64,000 bases of DNA from Escherichia phage UE-S1: sequence record ON568341.1; one strand, written 5' to 3'. The notes below the pieces were generated by a model, which was not told where the DNA came from, did no database searches, and saw only the letters and a list, made by a program, of their open reading frames with translations. This document shows, in pieces, positions 1-64,000 of this stretch. Made by a program: the position numbers and the translations under genes. How positions within the stretch are numbered: position 1 is the stretch's first letter; the number at the start of each line of letters is the position of its first letter.

Positions 1-258
1 AATTACGGTTTCAATTCAGGCGGTTGTGAAAAATATCAGTACTTTATAACTGCTGATGGCGGTGTCCTGGGTATTAATACAGTTATTGTAAACATTCAGA
101 AAATTAATTTCAATGATCCAGACGATAGCCAGTTTTACATTATAGGCGTAGACGTGAACTATGAGGATGACTCACTAACTGATGATTACACTGGCGAGAA
201 GTTAGAAAGTGCATACGGTGAAGATGATTATCAGTCAGTACCAGAAGATTTCGAATAA
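1..258 (+). CDS. hypothetical protein, 5-prime truncated at window edge
   Basis: frame 1 open from base 1 to TAA 256-258; promoter follows immediately. Confidence 0.45.
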   Translation, partial: NYGFNSGGCEKYQYFITADGGVLGINTVIVNIQKINFNDPDDSQFYIIGVDVNYEDDSLTDDYTGEKLESAYGEDDYQSVPEDFE

Positions 259-272
259 TATTAAAAAATAGT

Positions 273-300
273 TTGACAATAGATTATAGTACTGTATAAT
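273..300 (+). promoter_or_regulatory. sigma70-type promoter (TTGACA-16-TATAAT)
   Basis: TTGACA 273-278, TATAAT 295-300. Confidence 0.6.
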
Positions 301-317
301 AGTTTACATCAAGAAAC

Positions 318-337
318 GGGAAGTAACAGTACTTCCC
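318..337 (+). promoter_or_regulatory. 5-prime UTR stem-loop (GGGAAGTA / TACTTCCC)
   Basis: perfect 8-bp stem, 4-nt loop, between promoter and RBS; same architecture recurs upstream of many early genes. Confidence 0.5.
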
Positions 338-358
338 TACTAACAGAGAGAAAACAAA

Positions 359-571
359 ATGGCTGATATCCGCACTTTACTGAAAAATGCAAAACGAGTT
401 TTATTTTCTGATCACGAACATTTAAACAAGGATATTACTGGCGTTCGGAATATCAAAGATGTAAAACGTGTTATGGGTATCTATTGCAATATGAAACGTG
501 TTGGCACGTTCGGTAATAAATTTCTATACCAGGCGGGGGATTACAATTTTACACTGACTATCATTAACTAA
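359..571 (+). CDS. hypothetical small early protein (70 aa)
   Basis: ORF track; promoter + hairpin + A/G-rich RBS upstream. Confidence 0.6.
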   Translation: MADIRTLLKNAKRVLFSDHEHLNKDITGVRNIKDVKRVMGIYCNMKRVGTFGNKFLYQAGDYNFTLTIIN

Positions 572-590
572 AAATATTATCACAGTACTA

Positions 591-619
591 TTGACATAGT
601 TTGATAGTACTGGCATAAT
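591..619 (+). promoter_or_regulatory. sigma70-type promoter (TTGACA-17-CATAAT)
   Basis: TTGACA 591-596, CATAAT 614-619. Confidence 0.55.
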
Positions 620-653
620 AGATTTTATCAACTACACTACTAAGGAATTAAAA

Positions 654-833
654 ATGGCTATCATCGCAAAAACTGAAATCATCGGCCTGGATTCTATCAT
701 CATGACGTTTGAAGATCAAAAAGGTATGTATGTAGTTTCCTATGGTGATTATGTTCGGGAGTATGAAACAGTAGACGAAGCCTTTGAAAGTTACATTCGC
801 CAGGTGAATAAAGCATACGACGATTACCGCTAA
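654..833 (+). CDS. hypothetical small protein (59 aa)
   Basis: ATG 654 after RBS AAGGAA; not in ORF track (below 60 aa); stop TAA 831-833. Confidence 0.5.
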   Translation: MAIIAKTEIIGLDSIIMTFEDQKGMYVVSYGDYVREYETVDEAFESYIRQVNKAYDDYR

Positions 834-860
834 AATATATTACCAGTACTATTAAAGATA

Positions 861-889
861 TTGACAACGTTTGATAGTACTGGCATAAT
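861..889 (+). promoter_or_regulatory. sigma70-type promoter (TTGACA-17-CATAAT)
   Basis: near-identical copy of promoter at 591-619. Confidence 0.55.
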
Positions 890-946
890 AAGTTTTATAA
901 ACAGTAGTCAAATAGTAGTTAACTTAACAAAAGAGAGAGAAACAAA

Positions 947-1090
947 ATGATCGCACTGGATTCATTCATCGATGCAGTTCTGGCAAAAACTGGCGAGGAT
1001 CTGACCGCAGAACAATACGCAATGATCGAGCAATGCCAGCAAGACGGTAAATCGGTGAAAGATACTGTTAAGATTATCCGCAAGATGTAA
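947..1090 (+). CDS. hypothetical small protein (47 aa)
   Basis: ATG 947 after AGAGAGAGAAACAAA RBS; terminator-like hairpin follows. Confidence 0.45.
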   Translation: MIALDSFIDAVLAKTGEDLTAEQYAMIEQCQQDGKSVKDTVKIIRKM

Positions 1091-1096
1091 GATTAT

Positions 1097-1124
1097 AAGC
1101 CCATTAGTTAACGCTGGTGGGCTT
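1097..1124 (+). terminator. terminator-like hairpin (AAGCCCA / TGGGCTT)
   Basis: 7-bp stem, weak T-run. Confidence 0.3.
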
Positions 1125-1196
1125 TAATCATTTACCCTATACAATGCCAGTACTAAACCGTTTATCTCATTAGAATGCATTACAGGACGTTTAACA

Positions 1197-1394
1197 ATGA
1201 TTAGCATGAAATCAGTACAAAAACAAATAGAAACATTATCAAAAATTAAACGTAAACAGTACTCATTAGAATATAATATCAATGGTAACTATCATCTAAT
1301 GAAAGAGAATAATTTTATCGTCATTGATGAATCATTGCAAATTATTAGTATAGTACTGAAAGCATTAATTAATGATAGAAAAAGGTTAAAATAA
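1197..1394 (+). CDS. hypothetical protein (65 aa)
   Basis: ORF track; weak RBS; 1-nt overlap with next gene. Confidence 0.4.
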   Translation: MISMKSVQKQIETLSKIKRKQYSLEYNINGNYHLMKENNFIVIDESLQIISIVLKALINDRKRLK

Positions 1395-1651
1395 TGGCAG
1401 TAGGATTCGCGAAAGATGGAGCCGAGCAAGATGAGATTAACGCAGTTATTCAAGCCGCCGTTAACCACGCTAGAAAGCAAATTAACGCACAAATAGAATC
1501 ACTGATACATTGCCTCGACTGCGGCGATAAAATCCCTGAGAATCGCCGACAGGCTGTTAAGGGATGTAAGTACTGCATTAATTGCCAAGTGGATCATGAT
1601 AGTACTTTTAAAAGAGATCCGCGTAATTGTTGGCATAGATCTATGAGATAA
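1394..1651 (+). CDS. putative TraR/DksA-like C4 zinc-finger protein
   Basis: CLDCGDKIPENRRQAVKGCKYCINCQ matches the Cx2C-x17-Cx2C pattern of TraR/DksA zinc fingers. Confidence 0.5.
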   Translation: MAVGFAKDGAEQDEINAVIQAAVNHARKQINAQIESLIHCLDCGDKIPENRRQAVKGCKYCINCQVDHDSTFKRDPRNCWHRSMR

Positions 1652-1658
1652 AAAGTAA

Positions 1659-1686
1659 TTGACAGTACTGAAAGATAGTGTATAAT
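1659..1686 (+). promoter_or_regulatory. sigma70-type promoter (TTGACA-16-TATAAT)
   Basis: TTGACA 1659-1664, TATAAT 1681-1686. Confidence 0.6.
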
Positions 1687-1715
1687 GTTTTATATCTTAA
1701 CTGAGGATAGAAATC

Positions 1716-2072
1716 ATGGGAATACAACATATCACGCGGACCACTGACAATGGCGAGATCACTGGTTATCAAGTACAGGGCAAAGTAGCACAATTGCAGT
1801 ACTGGTTTGTTAAACGTGGAATCATTGCACCGGATCTTGATTATGACCGTGTAGCGTTTATTGATTCTCTTTATGTTGATCCTGATAGTCGGGGCAATGG
1901 TGAAGGTAACGAATTAATGAATGCCTTTATCGATGCCGCCGATGATTCAGATTGTATCATCTTAGAATGCGATACGGGAGAAGATAACGCCTTTAATCTT
2001 AAAGAATGGTACGAAGGATTCGGATTCGAGGTACTGATCGATAGTGAATATCCTATCATGATTTTATCATAG
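1716..2072 (+). CDS. hypothetical protein, possible GNAT-like acetyltransferase
   Basis: VDPDSRGNGEGNELMNAF resembles GNAT motif A (R-x-x-G-x-G); 118 aa. Confidence 0.45.
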   Translation: MGIQHITRTTDNGEITGYQVQGKVAQLQYWFVKRGIIAPDLDYDRVAFIDSLYVDPDSRGNGEGNELMNAFIDAADDSDCIILECDTGEDNAFNLKEWYEGFGFEVLIDSEYPIMILS

Positions 2073-2150
2073 TACTTGCATTTAGTTTTCAGTACTGTTA
2101 TAGTACTTGCATCAAGGGGAAACATCTTCCCCTACTAAGAGGAAATAAAA

Positions 2151-2339
2151 ATGGAAAACTTATCAAGTATTTTAGTACAAGATGATTTCGGTAATCCTGG
2201 AAGTGCTATCATTGTTCGGGGCAATAAAGCAACGTTTGTTATTGCTGGTGGACCCGTACAGCGTAGCATTAAAAATAATGCTGTTACCATTAATAATGTA
2301 CGCTATCGCTTAGATAAAGAATTAATTCATAAACTGTAA
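2151..2339 (+). CDS. hypothetical small early protein (62 aa)
   Basis: promoter, GGGGAA..TTCCCC hairpin and RBS upstream. Confidence 0.55.
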   Translation: MENLSSILVQDDFGNPGSAIIVRGNKATFVIAGGPVQRSIKNNAVTINNVRYRLDKELIHKL

Positions 2340-2347
2340 AAAAGTAC

Positions 2348-2375
2348 TGGACAATAGATTATAGTACTGTATAAT
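2348..2375 (+). promoter_or_regulatory. sigma70-type promoter (TGGACA-16-TATAAT)
   Basis: near-copy of promoter at 273-300. Confidence 0.55.
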
Positions 2376-2424
2376 AGTTTACATGAAGGGGAGAAATGAT
2401 TCTCCCCACTAAGAGGAAAGAAAA

Positions 2425-2637
2425 ATGCAAGGTCAACTAATCGTTCGTAAATGGTCTGATACTAACGAAAAACCGTGGGATGTACAATACATCGCCCCAA
2501 ATGGTGAATCCAGATATCAACCAGGTGTAACGCATAGTACTGAGCAATTCGCCGCCGCTCATCGCGAACGTCTGTTACAATCAATGCAGCACGGTTCCGG
2601 TGAAAAATTCATTCAGGATCATTGGCTGAAAGATTAA
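2425..2637 (+). CDS. hypothetical small early protein (70 aa)
   Basis: promoter, hairpin and RBS AAGAGGAAAG upstream. Confidence 0.6.
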   Translation: MQGQLIVRKWSDTNEKPWDVQYIAPNGESRYQPGVTHSTEQFAAAHRERLLQSMQHGSGEKFIQDHWLKD

Positions 2638-2644
2638 AAAGTAC

Positions 2645-2672
2645 TTGCACAGTACTGAATAAAGTGTATAAT
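2645..2672 (+). promoter_or_regulatory. sigma70-type promoter (TTGCAC-16-TATAAT)
   Basis: TTGCAC 2645-2650, TATAAT 2667-2672. Confidence 0.55.
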
Positions 2673-2723
2673 GTTTTATATCGGAAGGGGAATAGTTCCC
2701 CTCCTAACAAAGAGGAAAGTATA

Positions 2724-2897
2724 ATGGTCCAGGTAGAATTAACAGTACTGAAAGATCTGTTTTATCGGATTGGTACTACTGGCGAATATCCGAAGGGTGA
2801 TAATGCAAAACTTTACGTATCACTCGACTTATGGCAACGCGAACAATTAGCAACGGCCTGGCGTAAAGGCAAAGCAGATAGCGAGGTGAAAGCATGA
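2724..2897 (+). CDS. hypothetical small protein (57 aa)
   Basis: ATG 2724 after RBS; track ORF 2622-2897 would run through the promoter, so the internal start is preferred. Confidence 0.5.
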   Translation: MVQVELTVLKDLFYRIGTTGEYPKGDNAKLYVSLDLWQREQLATAWRKGKADSEVKA

Positions 2898-3043
2898 AAG
2901 AATTCTTATTTGAAGTAGTGTTTCAAGGTGTCGGTAATAACCAACTGATTCGAACAAGTGGTTATAATGTTAACCAGGCATGGAATAACATTAAACAAAT
3001 GTACCCGAACGCTATCACATATCGCAACCCGAAAGAAGTTTAA
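2894..3043 (+). CDS. hypothetical small protein (49 aa)
   Basis: ATGA overlap with upstream stop; not in track (below 60 aa). Confidence 0.4.
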   Translation: MKEFLFEVVFQGVGNNQLIRTSGYNVNQAWNNIKQMYPNAITYRNPKEV

Positions 3044-3052
3044 AAATAATTG

Positions 3053-3093
3053 AAAAAGGGATTGACTCCGGTCAGTCCCTTTGCTATTATATA
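3053..3093 (+). promoter_or_regulatory. repeated promoter-like dyad element, copy 1 (TTGACT-17-TATTAT)
   Basis: AAAAAGGGATTGACTCCGGTCAGTCCCTTTGCTATTATATA; exact copies at 6060 and 8319. Confidence 0.55.
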
Positions 3094-3191
3094 CGCATAG
3101 AAACAAATTAGCCCACCGGGTGCATAAATGTATCTATTGTTTGCTGGTGGCTAGTACTATCAAGTACTGAAAACTATTTTTAAAAAAGTAC

Positions 3192-3219
3192 TTGCAAAGT
3201 ATCACGATAAGCGTATAAT
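3192..3219 (+). promoter_or_regulatory. sigma70-type promoter (TTGCAA-16-TATAAT)
   Basis: TTGCAA 3192-3197, TATAAT 3214-3219; structured ORF-less segment downstream. Confidence 0.5.
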
Positions 3220-3307
3220 GTTTTACATCAGGACGGGGAACGAAATAAGTAACCCCGTTAAGTAGTCCAGGAGTAAGACATACGAAAAACTCCCCTGATA
3301 AAATAGT

Positions 3308-3335
3308 TTGACAATAGAAAGTAAACGAGTATAAT
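3308..3335 (+). promoter_or_regulatory. sigma70-type promoter (TTGACA-16-TATAAT)
   Basis: TTGACA 3308-3313, TATAAT 3330-3335. Confidence 0.55.
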
Positions 3336-3368
3336 ACTTACATCAACCACTGATAAGGAAACATTAAA

Positions 3369-3644
3369 ATGCGGACTTTACTTACAGCTAACGAAATCGA
3401 GCAAGTACTGACTACTAATCTGGAACAATGGAAACGTGAAGCAGATATCCAGGCGGTTCAATGCCTTAACGATAAGTTAACGCCAGATGACTTAAGCACG
3501 ATTGTTGATCCACAATTTTATGAAGATATTCACGACACGTCTTTAAGCGTCGAGGATGTACTTGATAAGCACTACATTGATACTGATTTACATGTTTACG
3601 GTCGTAAAAACTTTATCACTATTCACGACATTTACAATACTTAA
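3369..3644 (+). CDS. hypothetical early protein (91 aa)
   Basis: promoter and RBS upstream. Confidence 0.6.
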   Translation: MRTLLTANEIEQVLTTNLEQWKREADIQAVQCLNDKLTPDDLSTIVDPQFYEDIHDTSLSVEDVLDKHYIDTDLHVYGRKNFITIHDIYNT

Positions 3645-3647
3645 GTA

Positions 3648-3675
3648 TTGACAAAGTATCTTAGTACTGTATAAT
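3648..3675 (+). promoter_or_regulatory. sigma70-type promoter (TTGACA-16-TATAAT)
   Basis: TTGACA 3648-3653, TATAAT 3670-3675. Confidence 0.55.
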
Positions 3676-3731
3676 AGTTTACATCAAGCGAGGGGAATGG
3701 TTCCCCTCCTAACAAAGAGAGAGAAATAAAA

Positions 3732-4055
3732 ATGGCTATGATCCTTACCCAGAAAGTAGAACTGAAAATTGTAACCTCCTTTGACATTAAAGTTAATCGG
3801 TGGACTGATAGCCACGGCAATACTTACCACTCCTGCTACGTGTCCGCATTGATTGGTGATCGCTGGGAAGACCTGGGACACGAAACCTTTACATACGGTT
3901 ACGGCACACAAGGCGAGTACACGGGTTTAGAAATCATTAAGGAAACTGTAATAGGTTTCAACCCGAAAGAGAAAGTACTACACAGAATTGAGAAAGAGAT
4001 CAACAAAGAAATTACAGTTCGCTACTACGATGTAAAACGTAAGAAAGACATGTAA
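3732..4055 (+). CDS. hypothetical early protein (107 aa)
   Basis: promoter, GGGGAATGGTTCCCC hairpin, RBS. Confidence 0.6.
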   Translation: MAMILTQKVELKIVTSFDIKVNRWTDSHGNTYHSCYVSALIGDRWEDLGHETFTYGYGTQGEYTGLEIIKETVIGFNPKEKVLHRIEKEINKEITVRYYDVKRKKDM

Positions 4056-4077
4056 TAGAATCCATTTAAAGTACTAT

Positions 4078-4106
4078 TTGACATTGCCCAGATAGTACTT
4101 TATAAT
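4078..4106 (+). promoter_or_regulatory. sigma70-type promoter (TTGACA-17-TATAAT)
   Basis: TTGACA 4078-4083, TATAAT 4101-4106. Confidence 0.55.
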
Positions 4107-4150
4107 AGACTCTAACTTGTAGTACTAACTCAACTAATAGGATGTATACC

Positions 4151-4546
4151 ATGATTACTAAATTCTACGCTACCCGTGAAGCTGCCCGTATTGTTGCACG
4201 CGAGGAAGGAGCAGCATTTAAAGACATGGGCAAAGATGCAACGAAAGGTCAACGCTGGGCCGTACAGTTCAAAGAAATCTCTGATATTGTGAATTCACCT
4301 GAGCCAGTACTGACAGCAGCAGAACTAAAACGAGCGGATATGCTGGCGGCAATACTTGACGCACAAGATGAGTTTATCGCTGACTCTGATATCAAAGTAC
4401 AGGTAAACCACACCGCATGGACTCACGCGGATCACCTGGCAAACCTTAAGCGTCCAAGTGAACTGATTCGCAACCAGAAAGAGATCCGACATGATCGTAA
4501 GGGTAATCGTGTAACAGTATACAGTAAACGCCGCCAGGTTATCTAA
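4151..4546 (+). CDS. hypothetical protein (131 aa; alternative start 4142)
   Basis: AGGA RBS 9 nt upstream of ATG 4151; intrinsic terminator follows. Confidence 0.6.
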   Translation: MITKFYATREAARIVAREEGAAFKDMGKDATKGQRWAVQFKEISDIVNSPEPVLTAAELKRADMLAAILDAQDEFIADSDIKVQVNHTAWTHADHLANLKRPSELIRNQKEIRHDRKGNRVTVYSKRRQVI

Positions 4547-4568
4547 TAACTTGCAGTACTAACAACAC

Positions 4569-4593
4569 GGCGGGATCAGTTCCCGCCTTTTTT
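4569..4593 (+). terminator. rho-independent terminator
   Basis: GGCGGGA / TCCCGCC stem followed by TTTTTT. Confidence 0.7.
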
Positions 4594-4607
4594 ATAGGAC
4601 AAACAAA

Positions 4608-4862
4608 ATGATTAAGGTTCAACTATATAAAGATAACATCTTACGGGTACACTATAAAGCACCTCAGAGAATCATCACAAAGGCCGTACAGCTTGCTAAT
4701 GAGTTTATTAATGGTAACCTATTACCTAGGAAGTTAAGCAACGGAAAACTGCGTGTAATCGACGTGGACACTAACAACAGGATAGTAATCGAGAACACAG
4801 GAAAAATAAACCTATATGAACACCAACAATACAATAAGAAAATAAAACTAATATCACGTTGA
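4608..4862 (+). CDS. hypothetical protein (84 aa)
   Basis: RBS GGACAAACAAA upstream. Confidence 0.5.
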   Translation: MIKVQLYKDNILRVHYKAPQRIITKAVQLANEFINGNLLPRKLSNGKLRVIDVDTNNRIVIENTGKINLYEHQQYNKKIKLISR

Positions 4863-4887
4863 CAGTACTCAAATGTTTTAGTATTAT
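4859..4887 (+). promoter_or_regulatory. sigma70-type promoter (TTGACA-17-TATTAT), duplicated unit A
   Basis: 60-bp promoter/5-prime UTR block nearly identical to 5135-5191. Confidence 0.5.
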
Positions 4888-4915
4888 GTACACATACCAA
4901 CACGGGAGAAACAAA

Positions 4916-5134
4916 ATGAAATTATCTAAAATCGAAAAGAAAACTATTGATGAAGCAGTTAAGCACGGTTATACCTTTCGTAATGATTCACATTTTACCA
5001 ATTTTCAACAGGGGTATCGTACTATTAAAAAACTAATTGACAAAGGTTTATTAGTTGAAGTCAATAATGGGAACGGTATCGAGTATCAGCCAACCCAAGA
5101 CGCATTATCTTTAAAGAAATATAATATTATCTAA
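4916..5134 (+). CDS. hypothetical protein (72 aa)
   Basis: ATG 4916 after GGGAGAAACAAA RBS; track ORF from 4859 includes the promoter. Confidence 0.55.
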   Translation: MKLSKIEKKTIDEAVKHGYTFRNDSHFTNFQQGYRTIKKLIDKGLLVEVNNGNGIEYQPTQDALSLKKYNII

Positions 5135-5163
5135 TTGACAGTACTCAAATGTTTTAGTACTAT
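5135..5163 (+). promoter_or_regulatory. sigma70-type promoter (TTGACA-17-TACTAT), duplicated unit B
   Basis: copy of 4859-4887 block. Confidence 0.5.
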
Positions 5164-5191
5164 ATGTACATACCAACACGGGGGAAACAAA

Positions 5192-5434
5192 ATGATTACT
5201 TTAGAAAAACGTATCAAAGAAACTACATCGCTGGTGGAACTGTTAACAGTACTCAAATGTAAAACAACACCATTTAGCACGCCGGACTTTATTAATATGG
5301 TTGATGTTAATGGTCGCTATCGTATCACGGTCGAACAAGGAGCGGCGAAAGTATTCAGTACTAAAAACACGAAGGAAGTGATCCACGCCGTTAATGTTAA
5401 AAAAGTAGTTGCCATTGATAGTAAAGTACTGTAA
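5192..5434 (+). CDS. hypothetical protein (80 aa)
   Basis: ATG 5192 after GGGGGAAACAAA RBS. Confidence 0.55.
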   Translation: MITLEKRIKETTSLVELLTVLKCKTTPFSTPDFINMVDVNGRYRITVEQGAAKVFSTKNTKEVIHAVNVKKVVAIDSKVL

Positions 5435-5465
5435 TATAGTTTCATTAACTCAAGGAGAACATGCA

Positions 5466-6050
5466 ATGCGTAATTATACTAAATTCATCCGTACACTGTC
5501 AGAAATGGAAACCAACAAAGAGATCCTTTCAGCTTGTCGGTTAGCTGGCCTGGAGATCATCGGTGCTGGTTCTTCCCGTATAGTTTTCGCTTTAAATGAT
5601 CGGTTAGTGATTAAGGTCGCGAATTGTGATGCGGGTGTAGAACAAAATGAAACTGAATGTAAGGTATGGAATTTTTTAGACTATGACCGCCCTCAGTTGA
5701 AACAGTACTTTGCAAAGGTGCATATGCATTTATGCGATCCTGATAATATGTTTATCGTTATGGATCGGTTGAGTACTGCAAGCAAAGGTAGTGTGAAGCA
5801 CGTAAACGCGTGCAATGAATTAAAGTACAATATTAAACGTAATGCAATCGAACGCCATCACCGCTTTGCTGATGCACTACAACACGTCGATGATACATTA
5901 TCAACACTAACGATAAGAGATATCAGAAAACAGAATATCGGCCAGGATCGTAATGGCCTTATTAAAGTACTTGATTACGGTTTAACCTGCAATATCTGGA
6001 ATCAGTACTATAAAAAGCGTGATGTGGCAGCAAGTAAGGTAACACGATAA
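5466..6050 (+). CDS. putative minimal Hanks-type protein kinase-like protein
   Basis: GAGSSRIV (Gly loop), VIK (lysine), IRDIRKQNIG (catalytic loop), LDYG (DFG-like) in canonical order; RBS AAGGAGAA. Confidence 0.45.
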   Translation: MRNYTKFIRTLSEMETNKEILSACRLAGLEIIGAGSSRIVFALNDRLVIKVANCDAGVEQNETECKVWNFLDYDRPQLKQYFAKVHMHLCDPDNMFIVMDRLSTASKGSVKHVNACNELKYNIKRNAIERHHRFADALQHVDDTLSTLTIRDIRKQNIGQDRNGLIKVLDYGLTCNIWNQYYKKRDVAASKVTR

Positions 6051-6059
6051 AAAAGATTA

Positions 6060-6100
6060 AAAAAGGGATTGACTCCGGTCAGTCCCTTTGCTATTATATA
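6060..6100 (+). promoter_or_regulatory. repeated promoter-like dyad element, copy 2
   Basis: TTGACT 6069-6074, TATTAT 6092-6097. Confidence 0.55.
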
Positions 6101-6191
6101 TCCATTGAGAGATAACTCACTGACCCATAGGGTGCGGAAGTGTATCTATTATATAAGTATTCAGTACTGAAAACTATTTTTAAAAAAGTAC

Positions 6192-6219
6192 TTGCAAACT
6201 ATCTCAATGAGCGTATAAT
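6192..6219 (+). promoter_or_regulatory. sigma70-type promoter (TTGCAA-16-TATAAT)
   Basis: copy of promoter at 3192-3219. Confidence 0.55.
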
Positions 6220-6274
6220 GTTTTATATCGAGAGGGGGAAATGGTTCTCCCTAGTACTAAAAGGAATCAAGACG

Positions 6275-6496
6275 ATGACTACTATGACCTGCGTTCACGC
6301 TTCAAATCTTCTGAATGATGCAGCATTTAAAGCAGGTGAAGAATATCAATGCTATCGGGATGAAAATAAAAAAGTTTTTGTAGTTGATAATAATGGTTTC
6401 CATATTGAATTACAATCCGGCTTCACTGGTTTAAATGGTAAATCAGTATGGGGCGTACAGGATGATAAAGGTACATATCATTTTAAACGTAATTAA
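6275..6496 (+). CDS. hypothetical protein (73 aa)
   Basis: ATG 6275 after hairpin and AAAAGGAA RBS; track start 6140 lies upstream of the promoter. Confidence 0.5.
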   Translation: MTTMTCVHASNLLNDAAFKAGEEYQCYRDENKKVFVVDNNGFHIELQSGFTGLNGKSVWGVQDDKGTYHFKRN

Positions 6497-6499
6497 GTA

Positions 6500-6527
6500 T
6501 TGACAAAGTATATCAGTACTGTATAAT
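6500..6527 (+). promoter_or_regulatory. sigma70-type promoter (TTGACA-16-TATAAT)
   Basis: TTGACA 6500-6505, TATAAT 6522-6527. Confidence 0.55.
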
Positions 6528-6577
6528 AGTTTACATCAAGGGGAGAATGGTTCTCCCCACTAAAAGGAAACAAAATT

Positions 6578-6850
6578 ATGTCCAGCTACTCCGCTACTAT
6601 GATCATTAAAGATATGAACGGTAATCCTACTTCTGCTGGTGGATCATTTGGAAACATTAATTTAGATGGTCGGTTATCCATGCAATCAGCCATCGATGCA
6701 GCGAAAGAAGTTTTTAAGAATGAATGTACTGTTAGTAAGCTGGATTATATGGGTTTCGCTATCGAGAAAACTACTCGTTTTGTGAACTACAAAAATCCAC
6801 TGATGATTGATACTAACCTGAAAGCTAACGAAGTGGGGTACTTATTATGA
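6578..6850 (+). CDS. hypothetical protein (90 aa)
   Basis: promoter, hairpin, RBS. Confidence 0.6.
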   Translation: MSSYSATMIIKDMNGNPTSAGGSFGNINLDGRLSMQSAIDAAKEVFKNECTVSKLDYMGFAIEKTTRFVNYKNPLMIDTNLKANEVGYLL

Positions 6851-7038
6851 CAGTAGAAGAAGTAAAAAAAGTACTGGCAGTACTACGATATCATAATCAT
6901 TGCAAGGTGAAGAATGATCCTGATTATCTTGATTCATCCCTGGAGGAAGACACCTTGAACGCTATAAGCCATATGCAGACATTAGCAAAGCGTATGACTG
7001 AAAAGAACATGCCGGACTATATCGGAAATAAAATTTAA
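6847..7038 (+). CDS. hypothetical protein (63 aa)
   Basis: ATGA overlap with upstream gene. Confidence 0.5.
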   Translation: MTVEEVKKVLAVLRYHNHCKVKNDPDYLDSSLEEDTLNAISHMQTLAKRMTEKNMPDYIGNKI

Positions 7039-7045
7039 AAAGTAC

Positions 7046-7073
7046 TTGCATTGTAGTTAGATTAACGTATAAT
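7046..7073 (+). promoter_or_regulatory. sigma70-type promoter (TTGCAT-16-TATAAT)
   Basis: TTGCAT 7046-7051, TATAAT 7068-7073. Confidence 0.5.
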
Positions 7074-7124
7074 GTTTTATATCGAGAGGGGAAATGGTTT
7101 CCCCTCAAGTCCAGGAGATACACC

Positions 7125-7388
7125 ATGAACACTATCGAAATCACTATCAATGCACACGTATACGACAACGTAGTACTGCAAACTACTATGACCGCCAATG
7201 ATACCAGTACTTTGCGGAATACTGTTATTAGTGCTGTATGTGCCGCTATCGGTGATGTATCCCTGGAAAATTCAGAACACATCAACAACGGTTTCACTAT
7301 GTGCAAACGTGATAACGCAAAACATATCATCGTGGAAGGTTACGGCGGTGTAGAATTTAATGTTTATATGAAAAAAGTACTTGCATAA
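7125..7388 (+). CDS. hypothetical protein (87 aa)
   Basis: promoter, hairpin, RBS CAGGAGA. Confidence 0.6.
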   Translation: MNTIEITINAHVYDNVVLQTTMTANDTSTLRNTVISAVCAAIGDVSLENSEHINNGFTMCKRDNAKHIIVEGYGGVEFNVYMKKVLA

Positions 7389-7408
7389 TAACTAAAACAA
7401 AGTATAAT
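7381..7408 (+). promoter_or_regulatory. sigma70-type promoter (TTGCAT-16-TATAAT)
   Basis: overlaps 3-prime end of preceding gene. Confidence 0.5.
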
Positions 7409-7455
7409 GTTTTGCATAGGGGGAGATATCCTCCCCCACTAAAAGGAGTAATAAA

Positions 7456-7680
7456 ATGGCTAACTTTGATGAACTGATGCGGGAAGTAGCTTACCTGGCA
7501 GAAGAGAAGAAATCATTCGATTCTATCTATAACACCGCTCACCGTGATTCAGTACTGGCATGTAACCAGGATCAAAAAGATGAACTAATCGCCACCTATC
7601 ATGAAGCATGGAAGTACTACCGACAATGGGAGAAAGAAGAAAGTGAGTCTACCATTGACGGCCTCAATAATCTAATCTAA
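7456..7680 (+). CDS. hypothetical protein (74 aa)
   Basis: promoter, GGGGGAGATATCCTCCCCC hairpin, RBS. Confidence 0.6.
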   Translation: MANFDELMREVAYLAEEKKSFDSIYNTAHRDSVLACNQDQKDELIATYHEAWKYYRQWEKEESESTIDGLNNLI

Positions 7681-7699
7681 AAGTTTTATTTCAGTACTA

Positions 7700-7728
7700 T
7701 TGACATAGCTTGATAGTACTGATGTAAT
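7700..7728 (+). promoter_or_regulatory. sigma70-type promoter (TTGACA-17-TGTAAT)
   Basis: TTGACA 7700-7705. Confidence 0.5.
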
Positions 7729-7756
7729 AACTTTACTAACTACAAGGGGAAACATA

Positions 7757-8014
7757 ATGGATCAATTCACACAATATCGGGTAAATCCTCAAGCTATGGC
7801 CTACGTAGAAGACCATAAAACGTTACCAGTACTGCAACCAGTTAAAGGCCGTATCTATCGTGGCCTTGCCTGGGATACGGCCCAGGATGGATATAAAACC
7901 GTCGCCGTGGGTATGTATTGCGGTGATGGTGAATGGTTTGATCCAAATAATCCGGTATCCATTGACAGTACTGAAAAAATGAAATGGGCCGACTACATCG
8001 AAGATATTTCATAA
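7757..8014 (+). CDS. hypothetical protein (85 aa)
   Basis: promoter and RBS upstream. Confidence 0.6.
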   Translation: MDQFTQYRVNPQAMAYVEDHKTLPVLQPVKGRIYRGLAWDTAQDGYKTVAVGMYCGDGEWFDPNNPVSIDSTEKMKWADYIEDIS

Positions 8015-8021
8015 AAACTAT

Positions 8022-8049
8022 TTGACAGTACTAACCAGTAATGTATAAT
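8022..8049 (+). promoter_or_regulatory. sigma70-type promoter (TTGACA-16-TATAAT)
   Basis: TTGACA 8022-8027, TATAAT 8044-8049. Confidence 0.55.
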
Positions 8050-8104
8050 GTTTTACATAGAGCGGGGGAATAGTTCTCCCGCCAATAGTTTGGAGTAAAA
8101 CATT

Positions 8105-8305
8105 ATGTCTATCGCTATCGCCCTGGTTGAAGTACTGAAAGAAGCTAAAGCCAACCTTATCGACGTAAAGATCCAGGAACTACAAAACGGCTTAATCGGC
8201 TGTACTTGTACCGCTGGTGGAGCGGCAGACTATCGAGAACACGAATCACTCGAATCACTGGTTCGGTATCTTACCATGATCGTTGATGATTGGAGAATCA
8301 TCTAA
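8105..8305 (+). CDS. hypothetical protein (66 aa)
   Basis: promoter, hairpin, RBS. Confidence 0.55.
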   Translation: MSIAIALVEVLKEAKANLIDVKIQELQNGLIGCTCTAGGAADYREHESLESLVRYLTMIVDDWRII

Positions 8306-8318
8306 CAAAAAAGAATAA

Positions 8319-8359
8319 AAAAAGGGATTGACTCCGGTCAGTCCCTTTGCTATTATATA
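8319..8359 (+). promoter_or_regulatory. repeated promoter-like dyad element, copy 3
   Basis: TTGACT 8328-8333, TATTAT 8351-8356. Confidence 0.55.
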
Positions 8360-8468
8360 CGCATAGACAAAAACTAGCCCACAGGGTGCATAGGTGTATC
8401 CAAAATATATAGTTAATAACGGTGAGTAACTATCTGCTGGTGGAACTAAAACTATTAATAAAAAAGTA

Positions 8469-8497
8469 TTGACAAAGTATATCAGTACTGCAATAAT
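8469..8497 (+). promoter_or_regulatory. sigma70-type promoter (TTGACA-17-AATAAT)
   Basis: TTGACA 8469-8474; weaker -10. Confidence 0.45.
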
Positions 8498-8550
8498 GTA
8501 TCTCGTAGGGCGGCAATGGTGCGACGGCCCACAAAGTTAGGAGATTCACC

Positions 8551-8883
8551 ATGAGTACTTCAATCGCTATCGTTAAAGCTTTCATCCGTACTAATGTTTC
8601 CTCTGTATTCATCGACGGCCTCGACCGTAACGTAGAATACTCAATCATTATCGCACAAACGGCAAACGGTTCTCGGTACATCCTGAATGATAGTGAAGCA
8701 AATCACTACTACTTCACTAAAGCCACTGGCTTTAAACGCATCGATGCTGATGTAGTATACGCTAAGATGAATAAGCTGGTAGACAAGATTAACGCGAAAG
8801 GTACTATCGATTTACAGTACTGGACCGAAACCGATCCAGAATATGGATCTCACCGCTACCTGAATCCAGGTATCAAAATGTAA
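8551..8883 (+). CDS. hypothetical protein (110 aa)
   Basis: RBS AGGAGA upstream. Confidence 0.6.
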   Translation: MSTSIAIVKAFIRTNVSSVFIDGLDRNVEYSIIIAQTANGSRYILNDSEANHYYFTKATGFKRIDADVVYAKMNKLVDKINAKGTIDLQYWTETDPEYGSHRYLNPGIKM

Positions 8884-8890
8884 AAAGTAC

Positions 8891-8918
8891 TTGCATAGTA
8901 CTTAGATTCATGTATAAT
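8891..8918 (+). promoter_or_regulatory. sigma70-type promoter (TTGCAT-16-TATAAT)
   Basis: TTGCAT 8891-8896, TATAAT 8913-8918. Confidence 0.5.
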
Positions 8919-8972
8919 GTTTTACATAGAGAGGGGGAAATGGTTCTCCCTCCTAAATTAAGGAGTTTTATC

Positions 8973-9374
8973 ATGACCTTCTCAATCACTTCCTTCGCTG
9001 ACGTTTTAGTACTGGCCCGGACTTTTGGTAAAGCTGGCCTTGAGCACGCTGTAAGTAATGGTCATATGCACCCTGAATATTGCCGCATCATCGGTAGCTG
9101 CAAACGTTGGGCCGTGTCCCGTAACATTGAGATTGAAAACTTCAATGACGGCAACAACGAATATACAGTTGATGCAGTATTCGAAGCCGTTGATCTCGGC
9201 GGTATCTATAACACTAACCTGAATGATGTGCGTATCGTTCGCACGGGGTTCGGTGCTTATGATGTATCTATCCGTGAAGCTATGGACAAGGGATACATTA
9301 GCAAGGACCAGTTAGCTTACATCATGCAGCAAACTAAGGAACGTAACGAAGCACGTACTATCTTAGGGTTGTAA
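8973..9374 (+). CDS. hypothetical protein (133 aa)
   Basis: ATG 8973 after AAGGAG RBS; track start 8910 lies in the promoter. Confidence 0.6.
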   Translation: MTFSITSFADVLVLARTFGKAGLEHAVSNGHMHPEYCRIIGSCKRWAVSRNIEIENFNDGNNEYTVDAVFEAVDLGGIYNTNLNDVRIVRTGFGAYDVSIREAMDKGYISKDQLAYIMQQTKERNEARTILGL

Positions 9375-9442
9375 GCGTTACACATCACCAAACATCATAG
9401 GCCGCCTTGTAGCGGCCTTAACTATATCAGGAGTTCATACAC

Positions 9443-9652
9443 ATGAACTATACAGTATACAGCGTTCTAGGCACTATTGCAGGCGTACATGATAACGTCG
9501 ATGGTGCTATGCGTACAGTACTGCAACAGGTTCCACTAAAGCCTAAGACCATTAAGCAGATGACAGCACGACTAACCAGGGCGACGGCTGGCGTGGAAGT
9601 ATGGCAGGACTATGGGGATACACAGATAATCGTAAGCGTAACGAAGGATTAA
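9443..9652 (+). CDS. hypothetical protein (69 aa)
   Basis: RBS CAGGAG upstream. Confidence 0.55.
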   Translation: MNYTVYSVLGTIAGVHDNVDGAMRTVLQQVPLKPKTIKQMTARLTRATAGVEVWQDYGDTQIIVSVTKD

Positions 9653-9680
9653 TGCGTAAAAGGATTTAGTACTGATTCAG

Positions 9681-9747
9681 AAAAAAGTCAAGGCGTTTTT
9701 TAAATTATGCGTTAAAAAAATGCATAGGTAATCCCTTGACTTTTTTG
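9681..9747. promoter_or_regulatory. long inverted repeat at module boundary (13-bp arms AAAAAAGTCAAGG / CCTTGACTTTTTT)
   Basis: perfect arms ~40 bp apart, T-run after right arm; possible terminator of early unit. Confidence 0.4.
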
Positions 9748-9843
9748 AAATAAAAGGGATTGGACTATGGCAAAATGCGTAGGGGGCTAAAGGGCGGGTA
9801 ACCTTAGCGACTTCGTTAAAGGGGTATTACGAATAAAATGTTA

Positions 9844-9871
9844 TTGACTTTTTATATAAATCGTATAAAAT
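9844..9871 (+). promoter_or_regulatory. sigma70-type promoter (TTGACT-16-TAAAAT) for FamA array
   Basis: TTGACT 9844-9849; only clear promoter before a 6-kb run of overlapping genes. Confidence 0.45.
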
Positions 9872-9901
9872 ATGATTGATAATAATTTTAAGGGAGTCCC
9901 T

Positions 9902-10099
9902 GTGCGTATTTTAACTCAAGCAGAACACCACGAAAGACTTATCAATAACATGGCTATGATAATGTATAAGTCCCATGACCGTGGTATTGCATATAAGCGT
10001 GAATTAGTACTGGAACTATTCATTGGGACTAACTATCAGGAAAGGTATGTCAACGATTGGATTTGGTATTTAATTGAAGATATAACGAGTAAACTATGA
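9902..10099 (+). CDS. FamA small paralog (LGTNYQE family)
   Basis: GTG 9902 after AAGGGAG RBS (track ATG 9872 sits inside promoter); motif FIGTNYQERYV. Confidence 0.6.
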   Translation: MRILTQAEHHERLINNMAMIMYKSHDRGIAYKRELVLELFIGTNYQERYVNDWIWYLIEDITSKL

Positions 10100-10290
10100 T
10101 AATTTTAACTAAAGAAGAATATCAATCACTGTTACGTAAAAACTACGTAAAGATTTACAATACAGCCACACACGTAGAACGAATGGAGTTATACCTTTTG
10201 ATTACATTGGGAACTAACTATCAGGAAAGATGGGTGATTCAATATATGGATACATTGAAAAATAAAATATTGTCCACGAGGAAACAATGA
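10096..10290 (+). CDS. FamA small paralog
   Basis: motif LGTNYQERWV; 4-nt overlaps. Confidence 0.65.
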   Translation: MIILTKEEYQSLLRKNYVKIYNTATHVERMELYLLITLGTNYQERWVIQYMDTLKNKILSTRKQ

Positions 10291-10496
10291 AAATCATAAC
10301 ACACAGACAAGCATTGAGTCGTATGGTGAAGTATCTTGAATTGATGGTGTCTATACCAAAGAGCTTACCAAAAACTGAAAGAGAGATACATTCAGCAGAG
10401 TATCGTCTATTAGCAGTACTGAATACTAACTACCAAGATGAATATGTTGACGATTGGATTCTATCATTAATAGAAGATATAAAGAGTAAACTATGA
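10287..10496 (+). CDS. FamA small paralog
   Basis: motif LNTNYQDEYV. Confidence 0.65.
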   Translation: MKIITHRQALSRMVKYLELMVSIPKSLPKTEREIHSAEYRLLAVLNTNYQDEYVDDWILSLIEDIKSKL

Positions 10497-10708
10497 ATAT
10501 CATTGCGAACTCACATCAATATACCGAACGCGTCGCTGCCAGACAACTTGAAATCCTCATAATATACGAAGAAACTTCTGATTTAAACTTAGCTGAGGTA
10601 TTGGAAAATGAAATACTTTTGGGTGCATTCTTGGGAACAGACTATCAGGAGTATTATGAGGAAAAGTATTTGTCATCTCTTGAGAAATACATCAGGAGTA
10701 AACAATGA
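10493..10708 (+). CDS. FamA small paralog
   Basis: motif LGTDYQEYYE. Confidence 0.65.
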   Translation: MNIIANSHQYTERVAARQLEILIIYEETSDLNLAEVLENEILLGAFLGTDYQEYYEEKYLSSLEKYIRSKQ

Positions 10709-10932
10709 AACATTTAAGTATAAGAGAGAAGAATAAAATTATCATCAATGTCATGAACCGATATAATCAACTATTGGATAGAGAATACTCAAGTTCATAT
10801 GTGCACAGGATAAACACTACGGATGTACGCATGATGGCTGTACTGGGGACAAACTATCAGGAAAGTTATGTTCATGAGCACATAGTTGCACTCACTAATT
10901 ACATAATGGACAAATGTAATGAACATCATTAA
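10705..10932 (+). CDS. FamA small paralog
   Basis: motif LGTNYQESYV. Confidence 0.65.
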   Translation: MKHLSIREKNKIIINVMNRYNQLLDREYSSSYVHRINTTDVRMMAVLGTNYQESYVHEHIVALTNYIMDKCNEHH

Positions 10933-11143
10933 TAACTTTGAATACGAGGCCCGTGTTAAGAGTGCCAGAGAAAAAGAGAACACCATTTACTTCACTATGA
11001 TGTACTTACAATGGACTGAAATTGAAGAAAAGGTTGCTGAAGTATGGATGTTGGAATTCATGGGGACGCAGTATCAGAATATGTTTGCGGGTGAGTATAT
11101 CAATGTTCTTATGAAACAAATAGAAAGGAAGGAAAAGAACTAA
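10919..11143 (+). CDS. FamA small paralog
   Basis: motif MGTQYQNMF. Confidence 0.6.
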   Translation: MNIINNFEYEARVKSAREKENTIYFTMMYLQWTEIEEKVAEVWMLEFMGTQYQNMFAGEYINVLMKQIERKEKN

Positions 11144-11232
11144 TGGAGGGATGCTGTACTTTATTTGAACTTTTATATATTCATGAACACATAGTTGCCC
11201 TCACAAATCTAATAAAGGATAAATGTAAATGA
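11143..11232 (+). pseudogene. truncated FamA paralog remnant (29 codons)
   Basis: encodes MEGCCTLFELLYIHEHIVALTNLIKDKCK; 3-prime part matches C-terminus of gene 10705-10932 (HEHIVALTNYIMDKC); central motif deleted; start/stop overlaps retained. Confidence 0.4.
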
Positions 11233-11486
11233 AACACTTGACTGATGATGAACATGAAACTATAATTCGTAAACTAACCCCCATCACAAGGATAGTATAC
11301 GGTGATCCCAGCCTTACATGGAACCAAATGCAAGCTAAAGTTAATGAGCTATGGTTGCTGTACTTTATGGGGACTCAATATCAAGATAAGTTTTGCACAG
11401 AATATATCGAACAATTAACGAATGTTATACAGGATAAACTAAATGAACGAATTGTGGAAAAATATGAAAACTTTATCAAGCATTGA
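11229..11486 (+). CDS. FamA small paralog
   Basis: motif MGTQYQDKF. Confidence 0.6.
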   Translation: MKHLTDDEHETIIRKLTPITRIVYGDPSLTWNQMQAKVNELWLLYFMGTQYQDKFCTEYIEQLTNVIQDKLNERIVEKYENFIKH

Positions 11487-11715
11487 GTATCAGACTGCCC
11501 TCTTCTCTCTTCTAAATACCCTCCGCACGAACAATAAACTTTATAATTCCCGTGAAGCTGATATTGTCAACGCTGATGTATATCTTAATAAATTCATTGG
11601 GACTAACTATCAAGAACTGTTTGTTTTACGATATATCTCTGCACTAAGAAACGAAATATCAGATAAAACCCGACAAGCCAGAAGAGAATGGAAGAAACAA
11701 TGCGACACAGACTAA
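11443..11715 (+). CDS. FamA small paralog
   Basis: motif IGTNYQELFV. Confidence 0.6.
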   Translation: MNELWKNMKTLSSIEYQTALFSLLNTLRTNNKLYNSREADIVNADVYLNKFIGTNYQELFVLRYISALRNEISDKTRQARREWKKQCDTD

Positions 11716-11951
11716 ATCACAAAATGTATTGTAAACTATTACAGGAACTGACACAGAAACACTATAATACAATATCTTCCATATTACCCTATGATATCAT
11801 GCGTTTAATTCATAGTGAGGCAGAGATGTTAGTACTGATGACCGGTACTGATAAAATAGCAATCACCAGATCGATAGAGCAATATATTGATGCACACTGT
11901 CAATGTATTAGAACTGAGATATGGAGGCGAGTAAATGAAAGTACTGAATGA
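11688..11951 (+). CDS. FamA-like divergent paralog
   Basis: motif degenerate (MTGTDKIAI); same size and packing. Confidence 0.5.
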   Translation: MEETMRHRLNHKMYCKLLQELTQKHYNTISSILPYDIMRLIHSEAEMLVLMTGTDKIAITRSIEQYIDAHCQCIRTEIWRRVNESTE

Positions 11952-12150
11952 GTATCAGTATCATTGGAGGTTACAAACTATAAGAGGGAAAGTTGTTAGT
12001 ATTTCTTTAGACAAGTCTATTGCACAAGAGGACAAATGTGTTATAATAGCTGAAATGAAGTTGGGTGTATTTGTAGGAACAAACTATCAAAACATCTACA
12101 CTGACGTATTATTAAGTGCCTTACGCAACAAGGTGTTATCCAGAGAATGA
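11935..12150 (+). CDS. FamA small paralog
   Basis: motif VGTNYQNIYT. Confidence 0.65.
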   Translation: MKVLNEYQYHWRLQTIRGKVVSISLDKSIAQEDKCVIIAEMKLGVFVGTNYQNIYTDVLLSALRNKVLSRE

Positions 12151-12365
12151 GAAAATTAATAGGTTACGAATATGTTAAGCTTCTGAAAACCTGTAGTATT
12201 AGCAGGGTAAAGATTCAATCTGATAAGAGTATTCCTGTTGAACTAAAGTACGCAATGATGGCTGAACTTTATGTAGGTGCACTATTGGGGACAAACTATC
12301 AACAAATGTATGTAGACCTATGGGTTGACGCTCTACAGAAAGAGGTCCAAAGTAAATGCAAATGA
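12147..12365 (+). CDS. FamA small paralog
   Basis: motif LGTNYQQMYV. Confidence 0.65.
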   Translation: MRKLIGYEYVKLLKTCSISRVKIQSDKSIPVELKYAMMAELYVGALLGTNYQQMYVDLWVDALQKEVQSKCK

Positions 12366-12577
12366 TTCATTTATCTTACTATGAATATCAAAAACGTTTA
12401 AATGCATCAAGAGGTATAAGGATTCAAATCTTCAATAACAAAAGATTGAAATCTGAAGCCAAAAAAATCAAAATCATAGAAGCAGAGTTGTGCAACTTTC
12501 TAGGGACGAACTATCAGGAAGGTAAGATAAAAAACTATCTTAGAGAACTAATGATTAGTATCAAGAGTAAATGTTAG
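12356..12577 (+). CDS. FamA small paralog
   Basis: motif LGTNYQEGKI. Confidence 0.65.
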   Translation: MQMIHLSYYEYQKRLNASRGIRIQIFNNKRLKSEAKKIKIIEAELCNFLGTNYQEGKIKNYLRELMISIKSKC

Positions 12578-12581
12578 GCAG

Positions 12582-12839
12582 ATGTACATGAAAATGATTA
12601 AATTATCTCAAGCAAAATATAAAGAACGCCTGGAAAAAATTACACCTAAACTTAATGAAATCCATCACGGAGAAGTCATTAAACACGGAAATAAGATGAT
12701 TATGAAACTTGAGTTAAAGGTGGGTGCATTCATAGGAACAAACTATCAGGAGTATTATGTAGATGAATACATAATCGCACTTAAGAGATACATTGGAAGA
12801 AAACTATATCTACAAACTAAAGAATTGTATTGCAAATAA
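12582..12839 (+). CDS. FamA small paralog
   Basis: motif IGTNYQEYYV. Confidence 0.65.
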   Translation: MYMKMIKLSQAKYKERLEKITPKLNEIHHGEVIKHGNKMIMKLELKVGAFIGTNYQEYYVDEYIIALKRYIGRKLYLQTKELYCK

Positions 12840-12850
12840 ATGTGAGGTTG

Positions 12851-13120
12851 ATGAACATGCAAATGATTAATTTAAGTAAAGATGAATATACCGAGCGTAT
12901 GACAAAAATTACGCACAAACGTAATACAATCTATCACAACCCAGAAATTCAACACAGTAAGAAAATGATTATGATGCGTGAGTTAAAGATGGGTGTATTC
13001 TTAGGAACAAACTATCAAGATACAGAAGTAAATCGCTTAATCGCGGAGTTACTACTGGAAATCAGAGGTAAGCTGTACTTTCATCAAATGACCCAACCAC
13101 TGAGGTGTACTAAGAAATGA
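12851..13120 (+). CDS. FamA small paralog
   Basis: motif LGTNYQDTEV; start chosen downstream of previous stop. Confidence 0.6.
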   Translation: MNMQMINLSKDEYTERMTKITHKRNTIYHNPEIQHSKKMIMMRELKMGVFLGTNYQDTEVNRLIAELLLEIRGKLYFHQMTQPLRCTKK

Positions 13121-13332
13121 TCAACATCACATTGCAAGAAAGATTCATCCGAATCAACTATGCAATTACCAAATTAGATGCTACTATAGGATTCCAAAGT
13201 CTACCGTTCCAAACAAGAATGATATTAGAGTGCGAAGCTAAATTGGGTGTACTGTTAGGAACGCAACACCAACAACGATATGTGGAAATCTGGATTGATC
13301 TTTTAACCCAAAATGTACATGAGAAAATGTAA
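13117..13332 (+). CDS. FamA small paralog
   Basis: motif LGTQHQQRYV. Confidence 0.65.
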   Translation: MINITLQERFIRINYAITKLDATIGFQSLPFQTRMILECEAKLGVLLGTQHQQRYVEIWIDLLTQNVHEKM

Positions 13333-13569
13333 ATGAAAAATGAAATGATATACTTAACGAATGAAGAGTTTCAAGAGAAGATGTTAAAAATCTATGATAA
13401 TACTCTTGAGTACGTTCCAAATCAATCAATATATGAAGTGTCTGCGAATGTATTATTTCAGAAGCTACCATACGTTCTTGGTACTGATAAACAAGAATTT
13501 ATGGTCAAAAATATGATTGAACATCTTATGATGAGTATTAAGGAAAAAGTAAATGCAAAAACAAAATAA
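13333..13569 (+). CDS. FamA small paralog
   Basis: motif LGTDKQEFMV. Confidence 0.6.
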   Translation: MKNEMIYLTNEEFQEKMLKIYDNTLEYVPNQSIYEVSANVLFQKLPYVLGTDKQEFMVKNMIEHLMMSIKEKVNAKTK

Positions 13570-13570
13570 A

Positions 13571-13816
13571 ATGATATACTTAACACCTGCTGAGTTAACA
13601 GAAAGACTAGTTAAATCCAGAAGATATACAAATCAACTTCCTCACAACCCAAATCAAAGCCCAGCGGAAAGGAGTGCAGAAGTTTTATTCCAATCACTAC
13701 CATACCTTCTTGGAACTAATAGACAAGAGTATCATATCGAACGTATAATTAAATATCTTAAAATTACTATTAAGGAAAAGATACATGCTCAAGAATTTAA
13801 AAATCCTAACAGCTAA
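13571..13816 (+). CDS. FamA small paralog
   Basis: motif LGTNRQEYHI. Confidence 0.6.
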   Translation: MIYLTPAELTERLVKSRRYTNQLPHNPNQSPAERSAEVLFQSLPYLLGTNRQEYHIERIIKYLKITIKEKIHAQEFKNPNS

Positions 13817-14027
13817 TGAATATCATAAGATTGTAATGACGACTAATAGTGCAATTTCTAAAAAATCAAATCCCAAATACATACTGGAACACACATTTGA
13901 AGAACGACAATTAACTTTAGTTGAAGCAAAACTTCTTGCACTCCTAGGAACAAACTATCAAGAAGAGTACGTTAGAAAACTAATATACCTTTTAACTAAA
14001 CATATTAGAAAAAAGAAAAACGCATGA
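13785..14027 (+). CDS. FamA small paralog
   Basis: motif LGTNYQEEYV. Confidence 0.6.
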   Translation: MLKNLKILTANEYHKIVMTTNSAISKKSNPKYILEHTFEERQLTLVEAKLLALLGTNYQEEYVRKLIYLLTKHIRKKKNA

Positions 14028-14254
14028 AACACTTGACAGATGATGAACATGGGCTTATAGTAATGGATGTAATCAACATCGAATACAAAAAGTTGATACG
14101 CTACCGTTGTTATGAAGATAAGCAACTCGTTCTAGAAGAACAGAAGTTGTTTCGACTCTTAAACACAAACTACCAAGCACAATACGAAGAATCGTATATG
14201 TACCTTTTGGCGAGGAAAGCAAAAAGAGATTATGAAAATTTTAAGCGAAGGTGA
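14024..14254 (+). CDS. FamA small paralog
   Basis: motif LNTNYQAQYE; N-terminus MKHLTDDEH shared with gene 11229. Confidence 0.65.
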   Translation: MKHLTDDEHGLIVMDVINIEYKKLIRYRCYEDKQLVLEEQKLFRLLNTNYQAQYEESYMYLLARKAKRDYENFKRR

Positions 14255-14447
14255 TGCAGTAATATTACTTATCGAGAATTCACGTAAATTCGTAAACATA
14301 ACACTGTCTGATATAGATGAAGATGACAAAGAAGTACTGAGAGCAGATTTAAGAGTACTGTTACATCTCGGAACAAACCTACAAGAAAGATATGTAGAGT
14401 TCTACATTGATGAACTTAAAGAATCAGTACTGAAAAGATGCAAATGA
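14232..14447 (+). CDS. FamA small paralog
   Basis: motif LGTNLQERYV. Confidence 0.6.
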   Translation: MKILSEGDAVILLIENSRKFVNITLSDIDEDDKEVLRADLRVLLHLGTNLQERYVEFYIDELKESVLKRCK

Positions 14448-14665
14448 AAATCATTACTGACGAAGAATACCTAACAATCATAAATGGACTGTTTTTGAAG
14501 CTATATGCTATTAACATATCAAACCTACCAGATATGGATAAAATTATTAAGAGAAATGAAATCTATGTTCTAGCTACCCTGGGAACTAACTATCAAGAAT
14601 ACGATATTAATGATTATATTAAGACACTTAAACGAGCGATTGAACTAAAATGCCAAAACCACTAG
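14438..14665 (+). CDS. FamA small paralog
   Basis: motif LGTNYQEYDI. Confidence 0.65.
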   Translation: MQMKIITDEEYLTIINGLFLKLYAINISNLPDMDKIIKRNEIYVLATLGTNYQEYDINDYIKTLKRAIELKCQNH

Positions 14666-14865
14666 GAACAGCAGAATACATTGAACTCATGGGATTACAC
14701 TTCTCATCCTTTCAGAAACTTATGCGAGAATCAAAGAATGATTTAGAATATACCATCAGAGGTTCAGATTTAAGAATGCTTCTCACCCTAGACACAGATT
14801 CCCAAGAGCGATTTGTCAATGAGCACATTAGAGCACTTTTAATGGAAATTCAAAGTAAACTATGA
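14650..14865 (+). CDS. FamA small paralog
   Basis: motif LDTDSQERFV. Confidence 0.6.
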   Translation: MPKPLGTAEYIELMGLHFSSFQKLMRESKNDLEYTIRGSDLRMLLTLDTDSQERFVNEHIRALLMEIQSKL

Positions 14866-15077
14866 AGGAAATATCAAACCAAGAGTACTTGGCACTATTC
14901 AGAAAGAATAATCATAAATTTATGGCACTTGATACAAGAACTGATATAGGGGAACTTGAAAAAAATCTTTTGCGTTCAGAGATGATAGTACTGACACTTT
15001 TAGGAACACAGCATCAAGAGAGAACTGTTAATTCATATATTGAGATTCTTACGAAGCTTATACAGGAAAAACTATGA
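14862..15077 (+). CDS. FamA small paralog
   Basis: motif LGTQHQERTV. Confidence 0.65.
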   Translation: MKEISNQEYLALFRKNNHKFMALDTRTDIGELEKNLLRSEMIVLTLLGTQHQERTVNSYIEILTKLIQEKL

Positions 15078-15295
15078 GAATCATAACACAAACAGACATA
15101 TTTAAGTTAGCAAGAGAACATACATCTGAAATTGATGCTATAGTATCAAAAAGTTACAATGACCCTTATACACAAGATGTACACTACAATGAATTATGGG
15201 TGTATATACTTTTAGGTACAAATTATCAAGAGCAAGCAGTACAGAAGTATTTGACAGCCTTAAGTACTGCTATTGCTAATGGAATAGGTGTTTAA
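15074..15295 (+). CDS. FamA small paralog
   Basis: motif LGTNYQEQAV. Confidence 0.65.
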   Translation: MRIITQTDIFKLAREHTSEIDAIVSKSYNDPYTQDVHYNELWVYILLGTNYQEQAVQKYLTALSTAIANGIGV

Positions 15296-15539
15296 AATGC
15301 TAGTACTGACAGAACTAGAAATGTATCATAGATTTAACAAGTACTATCATTTACTTAAGCCTATACAGAGGATTAAATGTCCATTTGAAGAGAAACAGGT
15401 ATTAATTTATGAGCATAAGTTATTTGTATCATTAGGTACGAATGAACAAGAGTATTATTTGAAGTTGTACTTAATTACTTTAATTGAATTGATTAATCAC
15501 AAAACTCAGAAAGCTAAGAAATCTAAAAATGAAAACTAA
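15288..15539 (+). CDS. FamA small paralog
   Basis: motif LGTNEQEYYL. Confidence 0.6.
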   Translation: MFKMLVLTELEMYHRFNKYYHLLKPIQRIKCPFEEKQVLIYEHKLFVSLGTNEQEYYLKLYLITLIELINHKTQKAKKSKNEN

Positions 15540-15867
15540 TATTCAACTCAAGGTATACATATCTTATGAATCTATATACATCAAATGCAGTCTATGTAAA
15601 GATGTAATGGATTATAAAGGTAAGCCATTCACAATTACTTACAGTCTAACAGGAGGTTTTTATATATCTTTTGTTGATTACGAAAATAAAATATACAAGC
15701 ACATTGATATTAAAGATTTAAGTACCTTGTCAGATGAGGAATACTTTCAAGAATCATTAGTATGGGATTTAGAGTTTCCTATGACATTAGTACACAAAAT
15801 GATAGTTCTAATGAAAGAAACTAAACCTGAGCCGAGTGGTTATGAAGAATTCATTATTGAGTATTAA
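15529..15867 (+). CDS. FamB paralog (FQ-S motif family)
   Basis: motif SDEEYFQESLVWD. Confidence 0.6.
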   Translation: MKTNIQLKVYISYESIYIKCSLCKDVMDYKGKPFTITYSLTGGFYISFVDYENKIYKHIDIKDLSTLSDEEYFQESLVWDLEFPMTLVHKMIVLMKETKPEPSGYEEFIIEY

Positions 15868-15879
15868 GAGTACTGATAT

Positions 15880-16095
15880 ATGAAAATATTATCATACAAA
15901 GATTATAGTAAGCTTATCAGTGCTTTGCAACCAGAAATTAGGAGAATTAATTCTCTTCCTGTATCTAATGCAGAATGTACAGTACTGAAAAAAGAGTTAA
16001 TATTAAAACGCACAGTAGGTACTAACTATCAGGATAATAGTGTTCGAGATTTAATTAGAGGGTTAATGAACACAATAAAGGCCAAGTGCCATTGA
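15880..16095 (+). CDS. FamA small paralog
   Basis: motif VGTNYQDNSV. Confidence 0.6.
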   Translation: MKILSYKDYSKLISALQPEIRRINSLPVSNAECTVLKKELILKRTVGTNYQDNSVRDLIRGLMNTIKAKCH

Positions 16096-16101
16096 CAGTA
16101 C

Positions 16102-16130
16102 TTGACGGAGCTTTTCATTACTGATATAGT
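16102..16130 (+). promoter_or_regulatory. sigma70-type promoter (TTGACG-17-TATAGT)
   Basis: TTGACG 16102-16107, TATAGT 16125-16130. Confidence 0.45.
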
Positions 16131-16159
16131 ACACAAACGTTAATCATAGGGTAGAAATT

Positions 16160-16405
16160 ATGTTAAAATTTTTAAATTTCCTTATCGTCTTGTGTATTGT
16201 TCTTGGGATTGCACCGTTTGTACTGGTGTATATGGATTCAGATGAAATGCAAAAGATGAATTGCACAAAGACGGGACAGAGTAGAGAAGAGACGATTCTT
16301 ATGCCTGTTACCGTTATTGTTAATAATATGCCCATTACAAACATGGTCCCTAACCTAACGACAACGTACCAGTACTCTTGTACAGACGGGGAGAGGTGGA
16401 GATGA
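16160..16405 (+). CDS. hypothetical small membrane protein
   Basis: N-terminal hydrophobic segment FLNFLIVLCIVLGIAPFVLVY. Confidence 0.5.
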   Translation: MLKFLNFLIVLCIVLGIAPFVLVYMDSDEMQKMNCTKTGQSREETILMPVTVIVNNMPITNMVPNLTTTYQYSCTDGERWR

Positions 16406-16722
16406 AATTTAATATAGCAAAAACATCGAATGTATGTATATTTGGTTATGCAGATGAGTTAGGTGATCTTGACATTCTTTTGTACAAAAAGGATGGTGTT
16501 ATGCATTTCAAGTACCAGGATGAAGAGGCAGACAATTATCCTTTACCTAATTTAGTACAAATGCAGGAAGAGGAATTATTCCAGTACAGCTTAGTATATG
16601 ACATTGATATTTGCACGATGCCAGTACTAATTAATATTCAAAAAGTGATGCTCGATGTGTTTGATAGGCTAATACAAGGCACACAAGGAAGAACCATATA
16701 TGTCAATGTACAAGACAATTAA
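16402..16722 (+). CDS. FamB paralog
   Basis: motif EEELFQYSLVYD; ATGA overlap. Confidence 0.6.
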   Translation: MKFNIAKTSNVCIFGYADELGDLDILLYKKDGVMHFKYQDEEADNYPLPNLVQMQEEELFQYSLVYDIDICTMPVLINIQKVMLDVFDRLIQGTQGRTIYVNVQDN

Positions 16723-16915
16723 TCAAGAATGGAAGACCCAAAAATACAGAGAATTCAATAGGAATTTTACAAAAGACGAATTGAATATAAAAACAACAGA
16801 ATTTGATATGTTTATTTTTCTCGGAACACGTTCACAGGAGCAATTTGTTCATTATTATATAAATTCGTTGCGAACGGAGATAGTATGCAAAACAAAGGGT
16901 ATTATAAAAAGGTAA
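16700..16915 (+). CDS. FamA-like paralog
   Basis: motif LGTRSQEQFV. Confidence 0.55.
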   Translation: MSMYKTINQEWKTQKYREFNRNFTKDELNIKTTEFDMFIFLGTRSQEQFVHYYINSLRTEIVCKTKGIIKR

Positions 16916-17151
16916 ACCAACATTTGTACGCTACAAAGTACAGGGATTTTTGTTTAAAGGGTGGTGATGAAGATTTTTCTTTGCGATTATCAGAATTTAA
17001 TCTGTTATTTTATCTTGGTACATCGGAACAAGAAGAAATGGCACAGAAATTTATCAAGCACCTTGTACAAAAAATTAATATGCAAATTTTGATGCTTAAG
17101 TTACAGAATGAGATAAATGAATATGAACCCAACAATAGTACTGGATCTTAA
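16885..17151 (+). CDS. FamA-like paralog
   Basis: motif LGTSEQEEMA. Confidence 0.55.
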   Translation: MQNKGYYKKVNQHLYATKYRDFCLKGGDEDFSLRLSEFNLLFYLGTSEQEEMAQKFIKHLVQKINMQILMLKLQNEINEYEPNNSTGS

Positions 17152-17506
17152 AAAAGTAATATTTCTATTGAATGCCAGAAGTGAATTGTATACAGAGTTA
17201 AAAGAGATTAATGCATTTTATCAGAATTTTGTAATCCAAGAGTTCAGTGATTTAATTACAGATGCATTATTTGAATTCTCGGAGAAATACAAAGGAGCCG
17301 AGTTCAGTGTTAAGAATGTATTACGTCCTTTATCTAAGCGTATAATAAAATTGGATCATTTTAAATTTGACAATAAAGATTTATTCAGCTATAATCCTAA
17401 TACAGCTTTATATTTTATTCCTGATTCAGACAAAGATCACCCAATTCATTACGGATGGATTCTGTCGTACATAGAACAAGGAAAGGAGTATCCTATTAAA
17501 TGGTAA
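17117..17506 (+). CDS. hypothetical protein (129 aa)
   Basis: ORF track. Confidence 0.5.
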   Translation: MNMNPTIVLDLKKVIFLLNARSELYTELKEINAFYQNFVIQEFSDLITDALFEFSEKYKGAEFSVKNVLRPLSKRIIKLDHFKFDNKDLFSYNPNTALYFIPDSDKDHPIHYGWILSYIEQGKEYPIKW

Positions 17507-17660
17507 GATTATGGCGTTTAGATTATTACACAATTAATGTAAATTATTTGCTGAGTAATATAAAATCCGATTACAAAATATGGATAAAGAACAGAGATAG
17601 TATGTGTTATGAATTTTATTTAGATTATGCTATCAAACGATTTTTAAGAGAAGAACATTA

Positions 17661-17864
17661 GTGCAAAATAGTAATACGATAACATTAAATGCATTACAGG
17701 ATTCATTATTAGATAGTATTAAGATGTATTACAATATACATTTGAGGGGTGGCATTGATGATTATAATTATTATTTGAGTTTAATTGTAATTGAGCACCT
17801 TTCAGTACAGGACAGGATTTTACATCCTACAAATCCTATGTATCCATCAATAGGTAAATTATGA
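17661..17864 (+). CDS. hypothetical protein (67 aa)
   Basis: ORF track; ATGA overlap with next gene. Confidence 0.4.
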   Translation: MQNSNTITLNALQDSLLDSIKMYYNIHLRGGIDDYNYYLSLIVIEHLSVQDRILHPTNPMYPSIGKL

Positions 17865-18418
17865 ATGAGATAGAGTTATTAGCACACAAGATAAGTACAA
17901 TAATGCTTATCCTCAATAACAACCATCCTATATCGCAGATAGATGGAATCCTGAGTCAGAGGACAGGTGGTAGTTTATATTTGTCCATAAACGCAAATAT
18001 CGCAAGGAAATACATTGACATTGGTGATGTTGATGCTGAAATCGAATGTGATACAACTGGAATTGTTGATGTAGGTGCATTAATCAGTTCAAATCCTGTA
18101 TCAGTATCCCCATTGACCAAAGGTGTTAGTACAGGATTCGAAGGATATTTGTGGTATAATGCTAATGATAATTATTTTATATATCAGCATTCCAATACAA
18201 ATTATGATGAAGATAAATTTGAGTTCATTGACCCTTATGATGAAGCTGGAGTATTTCAACAATCATTAATCACAAAACCACATCAAATGATGTATCTAAT
18301 GTTATTCAGTACAATGAATTTGAATCCATTAATTAATGGTTTAAAGTTTTATATTCAATTGAATCTGGTTCATATAGTTTATGATTTATTAATGCAAGGA
18401 TATAGTTATGAAGTATAA
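17861..18418 (+). CDS. FamB paralog
   Basis: motif EAGVFQQSLITK. Confidence 0.55.
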   Translation: MNEIELLAHKISTIMLILNNNHPISQIDGILSQRTGGSLYLSINANIARKYIDIGDVDAEIECDTTGIVDVGALISSNPVSVSPLTKGVSTGFEGYLWYNANDNYFIYQHSNTNYDEDKFEFIDPYDEAGVFQQSLITKPHQMMYLMLFSTMNLNPLINGLKFYIQLNLVHIVYDLLMQGYSYEV

Positions 18419-18710
18419 AATGATGTATACTCCAGATATGATTTATGTTGAATTAGAAGACGATGACGACGGGTGGAATTTGATTTATTCAATTAGTTCA
18501 GGTTGGTACATGGCACATTTAAATGATAACAAAGTTACAGATTATTTTGTAGATTTCAACACCTTATCCGATGAAGAATTGTTTCAACAACAATTAGTGA
18601 TTGATACAGGTGGTTATGATGTGTTATTATTAAAAAAGATACAGAAAGCTGTTATTGATTTTAAGCCCAATATGTTGCAAAGGAAATATTATGACATCGA
18701 AGTACAATAA
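18408..18710 (+). CDS. FamB paralog
   Basis: motif DEELFQQQLVID. Confidence 0.6.
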   Translation: MKYKMMYTPDMIYVELEDDDDGWNLIYSISSGWYMAHLNDNKVTDYFVDFNTLSDEELFQQQLVIDTGGYDVLLLKKIQKAVIDFKPNMLQRKYYDIEVQ

Positions 18711-19044
18711 TGTATTTGATATTAAGAAATTAAAAGAATGGGTTTATAGTATTGAAATTGAAGCAATTCCTTATCATAGATACAAACAATATGATTTATG
18801 TAATATAGATATTCGTGAGTTGTACGCATATTATCAGAGTGCATTAGAGATGCATAAGATATTTTTGAGTTCAAATTACATGACACGTTGTAATGATGCT
18901 TTTAAAGAATTTAATAATTATAATTTAGTACAAAAATATGTAGTATCAAAGTACATGTACAATCAAGGAATTAAAGGTTGTATTGAATTCAATTCGGTCT
19001 TTGCTTTAGTTGAGATAATTTTATGCAGTACATGTCTGATTTAG
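18691..19044 (+). CDS. hypothetical protein
   Basis: ATG 18691 after AAGGAAA RBS; no FamB motif. Confidence 0.45.
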   Translation: MTSKYNNVFDIKKLKEWVYSIEIEAIPYHRYKQYDLCNIDIRELYAYYQSALEMHKIFLSSNYMTRCNDAFKEFNNYNLVQKYVVSKYMYNQGIKGCIEFNSVFALVEIILCSTCLI

Positions 19045-19520
19045 AGTTTAGTTTAGATGCTGCTTTTAAATTTGTACACAAGATAGAAACAATATATCGT
19101 ACATTATGTGCAATACGATTAGTAACATCTGAACTTGATGTTGGTAAAAGGTATCAGGTATGGAATAACACATTTCTAGACAAAGAGCGTTGTTCAACTG
19201 GGTTTAATATTTTATCATTTAATCCAAGTAATTGTTACCCAGAGAAGCATGAGCGTTATCCGAATGATGACATGTGGTTTGAGTACAAAGAAGATGGTGA
19301 TATGTCGTTCATTGAAGTTCCTGATGATTTTAATGCACAAGATTTAACTGAAGAATGGTGGTTCCAGCAGAATTTAGTCCACGATGATATTGATTTATTT
19401 TTTTATGTAGTATTTAAAATGCTTTATCATAACAAGATAGTACAAGATAGTGTATTTTTTTCATGTCTATATATTGATGATTTGTACAATGAAATTCAAA
19501 TCAACATGCCTGTATCGTAA
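19023..19520 (+). CDS. FamB paralog
   Basis: motif EEWWFQQNLVHD. Confidence 0.6.
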   Translation: MQYMSDLEFSLDAAFKFVHKIETIYRTLCAIRLVTSELDVGKRYQVWNNTFLDKERCSTGFNILSFNPSNCYPEKHERYPNDDMWFEYKEDGDMSFIEVPDDFNAQDLTEEWWFQQNLVHDDIDLFFYVVFKMLYHNKIVQDSVFFSCLYIDDLYNEIQINMPVS

Positions 19521-19545
19521 GATATGGGCTTTTTTTGTTTTGGTA

Positions 19546-19574
19546 TTGACATAGAAGTACAAAACTGTTATCAT
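19546..19574 (+). promoter_or_regulatory. sigma70-type promoter, extended -10 (TTGACA-17-TGTTATCAT)
   Basis: TTGACA 19546-19551; followed by strong RBS AAAGGAGGAA. Confidence 0.5.
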
Positions 19575-19600
19575 GGGTAATCATTTTAAAGGAGGAATTT

Positions 19601-20134
19601 ATGGCGAGTTTTATGGTTCCAAGTACATACGAAGATGCATCAAGTGCAGTGCATAAGGTTCATCATATTTTTAATTTAATTATTAATGCATCAAAAAATA
19701 AAATGTATGCACCTCTAGTGAAATTTAATAAAAATGAGGAAATTTTTGTTAGTACAGAACAAACGATTTTTCCATATTTCAATAAAGATAGATTATGGTT
19801 CATGCATTCAGTCGCATTACAAAGATATAATATAACAAGATCCAACGAAAATCATAATCCAAGATATTTGCATATATCGTTATACCATCCCGATATTGGA
19901 GAGGATGAATATTTTCAGTACAGCACAGTACACCACCATGAAGATATCTTTGCTGCTATGCTTATTGCTAAATTGAACACCGTTGATTTGGAGAAGCACA
20001 AATACAATAATAAATCATGTAAGATCATAATCCCTGCATTCATAGCTCTTTATGATTATGTGGTGCATAACAAAAAAGATGATACATATGCTTTCAATGA
20101 AGAGTATTTGAATTTTTTTAAGGAGAACATATGA
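19601..20134 (+). CDS. FamB paralog
   Basis: motif EDEYFQYSTVHH; RBS AAAGGAGG. Confidence 0.65.
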   Translation: MASFMVPSTYEDASSAVHKVHHIFNLIINASKNKMYAPLVKFNKNEEIFVSTEQTIFPYFNKDRLWFMHSVALQRYNITRSNENHNPRYLHISLYHPDIGEDEYFQYSTVHHHEDIFAAMLIAKLNTVDLEKHKYNNKSCKIIIPAFIALYDYVVHNKKDDTYAFNEEYLNFFKENI

Positions 20135-20661
20135 GCAGTACAACAGTACAGAAAGCAATGACATTCAATGAAATTGGTACATTTAAAGATAAGATCATTG
20201 ATTGCCTTGAATACATGATTTGTAGTAATATTGAGAGTATCGAAATATTTAACAAGAGAAATCGCTCTTACCATATGATGTACACTGCAAAAAATACTGG
20301 TATCATTCCATTTATTTCGGATAGCACAATATGGTACGCATGTGATACGAAAAAATACACAGCAGGTTCGTATAGCGTAGGGTCACATACGGAATTGATT
20401 ATTCCTGAGCATTGTATACAAGAAGAAGAATATTTTCAAATGCAATGTGTACATTCACCATTAGAGTTGTTTAGTTTATATATGATACCGTATATTTCTA
20501 AATGTGTTCATGAGAATAAAGCTCCGTGGAATCATGAATTTGTATCGTTGAAGTTATTGTATAATGTATTAGTAGAATATTATGATTACAGGCACAATGG
20601 TACAATCAGTGATGTATGGGATTTTGAATCGCTAAGGGTGAAAACATACACAGGTGAATGA
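20131..20661 (+). CDS. FamB paralog
   Basis: motif EEEYFQMQCVHS. Confidence 0.6.
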   Translation: MSSTTVQKAMTFNEIGTFKDKIIDCLEYMICSNIESIEIFNKRNRSYHMMYTAKNTGIIPFISDSTIWYACDTKKYTAGSYSVGSHTELIIPEHCIQEEEYFQMQCVHSPLELFSLYMIPYISKCVHENKAPWNHEFVSLKLLYNVLVEYYDYRHNGTISDVWDFESLRVKTYTGE

Positions 20662-21277
20662 TATGACCAGAATTAAAATGTATGATTTGATGCAGTACAG
20701 TAAAATTGCAATTCCAGTACTTAATAAAGTGCTGGATGCATTCATTGCCAAATACCCTGAGAATTCAGAGTTACGCATTCCATTTCGTGTACCAGATAAA
20801 GATGATATATTCCAAGTGAATGTCAGTACACGTGGTATTACATTGCAGCAGAAATACATGGATACAGAATATTATGGAATAAAGTTGGATTCAGTTCAGG
20901 GTTCGAAATCAGCCTATGATTTTTTTGTTCCTAATAATATAGAGTCATGGGAAACAAACATTTCAAAGAAAGATGAAAATGATGTTCCTATTAGCGGTGA
21001 ATTAAACAATAAAGTTTTTTATTATTACGAAACTGATAAATTCCCTGAAGAGTTATATTACAATTCAGAAATGAGTGAAGATGTAGATGCATTTATGTTT
21101 CAATTATCTTTAGTACATGATATCATCGACGTTCAAGAGTTAAGAGCAGAAATCAATTTAGCTAAAGAGTTGTCGGACATGTTGCCACCGTTTAGTATGA
21201 TTTTTTGTGAAGGAGGTTATTTTACAAAAGAAGTGTTTGAACATTTCGTAGATGTTGTAAAAGGGTTGGATATATAG
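20654..21277 (+). CDS. FamB paralog
   Basis: motif DAFMFQLSLVHD. Confidence 0.6.
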   Translation: MNDMTRIKMYDLMQYSKIAIPVLNKVLDAFIAKYPENSELRIPFRVPDKDDIFQVNVSTRGITLQQKYMDTEYYGIKLDSVQGSKSAYDFFVPNNIESWETNISKKDENDVPISGELNNKVFYYYETDKFPEELYYNSEMSEDVDAFMFQLSLVHDIIDVQELRAEINLAKELSDMLPPFSMIFCEGGYFTKEVFEHFVDVVKGLDI

Positions 21278-21278
21278 T

Positions 21279-21473
21279 ATGCTTACTGATGATATTAAAC
21301 AAAAATACCGTAAGTTTGATTGGTTCACCGACAGTTTCCAGCTTGAATTACTGCATTTGAATATAAGTGAGACATTATGTGCAGAAACACAAGATGAATT
21401 TGATGACAGAGTTCTTAACATAGTAATGCTTTCTTGCTTTAAACATTTTGGTTATTTTTTCGAACAGGATTAA
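21279..21473 (+). CDS. hypothetical protein (64 aa)
   Basis: ORF track. Confidence 0.4.
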   Translation: MLTDDIKQKYRKFDWFTDSFQLELLHLNISETLCAETQDEFDDRVLNIVMLSCFKHFGYFFEQD

Positions 21474-21481
21474 GGTACAAA

Positions 21482-21997
21482 ATGCATCAACACAAGCATC
21501 ATTCATATGATTTTGCAATTAACATTATGAAGTTCATTCGAGCGTTGGAGGATGGGAAGCTTAGTCATAAGTACAGGAAAGAGGGTAACAATTGGTTCAG
21601 AAATGATTCCGAGTTCAGGAGTCATAACATCGTGTATAGCAATCAGTACAGTGCCAATTACCTACAAGATGTAGTGATGTGTTTTGAATATGTATTGCAG
21701 TTCAGGGGTACAATCCAGAATGAATTAATGGATCACATGTACATCCGATACCTTCCAATGCATAAAGATGAAAATGCATTATTAGGTTCAATATACCAAC
21801 GAGTAAGGGAAATTGAGTGCAGGGATATATTAGATACAGAAGAATCGTATTTCCAGCAATCTCTTATTACTGCACCTGATTCATTACAGGCACATAATTT
21901 GTTTAATACATTACGTCAGAACATCAGTACAGACATATTTTTGTCATTATTGGATTATGATACATTTGTCAAAGATTTAGAGGAAATAGGTTTATGA
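21482..21997 (+). CDS. FamB paralog
   Basis: motif EESYFQQSLITA. Confidence 0.6.
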   Translation: MHQHKHHSYDFAINIMKFIRALEDGKLSHKYRKEGNNWFRNDSEFRSHNIVYSNQYSANYLQDVVMCFEYVLQFRGTIQNELMDHMYIRYLPMHKDENALLGSIYQRVREIECRDILDTEESYFQQSLITAPDSLQAHNLFNTLRQNISTDIFLSLLDYDTFVKDLEEIGL

Positions 21998-22350
21998 GTA
22001 TATTTTCGGTTTGTGTGGTAAACATAAAAAGTGATGGTAGTTTAATTGAATTTGAACTAGTTGATGACGATTATAATGCATATGGTATTAAAGTACAGGG
22101 CAATGATGTACAGTTCAGTGCAAGAACAGATTATGAAAATCCAGTCCATGTTCCTAATTTCATAGAAGATGAAGCAACCCGATTCCAATACGAAACGGTA
22201 TATGACAATGTACATATGCATATTGTTATGCAACAAAGTTTAGTTCAATTAGTTCCTTTGTTCAGACAAAATATATATGTACACGAGATAACGATTGGTG
22301 GCATAAGTAAATCCGTGTTATTCCGTACAATTGATTCCTATGATATGTAA
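21994..22350 (+). CDS. FamB paralog
   Basis: motif EATRFQYETVYD. Confidence 0.55.
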   Translation: MSIFSVCVVNIKSDGSLIEFELVDDDYNAYGIKVQGNDVQFSARTDYENPVHVPNFIEDEATRFQYETVYDNVHMHIVMQQSLVQLVPLFRQNIYVHEITIGGISKSVLFRTIDSYDM

Positions 22351-22359
22351 GGAAGTACA

Positions 22360-22908
22360 ATGAGTTTATTAGATACATTAGAAAAAGACAGAAGTGCAAT
22401 TAAGCGTTTAAAAGAGCAAGTACAAAAGATTGTATACAACGTTGATAAGTTTGAGGTTCCCGGAAGATTTGGTGATATTTCCCATACGGAGATCAAATCC
22501 CTGAAGTCAGATTTGTTGATTAAAAATAAAAATGAGTTGATTTTAGTTTTGAGTTCAGATATGATGGGGGCAAGATATGGTTTTAATTCAATATCAGTAC
22601 ATCCTAAGAGTGAAGGGTTATATCTATCACAGGGTTTCAATAGCAACGAGCAGAAGTGTTTTTGTGATGCCGTGCATGATCCTATGAAGTTCAGGAGAAG
22701 TGAAGCCCAAGCGTTATTAGAGCTATCAGACGAAAGTTTGTTTCAGTACAGTACAATATACGACAATGACAAGCTTCGTTGTATGTACGCAGTGAAGCAT
22801 TATGCACATGAGTTCTCTGGATTTGAATACCTTTTAGTCAGAACCAATACAATGTATCTTGATATGTTAGAAGAATACATCGATAAAGTTGTCAATGAGT
22901 ATTACTAA
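22360..22908 (+). CDS. FamB paralog
   Basis: motif DESLFQYSTIYD. Confidence 0.6.
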   Translation: MSLLDTLEKDRSAIKRLKEQVQKIVYNVDKFEVPGRFGDISHTEIKSLKSDLLIKNKNELILVLSSDMMGARYGFNSISVHPKSEGLYLSQGFNSNEQKCFCDAVHDPMKFRRSEAQALLELSDESLFQYSTIYDNDKLRCMYAVKHYAHEFSGFEYLLVRTNTMYLDMLEEYIDKVVNEYY

Positions 22909-23069
22909 TGAAAGAGTTATTTGAAGATCAGTTCAATACCTATGTGGATAATATTCTTTATTCCAGTCGTGACAGTCAACGAGGGAATCGTGCTTACAAT
23001 ATTGATTACCTATTAGTGGTACTGAGTTCACAGTACACACACGCTGTACAGAGGATGTATTATGAATAG
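22908..23069 (+). CDS. hypothetical small protein (53 aa)
   Basis: TAATG overlap with upstream gene; not in track. Confidence 0.3.
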   Translation: MKELFEDQFNTYVDNILYSSRDSQRGNRAYNIDYLLVVLSSQYTHAVQRMYYE

Positions 23070-23265
23070 TTATCACGATATTGCAAAGGAGAAGTTGGAG
23101 TGCAGTTTAGATTACGGTTTAAATGATTTTCTTACATGCACAATGTACAGGAATGATGATTATGAGCAATCCGTAATTTCGTTGCACAGATATTTCGAAA
23201 TAATTTACGCAAGATATCTTAGAAGGTTAGAGGGAATAGGGGATTGGAATTATGATTACGTTTGA
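23062..23265 (+). CDS. hypothetical protein (67 aa)
   Basis: ORF track. Confidence 0.4.
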   Translation: MNSYHDIAKEKLECSLDYGLNDFLTCTMYRNDDYEQSVISLHRYFEIIYARYLRRLEGIGDWNYDYV

Positions 23266-23497
23266 AGAGCCGGAAACAATGAGTCCATATACGATGAAAG
23301 GTTTTGAATTCATGATGGATTCGATTTTGAAGAGTTCGTGTTTAGTACACAATCCTGGATGTGCTACAGTGAGGGAATATCAGGACAATGCATTGCATCG
23401 TGTAATGAATATGTACAGGAATACGAGCCGTAAGCTTTGTGCGATTAAAAGGATTAAAGAAATCAAGGCTTCTAAGATGAATAAAATCAATCCGTGA
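23252..23497 (+). CDS. hypothetical protein (81 aa)
   Basis: ORF track. Confidence 0.4.
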   Translation: MITFEEPETMSPYTMKGFEFMMDSILKSSCLVHNPGCATVREYQDNALHRVMNMYRNTSRKLCAIKRIKEIKASKMNKINP

Positions 23498-23542
23498 GAT
23501 TTTTGAAATCTTCGTATTCATATATCATAAGGTTTAATAAAA

Positions 23543-24271
23543 ATGAAATATAAAGAATTTTGTATAAAAACATGGATGTACACTGGTGAATTGCTTACGT
23601 GTTGTAATTTGTACAAGCGTGATGTAAACTTCACAAAGGACAAAGTTATCAAGTATGAAAATTCTCAATTTTATTTGATGGATTTTAGTACTGGGTTTCA
23701 TGGTAAATCAACCGAGATGCTGGATTATACATTAATGGATGAGGCGGCACTATTTCAAGAATCATTAGTATTTGATAAGAAGTACATCTGTACATTAGAA
23801 GAGATGATTGAAATTCAGAATAAAATTAAATGTGTTCACAGGGAATGTATTGATAAATGGTGTAAAACTGGTGAAACTGATTTTAGTAATCATTTTAATC
23901 TAGGAGAAAGAGTGATGGAATTTGATTTTTTAATATCAGTGCATACATTCAAGAATACACATCAGTACTTTTGTAATTTAAACAAAGGTGATTTAATGCA
24001 CAGTGCGAATGAGTATATTCATTTTATGGATGGTAAATTCACATTCATTGATTACAGTTCATTACAATATCCACATCAAGATATGCCGGACTATACAATA
24101 ATGAATGAGGCTGAACTATTTCAAGCTTCATTAGTATTTGACAAGAAGTACATCTGTACATTTGAAGAAGTAATTACTATACAAAATGAAATGAAGGAGT
24201 ATGCATCTTTGAATAAACCCAATGAAGGTATTAATCAAGAATACAAATTCAATATAGAGATTCCAAAATGA
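23543..24271 (+). CDS. FamB paralog with two tandem copies of the conserved module
   Basis: DEAALFQESLVFDKKYICTLEEMIEIQNKIK and NEAELFQASLVFDKKYICTFEEVITIQNEMK in one 242-aa ORF. Confidence 0.6.
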   Translation: MKYKEFCIKTWMYTGELLTCCNLYKRDVNFTKDKVIKYENSQFYLMDFSTGFHGKSTEMLDYTLMDEAALFQESLVFDKKYICTLEEMIEIQNKIKCVHRECIDKWCKTGETDFSNHFNLGERVMEFDFLISVHTFKNTHQYFCNLNKGDLMHSANEYIHFMDGKFTFIDYSSLQYPHQDMPDYTIMNEAELFQASLVFDKKYICTFEEVITIQNEMKEYASLNKPNEGINQEYKFNIEIPK

Positions 24272-24627
24272 CATATGATTACTCTATGTACTATTATAAG
24301 TTACCTAAAGGATGGGACTTGTGCTGTAATCTTATTAAGGGAGACTCGGAACATGAGTTGAATTTATATATGCACTACAAAGATTCTTGTTTTAAATTTA
24401 TTCATGTATCACATGATGACTATGACTATGAATCTGAGAGTCTTATAGATTATACAGTACTGGACGATGGCGAACTATTTCAGGAAGCATTAGTGTTTGA
24501 TAAGAATAAGTACTCCTGTACATTTGAAGAAATGGTTTCTTTGCAAACTGAAATGAAGAGATTTGAAAAAGAAAACGTATTTAATCCATCCCCATCAAGA
24601 ACGAATAATTATTATTTCAATATATGA
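24268..24627 (+). CDS. FamB paralog
   Basis: motif DGELFQEALVFDKNKYSCTFEEMVSLQTEMK, near-identical to modules of upstream gene. Confidence 0.6.
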   Translation: MTYDYSMYYYKLPKGWDLCCNLIKGDSEHELNLYMHYKDSCFKFIHVSHDDYDYESESLIDYTVLDDGELFQEALVFDKNKYSCTFEEMVSLQTEMKRFEKENVFNPSPSRTNNYYFNI

Positions 24628-24636
24628 GATTATAAA

Positions 24637-25110
24637 ATGACATTACAGAGTTCATTGGAAAAAGCAAAGAAGATCCATGAGTACATGAATATGGCAAAAG
24701 AAGGTTCAGTTTACGGTGTTTTCAAAGACACAAGTACTCAATATTATGTGCCGGATAACCTCCTTTATAATGACTACTCAGATACAGAAACGTGCGTACT
24801 GGATACCGACCCTAAAGATTATGAATGTTTCATTGATATGCATTATGAGTACATGGTCTATATTAATGATGCAGATATTACCATCTACAGTACTGACAGC
24901 GATTCCGATGACATTATAATTCCGAGTGAAGTTCTGGAAGGTCCGTGGGATAGTGAAGAGTATTACTTCCAACAAAGTACTGTGTATGATGAAGAAGTTT
25001 TAGATGTTATTGTAATTATGTGGTATTTTAAAAGTATTGGTTCTGGGAACTTCTATTTCGATTACAAATACGTAAAGAAAACTGTAGATAACGGTATTAA
25101 CAGGGGTTGA
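24637..25110 (+). CDS. FamB paralog, subfamily B2
   Basis: N-terminus MTLQSSLEKAKKIHEY; motif EEYYFQQSTVYD..IVIMWYFKS. Confidence 0.65.
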   Translation: MTLQSSLEKAKKIHEYMNMAKEGSVYGVFKDTSTQYYVPDNLLYNDYSDTETCVLDTDPKDYECFIDMHYEYMVYINDADITIYSTDSDSDDIIIPSEVLEGPWDSEEYYFQQSTVYDEEVLDVIVIMWYFKSIGSGNFYFDYKYVKKTVDNGINRG

Positions 25111-25111
25111 A

Positions 25112-25582
25112 ATGAGTTTAGAAAGAGCATTAGAGATTGCGAAGTTAATTGATTTATGCAGCAAAGAAATTGTATCAAATTGTCTCAATGGATATCTATT
25201 CAAGGAAGGTAAATCATATTGTCGAATGAGATACGATGACAGTAGTGAGTATATTCACATGTATGAAGAAGACCTTGATGATTCCGAAATAACACTGAAT
25301 GGGTGTGATGTTAATCTGGAAGATAATTACATTTACTTCAGTCGTGGTGCTGATATTTTAATACAAGAAACATCAATTCAACATGTGAATCCAGATGTAT
25401 ATCTTCCATATTCAGTACTGGATAATGACTGGGGAAGTGAAGAGGTTTACTTTCAGCATAATACTATCTATGATGAAGATGTGCTTGACAAGCTTGTCAT
25501 TCTGTGGTACTTTAAGAACACTGATACTCCCAACTTCTATATGGATTTGGATCTACTACGAGTTATAAAAGAGGATATATGA
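25112..25582 (+). CDS. FamB paralog, subfamily B2
   Basis: motif EEVYFQHNTIYD..LVILWYFKN. Confidence 0.65.
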   Translation: MSLERALEIAKLIDLCSKEIVSNCLNGYLFKEGKSYCRMRYDDSSEYIHMYEEDLDDSEITLNGCDVNLEDNYIYFSRGADILIQETSIQHVNPDVYLPYSVLDNDWGSEEVYFQHNTIYDEDVLDKLVILWYFKNTDTPNFYMDLDLLRVIKEDI

Positions 25583-26022
25583 GTTTAGCAAGTGCACTTA
25601 AACTGGCACACAAAATACATCACTTCCACGATAACATAAAAAGTGGGTTTTATGGTGATAAAGTACATACATATGGAAATGAATATTATCTATCAGGTGT
25701 GACAAGATACTCTAATGATATTTTACTTATGGGATGTGATAAAGATAACTTCATGCAGTACACGTCATGTAGCTTATACACTAATTTTATTGTATATATG
25801 CCTGGTGCTAATATTACATTTGACACATCAAATACCTCGGTAGATTTTGGAATACTGGATGGGCCGTGGGGGACTGAAGAGTATTACTTCCAACAGAGTT
25901 TTATTTTCAGCCAAGAAATGCTTGATTCCTTGGTTGTTTTGTGGTACTTTAAGGAATTAGATATAGAACCCTTCTTTATGGACTGGGGGGCGTGTGAGTA
26001 TTTAGAGACAGAGGTATATTAA
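25579..26022 (+). CDS. FamB paralog, subfamily B2
   Basis: motif EEYYFQQSFIFS..LVVLWYFKE. Confidence 0.65.
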   Translation: MSLASALKLAHKIHHFHDNIKSGFYGDKVHTYGNEYYLSGVTRYSNDILLMGCDKDNFMQYTSCSLYTNFIVYMPGANITFDTSNTSVDFGILDGPWGTEEYYFQQSFIFSQEMLDSLVVLWYFKELDIEPFFMDWGACEYLETEVY

Positions 26023-26510
26023 TGTCATTGCAGAGTGCATTAAAAGAGGCAAAGAAGATTCATGAGTACATGATTATGGTACAGGAAGGTTTAGTGCCTG
26101 GTGTATACAAAACATCAGATACGGAATTCTTTGTTCTGGACAGGGATGATTATGATGAGTCCGAGGTACATGCTGAAACATTAGTTCTGCACACTGATAC
26201 TGGTGATAGTGACAACTGTGAATATCATATGTACAATCAATACATTAGTTATTGCCGTAATGAAGATATTACCATCTACAACACAGATATTGATGCTGAT
26301 GACACTATCATTCCATATTCAGTTCTGGAAGGTCCGTGGGATAGTGAAGAGTATTACTTTCAGAATAGTACTATCTACAGTGAAGAAGAACTGGATGTTA
26401 TTGTGATTATGTGGTACTTTAAAAGTATTGACTCCAGTAGTTTCTATTTTGATTATGAATATGTAGAGAATACAGTAGGAGAAGGTAATGTCATTACAAA
26501 GTGCTCTTGA
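26022..26510 (+). CDS. FamB paralog, subfamily B2
   Basis: motif EEYYFQNSTIYS; near-duplicate of 24637-25110. Confidence 0.65.
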   Translation: MSLQSALKEAKKIHEYMIMVQEGLVPGVYKTSDTEFFVLDRDDYDESEVHAETLVLHTDTGDSDNCEYHMYNQYISYCRNEDITIYNTDIDADDTIIPYSVLEGPWDSEEYYFQNSTIYSEEELDVIVIMWYFKSIDSSSFYFDYEYVENTVGEGNVITKCS

Positions 26511-26934
26511 AAAAGCAAAAGAACTACATGGATACTTTGAAGATATAAAGGCAGGAAAGTTCAAAGAAGTATACAAAACCGAGAACGGTAACTACTACAA
26601 AGATGAAATATATAATAATTCCGTTGGTGTAAGGGTTATTCTTGGGTTGAATTCCAATAGTCCTGTGTCGTTTTCTGAATACAATAGAGATGCAGAATTC
26701 ATTAGTTATGTTGAAAATGGTAGCATTCGTTTTATTAATAGACAAAAACCATTAATTTTGAATTATGAAGTTCTGGATGGTCAGTGGAATAATGAAGAGT
26801 ATTACTTCCAAAACAGTACTGTATACGACGATGAAGTACTTGAAGCATTAGTTATTATGTGGTACTTCAAGAGTATTAACTGTCCTCGATTTTATTTGGA
26901 TTTCGAAGAACTTGGTAAAGATCCAGAGGTATAG
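26488..26934 (+). CDS. FamB paralog, subfamily B2
   Basis: motif EEYYFQNSTVYD. Confidence 0.65.
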   Translation: MSLQSALEKAKELHGYFEDIKAGKFKEVYKTENGNYYKDEIYNNSVGVRVILGLNSNSPVSFSEYNRDAEFISYVENGSIRFINRQKPLILNYEVLDGQWNNEEYYFQNSTVYDDEVLEALVIMWYFKSINCPRFYLDFEELGKDPEV

Positions 26935-26935
26935 A

Positions 26936-27250
26936 ATGAAAAACTTATTCAGTGTTCAGTACGTTCCAGGTGAAATTAGTTTATTGTATCTCTTTGACCA
27001 TGATAATTCATTATTACTAGTAGTGAAGAAATGCCAAGCTAGTTCGTTTGTTGAATACATTCACGATAATGAATATATACCTGATTTTTTAGAGTGTGAT
27101 TATCACGATGAACATGAATCATTTATTTTCCAGGAATCGCTAGTATGGGATAAGTCGATTAACTTTTTTACGTTAATTGAATTACAAAAGCAGGTGAAAT
27201 ATCATTGGGATTACTTAATTACCCAAGACTACATAGAGATAGAAATATAA
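26936..27250 (+). CDS. FamB paralog
   Basis: motif ESFIFQESLVWD; ATG 26936 just after upstream stop. Confidence 0.55.
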   Translation: MKNLFSVQYVPGEISLLYLFDHDNSLLLVVKKCQASSFVEYIHDNEYIPDFLECDYHDEHESFIFQESLVWDKSINFFTLIELQKQVKYHWDYLITQDYIEIEI

Positions 27251-27558
27251 TGACTAAAAATGAATTTGATTCACTTTGTACGGTTTATAATTCATTGACA
27301 GCAATACCTGACTTTATTAATTATATTTCAGCTTTAAATCACATTATGCATAGTTTTGAACAATCATTTGAAGAGAAATATGCTGGAAGAAAAGTTCTAT
27401 GTCATATGACAATGTACTTAGGAGATGGTGAGCCTTACACTACAAGTACTACATGTGAAATAAAAAAATATAATATATTATTGGGAACTATAGAATTCAC
27501 AGTATCCAATGGCGGTAGTTATATGTACTTTAGAGATGGAGTGGTTGAATTATTATGA
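27250..27558 (+). CDS. hypothetical protein
   Basis: TAATG overlap; no FamB motif. Confidence 0.45.
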   Translation: MTKNEFDSLCTVYNSLTAIPDFINYISALNHIMHSFEQSFEEKYAGRKVLCHMTMYLGDGEPYTTSTTCEIKKYNILLGTIEFTVSNGGSYMYFRDGVVELL

Positions 27559-28004
27559 GTTACGAAAGTGCAATCAAGAAAGCAAATGATATTCTACGCG
27601 TCGTTCAATTCTTCAAAGAAAATCCTGAATACGTAGATGATAAAAACCAAGAGAACGATGAGAGATTGAGACGAAAAATTATCTCTTTATTTGACACTAA
27701 TAAAGATAATTGGAGTCTATGTGAGTTAGCATACGATTATATTTCATTGAACCGAAATGATGATGTAGTTAAGATAGAAAGGCATGAATCAGAAGAATCT
27801 TTTAAAATTTCAGATATTTTATCCCTGAGTACTGAAGAAGGGTACTTCCAGGGTAGCACTCTTTATAATGAAGAAACACTTGACAATCTATGCACATTCA
27901 GTGTAATATATCAGAAATCTGTACTAGATATATTTTATCTTGACACTGCTGAACTGCATACCCTAACCAATTTTGTTACTACCGAAGAGGCTACATTCGA
28001 GTGA
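27555..28004 (+). CDS. FamB paralog
   Basis: motif EEGYFQGSTLYN. Confidence 0.6.
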   Translation: MSYESAIKKANDILRVVQFFKENPEYVDDKNQENDERLRRKIISLFDTNKDNWSLCELAYDYISLNRNDDVVKIERHESEESFKISDILSLSTEEGYFQGSTLYNEETLDNLCTFSVIYQKSVLDIFYLDTAELHTLTNFVTTEEATFE

Positions 28005-28537
28005 TGAAAGTTAACATTAATGACTTTGATGCATTACAAGATTTATCAAAAAAGATTCGCACCATCGTACCAGTACTTAAAAAATGCAGTACTGGTTTAA
28101 TCGATCCTAGTACTGTTGTTAATGAGAAGTACAATTTTCATCGTGTATTACAGGGGACAGGTGCATTTCAGAAGTGTGAGGTACGTGAGAAACATGTAAT
28201 TGATACATCGTTGTTTTCTATTGGTGCACCTGTGTCAAACAATACTATTTTCCTGGATGCCTCTGGAAATATTCAACAATTAACATTTAAGAAAAGGAAA
28301 AAGAATAATAACATTGGTGTGTACGCGATGAAGTGGGGACAGCCAGCGTTGATGCGTGACATTCACATTCCTAAGTACAATTTCAATGCATTTGAAGAAC
28401 AGTGTTTTCAACTTTCTTGTACTGACCCTGACTATGCTATCATTCAATTCTATATGGAATTGCAGATTGCATTTAATAGTAATTTGTATATTAACTTATT
28501 GGCAATGAACATAGATGAAGTATTCAAAAACATTTAA
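28001..28537 (+). CDS. FamB-like paralog
   Basis: motif EEQCFQLSCTDP (divergent). Confidence 0.5.
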   Translation: MMKVNINDFDALQDLSKKIRTIVPVLKKCSTGLIDPSTVVNEKYNFHRVLQGTGAFQKCEVREKHVIDTSLFSIGAPVSNNTIFLDASGNIQQLTFKKRKKNNNIGVYAMKWGQPALMRDIHIPKYNFNAFEEQCFQLSCTDPDYAIIQFYMELQIAFNSNLYINLLAMNIDEVFKNI

Positions 28538-28733
28538 TCGAATTGAATACATGAGAACTGTGAGAGCGGTGTGGAATATATGGTACACTACTAAACCAAA
28601 AATGGATTACCATGATTTTAAGCTCTTGTTCTTTGTTGGCTCTAACAAACAGGATGTTGCAATGAAGGGTTATATTCAGCACTTACAGGAACTAATCCAG
28701 AAGAGAATATATGAAAATAATAGACCAAAATGA
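28515..28733 (+). CDS. FamA-like paralog inside FamB array
   Basis: motif VGSNKQDVAM; start uncertain. Confidence 0.5.
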   Translation: MKYSKTFNRIEYMRTVRAVWNIWYTTKPKMDYHDFKLLFFVGSNKQDVAMKGYIQHLQELIQKRIYENNRPK

Positions 28734-28902
28734 CATTGCTAAACTATTCAATATATATTCTACTAGAATGATGCAAACAGATTCATATAGTACTAAATTC
28801 AAAGAGTTGAAAGTACTGATGTACTTGGGAACACAATATCAGGAACAAGTTATTTTAGAATATATTAATTCATTAAAGAAGGATATCCGTGATGTACGAT
28901 GA
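28711..28902 (+). CDS. FamA paralog inside FamB array
   Basis: motif LGTQYQEQVI. Confidence 0.55.
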   Translation: MKIIDQNDIAKLFNIYSTRMMQTDSYSTKFKELKVLMYLGTQYQEQVILEYINSLKKDIRDVR

Positions 28903-29452
28903 TTTAGATCTTGCGTTTGAACGCATGAAAATTTTAATGCAATGCAATGAAATGCATGAGACAATCCGTCGCACCAAAGGGATTGAATATACAAGTAAAC
29001 TATTCTCATACGAAAGTCGTCGAGGGATGGATCATTTTTACTGCACTGATTGTTCAAAGTTTTCAGTACTGAAATATTATCATCCTACTGTTTCCAATAA
29101 TAGTTTAATATCCACATATGACGGTGATCTGTTTAGTGTAATGTATGACACATTACATCCATCAATTTCAATATATAAAGATTGCGATAGTAGTCTATCG
29201 TATATAATTGAAGATTACTTATCTCCTAATACTGAAGAGAATATATTTCAAAACAGTGTATTGCATGATGAATTAAGTATAAAATGCATCTATATGTTCA
29301 ATAAGTTAAAAGAATACGTTGATAATAATTACTTAATTGATGAGTTAGCTGTGTTTTCGGTTTCAGTTTTCAATACAAATGATGTTGATATGAAATACTA
29401 TAATGAAATTTGTAAAGTACATAACATGTATAAGGAACTCTTATGCTACTAA
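28889..29452 (+). CDS. FamB paralog
   Basis: motif EENIFQNSVLHD. Confidence 0.6.
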   Translation: MMYDDLDLAFERMKILMQCNEMHETIRRTKGIEYTSKLFSYESRRGMDHFYCTDCSKFSVLKYYHPTVSNNSLISTYDGDLFSVMYDTLHPSISIYKDCDSSLSYIIEDYLSPNTEENIFQNSVLHDELSIKCIYMFNKLKEYVDNNYLIDELAVFSVSVFNTNDVDMKYYNEICKVHNMYKELLCY

Positions 29453-30045
29453 ATGCCAATAAATGTTGTAGTGCAGATGTGCATTTGTTTTTTAAGAAAT
29501 TGGCAAATGATATTATATATATGCAGGAAATGATTTACCACAAACGAACAGATTTAGAAAAAGCATTAGTACAGTTCTCCTTTATGCTTGATGGTGATAT
29601 ATTTCTACATGGTGATACATTGCGAACAGTACTGGACGGAAATTCAAATAGAAGTTTCATTTGTACAAATAATAAATTTTCTTCCACGATGTGCCGTACT
29701 TTTTATAATCCTGATTCGGACTTATATCAAGTGTCGTATTCTAAAGGTGCAGTTGAATCATCATATTGTGATAGTTCAGCTTTAGGTAAAAGTCGTCCAT
29801 ATATGCAATCATTTGAAATTGAACTCATCAGTACTGATGAAGATGCAATGTTCACAAATGATATAACGATGGATCGTGAATCGGCAATGATATATATTAC
29901 AAATTCTATGCATACATTCTTTCAACGATTAGAATTTGATAATGTATATATATCAAATGTAAATATTTTCAATGATCTGTGTCAGTACTTGAAAAGTGTT
30001 TGTGATTTTGATGAAAGCTATTGTAAGCTTTATACTGAGGTATAA
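29443..30045 (+). CDS. FamB-like divergent paralog
   Basis: degenerate motif EDAMFTNDITMD. Confidence 0.5.
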   Translation: MLLNANKCCSADVHLFFKKLANDIIYMQEMIYHKRTDLEKALVQFSFMLDGDIFLHGDTLRTVLDGNSNRSFICTNNKFSSTMCRTFYNPDSDLYQVSYSKGAVESSYCDSSALGKSRPYMQSFEIELISTDEDAMFTNDITMDRESAMIYITNSMHTFFQRLEFDNVYISNVNIFNDLCQYLKSVCDFDESYCKLYTEV

Positions 30046-30050
30046 AACAA

Positions 30051-30413
30051 ATGAACACATTAAGTATTACATACTATACAACTAAAAAATTAATTACTTG
30101 TTTAATATCATTGAAGTCAAAAAATGATGATATGTTTGATATGGCTGCATATGAATTAGAATTATCAGAAGATGGTTTCAAGATCTATGAAGTATATAGC
30201 TATGTTCGTGAAGATGTAATTGACACTACACTAATGCAAGAGGATGAGTTATTCCAAGAAAGTTTAGTATGGGATAATAAGTACGATTGTAACTTTGATT
30301 TCTTATGTTTAATCCAAAAAGAAATGAAAAGAATCTTTGATAATTATCCAATCAAACGTTTCAGTACTGCACCTGAGCAATATAAAAGGATTATATTCAC
30401 CTATGAAGATTGA
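30051..30413 (+). CDS. FamB paralog
   Basis: motif EDELFQESLVWD. Confidence 0.6.
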   Translation: MNTLSITYYTTKKLITCLISLKSKNDDMFDMAAYELELSEDGFKIYEVYSYVREDVIDTTLMQEDELFQESLVWDNKYDCNFDFLCLIQKEMKRIFDNYPIKRFSTAPEQYKRIIFTYED

Positions 30414-30780
30414 ATTTGAAGTTATTACATATAGTATAGGTGATGGTATCCGTTGCTACGTACAAGCAAGGCATATTGTTCCTGATGATAAACTGTCACC
30501 CAAAAGTTTCCTTATTACACAAGAACTCTTAGATATTAACAGAGAGAACAAGTATACATATTATCTCACTAAGGGTTATTGTGGTTCGCGTGGATTTAAT
30601 ATTGTAGCTGTTTCTAGAGATGAAATTGATGATTTAACTGAGTACGGTGAAGAAGAGATGTTCCAGTACAGTACTGTTTTTAATGAACTGGATGTGTTTC
30701 TGTTACGAAAAATACAACACATTATGAAAGAATGTTTGCATCATAAGAGAGGTATTGTATGCGACGTGAATCTGAATTAG
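30403..30780 (+). CDS. FamB paralog
   Basis: motif EEEMFQYSTVFN; ATG 30403 overlapping upstream stop. Confidence 0.55.
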   Translation: MKIEFEVITYSIGDGIRCYVQARHIVPDDKLSPKSFLITQELLDINRENKYTYYLTKGYCGSRGFNIVAVSRDEIDDLTEYGEEEMFQYSTVFNELDVFLLRKIQHIMKECLHHKRGIVCDVNLN

Positions 30781-31100
30781 TTAAAGTAATGTACGCTACT
30801 CATATTAAACTACTACTTGTGAAATTTGATTATAATATAAAACATAATAATTTCTATACGTTGATTCGTGATGAAAATTCATTCTCATTGCGATGCAACA
30901 ATATACAGTGGACGATAAGTGATTTTACTTCACTTGACGAGGGTGAATTATTTCAAGAATCATTAGTTTTTAATAGTAATATAAAAGTTGATATAGAAGC
31001 AATTAAACAGTATCAAATATTATTAAACAAAATTATGGATTGTTATCCATGTGAAATAGGTGGTCATATGCAGTTCAAATCAAAAATGTACGAGTTATGA
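30759..31100 (+). CDS. FamB paralog
   Basis: motif EGELFQESLVFN. Confidence 0.55.
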   Translation: MRRESELVKVMYATHIKLLLVKFDYNIKHNNFYTLIRDENSFSLRCNNIQWTISDFTSLDEGELFQESLVFNSNIKVDIEAIKQYQILLNKIMDCYPCEIGGHMQFKSKMYEL

Positions 31101-31107
31101 GGTCTTT

Positions 31108-31644
31108 ATGTTAGATAAAAAAATGAACACTGGAACTCTATACAATCATCTTAAGTTGGATACTTTCGAATCAGCTATCAGTACTGCACAAGATATTATC
31201 GATATTATTAAGTACATTAAAGAAAATAAGTTAAAATGTGTGAAAACACCCGAACGTACAATGTATAAAGATGACTGTATTCACGTATCTGTTGTTAATC
31301 CAAAAGATAAGGATGGTAATAGAGATTTCTATAATAACAGTGAGCAGTTCGAATGTGAATATGATCCAGAATTCAGAGGTGGTTTCATGTGTTACAGTAT
31401 GAAGGATACCTCACACATTGAGATACGTTCATCTAAAGGTGGCATACGTACATTAGAGTTCATTGATATAGTTTTAAATCAGGAATACTACTTTCAACTA
31501 TCATTATTGTTTCCTGCATACGATTTAGGAGTTCTATTCATGTATAAGTACTTTCATGAGCACTGGAATGAAGACTTCTATCTGGACTTAGAAGATTACC
31601 AATTAGTTTGGGAAGAAATGGTAGAACTTCGCAACCACTCTTGA
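31108..31644 (+). CDS. FamB paralog
   Basis: motif QEYYFQLSLLFP; start after TGAGG RBS. Confidence 0.55.
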   Translation: MLDKKMNTGTLYNHLKLDTFESAISTAQDIIDIIKYIKENKLKCVKTPERTMYKDDCIHVSVVNPKDKDGNRDFYNNSEQFECEYDPEFRGGFMCYSMKDTSHIEIRSSKGGIRTLEFIDIVLNQEYYFQLSLLFPAYDLGVLFMYKYFHEHWNEDFYLDLEDYQLVWEEMVELRNHS

Positions 31645-31670
31645 CACCCACCGATTTTTTGTGATATAAT
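31641..31670 (+). promoter_or_regulatory. sigma70-type promoter, extended -10 (TTGACA-18-TGATATAAT)
   Basis: TTGACA 31641-31646, TATAAT 31665-31670; hairpin CCCTTTA..TAAAGGG follows. Confidence 0.5.
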
Positions 31671-31703
31671 CCCTTTATATTAATTTTAAAGGGTTATAAC
31701 ACA

Positions 31704-32180
31704 ATGTCCAACGAACTCACATTCACCAATGCACAAAAAATAGCAAAAGACATTATCAGGGTTTATAAATTCCTTGCGAATGTTACTGAAGATTTTTTAA
31801 TTGATAAAAATAAAGTTATTAAGCGAAATGGATACCTTTCCTTTATGGATGGGTTGCTCTATAGTTCAGATGAGTCAGCTTGTAGTATTAGAGTACTTGA
31901 TACTGTACCAAGTGGTGATTTTATTTCATACCATTTTCCAAGTTCAGATAAGTTCAAATACTACAATAGTATTCTCATAGCAGAAGACTTTGATACGATT
32001 GTAATTAACACTGAAGAAGAGTTCTTCCAGTACAGTACTGTGTACCCAGAGAGGATTGTTTTCAGTTCAGTGATTTACACTACCCTTAAAAATGAACTAA
32101 ATTCCGATAGTGATCATTTCTACTTGGACCTGAATAATATCGATTGTATTATTGAGTACATGGAGAAAAATGGTTTATGA
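31704..32180 (+). CDS. FamB paralog
   Basis: motif EEEFFQYSTVYP. Confidence 0.6.
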   Translation: MSNELTFTNAQKIAKDIIRVYKFLANVTEDFLIDKNKVIKRNGYLSFMDGLLYSSDESACSIRVLDTVPSGDFISYHFPSSDKFKYYNSILIAEDFDTIVINTEEEFFQYSTVYPERIVFSSVIYTTLKNELNSDSDHFYLDLNNIDCIIEYMEKNGL

Positions 32181-32680
32181 TTACTACAGAATATGATTAC
32201 AATAGTGTCCTTGAATTTGCAGAAAATATATATCGTATTGCAAAGGAGTTCAGAAGTCCTGAGCCGTTTGGTGGTATGTTCGAATACGATGAGTTTAGTT
32301 CATCAAAAGGAAGACTTGCATTTACTAATGGTAGAGGTAATCAAATCTACACAGAGTACTTTGATGACAATGACTTTCATCACAAAGCCGAATACATTTC
32401 ATATTGCCCTGGGTCTGATTTGAAGATTCATATTGAAAGAGATATAGAAAATGTATTTGTTCCATATACTGATTTAGTCTTCATGTCAGAGGAAATGTAC
32501 TTTCAGGAATCATTGATTCATGATACAAAAGTACTTAATACTATATTATTATATGGTACACTACTTAATCATTACAAATACAATCAAAGATTCTTTTTAG
32601 ATTTAGTAGTATACCATCAATGTGTGGATTATTTGAATGCAAAATCAGACAACAATTCAGTACATGACCGATGGTTCTGA
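32177..32680 (+). CDS. FamB paralog
   Basis: motif EEMYFQESLIHD. Confidence 0.6.
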   Translation: MITTEYDYNSVLEFAENIYRIAKEFRSPEPFGGMFEYDEFSSSKGRLAFTNGRGNQIYTEYFDDNDFHHKAEYISYCPGSDLKIHIERDIENVFVPYTDLVFMSEEMYFQESLIHDTKVLNTILLYGTLLNHYKYNQRFFLDLVVYHQCVDYLNAKSDNNSVHDRWF

Positions 32681-32999
32681 ATACTTTGTTTCAAGATATG
32701 TAATAAATCACAACCATTATGTAACCTATATTCCAGAGTACAATCAATTTTATATCCAGATTTATCAACATAATGGAAAGAGAAATGATATATATTCAGA
32801 AATAAAAATCCCTGATTATAGTTCTTTATCAGAAGAGGAATTGTTTCAGGAGAGCACTATCAGTACTGAAGATGTGTACGAAATAATGGAGTACCAGAAG
32901 GTACTTAAACATTTTCATGAAACAAATGATATACAAATAGATATTGTTAAACCGTGGTGTTACAATACATATGAGGTAAATTATGTTAGAAATGATTAA
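32664..32999 (+). CDS. FamB paralog
   Basis: motif EEELFQESTIST. Confidence 0.55.
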   Translation: MTDGSEYFVSRYVINHNHYVTYIPEYNQFYIQIYQHNGKRNDIYSEIKIPDYSSLSEEELFQESTISTEDVYEIMEYQKVLKHFHETNDIQIDIVKPWCYNTYEVNYVRND

Positions 33000-33396
33000 A
33001 ATTATGCAACGCTGTCTTATTGACAAATACGGGATATATGGATATCGTTTAAGTGCTCCTATTGACAAAAATAAAACAACCTATGTAAGCTATAATGCTG
33101 TACAAGGGTTTGATATATTCATTAGTACTAATTATCAAATCAAACAAGCTAAAGATGTGTCTATAATGACCCCTGATGAGTTATTTCAGTACAGCTTAGT
33201 TCTTCCTACATGTATCGATTTACAACGTCTAGGAGCGATACAGAAGGTTTTACGCGAACATAAAATACAACCCAATAAAGTTACACACATTCCAGAAACA
33301 ATCTTCAAAACAATAGAAGTAGAAACCCCTGATTATATGTTAAGTGATGATGAATTCTACGAGAAGCACTTCCCTGGTAAAGTTTGGAGAGACTAA
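32983..33396 (+). CDS. FamB paralog
   Basis: motif PDELFQYSLVLP. Confidence 0.6.
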   Translation: MLEMIKIMQRCLIDKYGIYGYRLSAPIDKNKTTYVSYNAVQGFDIFISTNYQIKQAKDVSIMTPDELFQYSLVLPTCIDLQRLGAIQKVLREHKIQPNKVTHIPETIFKTIEVETPDYMLSDDEFYEKHFPGKVWRD

Positions 33397-33878
33397 TGAA
33401 CCGAAAGTACAGAGAAACTATGAAGTTCGCTAAGGAGTGTTTAGAGACATTTGATTTCATTTTCGATAACAACGAATCACTAGGTCATTACTTCGTAATT
33501 ACAAAGGAAGAAGATAATAGATACAAGTGTCAAAGATTAGGATACAGTATTGAGTTATCCTTAATGAGTGATGGTTTGATAAACTCCGTCTATGAATCTG
33601 GTAAGACAGATTACATTTCATTTAGATCATGGAGTGATAATATAATGTTCTTGAGTCCTAATGGAAGTAAATATCCATTCATTAATGATTTATCAGAAGA
33701 AAGTTACTTTCAAAACAGTTTAATTTATACAGAAAAAGAACTCAAAATGTTATTCATAATGTCGTACTTTAAAAAGTACTGTAAATTTAAATCATTATCT
33801 TTTGAGATTTCTGCGATGAAAGTATTCATTAAAAATGTAAAAGAATTAAAGAGGGCTTTTAATGTACATAGAAAATGA
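33384..33878 (+). CDS. FamB paralog
   Basis: motif EESYFQNSLIYT. Confidence 0.6.
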   Translation: MERLMNRKYRETMKFAKECLETFDFIFDNNESLGHYFVITKEEDNRYKCQRLGYSIELSLMSDGLINSVYESGKTDYISFRSWSDNIMFLSPNGSKYPFINDLSEESYFQNSLIYTEKELKMLFIMSYFKKYCKFKSLSFEISAMKVFIKNVKELKRAFNVHRK

Positions 33879-34404
33879 GAATGTAAAATGCATCACTGAC
33901 ATTTGTATAAAATTAATGAAAATTTTCATTAACCCAAAATACAAGACTCGTTCTTTACGTCATAATATTGATGAGCATTGTACCATTAATATCCTAGGTA
34001 GTATTCTTGATGTAAAATATGATGGTAAACTGTTATTCGGTATAAGAGAAGAGAAAATGGATGATGCATTCTTTTCTTGTAAAGATAAATTTGAACCTTC
34101 TGATTATAAAGTAATTATTCGTGATGATAGCATCTATATTAGTAGTGATTATTCAAATTACTTCGATAAAATATACACTGAAAACGTTGATTACCATTAT
34201 GAAATGCTAGATTTACCAGTAACAGACATTGATATGGAGAGAATCAAATTTTCATTATCAGATAATGAGTACTTAGGTATACAAACATATTATTCACTAC
34301 AAGGAAAGATTCCACCTGCTATGTATATAAGGATTGAGATTGGTAATGTATTCAATGATAAGGTTATATCAATTGCTGATAAAATATTGAGGGTTGAATT
34401 ATGA
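33862..34404 (+). CDS. hypothetical protein, possible divergent FamB
   Basis: same size and packing; motif not clear. Confidence 0.45.
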   Translation: MYIENENVKCITDICIKLMKIFINPKYKTRSLRHNIDEHCTINILGSILDVKYDGKLLFGIREEKMDDAFFSCKDKFEPSDYKVIIRDDSIYISSDYSNYFDKIYTENVDYHYEMLDLPVTDIDMERIKFSLSDNEYLGIQTYYSLQGKIPPAMYIRIEIGNVFNDKVISIADKILRVEL

Positions 34405-34964
34405 ATGGCCATGATTACCAATTCCATAGACTAGAATTTAGACACTGTGTTGCATATGCAAAAACATTAATGTGCATCATTGACACTCTTTCATCCGAAC
34501 AATTTCGTAAGGATAATGATTTATTGCTGAAAAAAGGTCGTATAACATCATCCGATATCGGTATTGAACTATTTGTTGAAATCAGTGTTGATACCGGAGA
34601 CAGTACAAGGGCTGGTTGTATAGGTCATATTGGTACACATTGTTTCACATGGAATCCAAATACAAGTCAAGTTAGAATTGATTATAGAAATTCACGTTGG
34701 GTTGATCTTAGTACTGAATCAGATTTAGAATCAGTTATGTTCCAGCTAAGTTTAATTCACGATCCTAATGAACTTCTTTATATTATTACTTTCAGTTATC
34801 TGTTACAAAACTACGATAGTCCATCAGGGTTTTTCATAGAATCAGATATAGATGAAATTATGGAAGAGATTCCTAGTTTAAAGAATATTCTGGAAAAAAA
34901 AGATTTCTATAATGACTTCAGAGATTTATACGACATGCACTTGGAGTTATTTAAGAATGGATAA
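34401..34964 (+). CDS. FamB paralog
   Basis: motif ESVMFQLSLIHD. Confidence 0.6.
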   Translation: MNGHDYQFHRLEFRHCVAYAKTLMCIIDTLSSEQFRKDNDLLLKKGRITSSDIGIELFVEISVDTGDSTRAGCIGHIGTHCFTWNPNTSQVRIDYRNSRWVDLSTESDLESVMFQLSLIHDPNELLYIITFSYLLQNYDSPSGFFIESDIDEIMEEIPSLKNILEKKDFYNDFRDLYDMHLELFKNG

Positions 34965-35475
34965 AGATGATATTCTAATTAGACTAGTTCAAAGTTTGAT
35001 AAAGTTCGCAAATAATGATATCAATACATACAAAGTAGGTGATATTGAATTCAAATCATTTGGTATGTACGGTGATGACGAAACATATTATGCTTCAATG
35101 AAATTTCAAGAATTTCACGAGATGTTAATATCGTTATCATACGAAGATGTTGACCCAAGATGGAGTTCCAGTATTTCACTATCGAGAATGGTAATTCGTA
35201 GTAAGCATCGTTACATTTCGTCAAAGAATACTCCTAACTTGATTAATATTGTGTTGAATGAAAATACAAACCCCCTATCTAAATATGATATCGTACCTTT
35301 AACCGATGAAGCAATTTTTCAATTGAGTACCATTTGTGATGAAGATGTGATATCATGTATGAAAATTTATGAGAAAGTTGGGGGTGATATTCCCATGAAC
35401 TATTACCTAACTATAGATGAAACGTATCTCCAAGATGATGTTCTGGCGTACATTGACAGTGTTTTACCAAAATAA
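34957..35475 (+). CDS. FamB paralog
   Basis: motif DEAIFQLSTICD; ATGGATAA start/stop overlap. Confidence 0.55.
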   Translation: MDKDDILIRLVQSLIKFANNDINTYKVGDIEFKSFGMYGDDETYYASMKFQEFHEMLISLSYEDVDPRWSSSISLSRMVIRSKHRYISSKNTPNLINIVLNENTNPLSKYDIVPLTDEAIFQLSTICDEDVISCMKIYEKVGGDIPMNYYLTIDETYLQDDVLAYIDSVLPK

Positions 35476-35496
35476 AGACCCGTTATGGGTCTTTTT
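35475..35496 (+). terminator. rho-independent terminator
   Basis: AAGACCC / GGGTCTT stem plus T-run. Confidence 0.65.
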
Positions 35497-35551
35497 GTGT
35501 TTATGGCTTTACAAGAGCATTCAGGTGTGTTATACTTGATTTCAAATAGAG

Positions 35552-36130
35552 TTGGAGGAATCTATGAGTACTGAATTAATTAAAGAAGTTACCTTACTTC
35601 TGAAGCATTGTTTTAAGTTCATTCCTGATACTGGTTCACGCCAGTACATTAAAGTTAATGAGAAATATAACATCAATATCCTTGTATCTGAAACTGCGAG
35701 CAGCTATGCTAACATTGAGTTGGATTCTGAAGAAAAATATACAGTATTACAAATCATAGCAGATGTACAACGTAAACAAGATTATCGTTCTTCATTTGAC
35801 AACGATTATCTGTGTGTTTGCTCAAACTTCAGTGAGAATAAAATTGTGTATAAGAATTTATACACACATGAAGTGATTGATACATATAATTATAAAATTT
35901 CATCTGATGAATACAATGTGCTAATGTTCAACGCAAACCTTTTGTATGATGCCAGTACTGTACGCTGTTTAGAGTTAGCATATAAAATTCCAAAGATCAT
36001 GGAAAGAAAAGATTTGATTCACTTTAAAACTATTTTAAAATACAGTACAAAAGAATTAGAAGATTTAGTACAGGCTCTTAAGAATTTCATTAATGAACAT
36101 GTACCTGTTAAATTCGAGGATGCACAATGA
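35552..36130 (+). CDS. hypothetical protein, possible divergent FamB
   Basis: RBS GGAGGAA; degenerate motif. Confidence 0.5.
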   Translation: MEESMSTELIKEVTLLLKHCFKFIPDTGSRQYIKVNEKYNINILVSETASSYANIELDSEEKYTVLQIIADVQRKQDYRSSFDNDYLCVCSNFSENKIVYKNLYTHEVIDTYNYKISSDEYNVLMFNANLLYDASTVRCLELAYKIPKIMERKDLIHFKTILKYSTKELEDLVQALKNFINEHVPVKFEDAQ

Positions 36131-36711
36131 ACCATATCAGAACTAAAATTTTGAGACTCATGCATGACATTTCAGAACTTTCAGAGATTCATGACATTAC
36201 AGAAATTGTTGAATTTGATGATTATCGACTGAAAATTGAAAACAAATCCAAACATCGTTTTGGTTCAGTTCAGTTGGATGTATATAAAACTTATGAATTT
36301 TCTAAAAAAATTAAAAGTTCATGGGATACGATTACTATGTACATTCGCACATCCAGAAATCGTGAACGTATTGGTTCTATTTCTTCTAATATGATATTTG
36401 CGAATGCATTACATGAAAAAATGAATAAAATTGTAGAATCTGATTTCAGTAAAGATGATGGTTTTATTGGTTTGGATGTTCCACCAGAATTAGATCAAAG
36501 TGAAGATATTCGAGATGCATTCATTTTCCAGAAATCATTGTTGGACAATTACAAAGAATTCGAGTACTTAATGCTTTGTTACGATACTGCAAAAATTCTT
36601 GATTGTGGTGAACTAGTTATGTACAATGATTTTATCAATTGCAAGACTGATGTTCTGAATACACTACTTCAAAATATAGAATCTGTTAAGGAAAAATATG
36701 AACGCTTATAG
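36127..36711 (+). CDS. FamB paralog
   Basis: motif DAFIFQKSLLDN. Confidence 0.55.
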   Translation: MNHIRTKILRLMHDISELSEIHDITEIVEFDDYRLKIENKSKHRFGSVQLDVYKTYEFSKKIKSSWDTITMYIRTSRNRERIGSISSNMIFANALHEKMNKIVESDFSKDDGFIGLDVPPELDQSEDIRDAFIFQKSLLDNYKEFEYLMLCYDTAKILDCGELVMYNDFINCKTDVLNTLLQNIESVKEKYERL

Positions 36712-37276
36712 TTATATGACAGAACGTCATCAGATATTATATGATATCAGTGCTAAAATGTTATCAATTGTTAGTAGTACAAAAGAAATTGAAAAACAAT
36801 ACCTCATCCGTGATGTAGCAATTTCATCTAAATGTTGGTCCAATGAATATTACGATCACGGTATTCTTACTATTTCTGGGGCTAGAAATATTTGTATTGT
36901 AAAAAATAAGAAAAAATGCAATGAAGAGTGTGAAATTAGTTCTGATATCCAAATAAAGGATGATGGAAGCTTTTCTCATCATCCATTCCATATTAGTACT
37001 ATTGGTGTTTTATATAATATTAAAGTACTATTCGGTGATGAAGAGTATGTGTTAAAAGCTATCAATCCAGAATCAAGTACAGTTGAAGAAGAACTGTTCC
37101 AGATGAGCACGGTTATACCTGAAGAGGTTCTTAGTACTGTTATTTTTTGTAGTTTAATTTATCATGAATACAAAAAGAACCAGTTCGATTTCCACATGTT
37201 AGGAACGTACATCTTCAATAATTTGAGCGTAGATCGTTTAAAAGCATTAAATTCAGCGATGGATAAGGTTCTATAA
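36698..37276 (+). CDS. FamB paralog
   Basis: motif EEELFQMSTVIP. Confidence 0.6.
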   Translation: MNAYSYMTERHQILYDISAKMLSIVSSTKEIEKQYLIRDVAISSKCWSNEYYDHGILTISGARNICIVKNKKKCNEECEISSDIQIKDDGSFSHHPFHISTIGVLYNIKVLFGDEEYVLKAINPESSTVEEELFQMSTVIPEEVLSTVIFCSLIYHEYKKNQFDFHMLGTYIFNNLSVDRLKALNSAMDKVL

Positions 37277-37704
37277 TGACAAGAGATGATTGTTTGTACA
37301 TATGGGATGTAGTTGAAAATACACTTTCAAATCCAGAAAATTATAAAACACAAAAAAGACAGCGACACAAAACATGGATAGATTTGTTCGTTGAGGACAT
37401 ACATGCAGTGACTATTTGGGATTCACCGAGGGCATCAGCATCTACTCTATTGGACAATGAATGCATTGATTGCATTAATTCCACTTTTCATCTACACGGT
37501 TCTACAATTTTTGGTACATTTCTGGATATTGAAAATAAAGATGATATTGATTCACTTGCGTTACAATATCAAGTACTGTATAATACTAAATTAATTTACG
37601 ATTTAGTACTAGCTTCTTATGTGTATAAATTAATGATGAAATATAATCACATTTCTGTATCAGTTTATACCAAGGATATTCTTTCATTAAGAGACAAAAC
37701 ATGA
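37276..37704 (+). CDS. hypothetical protein, possible divergent FamB
   Basis: degenerate motif SLALQYQVLYN. Confidence 0.45.
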   Translation: MTRDDCLYIWDVVENTLSNPENYKTQKRQRHKTWIDLFVEDIHAVTIWDSPRASASTLLDNECIDCINSTFHLHGSTIFGTFLDIENKDDIDSLALQYQVLYNTKLIYDLVLASYVYKLMMKYNHISVSVYTKDILSLRDKT

Positions 37705-38210
37705 GTTTATTAAATGCACGAGAATTAGTTGAGATGTATGAGATCTTATCTTCATATAAAAATTCCCCAAAAGATGTAATTCTCAACAAAAAGTTCCATG
37801 TCAATGTTGATCATATGAAAAATATAGATATGATTTCTTTAGTGGAAAGTAGTAAATCGGGTCTTGAGCGTGATATCATGCGTTTGATTTATATTACCAA
37901 ACCATCATATACTAATGATAGTTCAATTAGTAATGAGACGTTTTTGTACACTCCTTATACTGATTGTACTTTAGTTTCAGTGTCTAATCAGAAACAAGAT
38001 ACTATCCAATTCATCAATACCAGTACTGATAACATTGAAGAAAATGAATTCCAAAACAATACATTAAGTTCATGTAGTAGTGTTATAACCTTTATGTCAT
38101 ATCTGTGGTCAATAAAATCAAATGCAATTGTATATAGTTCTAATTACACACAAGATAGTATTGTTGAATCATATAAAGCTCTGAAGGAATACTATGAAAA
38201 TAACAAATGA
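37701..38210 (+). CDS. FamB-like paralog
   Basis: motif EENEFQNNTLSS. Confidence 0.5.
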   Translation: MSLLNARELVEMYEILSSYKNSPKDVILNKKFHVNVDHMKNIDMISLVESSKSGLERDIMRLIYITKPSYTNDSSISNETFLYTPYTDCTLVSVSNQKQDTIQFINTSTDNIEENEFQNNTLSSCSSVITFMSYLWSIKSNAIVYSSNYTQDSIVESYKALKEYYENNK

Positions 38211-38775
38211 TTTTTTTAAATGTTTAGTACACCCTATGCTGAGTGTTATGAAAAAATTACAGAATCTACCGGAAGACAACGATTACAAGTTTAATCGTTT
38301 TGATTCAGATGTATTTTGTATTGAAATTGAAATGAATAATAATCGTAATTTGCATTTAAAATTCAAAGAATCGTCAAGTCCGTATTACAACTTTGATATG
38401 AATTTTAAAATAGATACTGACATTGAAGAAAACGTAATATCAAATCATACTAGCAAAAATGGTTTTAAGCATAGAACTACTATGTACAATAATAAAAATA
38501 GTATTATATCTAAATGGTTTCACCAATTCACAAAAATTGGTGAAATTGAATATAGTGATTTTGGTGAAGAGCAATACTTTCAGTTGAGTACAATTCATGA
38601 ACTTCCACCATATGATTATGTTAAAACATGGTTTGATATTCATAATATAATTGATGATGCAATCAAACTTCCATTTGGGGTATCAATATCATATACTGCT
38701 CCTAAAACATTTGTTTTTACTGAAGATATGATTATGAAAAAGATATGGGCAATTATCCCACTTATGATGGATTAA
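38194..38775 (+). CDS. FamB paralog
   Basis: motif EEQYFQLSTIHE. Confidence 0.6.
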   Translation: MKITNDFFKCLVHPMLSVMKKLQNLPEDNDYKFNRFDSDVFCIEIEMNNNRNLHLKFKESSSPYYNFDMNFKIDTDIEENVISNHTSKNGFKHRTTMYNNKNSIISKWFHQFTKIGEIEYSDFGEEQYFQLSTIHELPPYDYVKTWFDIHNIIDDAIKLPFGVSISYTAPKTFVFTEDMIMKKIWAIIPLMMD

Positions 38776-38836
38776 ATTTATACCAGGGGTTGACTCTGGT
38801 ATTTTTGTATGATACATTATCCTAAAGGAGAATTTT

Positions 38837-39388
38837 ATGAACTACAATCATGATCTTTTTACATTATGTGCATCAAAATGTGTTGATGGTTGGGCAGATA
38901 AAATCAATACCATAATTCATCGATATCTCGTCTTTAGTTCCCGTGCACGAAGTGAGGGGGCTATGGATTTCAAATATACACTATCTATTGATGGTGTAAC
39001 TATCCATGCAGACGAAGAACGTCTGAGCATTAATTTGTATGATTCCTGTGTATTTGCTATTCACCAAAAGATGGGGACAGGATGGGGTTGTAATAACATT
39101 AACTCCAAAGCTATCTTTTGGGTTGGTCACCATCAGACAGTACTTGATCCTTCAATTAAATCTAATCTTTTATCCGATAATATGGTTTATGATTTATTGT
39201 ACTCCGAAGAACAACATTTTCAATTAAGTACATTGCATGATCTGGCACAGTACGAGGATTGTTACAAAACATTAGAACTATGCCATTCCCTTGAACTCAA
39301 AGATAAATTGATACAAGTTTACCCTTCATTCTTTCATGAAGAAGTACAATGCACACTAGAACATATTTTATATGGGTACGACAAATGA
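38837..39388 (+). CDS. FamB paralog
   Basis: motif EEQHFQLSTLHD; RBS AAAGGAGAA. Confidence 0.6.
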   Translation: MNYNHDLFTLCASKCVDGWADKINTIIHRYLVFSSRARSEGAMDFKYTLSIDGVTIHADEERLSINLYDSCVFAIHQKMGTGWGCNNINSKAIFWVGHHQTVLDPSIKSNLLSDNMVYDLLYSEEQHFQLSTLHDLAQYEDCYKTLELCHSLELKDKLIQVYPSFFHEEVQCTLEHILYGYDK

Positions 39389-39987
39389 GAAAAAGTTATC
39401 AAGAAACTATTGACCTAATTAGAGAAGTTATTAAAGTGGCCCCTGGTGCGATAGCATTCAAGAAGTCCCTATATAAAAAGTATGGCTCCATGTCAAATAT
39501 GTGTTGTCAAAAGAAACGTAGTAAATTCACTACGCAGTACTGGCATGATTCTATTATCCTTAGTAATGAACATCAGCGTATTTTAACAATCGAATCAGTA
39601 GATAATCAATATGGTGAAGGAATGATTTGTGTACCTGATTATGATGAAATTAACTTCAACTGCGGTGATTTTGAAACAACATTATTACTTCACGAGGGTT
39701 ATCCAGAAGGTGATGTATTAGCTGAGTACAATCCAAAAACTAAAATTCTCAAAAGAGGAATCCAGTTCACTATTAATAACAAAGATGATGTTGAAGCAGC
39801 ACTAATGCAACTGAGTACAAGTGAACCTATTACTATTAGTGTAGAAGAGTTATGGGGAATTATTTCAGTCCTCAATGAATGCTACAAAGTAAAATCATTG
39901 CGTAATCACACCCTTATATTGCATACTAATATGGCAAATATAAAATGTAAGCACATTCAAGAAATGGCGGTTCCAGATGGACTTTAA
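39385..39987 (+). CDS. FamB-like divergent paralog
   Basis: motif EAALMQLSTSEP; ATGA overlap. Confidence 0.5.
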   Translation: MRKSYQETIDLIREVIKVAPGAIAFKKSLYKKYGSMSNMCCQKKRSKFTTQYWHDSIILSNEHQRILTIESVDNQYGEGMICVPDYDEINFNCGDFETTLLLHEGYPEGDVLAEYNPKTKILKRGIQFTINNKDDVEAALMQLSTSEPITISVEELWGIISVLNECYKVKSLRNHTLILHTNMANIKCKHIQEMAVPDGL

Positions 39988-40561
39988 AGAAATTGAAAGT
40001 AAATTAAAGTACTTCAAAGATATCAAACTTCTTTGGGAAAAGTATAAAATTGATTACAAATTCAGTGATGATGAGACAATAAAATCCATTGATATTAATA
40101 TCAAAATCAAGTTCAAGAATAATAATTATGGTGAAGTAAGCTTAAATCATACTGGTGTATCACTCAGGGACTATGATGGTTCAACACTCGCATATTTCGA
40201 CTTCATTCCAGAACCAGGTGAAACACTACTTAGTGAGATAAATTCCTATGATATGGAAATATTCGGCGGGAATCCGTTACTGTTCCGACTGTCTGAAGAG
40301 TGGAGTGAAGAATACTACACTTACAAAGATGGTGTAGTACTTGACATTAATGGAGAAGTTGTGAATGACTTGGAAGAACGTTTGTTCCAAGAATTGTGTG
40401 TTTCAAATACTTCATATGCATACAATCATATCCTTGACATGTTTGATTTATATAGTAAAATAGATGCTGAAATGAATGCACATGGTATTCATTACCTTAC
40501 AATTAACGACTATGCTCAACTCGAAACCGCTGTGAAAGCATTGACTAAAGTACTGAAATAG
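39977..40561 (+). CDS. FamB-like paralog
   Basis: motif EERLFQELCVSN. Confidence 0.5.
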   Translation: MDFKEIESKLKYFKDIKLLWEKYKIDYKFSDDETIKSIDINIKIKFKNNNYGEVSLNHTGVSLRDYDGSTLAYFDFIPEPGETLLSEINSYDMEIFGGNPLLFRLSEEWSEEYYTYKDGVVLDINGEVVNDLEERLFQELCVSNTSYAYNHILDMFDLYSKIDAEMNAHGIHYLTINDYAQLETAVKALTKVLK

Positions 40562-40570
40562 GAATGAAAT

Positions 40571-40984
40571 ATGAAACTGTATCATGCGAGTACTGTAAAA
40601 ATTGATAACTTTTATATCCCGTATGGTGGTCTTCATATGGGAGGTAAACACAGTGCTTTGGAAGCTGCATTACGCAAGCTGAGAAGCCCACTGAACGTAG
40701 TAGACGCATGTACAGTATACTTGCATACCTTAGAAGTTGATGTTGATAACGTGCTTCTGTGTGAAGATTTAGGCAGTGATGATGAGTGGCGTTCACTTAT
40801 TGAGAATTGCACTGCTCAAGGTTATGATGCTGTTCAGTACAAAAATGATTACGAGCCAGACAATGTTCCTAGCTTTATGATTTGGGATGCATCTAAAGTT
40901 CGCATCATTGAAGTTGATGCTATGCATATGGATGAAGCTGAAATGATTATCGAAGATTTTCTTGATGAATATGAAGGTGTATAA
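40571..40984 (+). CDS. hypothetical protein (137 aa)
   Basis: ORF track; no family motif. Confidence 0.5.
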   Translation: MKLYHASTVKIDNFYIPYGGLHMGGKHSALEAALRKLRSPLNVVDACTVYLHTLEVDVDNVLLCEDLGSDDEWRSLIENCTAQGYDAVQYKNDYEPDNVPSFMIWDASKVRIIEVDAMHMDEAEMIIEDFLDEYEGV

Positions 40985-41520
40985 TGACTGACCCGATGGT
41001 AGCACTGGCACGTACTAAGTTACTATTAAAGATTGGTGAGATTTTTACGGTTCTTCTGTCCAATAATATTGATATTACTGAGCTAGATATTAAGCAACCG
41101 TGGGAAGTGACTATGTTCTCGGCGTTCCACCGATTGTCATATAAAGGTGAAAGTGTTCTTGATTTTAACCCTAAAGCAAAATTCATAGATTATGCTGCGT
41201 TGTACAGAGAGTTGCACCGAAATATTTATTCCGGTTGTATAACCAATAACTTCAAAGAAATTAAAGTTCAAACTGCATCACATGAGTTCAATGATTTACT
41301 CTATCCAGAATTTAATCTAACTGAAGAATTACTTTTTCAGTACTCGTTAATTCTCACAAATCTAGAATCACTCGAGTACTACACAAAGTTAGTAGATATT
41401 TTTATGAATACACGACTTTCAAAAGATATTGTGATATTCTGGTATACAGAGCATGTTACGGAGGAATTGCTTACTGAATTTCTTCTAAATATGACAGCTA
41501 TAAAGGAGAAGTTATGTTAG
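40984..41520 (+). CDS. FamB paralog
   Basis: motif EELLFQYSLILT. Confidence 0.6.
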   Translation: MTDPMVALARTKLLLKIGEIFTVLLSNNIDITELDIKQPWEVTMFSAFHRLSYKGESVLDFNPKAKFIDYAALYRELHRNIYSGCITNNFKEIKVQTASHEFNDLLYPEFNLTEELLFQYSLILTNLESLEYYTKLVDIFMNTRLSKDIVIFWYTEHVTEELLTEFLLNMTAIKEKLC

Positions 41521-41987
41521 ATATTTTAGGAAACATCGATACTGCAAATTATTTTATCCAAGACGCACTGTTTAATACACTACAAAAAGGTTTAGAAGTT
41601 CGTTACAACGTATATCAAGGTGATGGATATTTTGTTGATATTCTAGAAACACGTAAAAATACATTTAATGTTAACATTACGACGTTTGGAAGACAGAACA
41701 TTGCACGAATTTTAGTAAGTAAAGATGAAATAGTACTGAGATACAGTGCTAAGTTTATGTTGACGTACAAGAAAAAAACAGACATGTTCAGTACTAATTT
41801 ATTTGATGAACCATTTGACCTTGTAGATATTGAAGCTACTTTCTTTACTCAAAGTACTATGGTAAAATACACTGATGTTCAATTTTCATCAGACGTTATG
41901 TCTGAAACATTACAAATGATCAAGGTATTATTTTATGCATTTGAGCAATTCAGAGAAGAAAGAAACAAGGTTAACAACCACAGATGA
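41514..41987 (+). CDS. FamB-like divergent paralog
   Basis: motif EATFFTQSTMVK. Confidence 0.5.
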   Translation: MLDILGNIDTANYFIQDALFNTLQKGLEVRYNVYQGDGYFVDILETRKNTFNVNITTFGRQNIARILVSKDEIVLRYSAKFMLTYKKKTDMFSTNLFDEPFDLVDIEATFFTQSTMVKYTDVQFSSDVMSETLQMIKVLFYAFEQFREERNKVNNHR

Positions 41988-42348
41988 ACTAATAGAGGCG
42001 ATCACTAAGGAGTCAAAATACCACAAAGGGATTCGTCTATATTTTATAGATCTTGGTTCGATGGAAGGTACATACATTTATGGTTCACAATCATTGTCTT
42101 ATGATGCAATGCCAGATAAACATGTTAAAATCTTTCTAGGTTCAAGTAATAAAACTTTCTTGACAATTAATGATAACAGTGTTATTATGAATTCCCTGGG
42201 TCATGACAAAGTAGAAATTGACCTAAACACATTAGAAGAAATGGATTTTTTTCAATACGAGTGTTTAGGCGTTGACTTACATGGTATCAGTAGTGATATG
42301 ATAAAATCATTAATTAAATATTTCGAAGGTGTTTATAAATGTATCTAA
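41935..42348 (+). CDS. FamB-like paralog
   Basis: motif EEMDFFQYECLG; start uncertain (53-nt overlap). Confidence 0.45.
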   Translation: MHLSNSEKKETRLTTTDELIEAITKESKYHKGIRLYFIDLGSMEGTYIYGSQSLSYDAMPDKHVKIFLGSSNKTFLTINDNSVIMNSLGHDKVEIDLNTLEEMDFFQYECLGVDLHGISSDMIKSLIKYFEGVYKCI

Positions 42349-42845
42349 CTAAATCGATGAAAAATTCATTAGATAATATAAAGAGTGTAATTAGTGGTGA
42401 GTATATTGCTAGTGTAACACAAACTGCTGACCAGATACAAAGTAGTTCTAGTGATTGTACTGTGATTCTCGGTTTACACAGTCTACGTTTATCAATAGTA
42501 AATAATATTGACAACACTGCTATTGTAATCACACCATGTCATATTCAAAATGAGAATGGTGTATATCTTCATCACATGGGAACAGTATTTTACATTTTCA
42601 ATACAAACAATACACTCGAAACAATTGTCAAAGAATATAATACACTTAACATTGATCCGGGTGAATTATTTCAGATGAGTACGTTGTATTCATGTGATTT
42701 TACAGATACCTCACATATTTTACCATTTTTCTTGGAAATTCTAAAGAAAATGGAAAAATTAAATCGTGAATACAATAAAAAAATGGTTCCAGAAGCTATA
42801 TTAAATATTACTGATGCTATGAAAAAATATAAAGCAGTGCCTTAA
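42339..42845 (+). CDS. FamB paralog
   Basis: motif PGELFQMSTLYS. Confidence 0.6.
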   Translation: MYLTKSMKNSLDNIKSVISGEYIASVTQTADQIQSSSSDCTVILGLHSLRLSIVNNIDNTAIVITPCHIQNENGVYLHHMGTVFYIFNTNNTLETIVKEYNTLNIDPGELFQMSTLYSCDFTDTSHILPFFLEILKKMEKLNREYNKKMVPEAILNITDAMKKYKAVP

Positions 42846-42890
42846 TAAAAAAAACGCACATGGAGTGCATATGAAGATCAAGGATAGATC

Positions 42891-43364
42891 ATGGAGATTA
42901 AAACTGTTGAAAATGGGAAAATTGATGACATTTTAGACTTGGACGCATTCAAAGTTCATGATATAATGTTTAATGTGAAGGACATTATTCAATGTCTGTT
43001 TTTATGCAGCAAGACTATGCATGATTTTTTTCACAACCCGAATACTAATGTTTTTATACTTACAATCAGTACTGAAAACTCGTTTATCATGGGTATGCCC
43101 ATGAGTACAAATGAACAGTATATTGATTGTGTTATTCGCAATAATGATTGTATTACCCCACAATCTGAAGTTCGCAAAAAGAAAAACACTTACACAATCA
43201 AAGATGATAAAATCATGATGTGTTGCAGTAAAGGATTTATATTGGACAATTTCATCGTCAAAGATAGTTATCATGACTTTAAAATTTCCGAAAATCAATC
43301 CAATGTAGTTCTTTATGCTAGTGATATCGAAAGTTTAACAGTCAAAGATCCTAGTTTGGAGTAA
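42891..43364 (+). CDS. hypothetical protein (157 aa)
   Basis: ORF track. Confidence 0.5.
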   Translation: MEIKTVENGKIDDILDLDAFKVHDIMFNVKDIIQCLFLCSKTMHDFFHNPNTNVFILTISTENSFIMGMPMSTNEQYIDCVIRNNDCITPQSEVRKKKNTYTIKDDKIMMCCSKGFILDNFIVKDSYHDFKISENQSNVVLYASDIESLTVKDPSLE

Positions 43365-43366
43365 GT

Positions 43367-43498
43367 ATGGCTAAGAAAGTAAACAATTTCGTACAGAAAC
43401 ACATGAATGAGTTTAACAAGCCTCAGACACATGTGGATCGTAAAAAAGAAATGAAAAATGGTAAAGTAAAACACAAGTCGAGATTTATTCTCGACTAA
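43367..43498 (+). CDS. hypothetical small basic protein (43 aa)
   Basis: ATG after GGAGT RBS; lysine-rich; ends inside terminator hairpin; not in track. Confidence 0.3.
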   Translation: MAKKVNNFVQKHMNEFNKPQTHVDRKKEMKNGKVKHKSRFILD

Positions 43499-43505
43499 TT
43501 TTTTG
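43477..43505 (+). terminator. rho-independent terminator
   Basis: GTCGAG / CTCGAC stem followed by TTTTTT. Confidence 0.5.
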
Positions 43506-43527
43506 TCTAAATTTTTGAGGATTGTAT

Positions 43528-44376
43528 ATGTTGGACATTTCAGATTTTCTTAATTTTAAAAAGTATTCAGTACTTGAACATATCAACGAATTTCTGAATT
43601 CCCCAACACCATTTGGTATCAGTACATCAGATTCATACGATGGATATAGAATCTTCCCATGCAATGACTTTCAAATTTCTGTCAAAAAAGGTTTTACAAA
43701 AGAAGTTGCAATTCGTGATGTAGTAATGTATAGCGATTCTTCTATTTCTTACTGTCATGATGTGAACAATTTTGAATCTCTTTCAACACCTAATTGTTCA
43801 TACTACAAATCCCATGACACGATGATGTATAAAGAACAACATATCAATGGTGTTTCGTTCTACAAAACTAGCAGTGATAAATCATATACATCTAGAGATG
43901 ATTTTGGAAAATACACATGTACTATGCACACGGATAATGAAAAAACAAATTACACTCATTCATTCGAGTCCAAATTCCAAGAGAGTGAAGTTTCAAATAT
44001 CACTATACAAGAACAGGTTTCAGAAGGCATTGTATATCGTAGTACTGCATTCTTTCGCATGAAAGATGTTGCCACAGGCAGACCAATGATGTACAATATT
44101 GACATATACATGAAAGGTGATATATCAGAAGTAGTGATTAGTACTGGTTATCGTGAAAAATATACAGTTACAATGGAATCACCAGATGCATCGTTAGTTC
44201 ACCTCTTTAACAATTTATATACATTCCAATTCGAACTTAGTTTAGACTACAATGAATATCAAATATTCGATATATTAAAAAGTAATATTATTAATAAGTT
44301 AGAATATTACTACAAGTTAGGTGGTAAGATGTGCATAGTTAATACTATGTTACATAACATAAAAGAAACATTATAA
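43528..44376 (+). CDS. hypothetical protein, possible divergent FamB (283 aa)
   Basis: ATG 43528 after GAGG RBS; C-terminal YTFQFELSLDY. Confidence 0.5.
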   Translation: MLDISDFLNFKKYSVLEHINEFLNSPTPFGISTSDSYDGYRIFPCNDFQISVKKGFTKEVAIRDVVMYSDSSISYCHDVNNFESLSTPNCSYYKSHDTMMYKEQHINGVSFYKTSSDKSYTSRDDFGKYTCTMHTDNEKTNYTHSFESKFQESEVSNITIQEQVSEGIVYRSTAFFRMKDVATGRPMMYNIDIYMKGDISEVVISTGYREKYTVTMESPDASLVHLFNNLYTFQFELSLDYNEYQIFDILKSNIINKLEYYYKLGGKMCIVNTMLHNIKETL

Positions 44377-44392
44377 ATCTGGAGGATTTGGT

Positions 44393-44686
44393 ATGGATAC
44401 TAAATTCAAAATTATTTTTAAAACTAAGCCGTATATTCCACATACAGCAGAACGTTTTATACCACATGATGCAGAGGAAATTATTCATCAAGATGGTACA
44501 AAGTTATATCTAGTGCCATGTTCATATGAACGTGCAGTAGAAATGTTACTCATGAATTCTAAATTATGTACAAACAAGTACATTAGTTACTTATATAATG
44601 AACATATTTTAGATTTTAATGATGAAAATATGTTTATTCTGGCAATTGAAGATTTTAATAATTGGTACAACATTATTAAAATCTGA
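44393..44686 (+). CDS. hypothetical protein (97 aa)
   Basis: RBS GGAGGA upstream. Confidence 0.5.
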   Translation: MDTKFKIIFKTKPYIPHTAERFIPHDAEEIIHQDGTKLYLVPCSYERAVEMLLMNSKLCTNKYISYLYNEHILDFNDENMFILAIEDFNNWYNIIKI

Positions 44687-44693
44687 TAAAATA

Positions 44694-44731
44694 TTGTGAA
44701 CATATTAAATCTTTATGATATAATGTTCACA
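44694..44731 (+). promoter_or_regulatory. promoter flanked by 9-bp inverted repeat (TGTGAACAT / ATGTTCACA)
   Basis: TTGTGA -35 and TATAAT 44719-44724 lie inside a perfect palindrome; candidate operator. Confidence 0.45.
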
Positions 44732-44756
44732 TCTTTTTTTGATAATGGAGATATAG

Positions 44757-45143
44757 ATGAATACAAGTTCAATCCTAAAAGCAATTGGTGGTGTTTTACT
44801 TATTGAAGTGAAAGGTGAACCAAAACTGTGCTGTTTGGAAGATATGAAGAATACAAAACACTTCAGTACTGGTCAGATTTTTAATGCCATTCGTGTTCTA
44901 AATGATAAATCAATCGCTGATTATGGTAAAGTTTGGCCTGTATATCAAAACGCAGATGGTGATATCAGTTCTGACTGGAAAACCATTGAAGCAGTCCGAC
45001 AAAGTTGTGATAGCGACTGGGACTTCATTGTAGAAGTATGTGACCAACTTCAAGAAGATGTACCAGAAATTGTGGAACGAAAGGAAGTTCTGGCAAATCT
45101 AGAAAAGTTCCGTCATGGAACACTACCATATGATACAATCTAA
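44757..45143 (+). CDS. hypothetical protein (128 aa)
   Basis: RBS GGAGATA; downstream of palindromic promoter. Confidence 0.5.
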   Translation: MNTSSILKAIGGVLLIEVKGEPKLCCLEDMKNTKHFSTGQIFNAIRVLNDKSIADYGKVWPVYQNADGDISSDWKTIEAVRQSCDSDWDFIVEVCDQLQEDVPEIVERKEVLANLEKFRHGTLPYDTI

Positions 45144-45193
45144 TCTACTTATTAAAAAATAGCTAGTTAACATTATATAAAAAGGAATTTAAA

Positions 45194-45499
45194 ATGGAAG
45201 ATAATGGAATGAAATTTGATATGTTTGAGGGTGTACCTGAGTTTGATTTTAACAAACTAGAAAATGGTGAAGAGTCAGAACTCGTTAGTGTTACACTTAA
45301 AGCAGATTCTAAAAAGAAATATTCATCAACGGTACGTTCACGTTCACAAGAAGAATATGAATCTTTCATTGAGAGTATTCATTATGAAACATTATATCAT
45401 AAAGATGGAACTCCATATGAAGTACGTGTAACAGTACTGAAGCCTGAAGTGAATCCAATGGAAAATCTACGTCCTGTTTACTGCTGGGCAAGTCACTAA
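45194..45499 (+). CDS. hypothetical protein (101 aa)
   Basis: RBS AAGGAA; terminator follows. Confidence 0.5.
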   Translation: MEDNGMKFDMFEGVPEFDFNKLENGEESELVSVTLKADSKKKYSSTVRSRSQEEYESFIESIHYETLYHKDGTPYEVRVTVLKPEVNPMENLRPVYCWASH

Positions 45500-45508
45500 T
45501 AAACCAAT

Positions 45509-45537
45509 GGACGGGATTTCATATCTCGTCCTTTTTT
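45509..45537 (+). terminator. rho-independent terminator
   Basis: GGACGGGAT / ATCTCGTCC imperfect stem plus TTTTTT. Confidence 0.5.
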
Positions 45538-45550
45538 ATATGGAGATTTT

Positions 45551-46405
45551 ATGAAACTTTATCTAATAGTTGACTATAATAAGGATTATGCTGGTAACTT
45601 CACCGAAGATTCGGATGGATATTGCACATCGACTAATGTCAATGTACGTAGCAGTAGTGCTCATGAACATGAATCTTGTAAAAATCTAAAAGATTTTATC
45701 ACATACCGAGCATTTGAAAAGAACTTCTGCCGCAGTAGATATTCTAAGTTTGAGTACCCATTAATTGATGTTCCTGATGAATTGATGTTCCAGCTAATGT
45801 TAACTGGAGTTCAAGATTATGATTATATTGCTTATAATCACATAACAAAGAAGATTTACATTGGAACATCAGTACACGATACTTCCATGTATGCATCATG
45901 CCCAGATGATCGAATGAAGCATAGAAATTCATACTATAGTGGATCAGTTGGTTCAAATAATTCATCAAATAAAAATTCATTCTTTGAGTACGTGTATGAT
46001 TACCATCACGAGAAAAAAGAACGTGAAGATTACTGTATAGAGATTGATAGTACTAATGGATATGAAGACGTAAAAGAAGCTCTTATGCCATACATTATAG
46101 AAAAATACTACAAAGATTTTCAGTACTGTAGTAATTTTCTAATCAGAAATTCTATTCAAATCGGTCGTCAATCCACTGCATACGCTATGTACTACAGTGA
46201 TTCTCCAGTTGTAGCAGGAAATGAAAGGGGTGATATCCTACCAATTCCACGTGAAGATATGACATTCATTTTTACATCTTTTATTGAGGATGATGAATTG
46301 TACGTTAAAAATAAGCATCGTTTCATGCCAAGTAAAATTGAGATTATTAGAAGCATCAGTGTTGATATATTAACCAATTTTACTGAAAAAACTGAATATA
46401 ACTGA
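45551..46405 (+). CDS. hypothetical protein with FamB-like motif (284 aa)
   Basis: motif DELMFQLMLTGV at residues 67-78; RBS GGAGA. Confidence 0.55.
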   Translation: MKLYLIVDYNKDYAGNFTEDSDGYCTSTNVNVRSSSAHEHESCKNLKDFITYRAFEKNFCRSRYSKFEYPLIDVPDELMFQLMLTGVQDYDYIAYNHITKKIYIGTSVHDTSMYASCPDDRMKHRNSYYSGSVGSNNSSNKNSFFEYVYDYHHEKKEREDYCIEIDSTNGYEDVKEALMPYIIEKYYKDFQYCSNFLIRNSIQIGRQSTAYAMYYSDSPVVAGNERGDILPIPREDMTFIFTSFIEDDELYVKNKHRFMPSKIEIIRSISVDILTNFTEKTEYN

Positions 46406-46435
46406 GACAAAATAGAAGTTAATGATATAATGTGA

Positions 46436-46463
46436 GGTGACAGTATATACTGTCACCTTTTTT
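46436..46463 (+). terminator. rho-independent terminator
   Basis: GGTGACAGTAT / ATACTGTCACC stem followed by TTTTTT. Confidence 0.7.
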
Positions 46464-46554
46464 AATCCTGAAAGGTTCCTATAAGGAAATGATTAAAAGC
46501 CTAATCCACTCGAAAATGTAGAGGGTAGATGAGTAGTCCTTTCAGTACGAACAG

Positions 46555-46664
46555 CAGAAGAAACCCGTCAGATGTGGGCATAGTTTGAACCCCTCACGGC
46601 AATGCGGCTCAGAAGAAACCCGTCAGATGTGGGCATAGTTTGAACCCCTCACGGCAATGCGGCT
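46555..46664. repeat. perfect 55-bp direct tandem repeat (2 copies)
   Basis: CAGAAGAAACCCGTCAGATGTGGGCATAGTTTGAACCCCTCACGGCAATGCGGCT at 46555-46609 and 46610-46664. Confidence 0.9.
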
Positions 46665-47083
46665 GTATAAAGAACTCCAATAGGATAAAGAGAGTTCCTC
46701 GATAGACATATAAGGATCGCACCTTACCAATTATCTAAGGGAGATTTCATAAGAAATATGCGGTCGGAATTATACAATATAGTTGCGTCCAAATTTTGTG
46801 AAATCAAATACAAGTACTGGTCATATGGTATTTGTATTATGTGTCGGGATGTTTAAGACCGACGACCGTTGCTACAAGAACCGCGATAGAGAGAAACAGA
46901 GCAACCCGCTTTCGTCTCGTAAGAGAATTCGTGATATGAACTATGTGAAGGCCACCAGCGTCAAACTTTTTTGTTCTTTCCCCTGCGGGGGGATGAAATA
47001 TGCTCAAGCAAACCTCGTCAATATTAATTAAAAGACTTTATAATACTTGTAGAATTGTACATGCACCGCATGGAGAATTCTAC

Positions 47084-47106
47084 TGATGTTGATGTAATCA
47101 ACATCA
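47084..47106. promoter_or_regulatory. palindrome TGATGTTGAT-gta-ATCAACATCA upstream of gene 47137
   Basis: 10-bp perfect arms, 3-bp spacer, ~30 bp before ATG. Confidence 0.4.
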
Positions 47107-47136
47107 CGTATATTCATTGATGTTTCCATAGGAATA

Positions 47137-47682
47137 ATGATGGCATTTATTAAAAAAGAAAAAACTATTACTTATAAAACTTTGAATTTTGATGATTGTA
47201 TTAATCAATCACAGGACGAAAATATTTTTACTGGATATGTGGTTATTAAAGAAAAAGGATGCATTTCTTATATAAAGGAATTGCAAAATGGCATTGAAGT
47301 CACTTCAGTTAAATTACTTCCTACACAAAAACCAACAATATCAAAAGCCCAGTACGGTAATTATTTCGAGGAAAGATACAGTAATAATTTAATAAGTGTT
47401 AAAGCTCATATTGTAAAAGGAGAACTAGAAGGAGAATATAGAAAATTCAACCCACAAGGAAAATGTGTTTGGGTTAAATACTACAATTCAGGTGTTGACA
47501 TAACATCTGAAATTATTGAGTTTTTAGGATTGACATGTACACCTGAAACTCTTCATGACTACAAATTTAATACTGAAGAAGAGTTTAATCTGATGATGCG
47601 TTATGGATCACATTTTAAATTTTTATATGAATATAACGTTGACAGTAGTATTTTTGATAAAATAGTACATAATTGTCTATAA
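47137..47682 (+). CDS. hypothetical protein (181 aa)
   Basis: ORF track; first gene after noncoding island. Confidence 0.55.
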   Translation: MMAFIKKEKTITYKTLNFDDCINQSQDENIFTGYVVIKEKGCISYIKELQNGIEVTSVKLLPTQKPTISKAQYGNYFEERYSNNLISVKAHIVKGELEGEYRKFNPQGKCVWVKYYNSGVDITSEIIEFLGLTCTPETLHDYKFNTEEEFNLMMRYGSHFKFLYEYNVDSSIFDKIVHNCL

Positions 47683-47698
47683 CAAAAGGATTTATATA

Positions 47699-48220
47699 AT
47701 GTCGAAGAAGGATACTTCGAATAAACATTCAGTACATTTCAGTACTGGAAAAGATAACTGGACAACCCCAAAAGATTTTTTTGAAGATTTAGATGAGTTA
47801 TGGGGATTTACACTTGATGCTGCTTGTGTAGATGAGACTGCATTGTGTGATAATTTTTTCACTCCAGAAGATGATTCACTGTCACAGGATTGGGGAAATA
47901 ATATAGTTTGGTTGAATCCACCATATAGTGACTTAAAAACATGGTTATCTAAAGCTGTAGATGCATATAATAACGGAGCAACTGTAGTTATTCTTGTACC
48001 CTCAAGAACCGATACAATTGCTTTTCAGGATTATGCTGCTAAAATATGTGATTGTATTTGTTTTATTAAGGGAAGATTGCGATTTGGTATACCAGAAGAA
48101 CCCGATAAGAAAACTGATTCAGCACCATTTCCTTCGTGTCTGATAGTTCTGGATAAGTACTTAACCACTGCTAAAATCAATTGTCTTAAATCTCTCGGAT
48201 TGGTGATGAAGAATTTATGA
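47699..48220 (+). CDS. dam: DNA N6-adenine methyltransferase, phage Dam type
   Basis: catalytic NPPY motif (WLNPPYSD) and overall resemblance to small phage Dam methylases; 173 aa. Confidence 0.75.
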   Translation: MSKKDTSNKHSVHFSTGKDNWTTPKDFFEDLDELWGFTLDAACVDETALCDNFFTPEDDSLSQDWGNNIVWLNPPYSDLKTWLSKAVDAYNNGATVVILVPSRTDTIAFQDYAAKICDCICFIKGRLRFGIPEEPDKKTDSAPFPSCLIVLDKYLTTAKINCLKSLGLVMKNL

Positions 48221-48750
48221 AAGAAACATGTATATTATCATTTATGAGATGTAACCCAGTCCACAATGGACATGGTTTAGTTTTTGAAAAGGCCAAAACA
48301 TTACAAGAACAGTACAATGCTGATTTAAAAATTTATCTAAGCACTAGTACTGACAATATAAAAAACCCACTACCACCTGAACTAAAAATGTATTATACAG
48401 AGGGATTCTATCCTTCAGTGCAAGAGAACATCTACACAGAGGACAATCTATTTGATATAATGAGAGAACTGGATGGAAAGTACTTAGATGTTCTCTTCAT
48501 ATGTGGTTCTGACCGTATTGATTCTTTTCAGAAAACCCTTGACACTTACAATGGGAAGTTGTATAATTTTTGTAATATAAAAGTAATTCAAGCAGGTATT
48601 GACCGCCAATCAAGTCGATATAGCTCAACACAAATGCGTAAGTTTGCCAAAAATGAAGATTTTGATAGTTTTCGTGAGTTTTTGCCTGGAAATGACGAGA
48701 ACTTAAAAATTCAATTATTTGAAGATGTTATAAAATACATGAGGAAATAA
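48217..48750 (+). CDS. HxGH-motif nucleotidyltransferase (cytidylyltransferase superfamily, NMN adenylyltransferase-like)
   Basis: N-terminal FMRCNPVHNGH matches the (T/H)xGH nucleotidyltransferase signature; ATGA overlap with dam. Confidence 0.5.
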   Translation: MKETCILSFMRCNPVHNGHGLVFEKAKTLQEQYNADLKIYLSTSTDNIKNPLPPELKMYYTEGFYPSVQENIYTEDNLFDIMRELDGKYLDVLFICGSDRIDSFQKTLDTYNGKLYNFCNIKVIQAGIDRQSSRYSSTQMRKFAKNEDFDSFREFLPGNDENLKIQLFEDVIKYMRK

Positions 48751-48752
48751 TT

Positions 48753-49046
48753 ATGTCAGTACTGTTCAAAACTAATCCAGTACTTTGGGAACAAAATGAA
48801 CAATCAGGATTTCGTTCCATCCATGTTGAATACAAAGGTAATACAGTAGTTGCAATTATTGCTAACAAAACTCTAGGAAAATGGACCGCACAGGTTGTTC
48901 CTATGGGCTATTCTTATACATCTGATGAGGTTCAATTTTTAGCTGAACTTTATCGTCAAGTTCCTTTTATTATTAATGTGTTAGAAGGCAATGATACATT
49001 ATCACATGAAGATGTGATTGATTTTCTTGGAAACTTACATGTGTGA
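48753..49046 (+). CDS. hypothetical protein (97 aa)
   Basis: ORF track. Confidence 0.5.
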   Translation: MSVLFKTNPVLWEQNEQSGFRSIHVEYKGNTVVAIIANKTLGKWTAQVVPMGYSYTSDEVQFLAELYRQVPFIINVLEGNDTLSHEDVIDFLGNLHV

Positions 49047-49326
49047 TGAAATAAATCTTACAGGATATTTTTTACAAGAATCTATGATTAAATTTAGTGA
49101 ACATTTCCCAGTACTGGATGGTATCGAAATGTGGCATGTCAAACCACTGTTCCACACTTTCAGTAAAGAGCACAAAATGTTATTGACTGAGGCGAGTAAA
49201 TCAAATAACATATGTGAAATCAAAATTGGTGTAAATGTCTATAAAGGGATGGTTATCTTTTTTGACAATAACAGCAACTACTTTTATATTGTTAAGGAGC
49301 ATTACGTTGACAAATACAAATACTAA
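49039..49326 (+). CDS. hypothetical protein (95 aa)
   Basis: ATG 49039 overlapping upstream stop. Confidence 0.45.
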   Translation: MCDEINLTGYFLQESMIKFSEHFPVLDGIEMWHVKPLFHTFSKEHKMLLTEASKSNNICEIKIGVNVYKGMVIFFDNNSNYFYIVKEHYVDKYKY

Positions 49327-49915
49327 TACATACTTCCGTTATCTTCGCTTAGGTCTTTCCCTGCGACCGATCCGTGGAAAGTGCGATTCACTCGCGGACC
49401 TTGACTATGCATATGCATTACATCATGAAGGTGTACAGTATGTATTGGGTGATTATGGTGAATTTGAAGAAACAAATGACAGTACTGGAATTAATGCTGG
49501 TGTAGATAATCTCAACAACATTGCAAACAGTTCTCGTCATGATATTGTATTACAAATCCAGAACTTTATTGAGCAACACACAGGAAAACGTGTTTGGTGC
49601 TATGTCGGAACTGATGCACAAATGTCTATTTCATTCGGTAATGATGATGGATATGTCGCACAGCTAATTATGGATTTTGAATCTGAAGAGAAGTTTTTAG
49701 AATTTAAAGAGAAAATCATCAAATCACTCGTTGATATGGGTGTCCCCGAAAATAAAATGCCAGAAGTTCAAAATATTGATGAATTTGTTTTGATTCCATC
49801 TGATGAGAAATATGATGCAATGTTTACTGCTCTTGATATTCCTGGAGTTATTGTGGAGTACTTTGATGATGGTGATGATAGTATCTATATAGATCTAGAT
49901 GACGACGATGAATAA
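49235..49915 (+). CDS. hypothetical acidic protein; start uncertain
   Basis: 226-aa ORF with DDGDDSIYIDLDDDDE tail; first 92 nt overlap previous gene; no in-frame ATG after 49326. Confidence 0.4.
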   Translation: MSIKGWLSFLTITATTFILLRSITLTNTNTNTYFRYLRLGLSLRPIRGKCDSLADLDYAYALHHEGVQYVLGDYGEFEETNDSTGINAGVDNLNNIANSSRHDIVLQIQNFIEQHTGKRVWCYVGTDAQMSISFGNDDGYVAQLIMDFESEEKFLEFKEKIIKSLVDMGVPENKMPEVQNIDEFVLIPSDEKYDAMFTALDIPGVIVEYFDDGDDSIYIDLDDDDE

Positions 49916-49920
49916 TATAT

Positions 49921-49947
49921 AGCCCGACATAAGTTCGGGCTATTTTT
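49921..49947 (+). terminator. rho-independent terminator
   Basis: AGCCCGA / TCGGGCT stem followed by ATTTTTG. Confidence 0.65.
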
Positions 49948-49959
49948 GTAAGGGGATAT

Positions 49960-50235
49960 ATGAATTATAAAGTTCTACAATATACATACAGTGTTTTGTT
50001 TGATTTACATCACAATGGAAGATATCTCAATACAATACGAGAAAACACATTTACTCATATGTTATGGATTGATTACTTAGAAACGATTCGTGCATATTTT
50101 GTTAATACTGAGATAATCATTCGTGGTAAAAAACAGAAGATTCAACATGTTAATAGTTATGGTGGTAAATTAACTCTAACATTTACCGATAATAATACTA
50201 ATGAAATGTGTTGTATCGAGTTGGTGAACATATGA
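49960..50235 (+). CDS. FamC small paralog
   Basis: N-terminus MNYKVLQYTYSVLFDL. Confidence 0.55.
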   Translation: MNYKVLQYTYSVLFDLHHNGRYLNTIRENTFTHMLWIDYLETIRAYFVNTEIIIRGKKQKIQHVNSYGGKLTLTFTDNNTNEMCCIELVNI

Positions 50236-50498
50236 ATTATAAAGATTTCCAATTAACATATAAGATTATTCGCAATCTAGCACACAACAATGATAGCCCT
50301 AGTCTAGAAGACACATGCACAGAAATGATCCATACGATTCGTGCAAAGATTGAAGAAAATTTCAGTACTGTTATTATTAATGATGACCATGCAGAATTTT
50401 CTGATATAATCATTAGACGTGATGGTAAAGTTGAGGTTCAGTACTACACTGATTTTGGATTTACAAGTGTACCGTTGGAGATATTCCCTTGGGATTAA
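50232..50498 (+). CDS. FamC small paralog
   Basis: N-terminus MNYKDFQLTYKII; ATGA overlap. Confidence 0.55.
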   Translation: MNYKDFQLTYKIIRNLAHNNDSPSLEDTCTEMIHTIRAKIEENFSTVIINDDHAEFSDIIIRRDGKVEVQYYTDFGFTSVPLEIFPWD

Positions 50499-50800
50499 AT
50501 TTAAATGATATACAATTCACTTATAAGGTACTATATGATTTGTATGATGCATACCTTGTTAGTAACAAAATAGGTTCACATAACCCAACCAAAGAACAAT
50601 CATTTATTGATTTATATATTGAGTACTTAGATTCTATTGAAAACTATCTCAAAAAGAATTACAGTACTTTTATCGATGGAAATGATACATTCGATTTCTA
50701 TGGTGTGCAATCATATGATGGTATAATCCATGTTCAATTTCAGGAAAGAACCGATAGGGAATTTATCGAAATTAAAGTTGTGAAGTTGGTGAATTTATAA
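50489..50800 (+). CDS. FamC small paralog
   Basis: N-terminus LNDIQFTYKVLYDL. Confidence 0.55.
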   Translation: MGLNLNDIQFTYKVLYDLYDAYLVSNKIGSHNPTKEQSFIDLYIEYLDSIENYLKKNYSTFIDGNDTFDFYGVQSYDGIIHVQFQERTDREFIEIKVVKLVNL

Positions 50801-50810
50801 GAGGTTACAT

Positions 50811-51122
50811 ATGTTATTAAATGATATACAATTTACATACAAATTTTTGTATATCCAATTCGCAACGGTTGATGCTGGTCAATATATCTACAGTGAAGTT
50901 TATCGTTCGATATGGATAAAGTTTTTGGATGAATTACATGATTATTACCATGATTTGTGTATAGTTCGTGATAATAAAATATACAAATTCCGCGATATTG
51001 TTAGCCATAGCGGTAAGCTAAGATTGGAATTAAGTACTGATAAGGATGTTGATTGGATTGGTGTAAATTTACTGGAGTTGGAGAATGAAAAACAACTTAA
51101 AGGAAATACAAGTATTTTATAA
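50811..51122 (+). CDS. FamC small paralog
   Basis: N-terminus MLLNDIQFTYKFLY. Confidence 0.55.
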   Translation: MLLNDIQFTYKFLYIQFATVDAGQYIYSEVYRSIWIKFLDELHDYYHDLCIVRDNKIYKFRDIVSHSGKLRLELSTDKDVDWIGVNLLELENEKQLKGNTSIL

Positions 51123-51369
51123 ATTCTTATACTTATCATATGTAAAAGATGAGTATTATGAAAGTGTGTATTATTTTTTATGGCAACATTACCGTACTAT
51201 AGTAAGAGATTTATATATAGGAAAATCTATCATATCCAATGGTGAAAAATGTACCTGTACGGATGTAGTTAGTTTTAATGGTTCTTTAACACTGTGTTTC
51301 AGATGCGATAATAATAGTGGGTCATTTTCATTAAACGTATATCAGTTAGAAGGAATAAATTTTGAATAA
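51085..51369 (+). CDS. FamC small paralog
   Basis: N-terminus LKEIQVFYKFLYL. Confidence 0.5.
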   Translation: MKNNLKEIQVFYKFLYLSYVKDEYYESVYYFLWQHYRTIVRDLYIGKSIISNGEKCTCTDVVSFNGSLTLCFRCDNNSGSFSLNVYQLEGINFE

Positions 51370-51562
51370 ATGTCCATACTGTAACAGTACTCAATTAGCT
51401 CGTTTCCGTTTAGATTCAGACTGGGCGACTGGTGCTGGTGATTTCTTTCCTATTAATGATGATGCGGAATACACCGAAGAACAACTCAAAGATTTTGATA
51501 AATCATGGCGACCTGACATTGAGTGTATTTATTGCCTTAATTGTGAGCGTGTCCATGACTAA
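51362..51562 (+). CDS. putative zinc-ribbon protein (66 aa)
   Basis: CPYCNS ... CIYCLNC (Cx2C-x40-Cx2C). Confidence 0.5.
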   Translation: MNKCPYCNSTQLARFRLDSDWATGAGDFFPINDDAEYTEEQLKDFDKSWRPDIECIYCLNCERVHD

Positions 51563-51818
51563 AGCTGAACTAATAGTTCATACATATAAAATGATATCAA
51601 GTACTGAGTCTTCGTATAGTGAAGATAATCCGGTACTGGATTATTTTGTTGAATTATTGAAAGAGCATTATATTGGTAAATCACTGATTCTCAATAATAT
51701 TAATTTCACGGTAAAGGATGTAGCACCTGGAAAAAACATACTAATAGTATGTGTTACTTCATCTGATAACCCAGTATACCCAATATCAATAATTTTTGAG
51801 ATATTAGGAGATTTATGA
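51555..51818 (+). CDS. hypothetical small protein, FamC-like
   Basis: ATG 51555 overlapping upstream stop; track start 51432 rejected. Confidence 0.45.
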   Translation: MTKAELIVHTYKMISSTESSYSEDNPVLDYFVELLKEHYIGKSLILNNINFTVKDVAPGKNILIVCVTSSDNPVYPISIIFEILGDL

Positions 51819-52105
51819 ATATCATTTTAATGCAGAAAACATATGCTATATTGGTGAAAGATTATTCCATTACTTTCGATTTACAAGAAAGTGCTCTGCA
51901 TAACCTATACAAAAACGTAACACAAGAATACAGAAATATGTTTTCTGACTTAGTAGTAGGAAGGTATTTCAGAACTAGAAAATACCCAAAACTTCAAATA
52001 GTTGATGTTTCTTTTTATTTCAATGGTCATATTACTATTCATAGTTTAGACCAAGATTCAACAACGTACTTAAACTTTTCATTTGATGAGGTAACATTTT
52101 TATGA
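51815..52105 (+). CDS. hypothetical small protein, FamC-like
   Basis: ATGA overlap. Confidence 0.45.
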   Translation: MNIILMQKTYAILVKDYSITFDLQESALHNLYKNVTQEYRNMFSDLVVGRYFRTRKYPKLQIVDVSFYFNGHITIHSLDQDSTTYLNFSFDEVTFL

Positions 52106-52278
52106 GAACAGTATTTTTTATCTGGAGTCTTTTTTCATTGGCAGTACTGACAGTATGTGGGATTTGTTTCCTTTCATCAATTAATACTTGGTATATCAAT
52201 TTACTATTTCCATTTGTCGGTGTTGGTTTAGGGTTTACTTTGCATAGTGTATGTAAGGATTACAATGAGAACAAATGA
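52102..52278 (+). CDS. hypothetical small membrane protein (58 aa)
   Basis: two hydrophobic segments; fills a 160-bp gap; not in track. Confidence 0.3.
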   Translation: MRTVFFIWSLFSLAVLTVCGICFLSSINTWYINLLFPFVGVGLGFTLHSVCKDYNENK

Positions 52279-52543
52279 AGTACTTATTGCTGAAACAATG
52301 AAGATGATTTACAATATCACGTCAGCACAGAATATGCCCTATCCAACTAAGTCTTTATTGAGGACTGTGTATCTGGGGATAGTACAGGAGTACTACAAAT
52401 CCAAGCACCTAAGCATTATTAGTGTTTATCGTGATTATGAAAGGATTCGTATTTTATTCTGGAACAAGAATCGAGTACGTTCTGAATGTGACCTAGTGGA
52501 CTTTAAATTAGAGAATCTTTATTGCTATAAACAGGGACAATAG
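52265..52543 (+). CDS. hypothetical small protein (92 aa)
   Basis: ATG 52265 after AAGGA RBS (track start 52247 is GTG). Confidence 0.45.
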   Translation: MRTNEVLIAETMKMIYNITSAQNMPYPTKSLLRTVYLGIVQEYYKSKHLSIISVYRDYERIRILFWNKNRVRSECDLVDFKLENLYCYKQGQ

Positions 52544-52601
52544 TTTAATTCATGATATAATAATGGGTAAGGAACAATAATTAACACAAGGAGTGTGTGA
52601 A

Positions 52602-53330
52602 ATGCTTGACCGTATCCGTTTCGCTACAGAGATGGCGAATGAATTAAACATGGCAAATTTCCAAATGTTAACATCAGTAATGGCTGAACATGCATGTGCT
52701 TATTCTGTAAGTGGTGTGCAGTGTGGTCAGGAGAATATGTTAGCAGATGTTTATAGTGAAGTGCAAAGTAAGCAATATAGTGTAAAGACATATAAGGATA
52801 AGTTTGTTAGTCTTTATATGAACGAAGATATTGCCGAAGACCGTAAATTCACTGATTTTATTATTGAACGCCGAGTATCAGGTGTATCTAATCCTAATGC
52901 ATCAAGCGAGGAAGTTTTTGCAGAAGTACTGAAAGATATATACGAAAATGAATTAAAAAGTAAGAATCATTACAATGTACGTGAAACTAACACAGTGCTC
53001 TTGGGATATGATGAAGACGAAGAATACTATTATTTTCGTATGACTGAAGTTCCTTTTGAATACAAATCTCCATATACAACTACAGTGAAAGAATTTACTG
53101 AAAAAAGTAAAAACTTCATGAAGCATGAAGGAAATCGTTGTAGTATAAATGGTTATGACGAAAATGGCATTCACATTTATGAATGGGTTCACCCAAATTG
53201 TCAGACATACACTCGTTGCTTGAAAAAACGTTATAATTTAGAAGAGCATGAATCATTCTATTTTAAAGTTAAGAAGCAAGGTTATACTCGCCCCGCCGAT
53301 TCTGAATTGATGGGTATGATATATTTCTAA
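52602..53330 (+). CDS. hypothetical protein (242 aa)
   Basis: ATG 52602 after AAGGAG RBS. Confidence 0.55.
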   Translation: MLDRIRFATEMANELNMANFQMLTSVMAEHACAYSVSGVQCGQENMLADVYSEVQSKQYSVKTYKDKFVSLYMNEDIAEDRKFTDFIIERRVSGVSNPNASSEEVFAEVLKDIYENELKSKNHYNVRETNTVLLGYDEDEEYYYFRMTEVPFEYKSPYTTTVKEFTEKSKNFMKHEGNRCSINGYDENGIHIYEWVHPNCQTYTRCLKKRYNLEEHESFYFKVKKQGYTRPADSELMGMIYF

Positions 53331-53340
53331 GGAAACTTCT

Positions 53341-53622
53341 ATGGATTTTTATCTACACACATGGACATACGAACAATATATTACATTATATCTTGAAATT
53401 ATTAACACAGAACCTAGGTGTGGTTGTTGGTTCGCAGATATCATAAAAGAGTATGCTGACGAGTTCGAGTTTGTGTATCTTGGGTCTGATATATTTGTAA
53501 AAAGTGTAGGTAAAACCGGACGAATCACTGATATAGATTACGACACTGTTAGTGTCAATTTCTATGTTGATTTTCCTGATGCTGGCGTTGATGGTGTATA
53601 TTGTCTTTATGAAATAATTTAA
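53341..53622 (+). CDS. hypothetical small protein
   Basis: ORF track; terminator follows. Confidence 0.5.
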   Translation: MDFYLHTWTYEQYITLYLEIINTEPRCGCWFADIIKEYADEFEFVYLGSDIFVKSVGKTGRITDIDYDTVSVNFYVDFPDAGVDGVYCLYEII

Positions 53623-53630
53623 ATTCTTAG

Positions 53631-53654
53631 GCCAGCGTTTGCTGGTCTTTTTTC
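53631..53654 (+). terminator. rho-independent terminator
   Basis: CCAGC / GCTGG stem followed by TCTTTTTTC. Confidence 0.55.
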
Positions 53655-53666
53655 GCAGGTACAAAG

Positions 53667-53969
53667 ATGTTCAGTATAGATTTAATTAACAGTACTATCA
53701 AAATGTTGGCTGATTTGGTGAGACAATCCAATGGAACTTTATATCCATCAATGTATAAAATGTTTGACCGATACATCAAGGATTGTAACATATCATTATA
53801 TGGACTTGCTGTTGATATAGACGATTACTATGGAATTAATACTTCATATGAAAGAGGAATTTTGATTGGTATTAATATAAAGATGGGATATTATCCTTAT
53901 TACTGTATAGGATTACCAGATAATACTTTTGTAGAATATCCAGCCAGTACTATTAAATTAAGAGGATAA
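53667..53969 (+). CDS. hypothetical protein (100 aa)
   Basis: ORF track. Confidence 0.5.
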   Translation: MFSIDLINSTIKMLADLVRQSNGTLYPSMYKMFDRYIKDCNISLYGLAVDIDDYYGINTSYERGILIGINIKMGYYPYYCIGLPDNTFVEYPASTIKLRG

Positions 53970-53976
53970 AACTAAA

Positions 53977-54555
53977 ATGAATGTATTAGAATTAAGTACT
54001 AAGCTGATTAGTATGCGTAATGAGTGGTACGATTGGTTTTATAATGGTACTGATATGGATTTTTCAAAATATCCATTTATGGAATCAGGATGTGATGCAA
54101 GATACCGCTGGTTGAGCAAAGATTGTTCTGGTTTACATATTCTAGTTGACGATAGTGGTCAGGGAATTATAAAAGATTTACTTCAAGTTGAACAACTCGT
54201 CCATGATAATTGGTGTGATAACGATCCATACCTTGGAAATATGATTTATGTAAGTGAAGATGATTGCATATTCGTTATCCAGCGTCATGGTAATTCTATG
54301 TTTTATGTAGCAGATAGCAGTACTCCAGAAGGTGCAGCAGCCGATGGACTTATGCCTAAGATTGATATATTGGAATTTGGATTACCTGAGCACTTCCAGA
54401 TTAGTACTTTATACGATATTCCACCACTTGAGTTCTTTGAAGAATTTAAATTGTACTACAATGATCTTCAAAAATTGAGTACTGATCGACGCATTGAAAT
54501 AACTGTTAAGTACATGGACGGAACGAAATTAACTGATACGGGGATAGAATTTTGA
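53977..54555 (+). CDS. FamB paralog outside main array
   Basis: motif PEHFQISTLYD; RBS AAGAGGA. Confidence 0.55.
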   Translation: MNVLELSTKLISMRNEWYDWFYNGTDMDFSKYPFMESGCDARYRWLSKDCSGLHILVDDSGQGIIKDLLQVEQLVHDNWCDNDPYLGNMIYVSEDDCIFVIQRHGNSMFYVADSSTPEGAAADGLMPKIDILEFGLPEHFQISTLYDIPPLEFFEEFKLYYNDLQKLSTDRRIEITVKYMDGTKLTDTGIEF

Positions 54556-55241
54556 TTAAAGATTTAGATAGAATTTTATATGTACTAAGGGGTGTAATTA
54601 CATTACATCCACAAATCAATCGAATTGAAAGTACATTTCAGTTGGAGTCAAGAGAAACTCCATATTCACATATATCAAATGTAGTTGGTTCACTCAGTAC
54701 TGAAGACTCGTCTTACGATATTTGTGTATGTGAAGTACAACCAAGTTCGGATCTTGGATTTGCTATTTTTGATAAAGATCAAAATCTCATTAGTATGTTT
54801 CAGTGCAATAATCCTTTTTGGAAAACATGCCTGTATCCAGAGTGGGCTATGCTTGATCCAACCAAGAGTACCATTAAAGTTTATGACTCTAAAAATGATG
54901 AAGTCGTTATTGATTTGGATGAGTCAATGTCAGAGGAAGAACACTTTCAGCTAATGATGATGCGTGCTATGCCGGAATACAATGCAATGATTAACACTGT
55001 GCAATACATTAAGGATACCATGCCAGCGTTGCGTACACATGAGTTTTGTCATCCGGTATTGTATGAACATCTAGATTTAGACTTCAGTACTATTAAATTT
55101 AAAGATAGTGTTAAAAAATATATTCAAGAGAATGTTAAATTTGATTTTATTAGTACTATGAACAATAATCCAAAAACTAATTTTAGGCATCAGTACAATG
55201 AATCTTTGTCTAATGGACGTGATACCAGTTGGTGGAAATAA
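54552..55241 (+). CDS. FamB paralog outside main array
   Basis: motif EEEHFQLMMMRA; probable TTG start overlapping upstream stop. Confidence 0.5.
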   Translation: MIKDLDRILYVLRGVITLHPQINRIESTFQLESRETPYSHISNVVGSLSTEDSSYDICVCEVQPSSDLGFAIFDKDQNLISMFQCNNPFWKTCLYPEWAMLDPTKSTIKVYDSKNDEVVIDLDESMSEEEHFQLMMMRAMPEYNAMINTVQYIKDTMPALRTHEFCHPVLYEHLDLDFSTIKFKDSVKKYIQENVKFDFISTMNNNPKTNFRHQYNESLSNGRDTSWWK

Positions 55242-55242
55242 T

Positions 55243-55506
55243 ATGAATATTCAAGATAGATTACAATTACTGTACACACTTGAACAGGCTGCTTATGATC
55301 TTGTTCGAAAAATCTCAGATGAACTACCTAAAGGAACTAAAGTTCGTGTACGTGAGATGAATTATTTTTCTGGAGTAATTGAAGAACAAGTACTAACAGT
55401 GAATAAAGTAACATACTATGAATCTGAGTTGTCTATTCAGTGTGAATCTGATGATGGATTAATATCATATTATGGAACTGATGTAGATATAGAGGTAATA
55501 AAATGA
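55243..55506 (+). CDS. hypothetical small protein
   Basis: ATG 55243 just after upstream stop. Confidence 0.45.
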   Translation: MNIQDRLQLLYTLEQAAYDLVRKISDELPKGTKVRVREMNYFSGVIEEQVLTVNKVTYYESELSIQCESDDGLISYYGTDVDIEVIK

Positions 55507-56645
55507 CCCTTTTGCAAATATATGAAGATTTAATGCACTTATGTAATACAAACGATGCATTCTTTTATGTGGATCATAAAAGTCCTGCTGGTGGCACGTA
55601 TCGTGTATTCAGTTATCGCCTAGCATCATACAATGATTTCATGCAACCAAATGCACTAGAAACCCGTGGCTCTATGTGGGAAATTGATGAAGAAGGTAAT
55701 ATGATTCGTTGTGCTGCTCGTACTATGAAAAAGTTCTTCAATGCTTACGAGAATCCTGCTACAATGTTCCCTGCTAACACCACATGCGATGACATTGCGG
55801 TAGTGATGCCTAAATTAGATGGTTCAGTGATCAGTACTTACCGTGATAATGATGGTGAGATTCGTTGTAAATCACATACTGCATTGTATTCTGACCATGC
55901 GATTAACAGTACTCGACTTATTAACGAAAACCAGAATTTGTATCAGTACATCGACGAAGCTGAACGTTTAGGTTACACAGTTAATATGGAGTATACAAGC
56001 CCAGAGTACCGAATTGTATTACCATATCAGGTAGAACAACTGTTTGTATTGAACGTTCGTCATCGTGTGAGTGGTGAGTTGCTATGTGGTAAAGCACTAC
56101 GTGATAAGTTTCCATGTCTTGCACAGTACAGCACTAACATGACAGGCCAAGATATTCATCACACTTTTCCTGTACGAAATACATTCCGTGAAAGTGTTGA
56201 TGAAGTTCATAAAATGCTTGATATTGAGGGGTTTGTGTGCATCTTAAATAATGGGACAATGTGTAAAATAAAGACTGACTGGTACAGTTCATTACATCTT
56301 ACAAAAGATAGTATTATTATTGATTCTCATTTATATGAAGCTGTATTAAATGGTTCAAGTGATGATTTAAAACAATTGTTCAGTACTGATGAATATGCTA
56401 TGCAAAAGATATTAAGAATGGAACAGTTGGTTTTTTCGTGCTATAATGCATTACAAGATGAAGTAGAAAGCTTCGTCAATGAACACAAGCACTTAGAGCG
56501 AAAGGAATTCGCATTGAAGGTTCAGTCGTGTTTATCTAGTGAACTGAATCGTCAGGGCTTGGCATTTGCAATGTATAATAATAAGAAAGTTGATTATAAA
56601 GATACTCTTATCAAATACATGAAAATTATACTAAAAGATTTTTAG
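55503..56645 (+). CDS. rnlA: RNA ligase 1 (T4 RnlA-like ATP-dependent RNA ligase)
   Basis: collinear with T4 Rnl1 as I recall it: FFYVDHKSPAGGTYRVFSY, active-site KLDGS (KxDG), KIKTDWYSSLHLTK, GSSDDLKQLFSTDEY; 380 aa. Confidence 0.9.
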   Translation: MTLLQIYEDLMHLCNTNDAFFYVDHKSPAGGTYRVFSYRLASYNDFMQPNALETRGSMWEIDEEGNMIRCAARTMKKFFNAYENPATMFPANTTCDDIAVVMPKLDGSVISTYRDNDGEIRCKSHTALYSDHAINSTRLINENQNLYQYIDEAERLGYTVNMEYTSPEYRIVLPYQVEQLFVLNVRHRVSGELLCGKALRDKFPCLAQYSTNMTGQDIHHTFPVRNTFRESVDEVHKMLDIEGFVCILNNGTMCKIKTDWYSSLHLTKDSIIIDSHLYEAVLNGSSDDLKQLFSTDEYAMQKILRMEQLVFSCYNALQDEVESFVNEHKHLERKEFALKVQSCLSSELNRQGLAFAMYNNKKVDYKDTLIKYMKIILKDF

Positions 56646-56675
56646 TACTAACTAGCCTAAGCACAAGGAGAAGTG

Positions 56676-56930
56676 ATGGCTAAACCTAAGTATAAAAATG
56701 ACGGTTCCCTTTCTCCAACTGAGTTCAGGAAAATACAACAAGAAATCGATGAATTACAGCACAAACGCTCAATGAAAGGTGTGAAGATAAGTAAGAAGAG
56801 AATCGAGAATACTTTCGGATGTAGTAGTACTGAATATAAGAAGAAAAGGAAACCGAAGGGTGTTAAGCCGAGAATACATGATGTAACTCGCTATACATCA
56901 AAACGTGAAAATAAATTTGATCCACTATAA
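56676..56930 (+). CDS. hypothetical highly basic protein
   Basis: ATG 56676 after AAGGAGAA RBS; Lys/Arg-rich. Confidence 0.5.
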   Translation: MAKPKYKNDGSLSPTEFRKIQQEIDELQHKRSMKGVKISKKRIENTFGCSSTEYKKKRKPKGVKPRIHDVTRYTSKRENKFDPL

Positions 56931-56939
56931 GGAGTTCAT

Positions 56940-57170
56940 ATGAAAGTTGAAGTTCAGCATAGTATTGTTCAAGATATGTCTGTAGTTAAATTTCTTTCAT
57001 TAAAAGATTACTTTAGATGTATCAAGTTCCTAGAAGAATCTCATTTAAAATGGACTCCATTAAAGTACAGTTCATCCAAAGACACTGCTAGTATTCGTTG
57101 TGATGAAGCTGTACTCGTAAAAATCTCTAAAAGATTTGGGATAGGTAAAGTGAATGAGCACAGTAAATGA
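56940..57170 (+). CDS. hypothetical protein (76 aa)
   Basis: RBS AAGGAG. Confidence 0.5.
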   Translation: MKVEVQHSIVQDMSVVKFLSLKDYFRCIKFLEESHLKWTPLKYSSSKDTASIRCDEAVLVKISKRFGIGKVNEHSK

Positions 57171-57408
57171 ACTAAAATACTACAACAAAATTGCGGATAC
57201 GTTTATTACTCATTTATATGAAGAATTCAGTAGTATCCGCAAGGAATATACAGGTAAATGTATTTTATATAGTTCTTATCTTAGTGGAAGAATTGAACGT
57301 GCTTACATTACTAAAGTGAAGTTTTCTGATGATTATCAATTACTATTTGAATTGGATGATTGTTTAGTCATTGAAGCTGATTTAATAGTAGATGTGCTGA
57401 ACAATTGA
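57154..57408 (+). CDS. hypothetical small protein
   Basis: ORF track. Confidence 0.45.
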   Translation: MSTVNELKYYNKIADTFITHLYEEFSSIRKEYTGKCILYSSYLSGRIERAYITKVKFSDDYQLLFELDDCLVIEADLIVDVLNN

Positions 57409-57414
57409 GGACAT

Positions 57415-57729
57415 ATGAATAAAGAACTTGCATATAAGGGTATCGAAAAGCTAAAGTTCGTTGAAAAGGAACTAATAGAATCAGTTGAAACAATGGTTGA
57501 AGATTACGTTTTTGATTTTAAGAAAACATTAATTGGATGTAAAGTCAAATGCTGGGATCATACCATTAGAGAATGGTTCAGTGCTATAATTCTTGATGTT
57601 AAAGTATCTCGAACTGGTATTGGTAACTTAGTAAATGGTGAATGCTTTGTATACACTGAATACAATAACGGTACAAGACACCTTTCAAAAGGATGGCACA
57701 ATCTCGAAGATGTAGAATTCATTGAGTAA
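57415..57729 (+). CDS. hypothetical small protein
   Basis: RBS GAGGA. Confidence 0.5.
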   Translation: MNKELAYKGIEKLKFVEKELIESVETMVEDYVFDFKKTLIGCKVKCWDHTIREWFSAIILDVKVSRTGIGNLVNGECFVYTEYNNGTRHLSKGWHNLEDVEFIE

Positions 57730-57741
57730 CAAGGAGTAATA

Positions 57742-58674
57742 ATGCCAACTATCACCTTAACAATTGGGTTGCCTGGGTGTGGTAAAACTACATGGGCAGT
57801 GCAAGAGATTAAAAACGCCAAATCTAAGACTATCAACATCAACCGTGATGATATTCGTGAATCTATGGCGGGGTCACATGATGCTTACAAATTCAACGAT
57901 GCTAATGAGCAGTACGTAACTACTTTACAGTTCAGTGCAGCAAATTTAGCAGCAGAGAATGGTTGGAACATCATCATATCCGATACGAACCTTAAACAAC
58001 ATTTCCGTGATCTCTGGAAAGTATGGGCTAAAGATAATGATTATGATTACAAAGAAAAGAACTTCTATGATGATTTTGTACCTAATGAAGACCGTGGTGC
58101 AGATGTTCATGAATTCTTTAAGATTAAAGAGTTCGTAAAACTTTGTAAGAAATATAACCGCCAGCGTGAGCGTTCAGTACAAGATAATATCATTGATACG
58201 ATGGCAGATACTTACTATTATAGTAAAGCAATGCACATTGGTTACTATGGTAATTCAAGAGAAGCCTCTGTTATCGTTGATATCGACGGAACTCTTGCTC
58301 ATAAATGGGGTCGTAATCCTTACGATGAAAGTACTGTACTACAAGATACACCAGATGAAGAAGTTATTTTGTCTATTATCGCTGAAGCAGTTTTCCATAA
58401 ACGTAAGATTATTGTAATGAGTGGGCGTACTGAAGGGTGTCGTGCAGACACAGAACAGTGGCTTAAGAATTGGGGTGTTCCTTACGATGCATTGTTTATG
58501 CGAGGCATCGATGATAAACGACCCGATGATGTGGTAAAATATGAGTTGTATATGAATAACGTCGTGCATCATTACGATGTTAAAAAAGTATACGATGACA
58601 GATCACAAGTCGTATTCATGTGGCGTAAACTACTTGGATTAAAAGTGATGCAAGTTGCAGAAGGAAATTTCTGA
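57742..58674 (+). CDS. pseT: polynucleotide 5-prime kinase / 3-prime phosphatase (T4 Pnk-like)
   Basis: N-terminal P-loop GLPGCGKTT, NINRDD, ISDTNL; C-terminal DxDGT phosphatase motif VIVDIDGTLA; collinear with T4 Pnk as I recall it; RBS AAGGAG. Confidence 0.85.
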   Translation: MPTITLTIGLPGCGKTTWAVQEIKNAKSKTININRDDIRESMAGSHDAYKFNDANEQYVTTLQFSAANLAAENGWNIIISDTNLKQHFRDLWKVWAKDNDYDYKEKNFYDDFVPNEDRGADVHEFFKIKEFVKLCKKYNRQRERSVQDNIIDTMADTYYYSKAMHIGYYGNSREASVIVDIDGTLAHKWGRNPYDESTVLQDTPDEEVILSIIAEAVFHKRKIIVMSGRTEGCRADTEQWLKNWGVPYDALFMRGIDDKRPDDVVKYELYMNNVVHHYDVKKVYDDRSQVVFMWRKLLGLKVMQVAEGNF

Positions 58675-58677
58675 CAC

Positions 58678-58706
58678 AAAAGGGATCAATGTATGATCCC
58701 TTTTTC
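58678..58706 (+). terminator. rho-independent terminator
   Basis: AAAGGGATCA / TGATCCCTTT stem plus T-run. Confidence 0.65.
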
Positions 58707-58723
58707 TTTTAAGGTATATTATA

Positions 58724-58900
58724 ATGAATGTAAAAACACAGATGTTATTACAAAAAGAATACTTAGAAAATATAGAAATGTTCTATAGATTGTCTTTATA
58801 CGAAAATAAACATAAAAAATATAACTTTTCTAAACAACTAACCACAAGTACTAATGATTATCTATTTTCATCAATGTTTTATGTGAGAGGTTTATTATAA
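58724..58900 (+). CDS. hypothetical small protein (58 aa)
   Basis: ATG after AAGG; TAATG overlap with next gene; not in track. Confidence 0.3.
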   Translation: MNVKTQMLLQKEYLENIEMFYRLSLYENKHKKYNFSKQLTTSTNDYLFSSMFYVRGLL

Positions 58901-59157
58901 TGGATAAATTTCACACAGATATAACACAGATAGGTAATCTTATCAATAGTCTAATTACTGATTTAGAAGAAAAGTACTTAGGTCGAAATGTATACGTTGA
59001 AATGTATGAAACATATGGTGTTATTGATATGATTTATTACAGTGCATTGAAGTGTGAAATACGTTTAACAGTATGTTTGTTTGAAAAAGATACATTCAAC
59101 AGAAGTACTGCAATTCGTCAGGTTGGTGTAGATGACATTGAATTATATGAGGAATAA
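58900..59157 (+). CDS. hypothetical small protein
   Basis: ORF track. Confidence 0.5.
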   Translation: MDKFHTDITQIGNLINSLITDLEEKYLGRNVYVEMYETYGVIDMIYYSALKCEIRLTVCLFEKDTFNRSTAIRQVGVDDIELYEE

Positions 59158-59411
59158 TGATGTTTGAACAGGACGTAGAGCTATTCAAAAGACATATTGA
59201 ATATTTGACTGTTTTAGAGAATGATTTAACCACAAAATACAAAGGAATTAGAGTCCAGTGTTGGTATGATGACTGGGATTATAAAAGGGAACTTACTATT
59301 GACCGAATTTATTTCAGTGATGGTGTACTGAATGTACATGGTGTAAATGATTTTGGTCATTCATATACATATTCTAATAATGCTAAATTTAAAAGGATCT
59401 GCAATGAATGA
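59157..59411 (+). CDS. hypothetical small protein
   Basis: TAATG overlap. Confidence 0.5.
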   Translation: MMFEQDVELFKRHIEYLTVLENDLTTKYKGIRVQCWYDDWDYKRELTIDRIYFSDGVLNVHGVNDFGHSYTYSNNAKFKRICNE

Positions 59412-59706
59412 ATATTATCATAATTTATTCGATTACATAAAACTAATAGATGATCTTTCTTTTGAATTTCTCAGTACTGAAAAAGTTGATGAACCTCTCT
59501 ATTATGATTGTATTAGTTCACTGTGTTTAGATGAAAAAGAGATATTAGCAAATAACTTACCATCCACGGTCTGTGTAATCAATGGTTCCAAGGCTGTGGT
59601 GTCTGAGGTTAATTTTCATAAATCACTTAATACAATTGTTTACAAGTTCGATAACACTTGGTTTAATCACGTAACTAGTAATATTAAATCTGTGAGATTT
59701 TTATGA
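59404..59706 (+). CDS. hypothetical protein
   Basis: ATG 59404 overlapping upstream stop. Confidence 0.45.
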   Translation: MNEYYHNLFDYIKLIDDLSFEFLSTEKVDEPLYYDCISSLCLDEKEILANNLPSTVCVINGSKAVVSEVNFHKSLNTIVYKFDNTWFNHVTSNIKSVRFL

Positions 59707-59999
59707 ATATAAAAAAATTATTTGAACAAGTAAATTTATTGTACTTGTGTTCAGACGGCTCAGATAAGGAATATAGTGAAGTTTATTTAGAACTATTTAG
59801 AACTGAAATACATCTAATTCGAAGATACCTAATTGATAACAAAACTGAAGTAAAAGTTAGATACCATAATGGTACTTTAAAGAATGGTATAATTATTGGA
59901 TTGATAGTTACAAGAATGTCCAGTAATATTAAAGTTGCAGTAAGATTAATGACTGATGATGGTGTCTACACAATAGAAGCTAATGAGATTATATATTAA
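59703..59999 (+). CDS. hypothetical small protein
   Basis: ATGA overlap. Confidence 0.5.
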   Translation: MNIKKLFEQVNLLYLCSDGSDKEYSEVYLELFRTEIHLIRRYLIDNKTEVKVRYHNGTLKNGIIIGLIVTRMSSNIKVAVRLMTDDGVYTIEANEIIY

Positions 60000-60305
60000 A
60001 TGGATATACAAACATTCAATAAACTAAAGTACTATGATAATGGTTTTGTATTAATAATTAACGAACTTGATAGTATACCATACGAATATCATAATCAAGT
60101 AATGAATATAGTAAAAAATATATGTGAAGAACTAAAAAGTATATTTAAAAATGAATATGTTTATGATTTAGGTAATAATAGAACAAAACTATACATAAAG
60201 AAATTCTGGGGAACACATTGTGGTTTGATGGTCGATTTGGGTTTAAGTTTAGACAATAATTTCGAATCATGTTCATTATATTTGGACGAAATGAGAATCT
60301 CATGA
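60000..60305 (+). CDS. hypothetical protein (101 aa)
   Basis: ORF track. Confidence 0.5.
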   Translation: MDIQTFNKLKYYDNGFVLIINELDSIPYEYHNQVMNIVKNICEELKSIFKNEYVYDLGNNRTKLYIKKFWGTHCGLMVDLGLSLDNNFESCSLYLDEMRIS

Positions 60306-60362
60306 GACATAAGGACATTCGGTGATATAATTTGATTATATCATTAATAAGGAGAGGTTGAA

Positions 60363-60689
60363 GTGAATGGGTCGTTTTTAGAAATACTAGAAAAGACAAC
60401 TGGGATGCTTTCAAGTTCACTAATGCACATTTTCAGTACTAGTAATTTTTACGATTCGCGTGTGTTAGATGTAATTTGTAATAGCTATGTTGAATGTGTG
60501 TCTAATACAATATGTCCATTTAACGCTTATTCAAATGATGGTGTTGAAAAGTTTATTATATCCAAGATTCAATGTGGTTTTGGTGATTGGATAGTTCTAT
60601 GTGAACGTAGTGGTGTGTCTTTATACATCGAAGAAATTGGAAAATTTATATACAAAGGAGTAGAATATGTTAGTCCCAATTATTATTAG
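60363..60689 (+). CDS. hypothetical protein (108 aa)
   Basis: GTG start after AGGAGAGG RBS. Confidence 0.45.
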   Translation: MNGSFLEILEKTTGMLSSSLMHIFSTSNFYDSRVLDVICNSYVECVSNTICPFNAYSNDGVEKFIISKIQCGFGDWIVLCERSGVSLYIEEIGKFIYKGVEYVSPNYY

Positions 60690-61314
60690 TAGTGCATATG
60701 TCATCGGTATTATTATTTCTGGTATGCTTGCATATAACTATAACAGAAGTATTCTAGGTTATGCAGTACTTGGTGCAGTTCTAAGCCCAGTAATTGCAAT
60801 TGGTGTTCTTATCATCTTAGGTGAGAAAAACACAAAATATTTTATTACTGAAGAACTTGATAAAATCACTCCAGCACCGGAGACGGTTATTCCAGAAGTT
60901 GAAGAAGAAGTAAAAGAAGTTGAAGTTCAAATGCAAGTTAAAGTACATAATACACTCGAAGAAACTGATCCTAAAGTTGTGGTGAATGTAGTTCCTGTCG
61001 TTGAAGATGTAAAACCAAAAGCCCAAAGATCCAAAAAAACCACTAAAACACAGAAAAATACTAAAACTGCAAAAAAATCACGTAACACTAAAGGTAAGAA
61101 TAAAGGGAAATCGACGGATGAACAACAACTAGGTGTTCATAACCATACTGCACAAATTACATCGGCAGCGGCAGCGGGGGCAATCGTAACATCACCAATC
61201 TACAACAATGATGATTACAGTGATTATAGTCGTCACAGTAGTTCCCCTTCTGATTCTTGTTCTTATGATAGTTCTAGCTCTGATTCAAGTTCATCTTCTG
61301 GAAGTTGTGATTAA
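60667..61314 (+). CDS. membrane protein with low-complexity charged and Ser-rich tail
   Basis: two hydrophobic helices, then EVEEEVKEVE / KKTTKTQKNTKTAKK / SSSSDSSSSSGSCD. Confidence 0.55.
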   Translation: MLVPIIISSAYVIGIIISGMLAYNYNRSILGYAVLGAVLSPVIAIGVLIILGEKNTKYFITEELDKITPAPETVIPEVEEEVKEVEVQMQVKVHNTLEETDPKVVVNVVPVVEDVKPKAQRSKKTTKTQKNTKTAKKSRNTKGKNKGKSTDEQQLGVHNHTAQITSAAAAGAIVTSPIYNNDDYSDYSRHSSSPSDSCSYDSSSSDSSSSSGSCD

Positions 61315-61643
61315 TGTCAATGAAACCACTAATTCAACATAATATTTTTTATAGTTCATTATTCAAAATACAAGATGATTTTTATCAGACGTTGAGTAAT
61401 GATCTTATAGGTAAAACTGTACGATATTCAGACCAATACATCAAACGTATGACAAGTCAGTATATTGACCCTGAATACGAATACGACATTGAACACATTA
61501 ATCCCAATACTAGAATGAAAATCATTGAGATATTTAAGAATGGGAGAACTATAGGTGCTGAAATTGAGTACTTGAATTGTGATTGTTACATAGATACTGA
61601 GTTGAGTTTAGATTATCTTGTTTTAGTGGATGATGAGGAATAA
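61314..61643 (+). CDS. hypothetical small protein
   Basis: ORF track. Confidence 0.5.
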   Translation: MSMKPLIQHNIFYSSLFKIQDDFYQTLSNDLIGKTVRYSDQYIKRMTSQYIDPEYEYDIEHINPNTRMKIIEIFKNGRTIGAEIEYLNCDCYIDTELSLDYLVLVDDEE

Positions 61644-61645
61644 TT

Positions 61646-61861
61646 ATGATAACATTTTTCGCAATATATGGATTTGTAACATTTGTTACATTTATAACCA
61701 ACTTTTTAGTACTTAATTGGGGTTGTTTTAAAGATGAAATCATGATTGCCATGAATCTCCAAACAGCAGCACTAATGGCTATTATTTGGCCTGTAACGTT
61801 AGTATACCTTTTTATTTCACTTACTCAAGATATTATTAACAAATATAAGAGAAAGAACTAA
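61646..61861 (+). CDS. small membrane protein (71 aa)
   Basis: two hydrophobic segments, basic C-terminus KYKRKN. Confidence 0.5.
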   Translation: MITFFAIYGFVTFVTFITNFLVLNWGCFKDEIMIAMNLQTAALMAIIWPVTLVYLFISLTQDIINKYKRKN

Positions 61862-62118
61862 TGTTCAAAACCGACTTATCACATTTTCGATATCTTAGGT
61901 CTTTGGCTGATGATTTTATAAATGATCTTAAGCCAAAATATATTGGTCAAGAAGTACGATTAATAAACTCCAGAGGGTATGGAAAGTATATTATAACGGA
62001 TATGTATATTAGTGCTGGTGAGTGGTGTTTTAAAATTAACACTTATCTTAAAGATGGTTCTTTTGCTGGAACACAAGTTACTAAACATACTAATATTATA
62101 TGGTTGGAGCAACAATGA
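61861..62118 (+). CDS. hypothetical small protein
   Basis: ORF track. Confidence 0.5.
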   Translation: MFKTDLSHFRYLRSLADDFINDLKPKYIGQEVRLINSRGYGKYIITDMYISAGEWCFKINTYLKDGSFAGTQVTKHTNIIWLEQQ

Positions 62119-62858
62119 AACACTTTTTAGAAGTAACCGTGCCTGATGATAAAGATTTATATATTGTAGGTGATTTGCATGGTAATGGTAAACTATGGGA
62201 TGCTACAGTAAAAGAATTTGGTATTACACACAATGATTATGTTTTCAGTGTAGGTGATGTTATCGACCGTGGAGAACAAAATTCAAAGCTCCTTTTTGAA
62301 TTTTTGTTCGGTGAAAATCGTTACATGATTGCTGGTAATCATGAGATGATGTGTGTTGATTCTGAAACACTTCGAGATTGGTATCATTGTTGGATAAGTA
62401 ATGGTGGTGATAAATTCCTTGATGAAGTTGGAGGGACAGGTATTCAATTCTTTCGTCAGTACTTGAAAGATTTACCTATGATTATCCAAATCAACCATAG
62501 AGGCTTGAAGATCGGGTTAGTTCATGCTGGAGTTCCTTTGGAATATACAACATGGGAACGATTTGTTAATGGGACAAAATCACTTAGTGCTGATATAGTT
62601 GATAAGTGCTTGTGGGATAGGAAAACATTCGATTATTGTAGGACAAATAATACTTATTATGCACCTAAGTTAGATGGAGTGCATTGTGTCTTTAGTGGAC
62701 ATACAGCAGTTACTGAACCACTCATTTATGGCAATCGCATTTGGATTGATAGTCAGTTCTTGACGGGTGACTTAACTCTCGCTACTCCACAAAGTGGTGG
62801 GATGAGATACTTACGTAAAGAAAAAGATGAGTACTCATTCAGTCGTTTCAAAAGGTAA
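62115..62858 (+). CDS. Ser/Thr protein phosphatase (lambda-PPase-like metallophosphoesterase)
   Basis: GDLHG, GDVIDRG, GNHE motifs in canonical order; ATGA overlap. Confidence 0.8.
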   Translation: MKHFLEVTVPDDKDLYIVGDLHGNGKLWDATVKEFGITHNDYVFSVGDVIDRGEQNSKLLFEFLFGENRYMIAGNHEMMCVDSETLRDWYHCWISNGGDKFLDEVGGTGIQFFRQYLKDLPMIIQINHRGLKIGLVHAGVPLEYTTWERFVNGTKSLSADIVDKCLWDRKTFDYCRTNNTYYAPKLDGVHCVFSGHTAVTEPLIYGNRIWIDSQFLTGDLTLATPQSGGMRYLRKEKDEYSFSRFKR

Positions 62859-62863
62859 TAATT

Positions 62864-63133
62864 ATGCATGATGTAGTTAAAAAATATTTGAATGATAGAT
62901 ATATCATGGAAAAATCTATTAATTCTATCCTAAAAGATCATGATAATCAAATACGTGAGATTCTATCAAATAAACTTATTGGTTGTTCAGTTGAGTTCAA
63001 CTACAAAAAGAATGTAGTGAAGATTGGAGTTATTAAACGTGTAGTTGCTGTTTATGACCAAAATGTATATGTTGAAATTGAATATGATGGTAAATTATCA
63101 CAATTAAGTACTGAAGATTTAACATTTTTATAA
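62864..63133 (+). CDS. hypothetical small protein
   Basis: ORF track. Confidence 0.5.
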   Translation: MHDVVKKYLNDRYIMEKSINSILKDHDNQIREILSNKLIGCSVEFNYKKNVVKIGVIKRVVAVYDQNVYVEIEYDGKLSQLSTEDLTFL

Positions 63134-63143
63134 GGAAATAGAA

Positions 63144-63371
63144 ATGAAAGTAATTCAAGTTATGGTAGAAAAATACCAAACTGAAGATGGTCGTATTTTT
63201 GATTCAGCTAAACAAGCTGAACATCATGAACGTATTATTTCGGGTACACGTAAAGTGTGTCCTACATGTAATGGAACACAACAAGTGCCGTCAGAAGATT
63301 ACCGCAGCTTTTATGCTTGTCCATACTGTGATGGGAAAGGCTATGTAGAAAAACAAGAGGTATGGAAATGA
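63144..63371 (+). CDS. putative zinc-ribbon protein (75 aa)
   Basis: CPTCNG ... CPYCDG; RBS AAGGAAA. Confidence 0.5.
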   Translation: MKVIQVMVEKYQTEDGRIFDSAKQAEHHERIISGTRKVCPTCNGTQQVPSEDYRSFYACPYCDGKGYVEKQEVWK

Positions 63372-63781
63372 AATTGTATTGCTTAACTAATATGTACTGT
63401 CAAGGTGTCCAAGCTGGTATTCAAGCATTTCATGCTGGTGTTAAACTAATCAAAGAATATGAAGGTACTGCTTTCAGTACTATGATTGATGAATGGTATA
63501 ATGAGCACGAAACTATTGTAGTACTAAATGCGGGTGGACATGATAAATTAAATTCTTATTATAAAGACCTTAACAAACAGGGAACAGTTCCGTTTGCCAA
63601 ATTCAATGAAGCTGGATTGAATGATGCTATTACATGTATCGCAGTACTGTGTACATCTGAAATGATTGAAGACATGGCTGTTATGCGTATGAATCTTCCT
63701 GCTGGTGATCAGCTAATGCAAGTGAAATATGGTGCATTGTTTGACACACTTAAAGCAATCAGTACGATGAGGACAATTTGA
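63362..63781 (+). CDS. hypothetical protein (139 aa)
   Basis: ORF track. Confidence 0.5.
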   Translation: MEMKLYCLTNMYCQGVQAGIQAFHAGVKLIKEYEGTAFSTMIDEWYNEHETIVVLNAGGHDKLNSYYKDLNKQGTVPFAKFNEAGLNDAITCIAVLCTSEMIEDMAVMRMNLPAGDQLMQVKYGALFDTLKAISTMRTI

Positions 63782-64000
63782 TGGATTTTCCAGAGAAGTT
63801 ATTTGTTGCACGTTCCTATGTAAACCACAACCAAGTTGATGGTTTTATCATTGATGCAACCAAATCACACACAAAAGCATTTGAAACAAAGAAAGAAAGA
63901 GCAGAGTATTGGGCAAAGAAGAACAATCTTCCATCGTTGTTTATTGACAACGTTCCAACCACTGGATTTTGTGTAGTTGATAAATTAACAATTCATGCAC
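63781..64000 (+). CDS. hypothetical protein, 3-prime truncated at window edge
   Basis: ATG 63781 overlapping upstream TGA; open to window end. Confidence 0.4.
   Translation, partial: MDFPEKLFVARSYVNHNQVDGFIIDATKSHTKAFETKKERAEYWAKKNNLPSLFIDNVPTTGFCVVDKLTIHA

What the first reader, a model, noticed from the sequence alone, without database searches (positions are those of the whole stretch)
44694..44731. Promoter embedded in a perfect 9-bp inverted repeat
TGTGAACAT at 44695-44703 and ATGTTCACA at 44723-44731 bracket the -10 hexamer of the promoter for gene 44757-45143. A palindrome overlapping the polymerase-binding site is the typical layout of a repressor-controlled promoter; this is one of few promoters here that looks regulated rather than constitutive.
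Basis: seen in the sequence. Interest (0 to 1): 0.45.

Follow-up and report, generated by a model that had tools for sequence, protein, structure and literature searches.

The report
Ordinary phage promoter, incidental palindrome
The 9-bp inverted repeat is really there and it does enclose a genuine, conserved jumbo-phage promoter, but the repeat is just the promoter's own -35 box happening to match the bases after its -10 box, so there is no evidence for a repressor binding site.

Summary
TGTGAACAT (44695-44703) and ATGTTCACA (44723-44731) form a perfect 9-bp inverted repeat with a 19-bp spacer.

The window comes from an Asteriusvirus, a 121Q/PBECO4-like jumbo coliphage. The repeat encloses a real promoter: TGAACA, 16 bp, then TGaTATAAT. 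That promoter is conserved in 13 Asteriusvirus relatives and, at the same position, in 7t3-like phages and GAP32. It is an ordinary member of a genome-wide class, [T/G]G[G/A]ACA-N16-TGnTATAAT-GTT, with 22 strict members in 121Q.

The repressor-operator reading is not supported:
- The left arm is the -35 box. The right arm is the end of the -10, the class-typical GTT, and CACA up to the predicted start site.
- The palindrome is perfect in only 6 of 13 relatives, and most carry TGGACA.
- It is absent in other genera that keep the promoter.
- It occurs once in the 348.5-kb 121Q genome, where random genomes give 1.8 +/- 1.2, and half-sites are not enriched.
- Nine-bp inverted repeats are common in the window (34 observed, about 17 expected by chance).
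- No DNA-binding gene lies next to it.

A weak-terminator reading (hairpin plus U-run) is not excluded, but it gets no strand, loop-size or covariation support. The feature is ordinary and of low interest.

The most striking side observation is a roughly 12-fold genome-wide excess of the palindrome AGTACT.

The parts
44688..44693 (+). A-rich UP-like stretch (AAAATA) just upstream of the -35 box
   Evidence: Nearly invariant across 13 relatives. Class members in 121Q have AAAAATAgt at the same place. RpoD-like promoters with UP-like elements are described for the related phage CBB (PMC5259590).
44695..44703 (+). Left arm of the inverted repeat, TGTGAACAT
   Evidence: It varies among relatives: TGTGGACAT, TGTGGACAA, TCTGGACAT.
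44697..44702 (+). -35 box TGAACA (TGGACA in most relatives), 16 bp from the -10
   Evidence: Promoter scan. The invariant columns T.TG.ACA match the box. The same box and spacing occur in 22 promoters of 121Q and in four others in the window.
44716..44724 (+). Extended -10, TGaTATAAT
   Evidence: Invariant in 13 relatives. Also present in 7t3/Kae01 (TGATATAAT) and GAP32 (TGGTATAAT).
44723..44731 (+). Right arm ATGTTCACA: the last 2 bases of the -10, the discriminator GTTCAC, and the predicted start-site A at 44731
   Evidence: A->G at 44729 in 4 of 13 relatives. TATAAT-GTT is typical of the class. The same 18-mer TGATATAATGTTCACATC occurs at a second 121Q promoter that lacks the left arm. The start site is inferred from spacing and has not been mapped.
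44734..44740 (+). T7 run in the short leader; it would serve as a U-tract only under the terminator rival
   Evidence: 5-8 T in all 13 relatives. Absent in 7t3 and GAP32.
44747..44750 (+). Shine-Dalgarno GGAG, 6 nt before the ATG at 44757
   Evidence: Read from the sequence. Invariant in relatives.
44757..45143 (+). First gene of the unit: 128 aa, acidic (pI 4.7), function unknown (phrog_15570)
   Evidence: The single-sequence AlphaFold model was unusable (pLDDT 45).
45194..45499 (+). Second gene of the unit: 101 aa, acidic, function unknown (phrog_16531)
45509..45531 (+). Tight-loop intrinsic terminator (9-bp stem, 5-nt loop, T6) that most likely ends the transcription unit
   Evidence: Folds at -13.8 kcal/mol, z -3.7. 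ARNold annotates the homologous site in G17.
44393..44686 (+). Upstream gene (97 aa, unknown function), whose stop codon lies 8 nt before the left arm

Best explanation
The site is an ordinary sigma-70-family promoter of an Asteriusvirus jumbo phage. Its parts are an A-rich upstream stretch (44688-44693), a -35 box TGAACA (44697-44702), a 16-bp spacer and an extended -10 TGaTATAAT (44716-44724). The predicted start is A44731. The leader is 26 nt with a GGAG ribosome site.

The promoter drives a two-gene unit (44757-45143 and 45194-45499) that ends at the tight terminator 45509-45531.

It belongs to a genome-wide class, [T/G]G[G/A]ACA-N16-TGnTATAAT-GTT. This class is read by host RNA polymerase carrying either host sigma-70 or the phage's own RpoD-like sigma. 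It is probably a middle or delayed-early class.

The inverted repeat has no separate function. The left arm is the -35 box plus three flanking bases. The right arm is the end of the -10, the class-typical GTT, and CACA. Class consensus already makes ...ACA complementary to TGT.... The remaining matches arose by chance, or by quasi-palindrome correction, in one sub-lineage.

Shown here: sequence anatomy, conservation, class membership, uniqueness of the repeat, and chance expectation. Inferred: which sigma factor reads it, the start site, the timing, and the extent of the unit.
For: 1. Promoter anatomy.
2. The block from the -10 to the ATG and into the first ~35 nt of the gene (44715-44790) is the conservation peak of the locus, with 83-87% invariant columns. 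The left-arm region has about 30%.
3. Within the left arm the invariant positions are T.TG.ACA, which is the -35 box. Most relatives have TGGACA, a better match to TTGACA.
4. A promoter persists at the same gene junction in other genera without the repeat: 7t3/Kae01 have GGGACA...TGATATAAT and GAP32 has TGAAACA...TGGTATAAT. RaK2 has only a 22-bp gap there.
5. There are 22 strict class members in 121Q. They sit before the primase, exonuclease, ClpP/ClpA-like, nudix and late-sigma genes (with annotation). Five are in the window. Ten of the 48 TGnTATAAT sites in 121Q that have a -35 match begin the discriminator with GTT.
6. The right-arm sequence recurs at a second 121Q promoter that has a canonical TTGACA and no left arm.
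7. The repeat is unique and at chance level. It occurs once in 348.5 kb against 1.8 +/- 1.2 random; half-sites occur 8 times against 9.7 +/- 2.7. An IMG/VR scan gave 32 hits with scattered spacers, and apart from the homologous 121Q site they lie in contigs other than 121Q.
8. The literature describes RpoD-like and divergent RpoD-like (-35 TGAAACG) promoter classes in the relatives CBB and GAP32 (PMC5259590). It also reports a phage-encoded RpoD-like sigma in Asteriusvirus (PMC11895373 and PMC7247149).
Against: - No transcription start site, RNA-seq or binding data exist for any Asteriusvirus, so promoter activity and the lack of local regulation are inferred.
- Within Asteriusvirus, every relative keeps at least 8 of 9 positions pairable if G-U is allowed on the + strand, and all keep a T-run. 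That would also fit an RNA hairpin.
- Three of 22 class members carry a >=7-bp repeat linking the -35 to the start region, against 2.2% in a cross-paired control (P = 0.011). This falls to P = 0.075 once the ascertained case is removed.
- Sharing the 9-mer GTTCACATC with a second promoter is mildly unlikely by chance (my rough estimate is about 0.03) and is unexplained.
Confidence: 0.66

Rival explanations
1. The repeat acts at the RNA level. In transcripts reading through from the upstream genes (43522-44686), the two arms form a hairpin. Together with the following UCUUUUUUU, this works as a weak intrinsic terminator or insulator placed over the promoter. Transcripts that start at about 44731 lack the left arm and escape it.
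For: - The hairpin folds at -10.9 kcal/mol, z = -2.85. It begins 8 nt after the upstream stop codon and is followed within 2 nt by T7.
- 98% of pair cells remain standard pairs across 13 relatives, because both variable positions change A<->G and give G-U on the + strand only.
- All 13 relatives keep 5-8 T.
- The phage does overlap terminators with promoters elsewhere. GGGTTGAC-TTCG-GTCAGCCC-TTTT-TGCTATAAT occurs four times in 121Q, and a promoter directly abuts a hairpin at 46426-46459.
Against: - The 19-nt loop and only 3 G-C pairs are unlike this phage's real terminators, which have loops of 4-7 nt and fold at -13.6 to -16.7 kcal/mol.
- Tight-loop hairpin + T-run elements number 11 on the + strand, 3 on the - strand and 0.2 in random sequence. 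Elements with loops of 15-25 nt number 1 on +, 4 on - and 0.9 in random sequence.
- There are no compensatory double changes. Of four substitution events in the arms, two break pairing, which is what chance gives.
- Stability is not conserved: A4 folds at -6.0 kcal/mol (z = 0.1) and slurp01 has z = -0.8.
- ARNold did not call this site in G17, although it called both neighbouring terminators.
- 7t3 and GAP32 keep the promoter without a hairpin or T-run.
- Promoter elements already explain the conservation of both arms.
Confidence: 0.16
2. The repeat is an operator. A dimeric phage or host repressor binds the two arms, occludes the -35 box and the start site, and switches the two-gene unit off at some stage of infection.
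For: - The dyad is perfect in the window (9 bp) and in six other Asteriusvirus genomes: ELP-22 at 9 bp, and 121Q, G17, UB, SP27 and PBECO4 at 10 bp.
- It covers both polymerase contact regions, which is the classical repressor layout (established knowledge).
- Two other class members have 7-8-bp repeats in a similar position.
Against: - DNA symmetry is broken at 1-3 positions in 7 of 13 relatives.
- The left-arm region is among the least conserved stretches of the locus.
- There is no second copy and no half-site enrichment in the window or in a whole relative genome.
- Half-site centres are 28 bp apart, about 2.7 helical turns, so they lie on different faces of the helix.
- The flanking gene products are acidic (pI 4.7-5.5) and have no Pfam, NCBIfam or PDB match to DNA-binding folds.
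- The repeat is absent in other genera that keep the promoter.
- The perfection of the repeat in the window is an ascertainment effect, because the site was chosen for being perfect.
Confidence: 0.07
3. Host CRP binds a degenerate site overlapping the -10 (TGATA-TAATGT-TCACA, 44716-44731) and modulates the promoter.
For: TCACA is a perfect CRP half-site, and TGATA lies 6 bp from it. My hand alignment to the 22-bp CRP consensus matches about 14 of 22 positions (read).
Against:
- The alternative left half lacks the critical G of TGTGA.
- The good half is changed to TCGCA in 4 of 13 relatives.
- TGATA is simply the extended -10.
Confidence: 0.03

Closest known systems
Extended -10 (TGn) sigma-70 promoters of E. 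coli and its lytic phages, such as the T4 early promoters
   Same: It has TATAAT preceded by TG one base upstream, a -35-like hexamer at 16-bp spacing, an A-rich upstream stretch and a purine 7 nt after the -10. It sits in front of short phage genes of unknown function.
   Different: The -35 box is TGAACA/TGGACA, and GGGACA or GAGACA in class relatives, rather than TTGACA or the T4 GTTTAC type. Activity and the sigma factor used are untested.
RpoD-like and 'divergent RpoD-like' (-35 TGAAACG) promoters predicted in the Rak2-like jumbo phages CBB and GAP32 (PMC5259590)
   Same: It comes from the same phage lineage, has a classic -10 with a non-canonical G/A-rich ...AC(A/G) -35 box, and is found before replication and metabolism genes. 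The GAP32 homologue of this very junction reads TGAAACA-N16/17-TGGTATAAT.
   Different: The Asteriusvirus box is G(G/A)GACA or TGGACA. As far as I could find, the class has not been described for Asteriusvirus. In CBB and GAP32 the promoters are predictions only.
Repressor operators overlapping promoters (lambda OR/OL, lac O1, LexA boxes)
   Same: There is dyad symmetry lying over polymerase contact sites.
   Different: Known operators are conserved as dyads. They usually recur, in several operators or across a regulon. Their half-sites are about one helical turn apart, and they have a cognate binding protein. Here the dyad decays among close relatives, is unique in the genome, has half-sites 28 bp apart, and has no candidate binding protein.
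Intrinsic (Rho-independent) terminators overlapping promoters
   Same: There is a hairpin followed within 2 nt by a U-run directly after a stop codon. This phage has real terminator-promoter fusions, with the GGGTTGAC-TTCG-GTCAGCCC-TTTT-TGCTATAAT module present four times in 121Q.
   Different: The real ones have 4-7-nt loops and G+C-rich stems. This one has a 19-nt loop that holds the promoter spacer and -10, and only 3 G-C pairs.

Membership tests
Sigma-70-type extended -10 promoter | -10 hexamer close to TATAAT | tested here: met
   TATAAT at 44719-44724, a 6/6 match. Invariant in 13 relatives.
Sigma-70-type extended -10 promoter | TG motif one base upstream of the -10 | tested here: met
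   TGaTATAAT at 44716-44724. Invariant in relatives.
Sigma-70-type extended -10 promoter | -35-like hexamer 16-18 bp upstream of the -10 | tested here: met
   TGAACA at 44697-44702, spacer 16, a 4/6 match in the window. TGGACA (5/6) in 7 of 13 relatives.
Sigma-70-type extended -10 promoter | Experimentally mapped transcription start and dependence on sigma-70 holoenzyme | not testable with these tools
   No TSS or RNA-seq data for Asteriusvirus were found.
Asteriusvirus [T/G]G[G/A]ACA-N16-TGnTATAAT promoter class (defined here; cf. the divergent RpoD-like class of CBB/GAP32) | xGxACA box exactly 16 bp from a TGn-extended TATAAT, with an A-rich upstream stretch | tested here: met
   The finding satisfies the same rule that picks out 22 sites in 121Q and 5 in the window. 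Upstream AAAATA at 44688-44693.
Asteriusvirus [T/G]G[G/A]ACA-N16-TGnTATAAT promoter class (defined here; cf. the divergent RpoD-like class of CBB/GAP32) | Position directly upstream of a gene start, conserved across relatives | tested here: met
   The -10 ends 32 nt before the ATG. The arrangement is conserved in 13 Asteriusvirus genomes and, as a promoter, in 7t3, Kae01 and GAP32.
Repressor operator overlapping a promoter | Dyad symmetry over polymerase contact sites | tested here: met
   A perfect 9-bp repeat spanning about -36 to +1 in the window.
Repressor operator overlapping a promoter | Both half-sites conserved as a dyad among relatives that keep the promoter | tested here: not met
   Watson-Crick symmetry is intact in 6 of 13 Asteriusvirus genomes and falls to 6-8 of 9 positions in the rest. 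There is no repeat in 7t3, Kae01 or GAP32.
Repressor operator overlapping a promoter | Recurrence of the site or half-site elsewhere in the genome (several operators or a regulon) | tested here: not met
   The window has no second copy, even with degenerate arms. In the whole 121Q genome there is 1 repeat against 1.8 +/- 1.2 random, and 8 half-sites against 9.7 +/- 2.7. The IMG/VR scan found the 121Q genome to hold the perfect repeat only at the homologous site.
Repressor operator overlapping a promoter | Half-sites spaced by an integral number of helical turns | tested here: not met
   The centre-to-centre distance is 28 bp, about 2.7 turns (from the coordinates; the criterion comes from established knowledge).
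Repressor operator overlapping a promoter | A cognate DNA-binding protein, often encoded next to the operator | tested here: inconclusive
   The five flanking proteins have no Pfam, NCBIfam or PDB hits and are acidic. The rest of the genome and the host were not screened.
Repressor operator overlapping a promoter | Demonstrated binding and repression | not testable with these tools
   This needs gel shift, pull-down or reporter assays.
Intrinsic terminator | G+C-rich stem with a short (3-8 nt) loop | tested here: not met
   The stem has 3 G-C pairs out of 9 and the loop is 19 nt. The phage's own terminators have 4-7-nt loops.
Intrinsic terminator | U-tract within 0-2 nt of the stem | tested here: met
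   UC followed by U7 at 44732-44740. 5-8 T in all 13 relatives.
Intrinsic terminator | Elements of this type enriched on the transcribed strand | tested here: not met
   For loops of 15-25 nt: 1 on +, 4 on -, 0.9 in random sequence. For loops of 3-8 nt: 11 on +, 3 on -, 0.2 in random sequence.
Intrinsic terminator | Pairing maintained by compensatory changes | tested here: inconclusive
   There are no double changes, two one-sided A<->G changes that give G-U, and two pair-breaking changes.
CRP binding site | TGTGA-N6-TCACA | tested here: not met
   TGTGA and TCACA are 27 nt apart. The alternative TGATA-N6-TCACA lacks the key G, and its good half is mutated to TCGCA in 4 relatives.

The most novel reading that the evidence does not exclude
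Inverted repeats linking the -35 box to the start-site region may be a selected feature of this jumbo-phage promoter class. Three of 22 members in 121Q have 7-10-bp repeats of different sequence but similar placement. They could serve as read-through-insulating RNA hairpins, or as handles for a phage factor that recognises the dyad geometry rather than a fixed sequence. In that case the repeat in the finding would be functional even though its sequence is unique.
Probability: 0.08. Interest if true: 0.5.

Novelty: new member of a known kind. Interest (0 to 1): 0.12.

Why it matters
The finding itself matters little. It is one more sigma-70-family promoter in a phage with dozens of them, and the palindrome needs no regulator to explain it.

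The useful by-products are:
- A first working definition of an Asteriusvirus promoter class, [T/G]G[G/A]ACA-N16-TGnTATAAT. It can guide annotation and promoter mining in these 350-kb phages, most of whose genes have no known function.
- A clear example of how a 'perfect palindrome over a promoter' can arise from the promoter's own consensus elements.

Had the operator reading been right, it would have pointed to a local repressor circuit in a strictly lytic jumbo phage. The evidence does not support that.

Tried and rejected
1. Other copies of the repeat. I tried an exact and 1-mismatch search of the window, degenerate arms, an IMG/VR scan with spacers of 5-35, and the whole 121Q genome assembled from eight fetched pieces. 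Nothing exceeded chance.
2. Compensatory covariation in the arms. None was found. Extra lineages sought in IMG/VR and metagenomes added no new variants.
3. Known RNA families. Rfam over 43000-48000 at E <= 1 gave only a chance snoRNA hit elsewhere.
4. Function of the flanking genes. Pfam, NCBIfam and PDB sequence searches gave no hits, and PHROGs matched only families of unknown function. A single-sequence AlphaFold model of the 128-aa protein was unusable at pLDDT 45, so I ran no fold search. I ran no further search on it, because the gene's function would not change the verdict on the repeat.
5. An antisense promoter formed by the symmetric arm (TGAACA-N16-TAATAT on the - strand). Rejected, because that -10-like hexamer is not conserved (columns 47-52 of alignment A1).
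6. An invertible promoter switch. Rejected, because 9-bp arms around 19 bp are far too short.
7. A CRP site. Rejected on spacing and conservation.
8. Evolution 'toward' a perfect repeat in the window's lineage (G->A in both arms). Rejected as evidence, because the site was chosen for being perfect, so relatives can only look worse.
9. Literature on Asteriusvirus promoters and start sites. There is none. Only predictions for CBB, GAP32 and PA5oct exist.

Full report
**What is there.** The sequence reads ...TGA TAAAATAT TGTGAACAT ATTAAATCTTTATGATATA ATGTTCACA TCTTTTTTTGATAATGGAGATATAG ATG. TGTGAACAT occupies 44695-44703 and its reverse complement ATGTTCACA occupies 44723-44731. The spacer is 19 bp. 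The bases flanking the arms inside and outside are not complementary, so the repeat is exactly 9 bp.

**Where it comes from.** The window is 92% identical, across the 3-kb region searched, to the jumbo coliphages of genus Asteriusvirus: 121Q, PBECO4, G17, UB and Sharanji. The closest match for this locus is ELP-22 at 95%. About 155 short ORFs fill the window, 153 of them on the + strand. The finding lies between a 97-aa gene (44393-44686) and a 128-aa gene (44757-45143). All relatives annotate both as hypothetical.

**Is the repeat more than chance?** No.
- The window contains 34 perfect inverted repeats of >=9 bp with spacers up to 40, against 17.2 +/- 4.3 in Markov-1 random sequence. The excess is accounted for by tight terminators and a recurrent AGTACT motif.
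- The 9-mer within one mismatch occurs 30 times, against 39 +/- 6 expected.
- In the complete 121Q genome (348,532 bp), a repeat with <=1 mismatch per arm and spacer 0-60 occurs once, at the homologous site. Random genomes give 1.8 +/- 1.2.
- The half-site occurs 8 times in that genome, against 9.7 +/- 2.7 expected.
- An IMG/VR scan for the perfect repeat with any spacer of 5-35 returned 32 hits with scattered spacers. All but the homologous 121Q site lie in contigs other than 121Q. By my rough estimate, that is about what an 18-base pattern yields in a collection of that size.

**The promoter is real.**
- The consensus scan finds TGAACA (44697), 16 bp, TATAAT (44719-44724) with TG at 44716-44717.
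- In an alignment of 13 Asteriusvirus genomes that are 74-95% identical over this locus, everything from TGATATAAT to the ATG is invariant apart from one A/G position, T-run length and two other positions.
- A sliding-window count shows that 44715-44790 is the conservation peak of the 1.8-kb locus, with 83-87% invariant columns. The stretch holding the left arm (44685-44714) has 33%.
- In other genera the homologous gene junction also carries a promoter. 7t3 and Kae01 have ttGGGACAgatgacaacTAAtgTGATATAAT, and GAP32 has gTGAAACAgaaTAAaaatttaTGGTATAAT. RaK2-type phages have only a 22-bp gap with a ribosome site.

**What the arms are.** Within the left arm the invariant columns are T.TG.ACA, which is the -35 box. 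Seven of 13 relatives carry TGGACA, a 5/6 match to TTGACA, and the window has TGAACA.

A census of TGnTATAAT sites in 121Q reveals a genome-wide promoter class: AAAAATAgt-[T/G]G[G/A]ACA-N16-TG(A/C)TATAAT, often followed by GTT.
- It has 22 strict members. They lie in front of the primase, exonuclease, ClpP- and ClpA-like, nudix and late-sigma genes, among others (with annotation).
- The window has five members, with -10 boxes at 44719, 46426, 52556, 56442 and 60326.
- This matches the 'divergent RpoD-like' promoters (-35 TGAAACG) predicted before DNA-synthesis genes in the related phages CBB and GAP32 (PMC5259590).
- Asteriusviruses encode their own RpoD-like sigma factor (PMC11895373 and PMC7247149).

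So the left arm is the class-defining -35 box plus three flanking bases. The right arm is the last two bases of the -10, the class-typical GTT, and CACA ending at the predicted start A44731. Class consensus already makes ...ACA complementary to TGT.... The same 18-mer, TGATATAATGTTCACATC, occurs at a second 121Q promoter (position 274149) with a canonical TTGACA box and no left arm. The right-arm sequence therefore exists independently of the dyad.

**The operator hypothesis.**
- As a DNA palindrome the site is intact in 6 of the 13 aligned genomes. In G17, UB, SP27 and PBECO4 (and in 121Q, which was not in the alignment) it is 10 bp. In the remaining 7 genomes only 6-8 of 9 positions stay complementary.
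- It is absent from the other genera that keep the promoter.
- There is no second copy anywhere in a complete genome, and the half-sites are not enriched. The expression half of that criterion cannot be tested here.
- Half-site centres are 28 bp apart, about 2.7 helical turns, unlike the one-turn spacing of classical dimeric repressors (established knowledge).
- The five flanking proteins have no Pfam, NCBIfam or PDB match and are acidic, with pI 4.7-5.5, so no autoregulator is evident.
- The apparent evolution toward perfection in the window's lineage is an ascertainment effect, because the site was picked for being perfect.

I put this hypothesis at about 7%.

**The terminator hypothesis.** On the + strand the arms could pair in read-through RNA, and UCU7 follows.
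- For: the fold is -10.9 kcal/mol with z = -2.85. Both variable arm positions change A<->G, which gives G-U pairs only on the + strand, so 98% of cells remain paired.
- Against: there are no compensatory double changes. Two of four substitution events break pairs, which is what chance gives.
- Against: stability is not conserved (A4 at -6.0 kcal/mol, z = 0.1; slurp01 z = -0.8).
- Against: ARNold called both neighbouring terminators in G17 but not this site.
- Against: the phage's real terminators are tight. Hairpin + T-run elements with 3-8-nt loops number 11 on the + strand, 3 on the - strand and 0.2 in random sequence. Elements with 15-25-nt loops number 1 (this one), 4 and 0.9.

I put this rival at about 16%.

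**Is there a class-wide dyad?** I measured the longest repeat between the -35 region and the start region for the 22 class members in 121Q. The values are 10 (this site), 8, 7, and 3-5 for the rest. Cross-pairing left and right segments of different promoters gives >=7 in 2.2% of pairs. That gives P = 0.011 with the finding included and P = 0.075 with it excluded. This is suggestive only, and I carry it as the 'novel case' at about 8%.

**Most likely mechanism.** Host RNA polymerase, carrying sigma-70 or the phage RpoD-like sigma, recognises the A-rich stretch, the TG(G/A)ACA box and the extended -10. It starts near A44731 and transcribes a 26-nt leader with GGAG (44747-44750). It then transcribes the two small acidic proteins (44757-45143 and 45194-45499) and stops at the tight terminator 45509-45531 (annotated in G17). 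Any temporal control comes from class-wide sigma or polymerase modification, not from this dyad. The anatomy, conservation, class membership and statistics are shown. The sigma factor, start site, timing and unit boundaries are inferred.

**Verdict.** This is a new member of a known kind and of low interest (0.12). The side observations listed separately are more unusual than the finding itself. The main ones are the ~12-fold genome-wide excess of AGTACT, the AGTACT-flanked early-promoter family, and a candidate small-RNA unit in 121Q.

Noticed in passing
whole window (for example 583-612, 843-883, 4067-4102, 7691-7722, 28069-28096); also L051 (121Q 20-70 kb) and L052 (GAP32 150-200 kb): The palindromic hexamer AGTACT occurs 204 times in the window, against 17 +/- 4 expected, a roughly 12-fold excess. 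It is the commonest palindromic hexamer, ahead of all the AT-only ones. It occurs in all three reading frames, about 2-fold enriched in intergenic DNA, with preferred context C-AGTACT-G. The excess is genome-wide and crosses genera: 121Q has 84 against 12, and GAP32 has 105 against 16. A literature search found nothing on it. The function is unknown.
   Followed up: partly
window 280-8100 (-10 boxes near 295, 613, 883, 2370, 3670, 4101, 6522, 8069): This is a repeated early-type promoter family: (A)AGTACT-a-TTGACA-N10-(t)AGTACTgTATAATagtttacat. It is usually followed by a leader hairpin GGGGAGAA...TTCTCCCC and a ribosome site, in front of very short genes. Because AGTACT is itself a palindrome, these promoters sit inside recurring inverted repeats. 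They are better candidates for a shared regulatory site than the finding.
   Followed up: partly
L056:5140-5330 = 121Q 274100-274290 (G17 locus L063:1740-1901); not in the window: This is a near-consensus promoter: an A-tract, TTGACA, N16, then TGTGATATAAT GTTCACATC. It shares an 18-mer with the finding and is followed about 75-110 nt later by an ARNold-annotated terminator. It lies in a 315-bp gap before the ATPase gene, and a 701-bp stretch containing it is >=99% identical in 21 of 35 relatives. It looks like a small-RNA transcription unit.
   Followed up: partly
121Q 98719, 109300, 110582, 112750 (L067); not in the window: There are four copies of a compact terminator-promoter fusion: aaaGGGTTGAC-TTCG-GTCAGCCC-TTTT-TGCTATAAT. 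The -35 box TTGACT forms the left half of a UUCG-tetraloop terminator stem.
   Followed up: no
window 46404-47136: A class promoter (GAGACA 46404, TGATATAAT 46423-46431) runs straight into a strong hairpin plus T-run (46434-46459, -16.7 kcal/mol, annotated as a terminator in G17). After it comes a stretch of about 680 bp with no convincing ORF before gene 47137. Rfam found nothing there.
   Followed up: no
window 45509-45531, 49919-49943, 53640-53660, 58678-58704, 42860-42875: Several intergenic hairpin + T-run elements are followed directly by a ribosome site and the next gene, with no promoter in between. This implies partial read-through, or a role as RNA 3'-end or stability elements.
   Followed up: no
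window 44650-44684: A 13-bp perfect but entirely A+T-rich inverted repeat (AGATTTTAATAAT / ATTATTAAAATCT, 9-nt spacer) covers the last codons of gene 44393-44686, just upstream of the finding. It is not conserved in slurp01-type relatives and is probably chance.
   Followed up: partly
window 26070-26154: ARAGORN calls an 85-nt tRNA-Cys (anticodon ACA) inside a gene-dense stretch overlapped by ORF 26022-26510. The tRNA cluster of 121Q lies elsewhere (72-78 kb), so this is probably a false positive.
   Followed up: no
IMG/VR loci L019, L023, L035, L040, L042, L045, L046: Unrelated viral contigs carry clusters of three to five copies of TGTGAACAT(TC)/GAATGTTCACA in both orientations within about 60 bp. 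These look like iteron or operator arrays in some other phage group. They show what a real binding-site family built on this 9-mer looks like.
   Followed up: no
whole window: At least a dozen G+C-rich palindromic hexamers (GACGTC, CTGCAG, CCATGG, CAGCTG, AGGCCT, AGCGCT and others) have zero occurrences in 64 kb. This suggests restriction-site avoidance alongside the AGTACT excess. No expectation was computed.
   Followed up: no

What the first reader, a model, noticed from the sequence alone, without database searches (positions are those of the whole stretch)
46410..47136. 730-bp GC-richer noncoding island with a perfect 55-bp tandem repeat and a gene-proximal palindrome
In a genome with almost no intergenic space this interval has no convincing ORF (the 82-aa track ORF is low-complexity and has no RBS). 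It contains a terminator (46436-46463), two exact head-to-tail copies of a 55-bp unit (46555-46664), GC-rich hairpin-prone sequence such as CCCTGCGGGGGG, and a 10-bp-arm palindrome (47084-47106) just before the next gene. This fits a replication origin or iteron region, a packaging site, or a structured noncoding RNA.
Basis: seen in the sequence. Interest (0 to 1): 0.6.

Follow-up and report, generated by a model that had tools for sequence, protein, structure and literature searches.

The report
Large structured phage RNA gene family
The "noncoding island" is a gene for a roughly 650-nt, intricately folded RNA that matches no catalogued RNA family, is present in 4-5 diverged copies in every RaK2/121Q-type jumbo phage and also occurs in prophages and genomic islands of enterobacteria; the 55-bp tandem repeat is only a recent private duplication of one arm of this RNA.

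Summary
The interpretation needs changing.

The interval is one member of a family of large structured RNAs.
- A 47-sequence alignment gives 67 base pairs in 14 helices. 96.4% of cells are paired, against 77% in shuffles and 38-48% with slid partners. There are 555 compensatory cells, against 151 in shuffles.
- A second subfamily that was not used to build the model fits the 3' domain at 94.3%.
- G-U pairs place the RNA on the + strand.
- Every copy has its own promoter: a TGAAAC/TGAGACA-type -35 box plus an extended -10.

Each jumbo phage genome has 4-5 paralogues about 70% identical; this window holds one. Single copies lie between the integrase and cI in enterobacterial prophages and in an E. 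coli island.

Rfam 15 gives no match, and I found no description in the searchable literature.

The 55-bp repeat is absent from all 70 related phage records and from IMG/VR. It duplicates exactly the arm closed by helix H4. It is not an iteron.

The origin and packaging-site readings are not supported. The function is unknown. I infer a trans-acting folded RNA of the ROOL/GOLLD kind.

The parts
46403..46409 (+). -35-like promoter box TGAGACA; it overlaps the stop codon of the upstream ORF 45551-46405
   Evidence: The scan finds GAGACA, a 16-nt spacer and TATAAT with TG, 10 of 12 matches. An equivalent TGAAAC/TGGAAC/TGGGAC box lies upstream of every copy in the jumbo phages and the prophages. 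It matches the 'divergent RpoD-like' promoter class (TGAAACG -35) described for CBB and GAP32 (PMC5259590).
46423..46431 (+). Extended -10 element TGATATAAT
   Evidence: The inferred transcription start is near 46437-46439; it has not been mapped.
46434..46463 (+). Hairpin plus T run. It is the intrinsic terminator of the upstream gene and, by position, also the 5' stem-loop of the RNA.
   Evidence: 11-bp stem with 5 G-C pairs, then TTTTAA. The same arrangement (-10 box, then hairpin, then T run) occurs in all syntenic 'a' copies. Other paralogue types have a 5' hairpin with no T run, or no hairpin at all.
46462..47027 (+). Conserved core of the structured RNA: 511 nt plus the 55-nt duplication
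   Evidence: nhmmer profile hits at 46464-46610 and 46610-47026 (E = 4e-36 and 8e-93). The consensus structure has 67 pairs in 14 helices.
46501..46528 (+). Helix H1 (CTACCCTC / GAGGGTAG)
   Evidence: 7 of 8 pairs have changes on both sides; 93.6% of cells paired.
46530..46548 (+). Invariant UGAUGAG junction. UGA (46530-32) is predicted to pair long-range with UCA at 47018-20 (H2). Helix H3 is at 46533-46548.
   Evidence: H3 has 3 of 4 pairs covarying. H2 is invariant in all 47 sequences, so covariation cannot test it.
46551..46666 (+). Arm closed by helix H4 (ACAGC 46551-55 with GCUGU 46662-66). It contains H5 and the invariant GAAACCCGU and CACGGCAAUGCGGC segments, and is present twice here.
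   Evidence: H4 has 4 of 5 pairs covarying and 100% of cells paired. In the minimum-free-energy fold, H4 still closes around the doubled arm.
46555..46609 (+). Tandem duplication, copy 1 (55 nt)
   Evidence: Absent from all relatives.
46610..46664 (+). Tandem duplication, copy 2 (55 nt), identical to copy 1
   Evidence: the nhmmer hit is split at 46610.
46672..46697 (+). Helix H6 (GAACT / AGTTC)
   Evidence: All 5 pairs covary, with up to 4-5 pair types per position.
46811..46864 (+). Helices H8 (46811-46834) and H9 (46842-46864)
   Evidence: H8: 8 of 8 pairs covary. H9: 4 of 5 pairs covary. Both are also kept in subfamily II.
46865..46933 (+). Most conserved domain: GACCGUUGC, H10, H11 (CGCGA/UCGUG), H12 with the loop AAACAGAGCAACCCG, and H13
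   Evidence: H11 and H12 are 99.6-100% paired with 4 of 5 pairs covarying. This domain is conserved in subfamily II. It was the motif used to find the family.
46978..46992 (+).
   Evidence: C-G alternates with U-G in all six pairs, which is tolerated only on the + strand.
47049..47083 (+). 3' hairpin 1: GTAGAATT..CATGC-acc-GCATG..AATTCTAC
   Evidence: Read from the sequence and conserved in 121Q and G17. It corresponds by position to the 3' hairpin module of other copies. No formal covariation test was done.
47084..47106 (+).
   Evidence: In 121Q and G17 one arm position changes U-A to U-G, which is compatible with an RNA hairpin on the + strand.
47130..47139 (+). Ribosome-binding site AGGA and the ATG (47137) of the next gene, which is the 121Q gp416 homologue
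46783..47031 (+). The 82-aa ORF, judged spurious
   Evidence: It is not conserved in homologues.

Best explanation
The interval is a gene for a large structured non-coding RNA. The core is about 510 nt, or 566 nt here with the duplication. With the 5' hairpin and the two 3' hairpins the unit is about 650-700 nt.

Shown:
- The sequence has a conserved multi-helix secondary structure on the + strand and no conserved ORF.
- Every family member sits behind its own promoter, made of a TGAAAC/TGAGACA-type -35 box and an extended -10.
- RaK2/121Q-like jumbo phages carry 4-5 diverged paralogues per genome.
- Related single copies lie in temperate prophages and a small island of Enterobacterales.
- A second subfamily in other phages keeps the 3' domain and has a different 5' domain.
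- The 55-bp tandem repeat is a private duplication of the arm enclosed by helix H4.

Inferred:
- Transcription starts around 46438, at the hairpin that also terminates the upstream gene.
- The two hairpins at 47049-47106 form the structured 3' end.
- The RNA works in trans as a folded RNA or RNP (scaffold, decoy or ribozyme), in the manner of the phage-associated 'ornate' RNAs ROOL and GOLLD. The several gene copies would supply a high dose.
- The duplication is tolerated because H4 can still close and three other paralogues exist.
For: Structure:
- RNAalifold on 47 non-redundant copies gives 67 pairs, 46 with compensatory changes.
- Pair counts: 96.4% paired against 77.3% in shuffles (0 of 500 reach the observed value) and 38-48% with slid partners. 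Compensatory cells number 555, against 151 in shuffles and 56-86 with slid partners. The covariation score is 0.536, against 0.19 and 0.08-0.11.
- Subfamily II, not used for the model, fits the 3' domain at 94.3%, often with different pair types.

Strand: 273 G-U cells; 96.4% paired on the + strand against 88.1% on the - strand.

No ORF is conserved.

Promoter: found before every copy, and of the class reported for CBB and GAP32.

Copy number and distribution.

Stand-alone gene:
- Paralogue type 'b' is flanked on both sides by opposite-strand genes and ends at a bidirectional terminator.
- In 4 prophages (L103, L106, L109, L120) the next gene is a convergent cI.

Bacterial and metagenomic homologues.

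The duplication is private and coincides with the H4 arm.

Rfam: no match for the window, 11 paralogue loci, or the prophage, island and subfamily II loci, while the SRP RNA control was found.
Against: - There is no expression data. No transcriptome of an enterobacterial RaK2-like phage was found, so the RNA ends, abundance and stability are inferred.
- 41 of 52 jumbo-phage copies are followed within about 30-190 nt by a gene on the same strand with no obvious terminator. Many copies, including the one in this window, could also or instead act as 5' leaders.
- In the window's paralogue type, a hairpin plus T run sits directly after the promoter and might terminate part of the RNA's own transcription.
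- Helix H2 and any tertiary contacts are invariant and therefore untested.
- The trans-acting function is argued by analogy only. No protein partner and no target were identified.
- Fragments of the RNA may already be listed among the short (151 nt or less) candidates of a 2023 survey.
Confidence: 0.7

Rival explanations
1. Cis-acting giant 5' leader. The structured RNA is the untranslated start of the downstream operon and acts on its own transcript, for example by making RNA polymerase resistant to terminators or Rho (as HK022 put RNA or rRNA leaders do), by stabilising the mRNA, or by sensing a signal.
For: 41 of 52 jumbo-phage copies, including the window copy, have a gene on the same strand starting about 30-190 nt downstream with no terminator in between. 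The element always lies directly after a promoter. It occurs several times per genome, as putL and putR do.
Against: Paralogue type 'b' lies between two opposite-strand genes and ends at a terminator. In four prophages the next gene is a convergent cI. Known cis-antiterminator RNAs are 70-120 nt, not 500-700 nt (general knowledge). The downstream genes differ between paralogues.
Confidence: 0.17
2. RNA-primed replication origin. As at T4 oriF and oriG, or with ColE1 RNA II, a promoter-driven structured transcript forms a persistent R-loop, helped by the G run near its 3' end, and primes DNA synthesis. The 4-5 copies would be multiple origins.
For: A promoter is followed by about 0.5 kb of non-coding sequence several times per genome. 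The promoter class is linked to DNA-synthesis genes in CBB. A conserved G run, GGGGGG, lies near the 3' end, followed by AT-rich sequence. The size is similar to ColE1 RNA II (general knowledge).
Against: Homologues lie between int and cI in prophages and in a 10-kb island, which is not where origins of temperate phages are usually found. There are no iterons, and the only repeat is private. Cumulative GC skew shows no inflection. Many unpaired nucleotides are invariant, and a peripheral module has moved between paralogues; both point to a defined three-dimensional RNA fold, not a primer.
Confidence: 0.08
3. One reading: the tandem 55-bp units are iterons or a packaging (pac or terminus) signal acting at the DNA level.
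For: An exact tandem repeat and a palindrome lie in an ORF-free, GC-richer interval.
Against: The repeat has only two copies and is absent from all 70 related records and from IMG/VR. In fEgEco12 the orthologous locus is about 39 kb inside the mapped terminal repeat boundary (PMC13070987). Compensatory changes that include G-U pairs indicate selection on an RNA.
Confidence: 0.02
4. A decayed protein-coding gene or a region of small unannotated ORFs.
For: Several public annotations place small ORFs here. The window has an 82-aa ORF.
Against: No ORF is shared at a common position, the annotations disagree in strand and frame, and indels are not in multiples of three. The conservation pattern is that of paired helices.
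Confidence: 0.01

Closest known systems
ROOL and GOLLD RNAs (large 'ornate' RNAs of phages and prophages; Rfam RF03087 and RF01998; cryo-EM in PMC12286853)
   Same: Size of 500-800 nt; many helices; many invariant unpaired nucleotides; encoded by phages and prophages; no associated ORF; function unknown.
   Different: No similarity in sequence or structure model. The hosts are Enterobacterales, not Firmicutes or rumen and lake samples. There are 4-5 paralogues per genome. It has a fixed promoter cassette and a modular 5' domain with two subfamilies. No adjacency to tRNA genes was seen here. Oligomer formation is untested.
PA5oct ncRNA001-004 (lncRNAs of 236-619 nt defined by RNA-seq in a distantly related jumbo phage, PMC7318152)
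   Same: Long, ORF-free transcripts in a jumbo phage of the wider RaK2-related group. Two are highly expressed. Their function is unknown.
   Different: ncRNA001 and ncRNA002 show no profile similarity. ncRNA003 and ncRNA004 were not tested. No conserved structure has been reported for them.
HK022 put RNAs and rRNA-leader antitermination elements
   Same: They lie next to a promoter, occur in more than one copy per genome, and are structured RNAs.
   Different: put RNAs are about 70 nt and strictly cis-acting. Here some copies have no downstream gene on the same strand.
ColE1 RNA II and the T4 oriF/oriG origin transcripts
   Same: A promoter-driven structured transcript of about 0.5 kb with a G-rich segment; several sites per T4-type genome.
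   Different: There is no evidence of initiation here. Homologues occur in lysogeny modules and islands. The conservation pattern is typical of a three-dimensional RNA fold.
'Divergent RpoD-like' promoters of CBB and GAP32 (TGAAACG -35 with a classic -10; PMC5259590)
   Same: The promoter in front of every RNA copy belongs to this class.
   Different: The published description concerns promoters of protein-coding genes. The RNA behind some of them was not noticed.
Short candidate structured RNAs from the IMG/VR survey (PMC10690425)
   Same: The same data source; motifs near resolvase and Dam methyltransferase genes are mentioned.
   Different: Those candidates are 151 nt or shorter (mean 67). 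No 500-700-nt RNA is described there. Overlap with fragments could not be checked.

Membership tests
Any Rfam 15 family (including ROOL, GOLLD, OLE, raiA, group I and II introns, RNase P, tmRNA, 6S, HEARO, self-cleaving ribozymes) | A covariance-model score at or above the family's gathering threshold | tested here: not met
   There were no hits for the whole window, for 11 other paralogue loci, or for the prophage, island and subfamily II loci. In one search the SRP RNA was found, which serves as a positive control. A permissive E-value scan of 46300-47250 gave only noise, with a best E of 0.54 to a terminator-like sRNA.
Structured non-coding RNA (generic) | Base pairs conserved through compensatory substitutions beyond phylogenetic and positional controls | tested here: met
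Structured non-coding RNA (generic) | No conserved open reading frame | tested here: met
   the small-ORF annotations in public records are inconsistent with one another.
Structured non-coding RNA (generic) | Transcription of the region as a discrete RNA | not testable with these tools
   Only promoter and terminator signals are available. No transcriptome was found.
ROOL/GOLLD-type ornate RNA (functional kind) | Homo-oligomeric RNA-only assembly | not testable with these tools
   This needs cryo-EM or native gels.
Iteron-type replication origin | Three or more direct repeats of about 17-22 bp, conserved among relatives, usually next to an initiator gene and an AT-rich unwinding element | tested here: not met
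   There are two copies of a 55-bp unit, only in this genome. No further copies of the unit exist in the window.
T4-type (promoter plus R-loop) origin or ColE1 RNA II | A promoter followed by a region where the transcript forms a persistent hybrid and primes synthesis | tested here: inconclusive
   A promoter is present. Hybrid formation cannot be tested. GC skew shows no inflection. The context in prophages and islands argues against it.
Packaging site or genome terminus | Coincidence with the physical genome ends or the terminase cleavage site | tested here: not met
   By orthology, fEgEco12's ends are at position 1 and 20,993-bp terminal repeats (PMC13070987), while its RNA locus is at 59,882-60,448. 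The element is multicopy. Read-end data for this particular phage are not available.
Intrinsic terminator (46434-46463) | A G+C-rich hairpin followed by a T run downstream of a gene | tested here: met
   It is annotated as a terminator at the same place in G17, GAP32 and Munch.
Cis-antiterminator RNA (put-like) | Always followed by the operon it controls on the same strand | tested here: not met
   11 of 52 jumbo-phage copies and 4 prophage copies have a convergent neighbour.

The most novel reading that the evidence does not exclude
This is an undescribed class of large, ornate RNA with two subfamilies that share a 3' core. It behaves as a self-contained promoter-plus-RNA cassette exchanged among virulent jumbo phages (4-5 copies each), temperate prophages, small integrative islands and other phages of Enterobacterales. 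It may be a new ribozyme or an RNA-only assembly. The island and prophage copies carry the jumbo-phage-type promoter, so they might be switched on by an infecting jumbo phage and act as a decoy or parasite of the phage's own RNAs.
Probability: 0.5. Interest if true: 0.9.

Novelty: new variant of a known kind. Interest (0 to 1): 0.8.

Why it matters
Large RNAs with complex conserved folds are rare; ribosomal RNAs, RNase P, introns, OLE, GOLLD, ROOL and raiA are the main examples. Each has turned out to be biochemically unusual.

This one occurs in cultivable E. coli phages (121Q, PBECO4, phAPEC6 and many others) and in E. coli, Citrobacter and Serratia chromosomes. It can therefore be studied directly with standard genetics, RNA-seq, chemical probing and cryo-EM.

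Several features suggest an important role in infection that nobody has examined:
- several copies per genome;
- its own promoter;
- a peripheral module that sits at different positions in different paralogues;
- a 3' core shared with a second subfamily.

There is also a practical point. Dozens of public phage annotations place spurious small ORFs on this RNA.

Tried and rejected
- Second copy inside the window: none found by blastn or by three profiles. The other paralogues of 121Q-type genomes lie 55 kb or more away.
- Homology with the PA5oct lncRNAs ncRNA001 and ncRNA002: none.
- The 22 IMG/VR loci and 12 genome loci that matched only the search motif are GC-rich coding sequence and are chance matches.
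- Protein partner shared between prophage and jumbo-phage contexts: none. The only matches were spurious ORFs overlapping the RNA.
- Recurrent neighbours in the bacterial elements are an integrase, a CI-like repressor, a Cro-like repressor and a 286-aa protein with no Pfam or PHROG family. They give no functional clue.
- Plasmids: no homologue.
- Hammerhead-like reading of the CAGAUGAG...CGAA junction: rejected by inspection, because core positions differ and Rfam gives no hit.
- The two 284-aa ORFs upstream are not paralogues.
- Literature searches for a description of this RNA, or for transcriptomes of RaK2-like enterobacterial phages, found nothing.
- No covariance model was built, because the full alignment exceeds the 400-column limit. 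Profile HMMs and direct pair counts were used instead.

Full report
**1. The observation**

The window belongs to a 121Q/PBECO4-type (Asteriusvirus-like) jumbo phage. The interval 46406-47136 lies between the homologues of 121Q gp415 and gp416.
- an exact 2 x 55-bp tandem repeat at 46555-46664;
- GC of 0.38-0.48 against 0.33 for the window;
- a terminator-like hairpin plus T run at 46434-46463;
- a 10-bp-arm palindrome at 47084-47106;
- no convincing ORF.

**2. The repeat is private, but the interval is conserved**

The same gap of about 700 nt, in the same gene order (a ~285-aa gene, the gap, a ~175-aa gene, Dam methylase, cytidylyltransferase), exists in Asteriusvirus, Eneladusvirus, Mimasvirus, RaK2 and unclassified relatives. 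A core of about 510 nt is 69-97% identical across them. None of the relatives has the 55-bp duplication, and its junction is absent from IMG/VR. The repeat is therefore a recent event, or an assembly artefact, in this one genome. It cannot be an iteron array.

**3. A structured RNA**

The alignment shows invariant blocks separated by hairpins whose stems change in a compensatory way.
- On 12 lineages RNAalifold found 69 pairs, 35 with compensatory changes.
- On 47 non-redundant copies it found 67 pairs in 14 helices, 46 with compensatory changes.
- With controls, 96.4% of 3046 cells are paired, against 77.3% in column shuffles (0 of 500 reach the observed value) and 38-48% when partners are slid by 1-3 columns.
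- There are 555 compensatory cells, against 151 in shuffles and 56-86 with slid partners. The covariation score is 0.536, against 0.19 and about 0.1.
- The 273 G-U cells make the + strand fit better than the - strand (96.4% against 88.1%).
- No ORF is conserved.

A second subfamily found in metagenomic phage contigs has a different 5' domain and a homologous 3' domain. It was not used to derive the structure, yet it satisfies the 3' helices in 94.3% of cells, often with other pair types.

**4. Multicopy family**

A copy in a different gene context led to a second locus in every genome. A motif scan of IMG/VR followed by profile screening showed:
- 4 copies in 121Q;
- 5 each in Serratia phage BF and GAP32;
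- 4 each in CBB and Yen9-04;
- at least 2-3 in RaK2.

The copies fall into about 18 clusters at 78% identity. The window contains one copy. A peripheral module (TACAAUAUAGAUCCGUCCAAAAUUUGAG) sits at different positions in the secondary structure of different paralogues. Peripheral modules that move in this way are typical of RNAs with a defined tertiary architecture.

**5. Transcription signals**

Every copy is preceded by a TGAAAC/TGGAAC/TGGGAC/TGAGAC box, about 13 nt of spacer, and TGnTATAAT. In the window this is 46403-46431. It is the 'divergent RpoD-like' promoter class reported for CBB and GAP32. The class occurs four times in the window, and only one occurrence precedes the RNA.

In the window's paralogue type, the terminator hairpin of the upstream gene lies directly after the -10 box, so it is also the 5' stem-loop of the RNA. 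Downstream of the core, most copies have one or two hairpins, often with an ACGnAGUGA loop (30 of 55 copies).

**6. Stand-alone gene or leader?**

41 of 52 jumbo-phage copies are followed by a gene on the same strand with no terminator. Paralogue type 'b', however, lies between opposite-strand genes and runs from its promoter to a bidirectional terminator, about 720 nt in all.

**7. Outside the jumbo phages**

Nine full-length homologues occur in Enterobacterales assemblies, including a complete Serratia fonticola chromosome. In six of them the RNA lies directly downstream of an integrase on the same strand; the integrase is a serine recombinase in four and a tyrosine integrase in two. In five of them a CI-type repressor gene converges on the RNA. 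They carry the same promoter and 3' hairpin module.

In E. coli the element is rare (2 of 5426 genomes). It lies in a ~10-kb island next to ffs, and PGAP annotates nothing there. No plasmid carries it. In metagenomes, 86 of 90 motif hits are true homologues. In four prophages no gene on the same strand follows the RNA, which argues for an autonomous RNA gene.

**8. Comparison with what is known**

Rfam 15 has no match for any version. The PA5oct lncRNAs ncRNA001 and ncRNA002 are unrelated. Searches of the literature found no description. A 2023 survey of IMG/VR lists only motifs of 151 nt or less, which might include fragments of this RNA.

The nearest known kind is the set of large ornate phage and prophage RNAs, ROOL and GOLLD. 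This RNA resembles them in size, complexity and genomic setting but is not a member of either family.

**9. The duplication**

The duplication copies exactly the arm closed by helix H4 (ACAGC/GCUGU), including H5 and two invariant segments. H4 can still close around the doubled arm. Its effect is unknown. The three other paralogues in the genome could buffer any defect.

**10. Verdict**

The interval is a real and strongly supported structured-RNA gene that belongs to a widespread and apparently undescribed family. Its function is not established. I consider a trans-acting folded RNA most likely. A cis-leader role is the main rival, and an RNA-primed origin is a minor one. The iteron and packaging-site readings are rejected, the latter also because the orthologous locus in fEgEco12 is far from the mapped termini.

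Noticed in passing
window 42939-42967, 56419-56447, 60303-60331 (+): Three further matches to the phage promoter class TGRRAC-N11-15-TGnTATAAT. None is followed by the RNA, so this is a general promoter class of the phage.
   Followed up: partly
window 572-1196: An ORF-poor stretch with two near-identical units (CAGTACTATTGACA...TTTGATAGTACTGGCATAAT, sigma-70-like with an extended -10), each ahead of an ORF shorter than 60 aa. They are probably early promoters with small genes.
   Followed up: no
window 26070-26154: ARAGORN calls an 85-nt tRNA-Cys with anticodon ACA. The sequence and the odd anticodon make this call doubtful.
   Followed up: no
L019 1568-2221 (RaK2 ORF014w); L003, L004, L014 (small PHANOTATE ORFs); L009 (g047, g048); L001 2714 (gp416 start): Public annotations place small or opposite-strand ORFs on the RNA, and they disagree with one another. 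They are probably spurious. The 121Q gp416 start is annotated 70 nt further upstream than in G17.
   Followed up: partly
A2 alignment, columns ~370-400 against ~540-570; L111, L109: A ~28-nt module (TACAATATAGATCCGTCCAAAATTTGAG) sits after TAAGGGAG in paralogues a, b and c, inside the H13 loop in d and e, and at both places in the prophage copies.
   Followed up: partly
L143, L149, L160, L183, L186, L195, L196, L210: Subfamily II has a different 5' domain and the same 3' core. Both CGUCA motifs of subfamily I are CGAAG here. The internal one forms a local hairpin (UGAC...GUCA in I, UUUCG...CGAAG in II). The partner of the 3'-terminal one is not identified.
   Followed up: partly
L212 (E. coli LR-29-1, 3.47-3.49 Mb): A ~10-kb island between ffs and ybaA carries the RNA, an IS3-disrupted tyrosine integrase, a resolvase, DUF4326, DUF488 and dual-OB proteins, and homologues of the prophage neighbour genes. 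It could be a satellite-like or defence island.
   Followed up: partly
L068 1586-1612 and equivalent positions in paralogues b and d: A hairpin plus U run resembling an intrinsic terminator lies inside the conserved RNA, about 60 nt before helix H14. In the window only the U run remains (46966-46971).
   Followed up: no
L001 3860-4393 (121Q gp418); window 48217-48750: 121Q annotates this gene as 'ribonucleotide reductase A', while all other records call the orthologue a cytidylyltransferase. This is probably a mis-annotation in 121Q.
   Followed up: no
L115 4775-5490 (Serratia fonticola): Two tandem rof genes lie next to the integrated element, which suggests integration at or near rof with duplication of the target.
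   Followed up: no

What the first reader, a model, noticed from the sequence alone, without database searches (positions are those of the whole stretch)
49960..51369. Third tandem paralog family (FamC) and scattered similar small proteins in the enzyme region
Five consecutive ~95-aa genes share an N-terminal (N/D)-I-Q-F-T-Y-K-x-L-Y-(D/L) motif. Further small proteins of similar size and possibly similar pattern (for example at 53341, 55243, 57154, 57415, 58900, 59157, 59703, 61314, 61861, 62864) sit singly between RnlA, Pnk and the phosphatase. Paralog expansion is therefore not confined to the two large arrays.
Basis: partly seen in the sequence, partly recalled or inferred. Interest (0 to 1): 0.45.

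Follow-up and report, generated by a model that had tools for sequence, protein, structure and literature searches.

The report
Small helix-plus-barrel protein families, jumbo coliphage
A giant E. coli phage carries about seventeen fast-evolving copies of one kind of small protein, a helix packed on a tiny beta-barrel, seven in a row and the rest scattered among RNA-repair genes; their function is unknown.

Summary
The window is an Asteriusvirus jumbo coliphage (PBECO4/121Q/UE-S1 type). The five ORFs at 49960-51369 are a real paralog family, called FamC here. The family is larger than reported: 51555-51818 and 51815-52105 also belong, giving seven same-strand genes interrupted by one conserved zinc-ribbon ORF.

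A decoy-calibrated all-versus-all profile comparison groups most of the scattered small proteins into a second family, FamD:
- Firm members: 53341, 57415, 58900, 59157, 61314, 61861, plus 27250 upstream.
- Probable members: 55243, 57154, 62864.
- Unsupported: 59703.

AlphaFold models (pLDDT 84 and 87) give both families the same plan: one or two N-terminal helices followed by a five-stranded SH3/Tudor-like barrel. Sequence evidence linking FamC to FamD is weak but specific (P about 2-3e-4), so common ancestry is plausible but unproven.

- There is no Pfam match and no functional PHROG annotation.
- FamC is confined to Asteriusviruses (23 proteins, four of them repeat-protein artefacts, among 1.84 billion cluster representatives).
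- The proteins are mostly acidic, and their orthologues are absent from the phAPEC6 virion proteome.
- The genes evolve faster than the neighbouring enzymes (dN/dS 0.15-0.72 against 0-0.10), vary in copy number and are swapped between related phages.

The likeliest role is diversified intracellular binding modules; that role is inferred and the target is unknown. This is a modestly interesting, undescribed family of a known kind.

The parts
49919..49943 (+). Terminator-like GC-rich hairpin followed by a T-run, immediately upstream of the first FamC gene
   Evidence: 9-bp stem with 5 GC pairs. It is a consensus match only, not a tested terminator.
49960..50235 (+). FamC1, 91 aa
   Evidence: (P 1e-19 against the rest of FamC)
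50232..50498 (+). FamC2, 88 aa from the ATG at 50232. The ATGA overlaps the FamC1 stop. An upstream GTG at 50208 is probably not the start.
   Evidence: (P 6e-9)
50489..50800 (+). FamC3, 103 aa, with a long loop between helix 1 and helix 2
   Evidence: (P 4e-14)
50811..51122 (+). FamC4, 103 aa; this is the protein that was modelled
   Evidence: pLDDT 84, pTM 0.70; P 6e-22
51085..51369 (+). FamC5, 94 aa; overlaps FamC4 by 38 nt
   Evidence: (P 3e-15)
51362..51562 (+). Zinc-ribbon ORF (CPYC...CIYCLNC), 66 aa, interrupting the array. It is not a family member and is much more conserved than its neighbours.
   Evidence: no similarity; dN/dS 0.03; 73% aa identity in a Klebsiella relative
51555..51818 (+). 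FamC6, 87 aa, divergent (start at the internal ATG at 51555)
   Evidence: P 7.6e-6 to the FamC core; against FamC 1.9e-4, against FamD 4.9e-4
51815..52105 (+). FamC7, 96 aa, divergent; ATGA overlap with FamC6
   Evidence: jackhmmer; recovered by the FamC profile in the global database; P 2.4e-5 over 79 columns
53341..53622 (+). FamD member, 93 aa, pI 4.1
   Evidence: network at P<=1e-5; against FamD 3e-4
53629..53648 (+). Terminator-like hairpin that closes the 49960-53622 block
55243..55506 (+). Probable FamD member, 87 aa
   Evidence: 3 of 22 FamD tests at P<=3e-3, best 1e-4; 5e-5 to the Klebsiella L002:11384 cluster. Not significant.
57154..57408 (+). Probable FamD member, 84 aa; the gene is absent from SP27, WPEC5 and phAPEC6
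   Evidence: 6 of 22 tests; presence/absence
57415..57729 (+). FamD member, 104 aa
   Evidence: (P 7e-8)
58900..59157 (+). FamD member, 85 aa
   Evidence: (P 3e-6)
59157..59411 (+). FamD member, 84 aa
   Evidence: (P 2e-7)
59703..59999 (+).
   Evidence: against FamC 1.3e-3; one hit, 6.5e-4, 46 N-terminal columns
61314..61643 (+). FamD member, 109 aa, with an insertion in the barrel
   Evidence: (P 4e-6)
61861..62118 (+). FamD member, 85 aa; this is the protein that was modelled
   Evidence: pLDDT 87, pTM 0.72; P 6e-9; 2.1e-4 to the FamC core
62864..63133 (+). Probable FamD member, 89 aa
   Evidence: joins FamD at E<=1e-4 with no decoys; 1.7e-4; 9 of 22 tests
27250..27558 (+). FamD-like ORF, 102 aa, lying inside the upstream large array
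   Evidence: network at P<=1e-4

Best explanation
The region encodes two related-looking, lineage-restricted families of small (84-109 aa), mostly acidic, non-virion proteins.

- **FamC:** seven tightly packed same-strand genes at 49960-52105, several with overlapping stop and start codons.
- **FamD:** seven firm and three probable members, scattered singly among the RnlA, Pnk and phosphatase genes.

Both families are predicted to fold as N-terminal alpha-helices (two in FamC, one long helix in FamD) packed against a C-terminal five-stranded SH3/Tudor-like beta-barrel. A conserved glycine sits in the turn between strands 2 and 3.

Shown here:
- The families arose by gene duplication, tandem for FamC and dispersed for FamD.
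- They keep diversifying under relaxed constraint. Copy number varies, whole alleles are replaced between related phages, and one chimeric gene exists.

Inferred, not shown: the paralogs act inside the infected cell as small binding modules, each recognising a different host or phage macromolecule, probably proteins given the acidic pI, in host takeover or counter-defence. The target is unknown.
For: **Identity of the window**
- It is 96% nt identical to PBECO4, 121Q and SP27.
- One protein is 100% identical to a protein of phage UE-S1.

**Family structure**
- BLASTP and jackhmmer recover the families.
- Comparing each orthologue group with family super-profiles that exclude it gives clear signals, while the reversed-alignment controls never go below P 0.03.
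- The all-versus-all hhsearch covered 197 clusters. Decoy counts were 29 at P<=1e-3, 4 at P<=1e-4 and 0 at P<=1e-5.

**Fold**
- FamC4 model: pLDDT 84, pTM 0.70, with H3-17, H29-46 and then strands.
- FamD 61861 model: pLDDT 87, pTM 0.72, with H2-27 and then five strands.

**FamC-FamD link**
- hhalign gives P 2.9e-4 over 64 columns and P 7e-4 over 66 columns, in the same register.
- There are 3 cross-family edges at P<=1e-3 among 198 tests, against 0 for every pairing that involves the two large arrays (FamA, FamB).
- That sequence-only register matches the independent DSSP strings at 54 of 64 positions, against 46-69% when the register is shifted.

**Restricted distribution and no annotation**
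- There is no Pfam hit, and the PHROGs involved are tiny and of unknown function.
- FamC gives 29 hits among 5.8 billion proteins and 23 (four of them repeat-protein artefacts) among 1.84 billion cluster representatives.
- Copies per relative: 5-7 FamC in Asteriusviruses and 0 in the Klebsiella, Erwinia, Pectobacterium, Serratia and Salmonella relatives.

**Evolution**
- dN/dS against SP27 is 0.15-0.72 for FamC and 0.00-0.10 for RnlA, Pnk, the phosphatase and the nucleotidyltransferase.
- There is a mosaic breakpoint near 51085, and the alleles at 53341 and 57415 are replaced in some relatives.
- P0026 is a chimeric gene.

**Other properties**
- pI is 4.1-5.8 for most members.
- Stop and start codons overlap as ATGA.
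- Orthologues gp361c-gp392c are absent from the 62-protein phAPEC6 virion proteome (PMC7247149).
Against: - No experiment or annotated homologue bears on function. The binding-module role is inference from fold, charge, genomic position and mode of evolution.
- The FamC-FamD relationship is not significant in every alignment (A2 against A4: P 0.029, 28 columns).
- At P<=1e-4 the two networks stay separate.
- Each structure rests on one AlphaFold model built from a shallow alignment of 20-28 sequences.
- The temporal class of the genes is unknown. The sigma70-like matches are no more frequent than in shuffled sequence.
- dN/dS stays below 1, so positive selection is not demonstrated.
Confidence: 0.6

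Rival explanations
1. Only the five-gene (or seven-gene) FamC family is real. The similarity of the scattered small proteins to each other and to FamC is a by-product of AT-rich composition and of generic helix-then-strand patterns in small proteins.
For: - Each scattered protein sits in its own PHROG.
- The profile of the five FamC genes alone finds nothing else at E<1e-3.
- At P<=1e-3 the network merges into one 41-cluster component at about 10% FDR, which could be chaining through false edges.
- A2 against A4 gives only P 0.029.
Against: - The P-values are calibrated on reversed decoys, and FamD holds together at P<=1e-5, where no decoy passes.
- FamA and FamB, small proteins of the same genome and composition, never join.
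- Negative-control small ORFs in the same region give no hits.
- The independent AlphaFold models share their secondary-structure order in the hhalign register.
Confidence: 0.12
2. The proteins are RNA-polymerase-binding modulators. Their barrels would dock on the beta-subunit lobe, as do the Tudor-like domains of CarD/CdnL, Mfd and UvrD/PcrA, to redirect or shut off host transcription.
For: - PcrA Tudor is also hit by the FamD model.
- The genes lie in a non-structural region next to the terminal repeat, a region that authors of related phage genomes suspect to be early (PMC5259590).
Against: - There is no sequence similarity to PF02559 or any other Pfam family.
- The FamD model's best hits are chromo, PWWP, KOW and R67 DHFR barrels rather than CarD.
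- Seventeen paralogs for a single conserved target is hard to rationalise.
Confidence: 0.1
3. They are accessory subunits or specificity factors of the neighbouring RNA-repair and nucleotide enzymes (RnlA, Pnk, phosphatase, Pth2-like hydrolase), which would explain why they are interleaved with them.
For: - FamD members sit singly between RnlA, Pnk and the phosphatase.
- FamD-like proteins occupy similar positions in the Klebsiella and Erwinia relatives.
Against: - The partner enzymes are highly conserved (dN/dS <=0.10), while the small proteins are replaced by 30-40% identical alleles, or lost, between close relatives. That pattern is not expected of obligate subunits.
- The small ORFs that are conserved next to RnlA and Pnk in all sampled genera (56673, 56940) are not family members.
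Confidence: 0.08
4. They are decaying or spurious ORFs with no function, that is, selfish filler DNA in a jumbo genome.
For: - dN/dS is as high as 0.72 for FamC1 and 0.65 for 60363.
- There is a chimeric fusion in Salmonella phage SD-6_S16.
- 57154 is present in some relatives and absent from others.
Against: - dN/dS is below 1 for every member, and most values are 0.05-0.48.
- The reading frames are intact in dozens of genomes.
- The fold predictions are confident.
- The N-terminal motif and the turn glycine are conserved.
- Starts overlap the preceding stops as ATGA.
Confidence: 0.05

Closest known systems
CarD/CdnL/TRCF RNAP-interacting domain and PcrA/UvrD C-terminal Tudor-like domains (SH3-like barrels)
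   Different: - Sequence identity is 4-14%, with no Pfam PF02559 match.
- The helices precede the barrel rather than follow it.
- These are stand-alone proteins of about 90 aa.
- RNAP binding is untested.
Tudor, chromo, PWWP and KOW barrels and the R67 DHFR barrel
   Different: There is no sequence motif of those families. The aromatic cage was not examined. The resemblance is at fold level only.
Lineage-specific paralog expansions reported in jumbo phages
   Same: [quoted passage not shown]
- CBB has 22 paralogous ORFs (PMC5259590).
- Bacillus phage G has about 35 zinc-ribbon copies (PMC7824862).
[quoted passage not shown]

FamC and FamD show the same phenomenon: small, same-strand, unannotated genes expanded within one phage lineage.
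   Different: None of the papers read describes these two families, their fold or their relationship. FamC is confined to Asteriusviruses.
PHROGs phrog_21004, 32291 and 35943 (FamC) and phrog_31355, 29519, 33398, 29135, 37322, 32812 and 38615 (FamD)
   Same: The window proteins match these profiles end to end (E 1e-41 to 1e-74).
   Different: All are annotated 'unknown function'. They are kept as separate families, so the super-family relations found here are not recorded there.
Multigene families of large eukaryotic DNA viruses that expand and contract under host pressure (poxvirus and ASFV 'genomic accordions')
   Same: Tandem same-strand paralogs, copy-number differences between close relatives, faster evolution than core genes and recombinant copies. 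The comparison itself is from general knowledge, not a tool result.
   Different: The virus realm and the protein fold differ. No host-range or immune-evasion phenotype is known here.

Membership tests
FamC (this work; PHROGs 21004/32291/35943) | N-terminal helix carrying the x-[ILF]-Q-x-[TF]-Y-[KS]-x-[LI] motif | tested here: met
   T9 and Y10 are present in at least 90% of sequences in 21- and 28-sequence alignments. The motif is present in the five original genes and in 51815 (MQKTY). It is weak in 51555 (VHTYK).
FamC (this work; PHROGs 21004/32291/35943) | Significant profile similarity to the rest of the family once a protein's own orthologues are removed | tested here: met
   P is 6e-9 to 6e-22 for the five genes. 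P is 7.6e-6 for 51555 and 2.4e-5 for 51815 against the FamC core. No decoy reaches 1e-5.
FamD (this work) | One long N-terminal helix ending in (K/E)-(Y/L)-(I/L)-G-(K/R)-x-V, then a barrel; significant profile similarity to the other members | tested here: met
   - G29 is invariant or nearly so in alignments A3 and A4.
- 57415, 58900, 59157, 61314 and 61861 give P 6e-9 to 4e-6, and 53341 gives 3e-4.
- They form a network at P<=1e-4.
- 62864, 57154 and 55243 pass only by multiple weaker hits.
- 59703 is not met.
One superfamily uniting FamC and FamD | Significant sequence-profile similarity between the two families | tested here: inconclusive
   - P is 2.9e-4, 7e-4 and 0.029.
- There are 3 of 198 cross edges at P<=1e-3, against an expectation of 0.2.
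- The networks stay separate at P<=1e-4.
One superfamily uniting FamC and FamD | Same fold and same order of secondary-structure elements | tested here: met
   - Both AlphaFold models show helix, beta1, beta2, G-turn, beta3, beta4, a short helix, then a strand.
- DSSP agreement is 54 of 64 positions in the hhalign register.
CarD_CdnL_TRCF (Pfam PF02559) | Match to the Pfam model at or above its gathering score | tested here: not met
   No such hit even at E<=1 for seven FamC and three FamD proteins.
CarD_CdnL_TRCF (Pfam PF02559) | Tudor-like five-stranded barrel fold | tested here: met
CarD_CdnL_TRCF (Pfam PF02559) | Binding to the RNAP beta-subunit lobe | not testable with these tools
   Needs pull-down or a co-structure.
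KOW (NusG/Spt5, Pfam PF00467) | KOW sequence motif or Pfam match | tested here: not met
Virion structural proteins | Detection in purified particles | tested here: not met
   The phAPEC6 orthologues are gp361c-gp392c. No gp36x-gp39x entry appears in the 62-protein structural proteome table (PMC7247149). This is evidence from a close relative, not from this phage.
Expanding and contracting multigene family | Tandem same-strand paralogs with copy-number differences between close relatives | tested here: met
   There are 7 FamC copies in the window, A4, ph0011 and WPEC5; 5 in Turkey5 and JNE01; and 0 in five other genera. 57154 is present in some relatives and absent from others.
Expanding and contracting multigene family | Faster evolution than neighbouring core genes, and recombinant copies | tested here: met
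   - dN/dS is 0.15-0.72 for FamC against <=0.10 for the enzymes.
- aa identity to ph0011 is 29-77% for FamC against 89-96% for the enzymes.
- There is a mosaic break near 51085.
- P0026 is a chimera.

The most novel reading that the evidence does not exclude
FamC and FamD would together form one phage-specific superfamily of stand-alone 'helix-capped SH3' adaptors. The phage would diversify them by duplication, cassette exchange and change in the loop between helix 1 and helix 2, giving a repertoire of binders, each neutralising or redirecting a different host factor such as RNAP, defence proteins or RNA-damage nucleases. This would be a bacterial-virus counterpart of the host-range multigene families of poxviruses and ASFV, placed next to the RNA-repair module because both answer host anticodon-nuclease or abortive-infection defences.
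Probability: 0.2. Interest if true: 0.65.

Novelty: new member of a known kind. Interest (0 to 1): 0.35.

Why it matters
Most of the roughly 600 genes of RaK2-like jumbo phages have no annotation. This analysis shows that about 16 of the roughly 41 genes in one 14-kb stretch reduce to one architectural theme, a helix plus an SH3-like barrel, in two families.

That gives the ORFs a structural annotation. It also flags them as the fast-evolving, exchangeable part of an otherwise conserved enzyme region, and it supplies a compact candidate list for host-interaction or anti-defence screens.

The finding does not change current ideas about jumbo phages, where paralog expansions are already known, and no function has been established.

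Tried and rejected
- **Profile of the five FamC genes alone, searched against the window.** Nothing else passed E<1e-3, although the top sub-threshold hits were the neighbouring small ORFs.
- **Pfam and PDB sequence searches with both family profiles.** No meaningful hits.
- **PHROGs.** Only tiny families of unknown function, one per orthologue group.
- **Exhaustive HMMER search with the FamC profile.** The four long hits are artefacts; the two inspected, P0047 and P0056, are repeat proteins (an SprB-like protein and a WD40 protein).
- **Foldseek against viral models.** Only Asteriusvirus proteins pass E<1e-3. One RaK2 protein (H6X4R2) is borderline at E 0.014.
- **A first cross-family count was wrong.** My script kept the worst alternative alignment for each pair. 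It was corrected.
- **hhsearch needed a properly built a3m/cs219 database.** Searches failed before worked.
- **Iterative HMM searches at E<=1e-3 do link FamD to FamC.** One or two decoys also passed that threshold, so I do not rely on this alone.
- **52247/52265-52543, 59404-59706, 60000-60305 and 60363-60689 were tested as possible members.** 52247 (P 5e-4) and 60363 (P 2.5e-3) matched the FamC super-profile, but none of the four has support at cluster level, so all are left out.
- **Literature searches.** No description of these families and no transcriptome for this phage group.
Full report
**What the window is**

The stretch 49000-53000 is 94-96% identical in DNA to Escherichia phages SP27, PBECO4, 121Q, G17, Sharanji and phAPEC6. 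These are Asteriusvirus, the RaK2-like group of jumbo myoviruses. The protein at 62864-63133 is 100% identical to UES1_407 of phage UE-S1. All genes discussed are on the + strand and tightly packed. Several have stop and start codons overlapping as ATGA, at 50232, 51815 and 52102.

**Check of the observation**

The five ORFs exist as described.
- The N-terminal motif is exact in two of them and degenerate in the other three.
- Within the window they find each other by BLASTP (E 4e-7 to 3e-4).
- Profiles of their orthologue groups match the rest of the family at P 6e-9 to 6e-22.
- At the DNA level only 26-31-nt repeats over the start codon and the first ten or so codons remain. The duplications are therefore old, but the 5' ends are held similar.

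**Extent of FamC**

jackhmmer was run on the proteins of the window plus nine syntenic loci from related phages. It adds 51815-52105, and a FamC profile recovers that protein's orthologues from the 5.8-billion-protein database.

I then compared 197 BLAST-level clusters, covering 432 small proteins from the window and eleven loci, all against all with hhsearch. Column-reversed alignments served as decoys.
- The P-values are well calibrated. Of 38,750 decoy comparisons, 29 reach P<=1e-3, 4 reach 1e-4 and none reaches 1e-5.
- At P<=1e-5 FamC contains 49960, 50232, 50489, 50811, 51085 and 51555.
- At P<=1e-4 it also contains 51815.

The array is therefore seven genes, 49960-52105. It is interrupted by a zinc-ribbon ORF (51362-51562) that is unrelated and much more conserved: dN/dS 0.03, and 73% identity even in a Klebsiella relative. 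Terminator-like hairpins at 49919-49943 and 53629-53648 bracket the block. These are consensus matches only.

**The scattered small proteins**

The same network analysis gives a second family, FamD.
- At P<=1e-5: 53341, 57415, 61314 and 61861.
- At P<=1e-4, additionally: 58900, 59157 and an ORF inside the upstream array, 27250-27558.
- 62864, 57154 and 55243 hit FamD clusters in 9, 6 and 3 of 22 directional tests at P<=3e-3. The expectation is about 0.07 and the matched decoy tests gave none. 62864 also joins FamD in a decoy-controlled iterative search at E<=1e-4. I call these three probable members.
- 59703 has one weak hit, to the FamC N-terminus (6.5e-4), and is left unassigned.
- Control small ORFs of the same region give nothing. 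These are 48753, 49018, 51362, 52102, 53667, 56673, 56940, 58724, 61646 and 63144.
- The two big arrays (FamA, FamB) form their own networks and never join.

FamD has one long N-terminal helix ending in a (K/E)-Y-I-G-K-x-V motif. It also occurs in the Klebsiella and Erwinia relatives.

**Fold**

- The AlphaFold2 model of FamC4 used a 28-sequence alignment and scored pLDDT 84 and pTM 0.70. It shows helix 3-17, a variable hairpin or loop, helix 29-46, four main strands, a short helix and two short terminal strands.
- The model of FamD 61861 used 20 sequences and scored pLDDT 87 and pTM 0.72. It shows helix 2-27 followed by five strands.
  - Six chains appear in both lists.
- The invariant FamC glycine (G68) and its FamD counterpart (G53 of 61861) both lie in the turn between strands 2 and 3.

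**Is FamC related to FamD?**

The sequence evidence is weak but specific.
- hhalign of family alignments gives P 2.9e-4 over 64 columns and 7e-4 over 66 columns. With a different alignment pair it gives only 0.029 over 28 columns. The register is the same every time.
- At cluster level there are three cross edges at P<=1e-3 in 198 tests: 61861 to the FamC core at 2.1e-4, and 59157 with 51815 at 2.4e-4 and 4.1e-4. The expectation is 0.2. There are none for any pairing involving FamA or FamB.
- The sequence-only register agrees with the two independently predicted DSSP strings at 54 of 64 positions, against 46-69% when the register is shifted.

I conclude that the two families share an architecture and are plausibly homologous, but homology is not proven.

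**Distribution and annotation**

- There is no Pfam match, and no sequence match to any solved structure.
- Each orthologue group is a small PHROG of unknown function.
- The exhaustive HMMER scan of 1.84 billion representatives with the FamC profile finds 23 proteins. Four of them are long repeat-protein artefacts; the two I inspected are an SprB-like and a WD40 protein.
- FamC has 5-7 copies in the Asteriusvirus genomes sampled and in one metagenomic relative. It has none in the Klebsiella, Erwinia, Pectobacterium, Serratia or Salmonella RaK2-like phages.
- A borderline structural match to a RaK2 protein (E 0.014) hints at older roots.

**Mode of evolution**

- Against SP27, FamC genes have dN/dS of 0.15-0.72. 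RnlA, Pnk, the phosphatase and the nucleotidyltransferase have 0.00-0.10. All values are below 1, so these are real coding genes under relaxed or partly diversifying constraint.
- Against ph0011, FamC proteins are 29-77% identical where the enzymes are 89-96%.
- The window is mosaic. The stretch 51085-52543 is 89-97% identical to phage A4, whereas 49960-51122 is only 27-42% identical to A4.
- The alleles at 53341 and 57415 are about 40% identical to SP27 but about 90% identical to ph0011 and Turkey5.
- 57154 is missing from SP27, WPEC5 and phAPEC6.
- A protein of Salmonella phage SD-6_S16 (P0026) is an in-frame chimera of FamC2 and FamC3.

**Function**

Nothing experimental is known.
- The proteins are mostly acidic (pI 4.1-5.8). 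That argues against general nucleic-acid binding.
- No signal peptide or membrane segment is evident by eye in the sequences; no predictor was run.
- Their phAPEC6 orthologues (gp361c-gp392c) are absent from that phage's 62-protein virion proteome (PMC7247149).
- The region lies next to the long terminal repeat reported for relatives (PMC5259590, PMC11895373). The CBB authors suspected such regions to be early, but no transcriptome exists for this group.

My best inference, at roughly one in three, is that the paralogs are diversified intracellular binding modules for host takeover or counter-defence. More specific rivals each have some support but remain unlikely: CarD-like RNAP binders, accessory subunits of the RNA-repair enzymes, and functionless ORFs.

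**Comparison with what is known, and novelty**

Paralog expansions are a recognised feature of RaK2-like and other jumbo phages (PMC3622015, PMC5259590, PMC7247149, PMC7824862). None of the papers read describes these families. The result is therefore a new, structurally annotated pair of families of a known kind. It is a useful annotation and a candidate list rather than a surprise.

**Verdict**

FamC is real and larger than stated. Nine of the ten scattered ORFs form a second family. The link between the two families is architectural and only marginal in sequence.
- Interest: 0.35.

Noticed in passing
window 51362-51562 (+): A 66-aa zinc-ribbon ORF (CPYC...CIYCLNC) sits in the middle of the fast-evolving FamC array. 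It is itself highly conserved: 95-97% aa identity in Asteriusviruses, 73% in Klebsiella phage RCIP0023, and dN/dS 0.03.
   Followed up: partly
P0026 (Salmonella phage SD-6_S16); corresponds to window 50232-50800: This is an in-frame chimeric gene. FamC2 residues 1-66 are fused to two pieces of FamC3. That indicates deletion or recombination between neighbouring paralogs.
   Followed up: partly
window about 51085 and 51085-52543: There is a mosaic breakpoint. Downstream of about 51085 the proteins are 89-97% identical to phage A4 and only 29-59% identical to ph0011. Upstream FamC genes show the opposite pattern (27-42% to A4).
   Followed up: partly
window 53341-53622, 57415-57729, 57154-57408: The 53341 and 57415 proteins are about 40% identical to their positional counterparts in SP27 but about 90% identical to those of ph0011 and Turkey5. 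The 57154 gene is absent from SP27, WPEC5 and phAPEC6.
   Followed up: partly
window 49958-49988, 50230-50260, 50809-50839; 50501-50526, 50817-50842, 51097-51122: Short direct DNA repeats (26-31 nt, 71-88% identity) occur only at the 5' ends of FamC genes, over the start codon and the first ten or so codons. The proteins are only 20-30% identical overall. The cause could be selection on the N-terminal motif, a shared translation-initiation region, or microhomology used for recombination.
   Followed up: no
window 56673-56930 and 56940-57170 (+): Two small ORFs lie between RnlA and Pnk. One is very basic (pI 10.2). Both are conserved across the RaK2-like genera sampled and belong to neither FamC nor FamD. 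They are candidates for partners of the RNA-repair enzymes.
   Followed up: no
window 27250-27558 (+): A FamD-like ORF (long helix, KYAGRKV motif, strands) lies inside the upstream array of larger paralogs, far from the enzyme region.
   Followed up: partly
window 60667-61314 (+): A 215-aa protein has hydrophobic N-terminal segments, a K/T-rich middle and a serine/aspartate-rich low-complexity tail (SSSPSDSCSYDSSSSDSSSSSGSCD). It is poorly conserved between relatives.
   Followed up: no
window 48539-48567 (+): A perfect 12/12 sigma70 consensus (TTGACA-17-TATAAT) lies inside the nucleotidyltransferase gene 48217-48750. An 11/12 match lies at 49262-49290. Overall, promoter-like matches are no more frequent than in shuffled sequence.
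   Followed up: no
window 46434-46459, 49919-49943, 53629-53648, 58678-58704 (+): Four strong terminator-like hairpins lie on the coding strand, at gene-block boundaries. In total 14 terminator-like sites were found, against 5.9 +/- 2.8 in shuffled sequence. They suggest that the region is divided into several transcription units.
   Followed up: no
L010 (Logan SRR22590159 contig, 9.3 kb): A metagenomic contig from a more divergent relative keeps the same order (Dam methylase, nucleotidyltransferase, small ORFs, then an array of about 90-aa genes). Its FamC copies are strongly diverged.
   Followed up: partly
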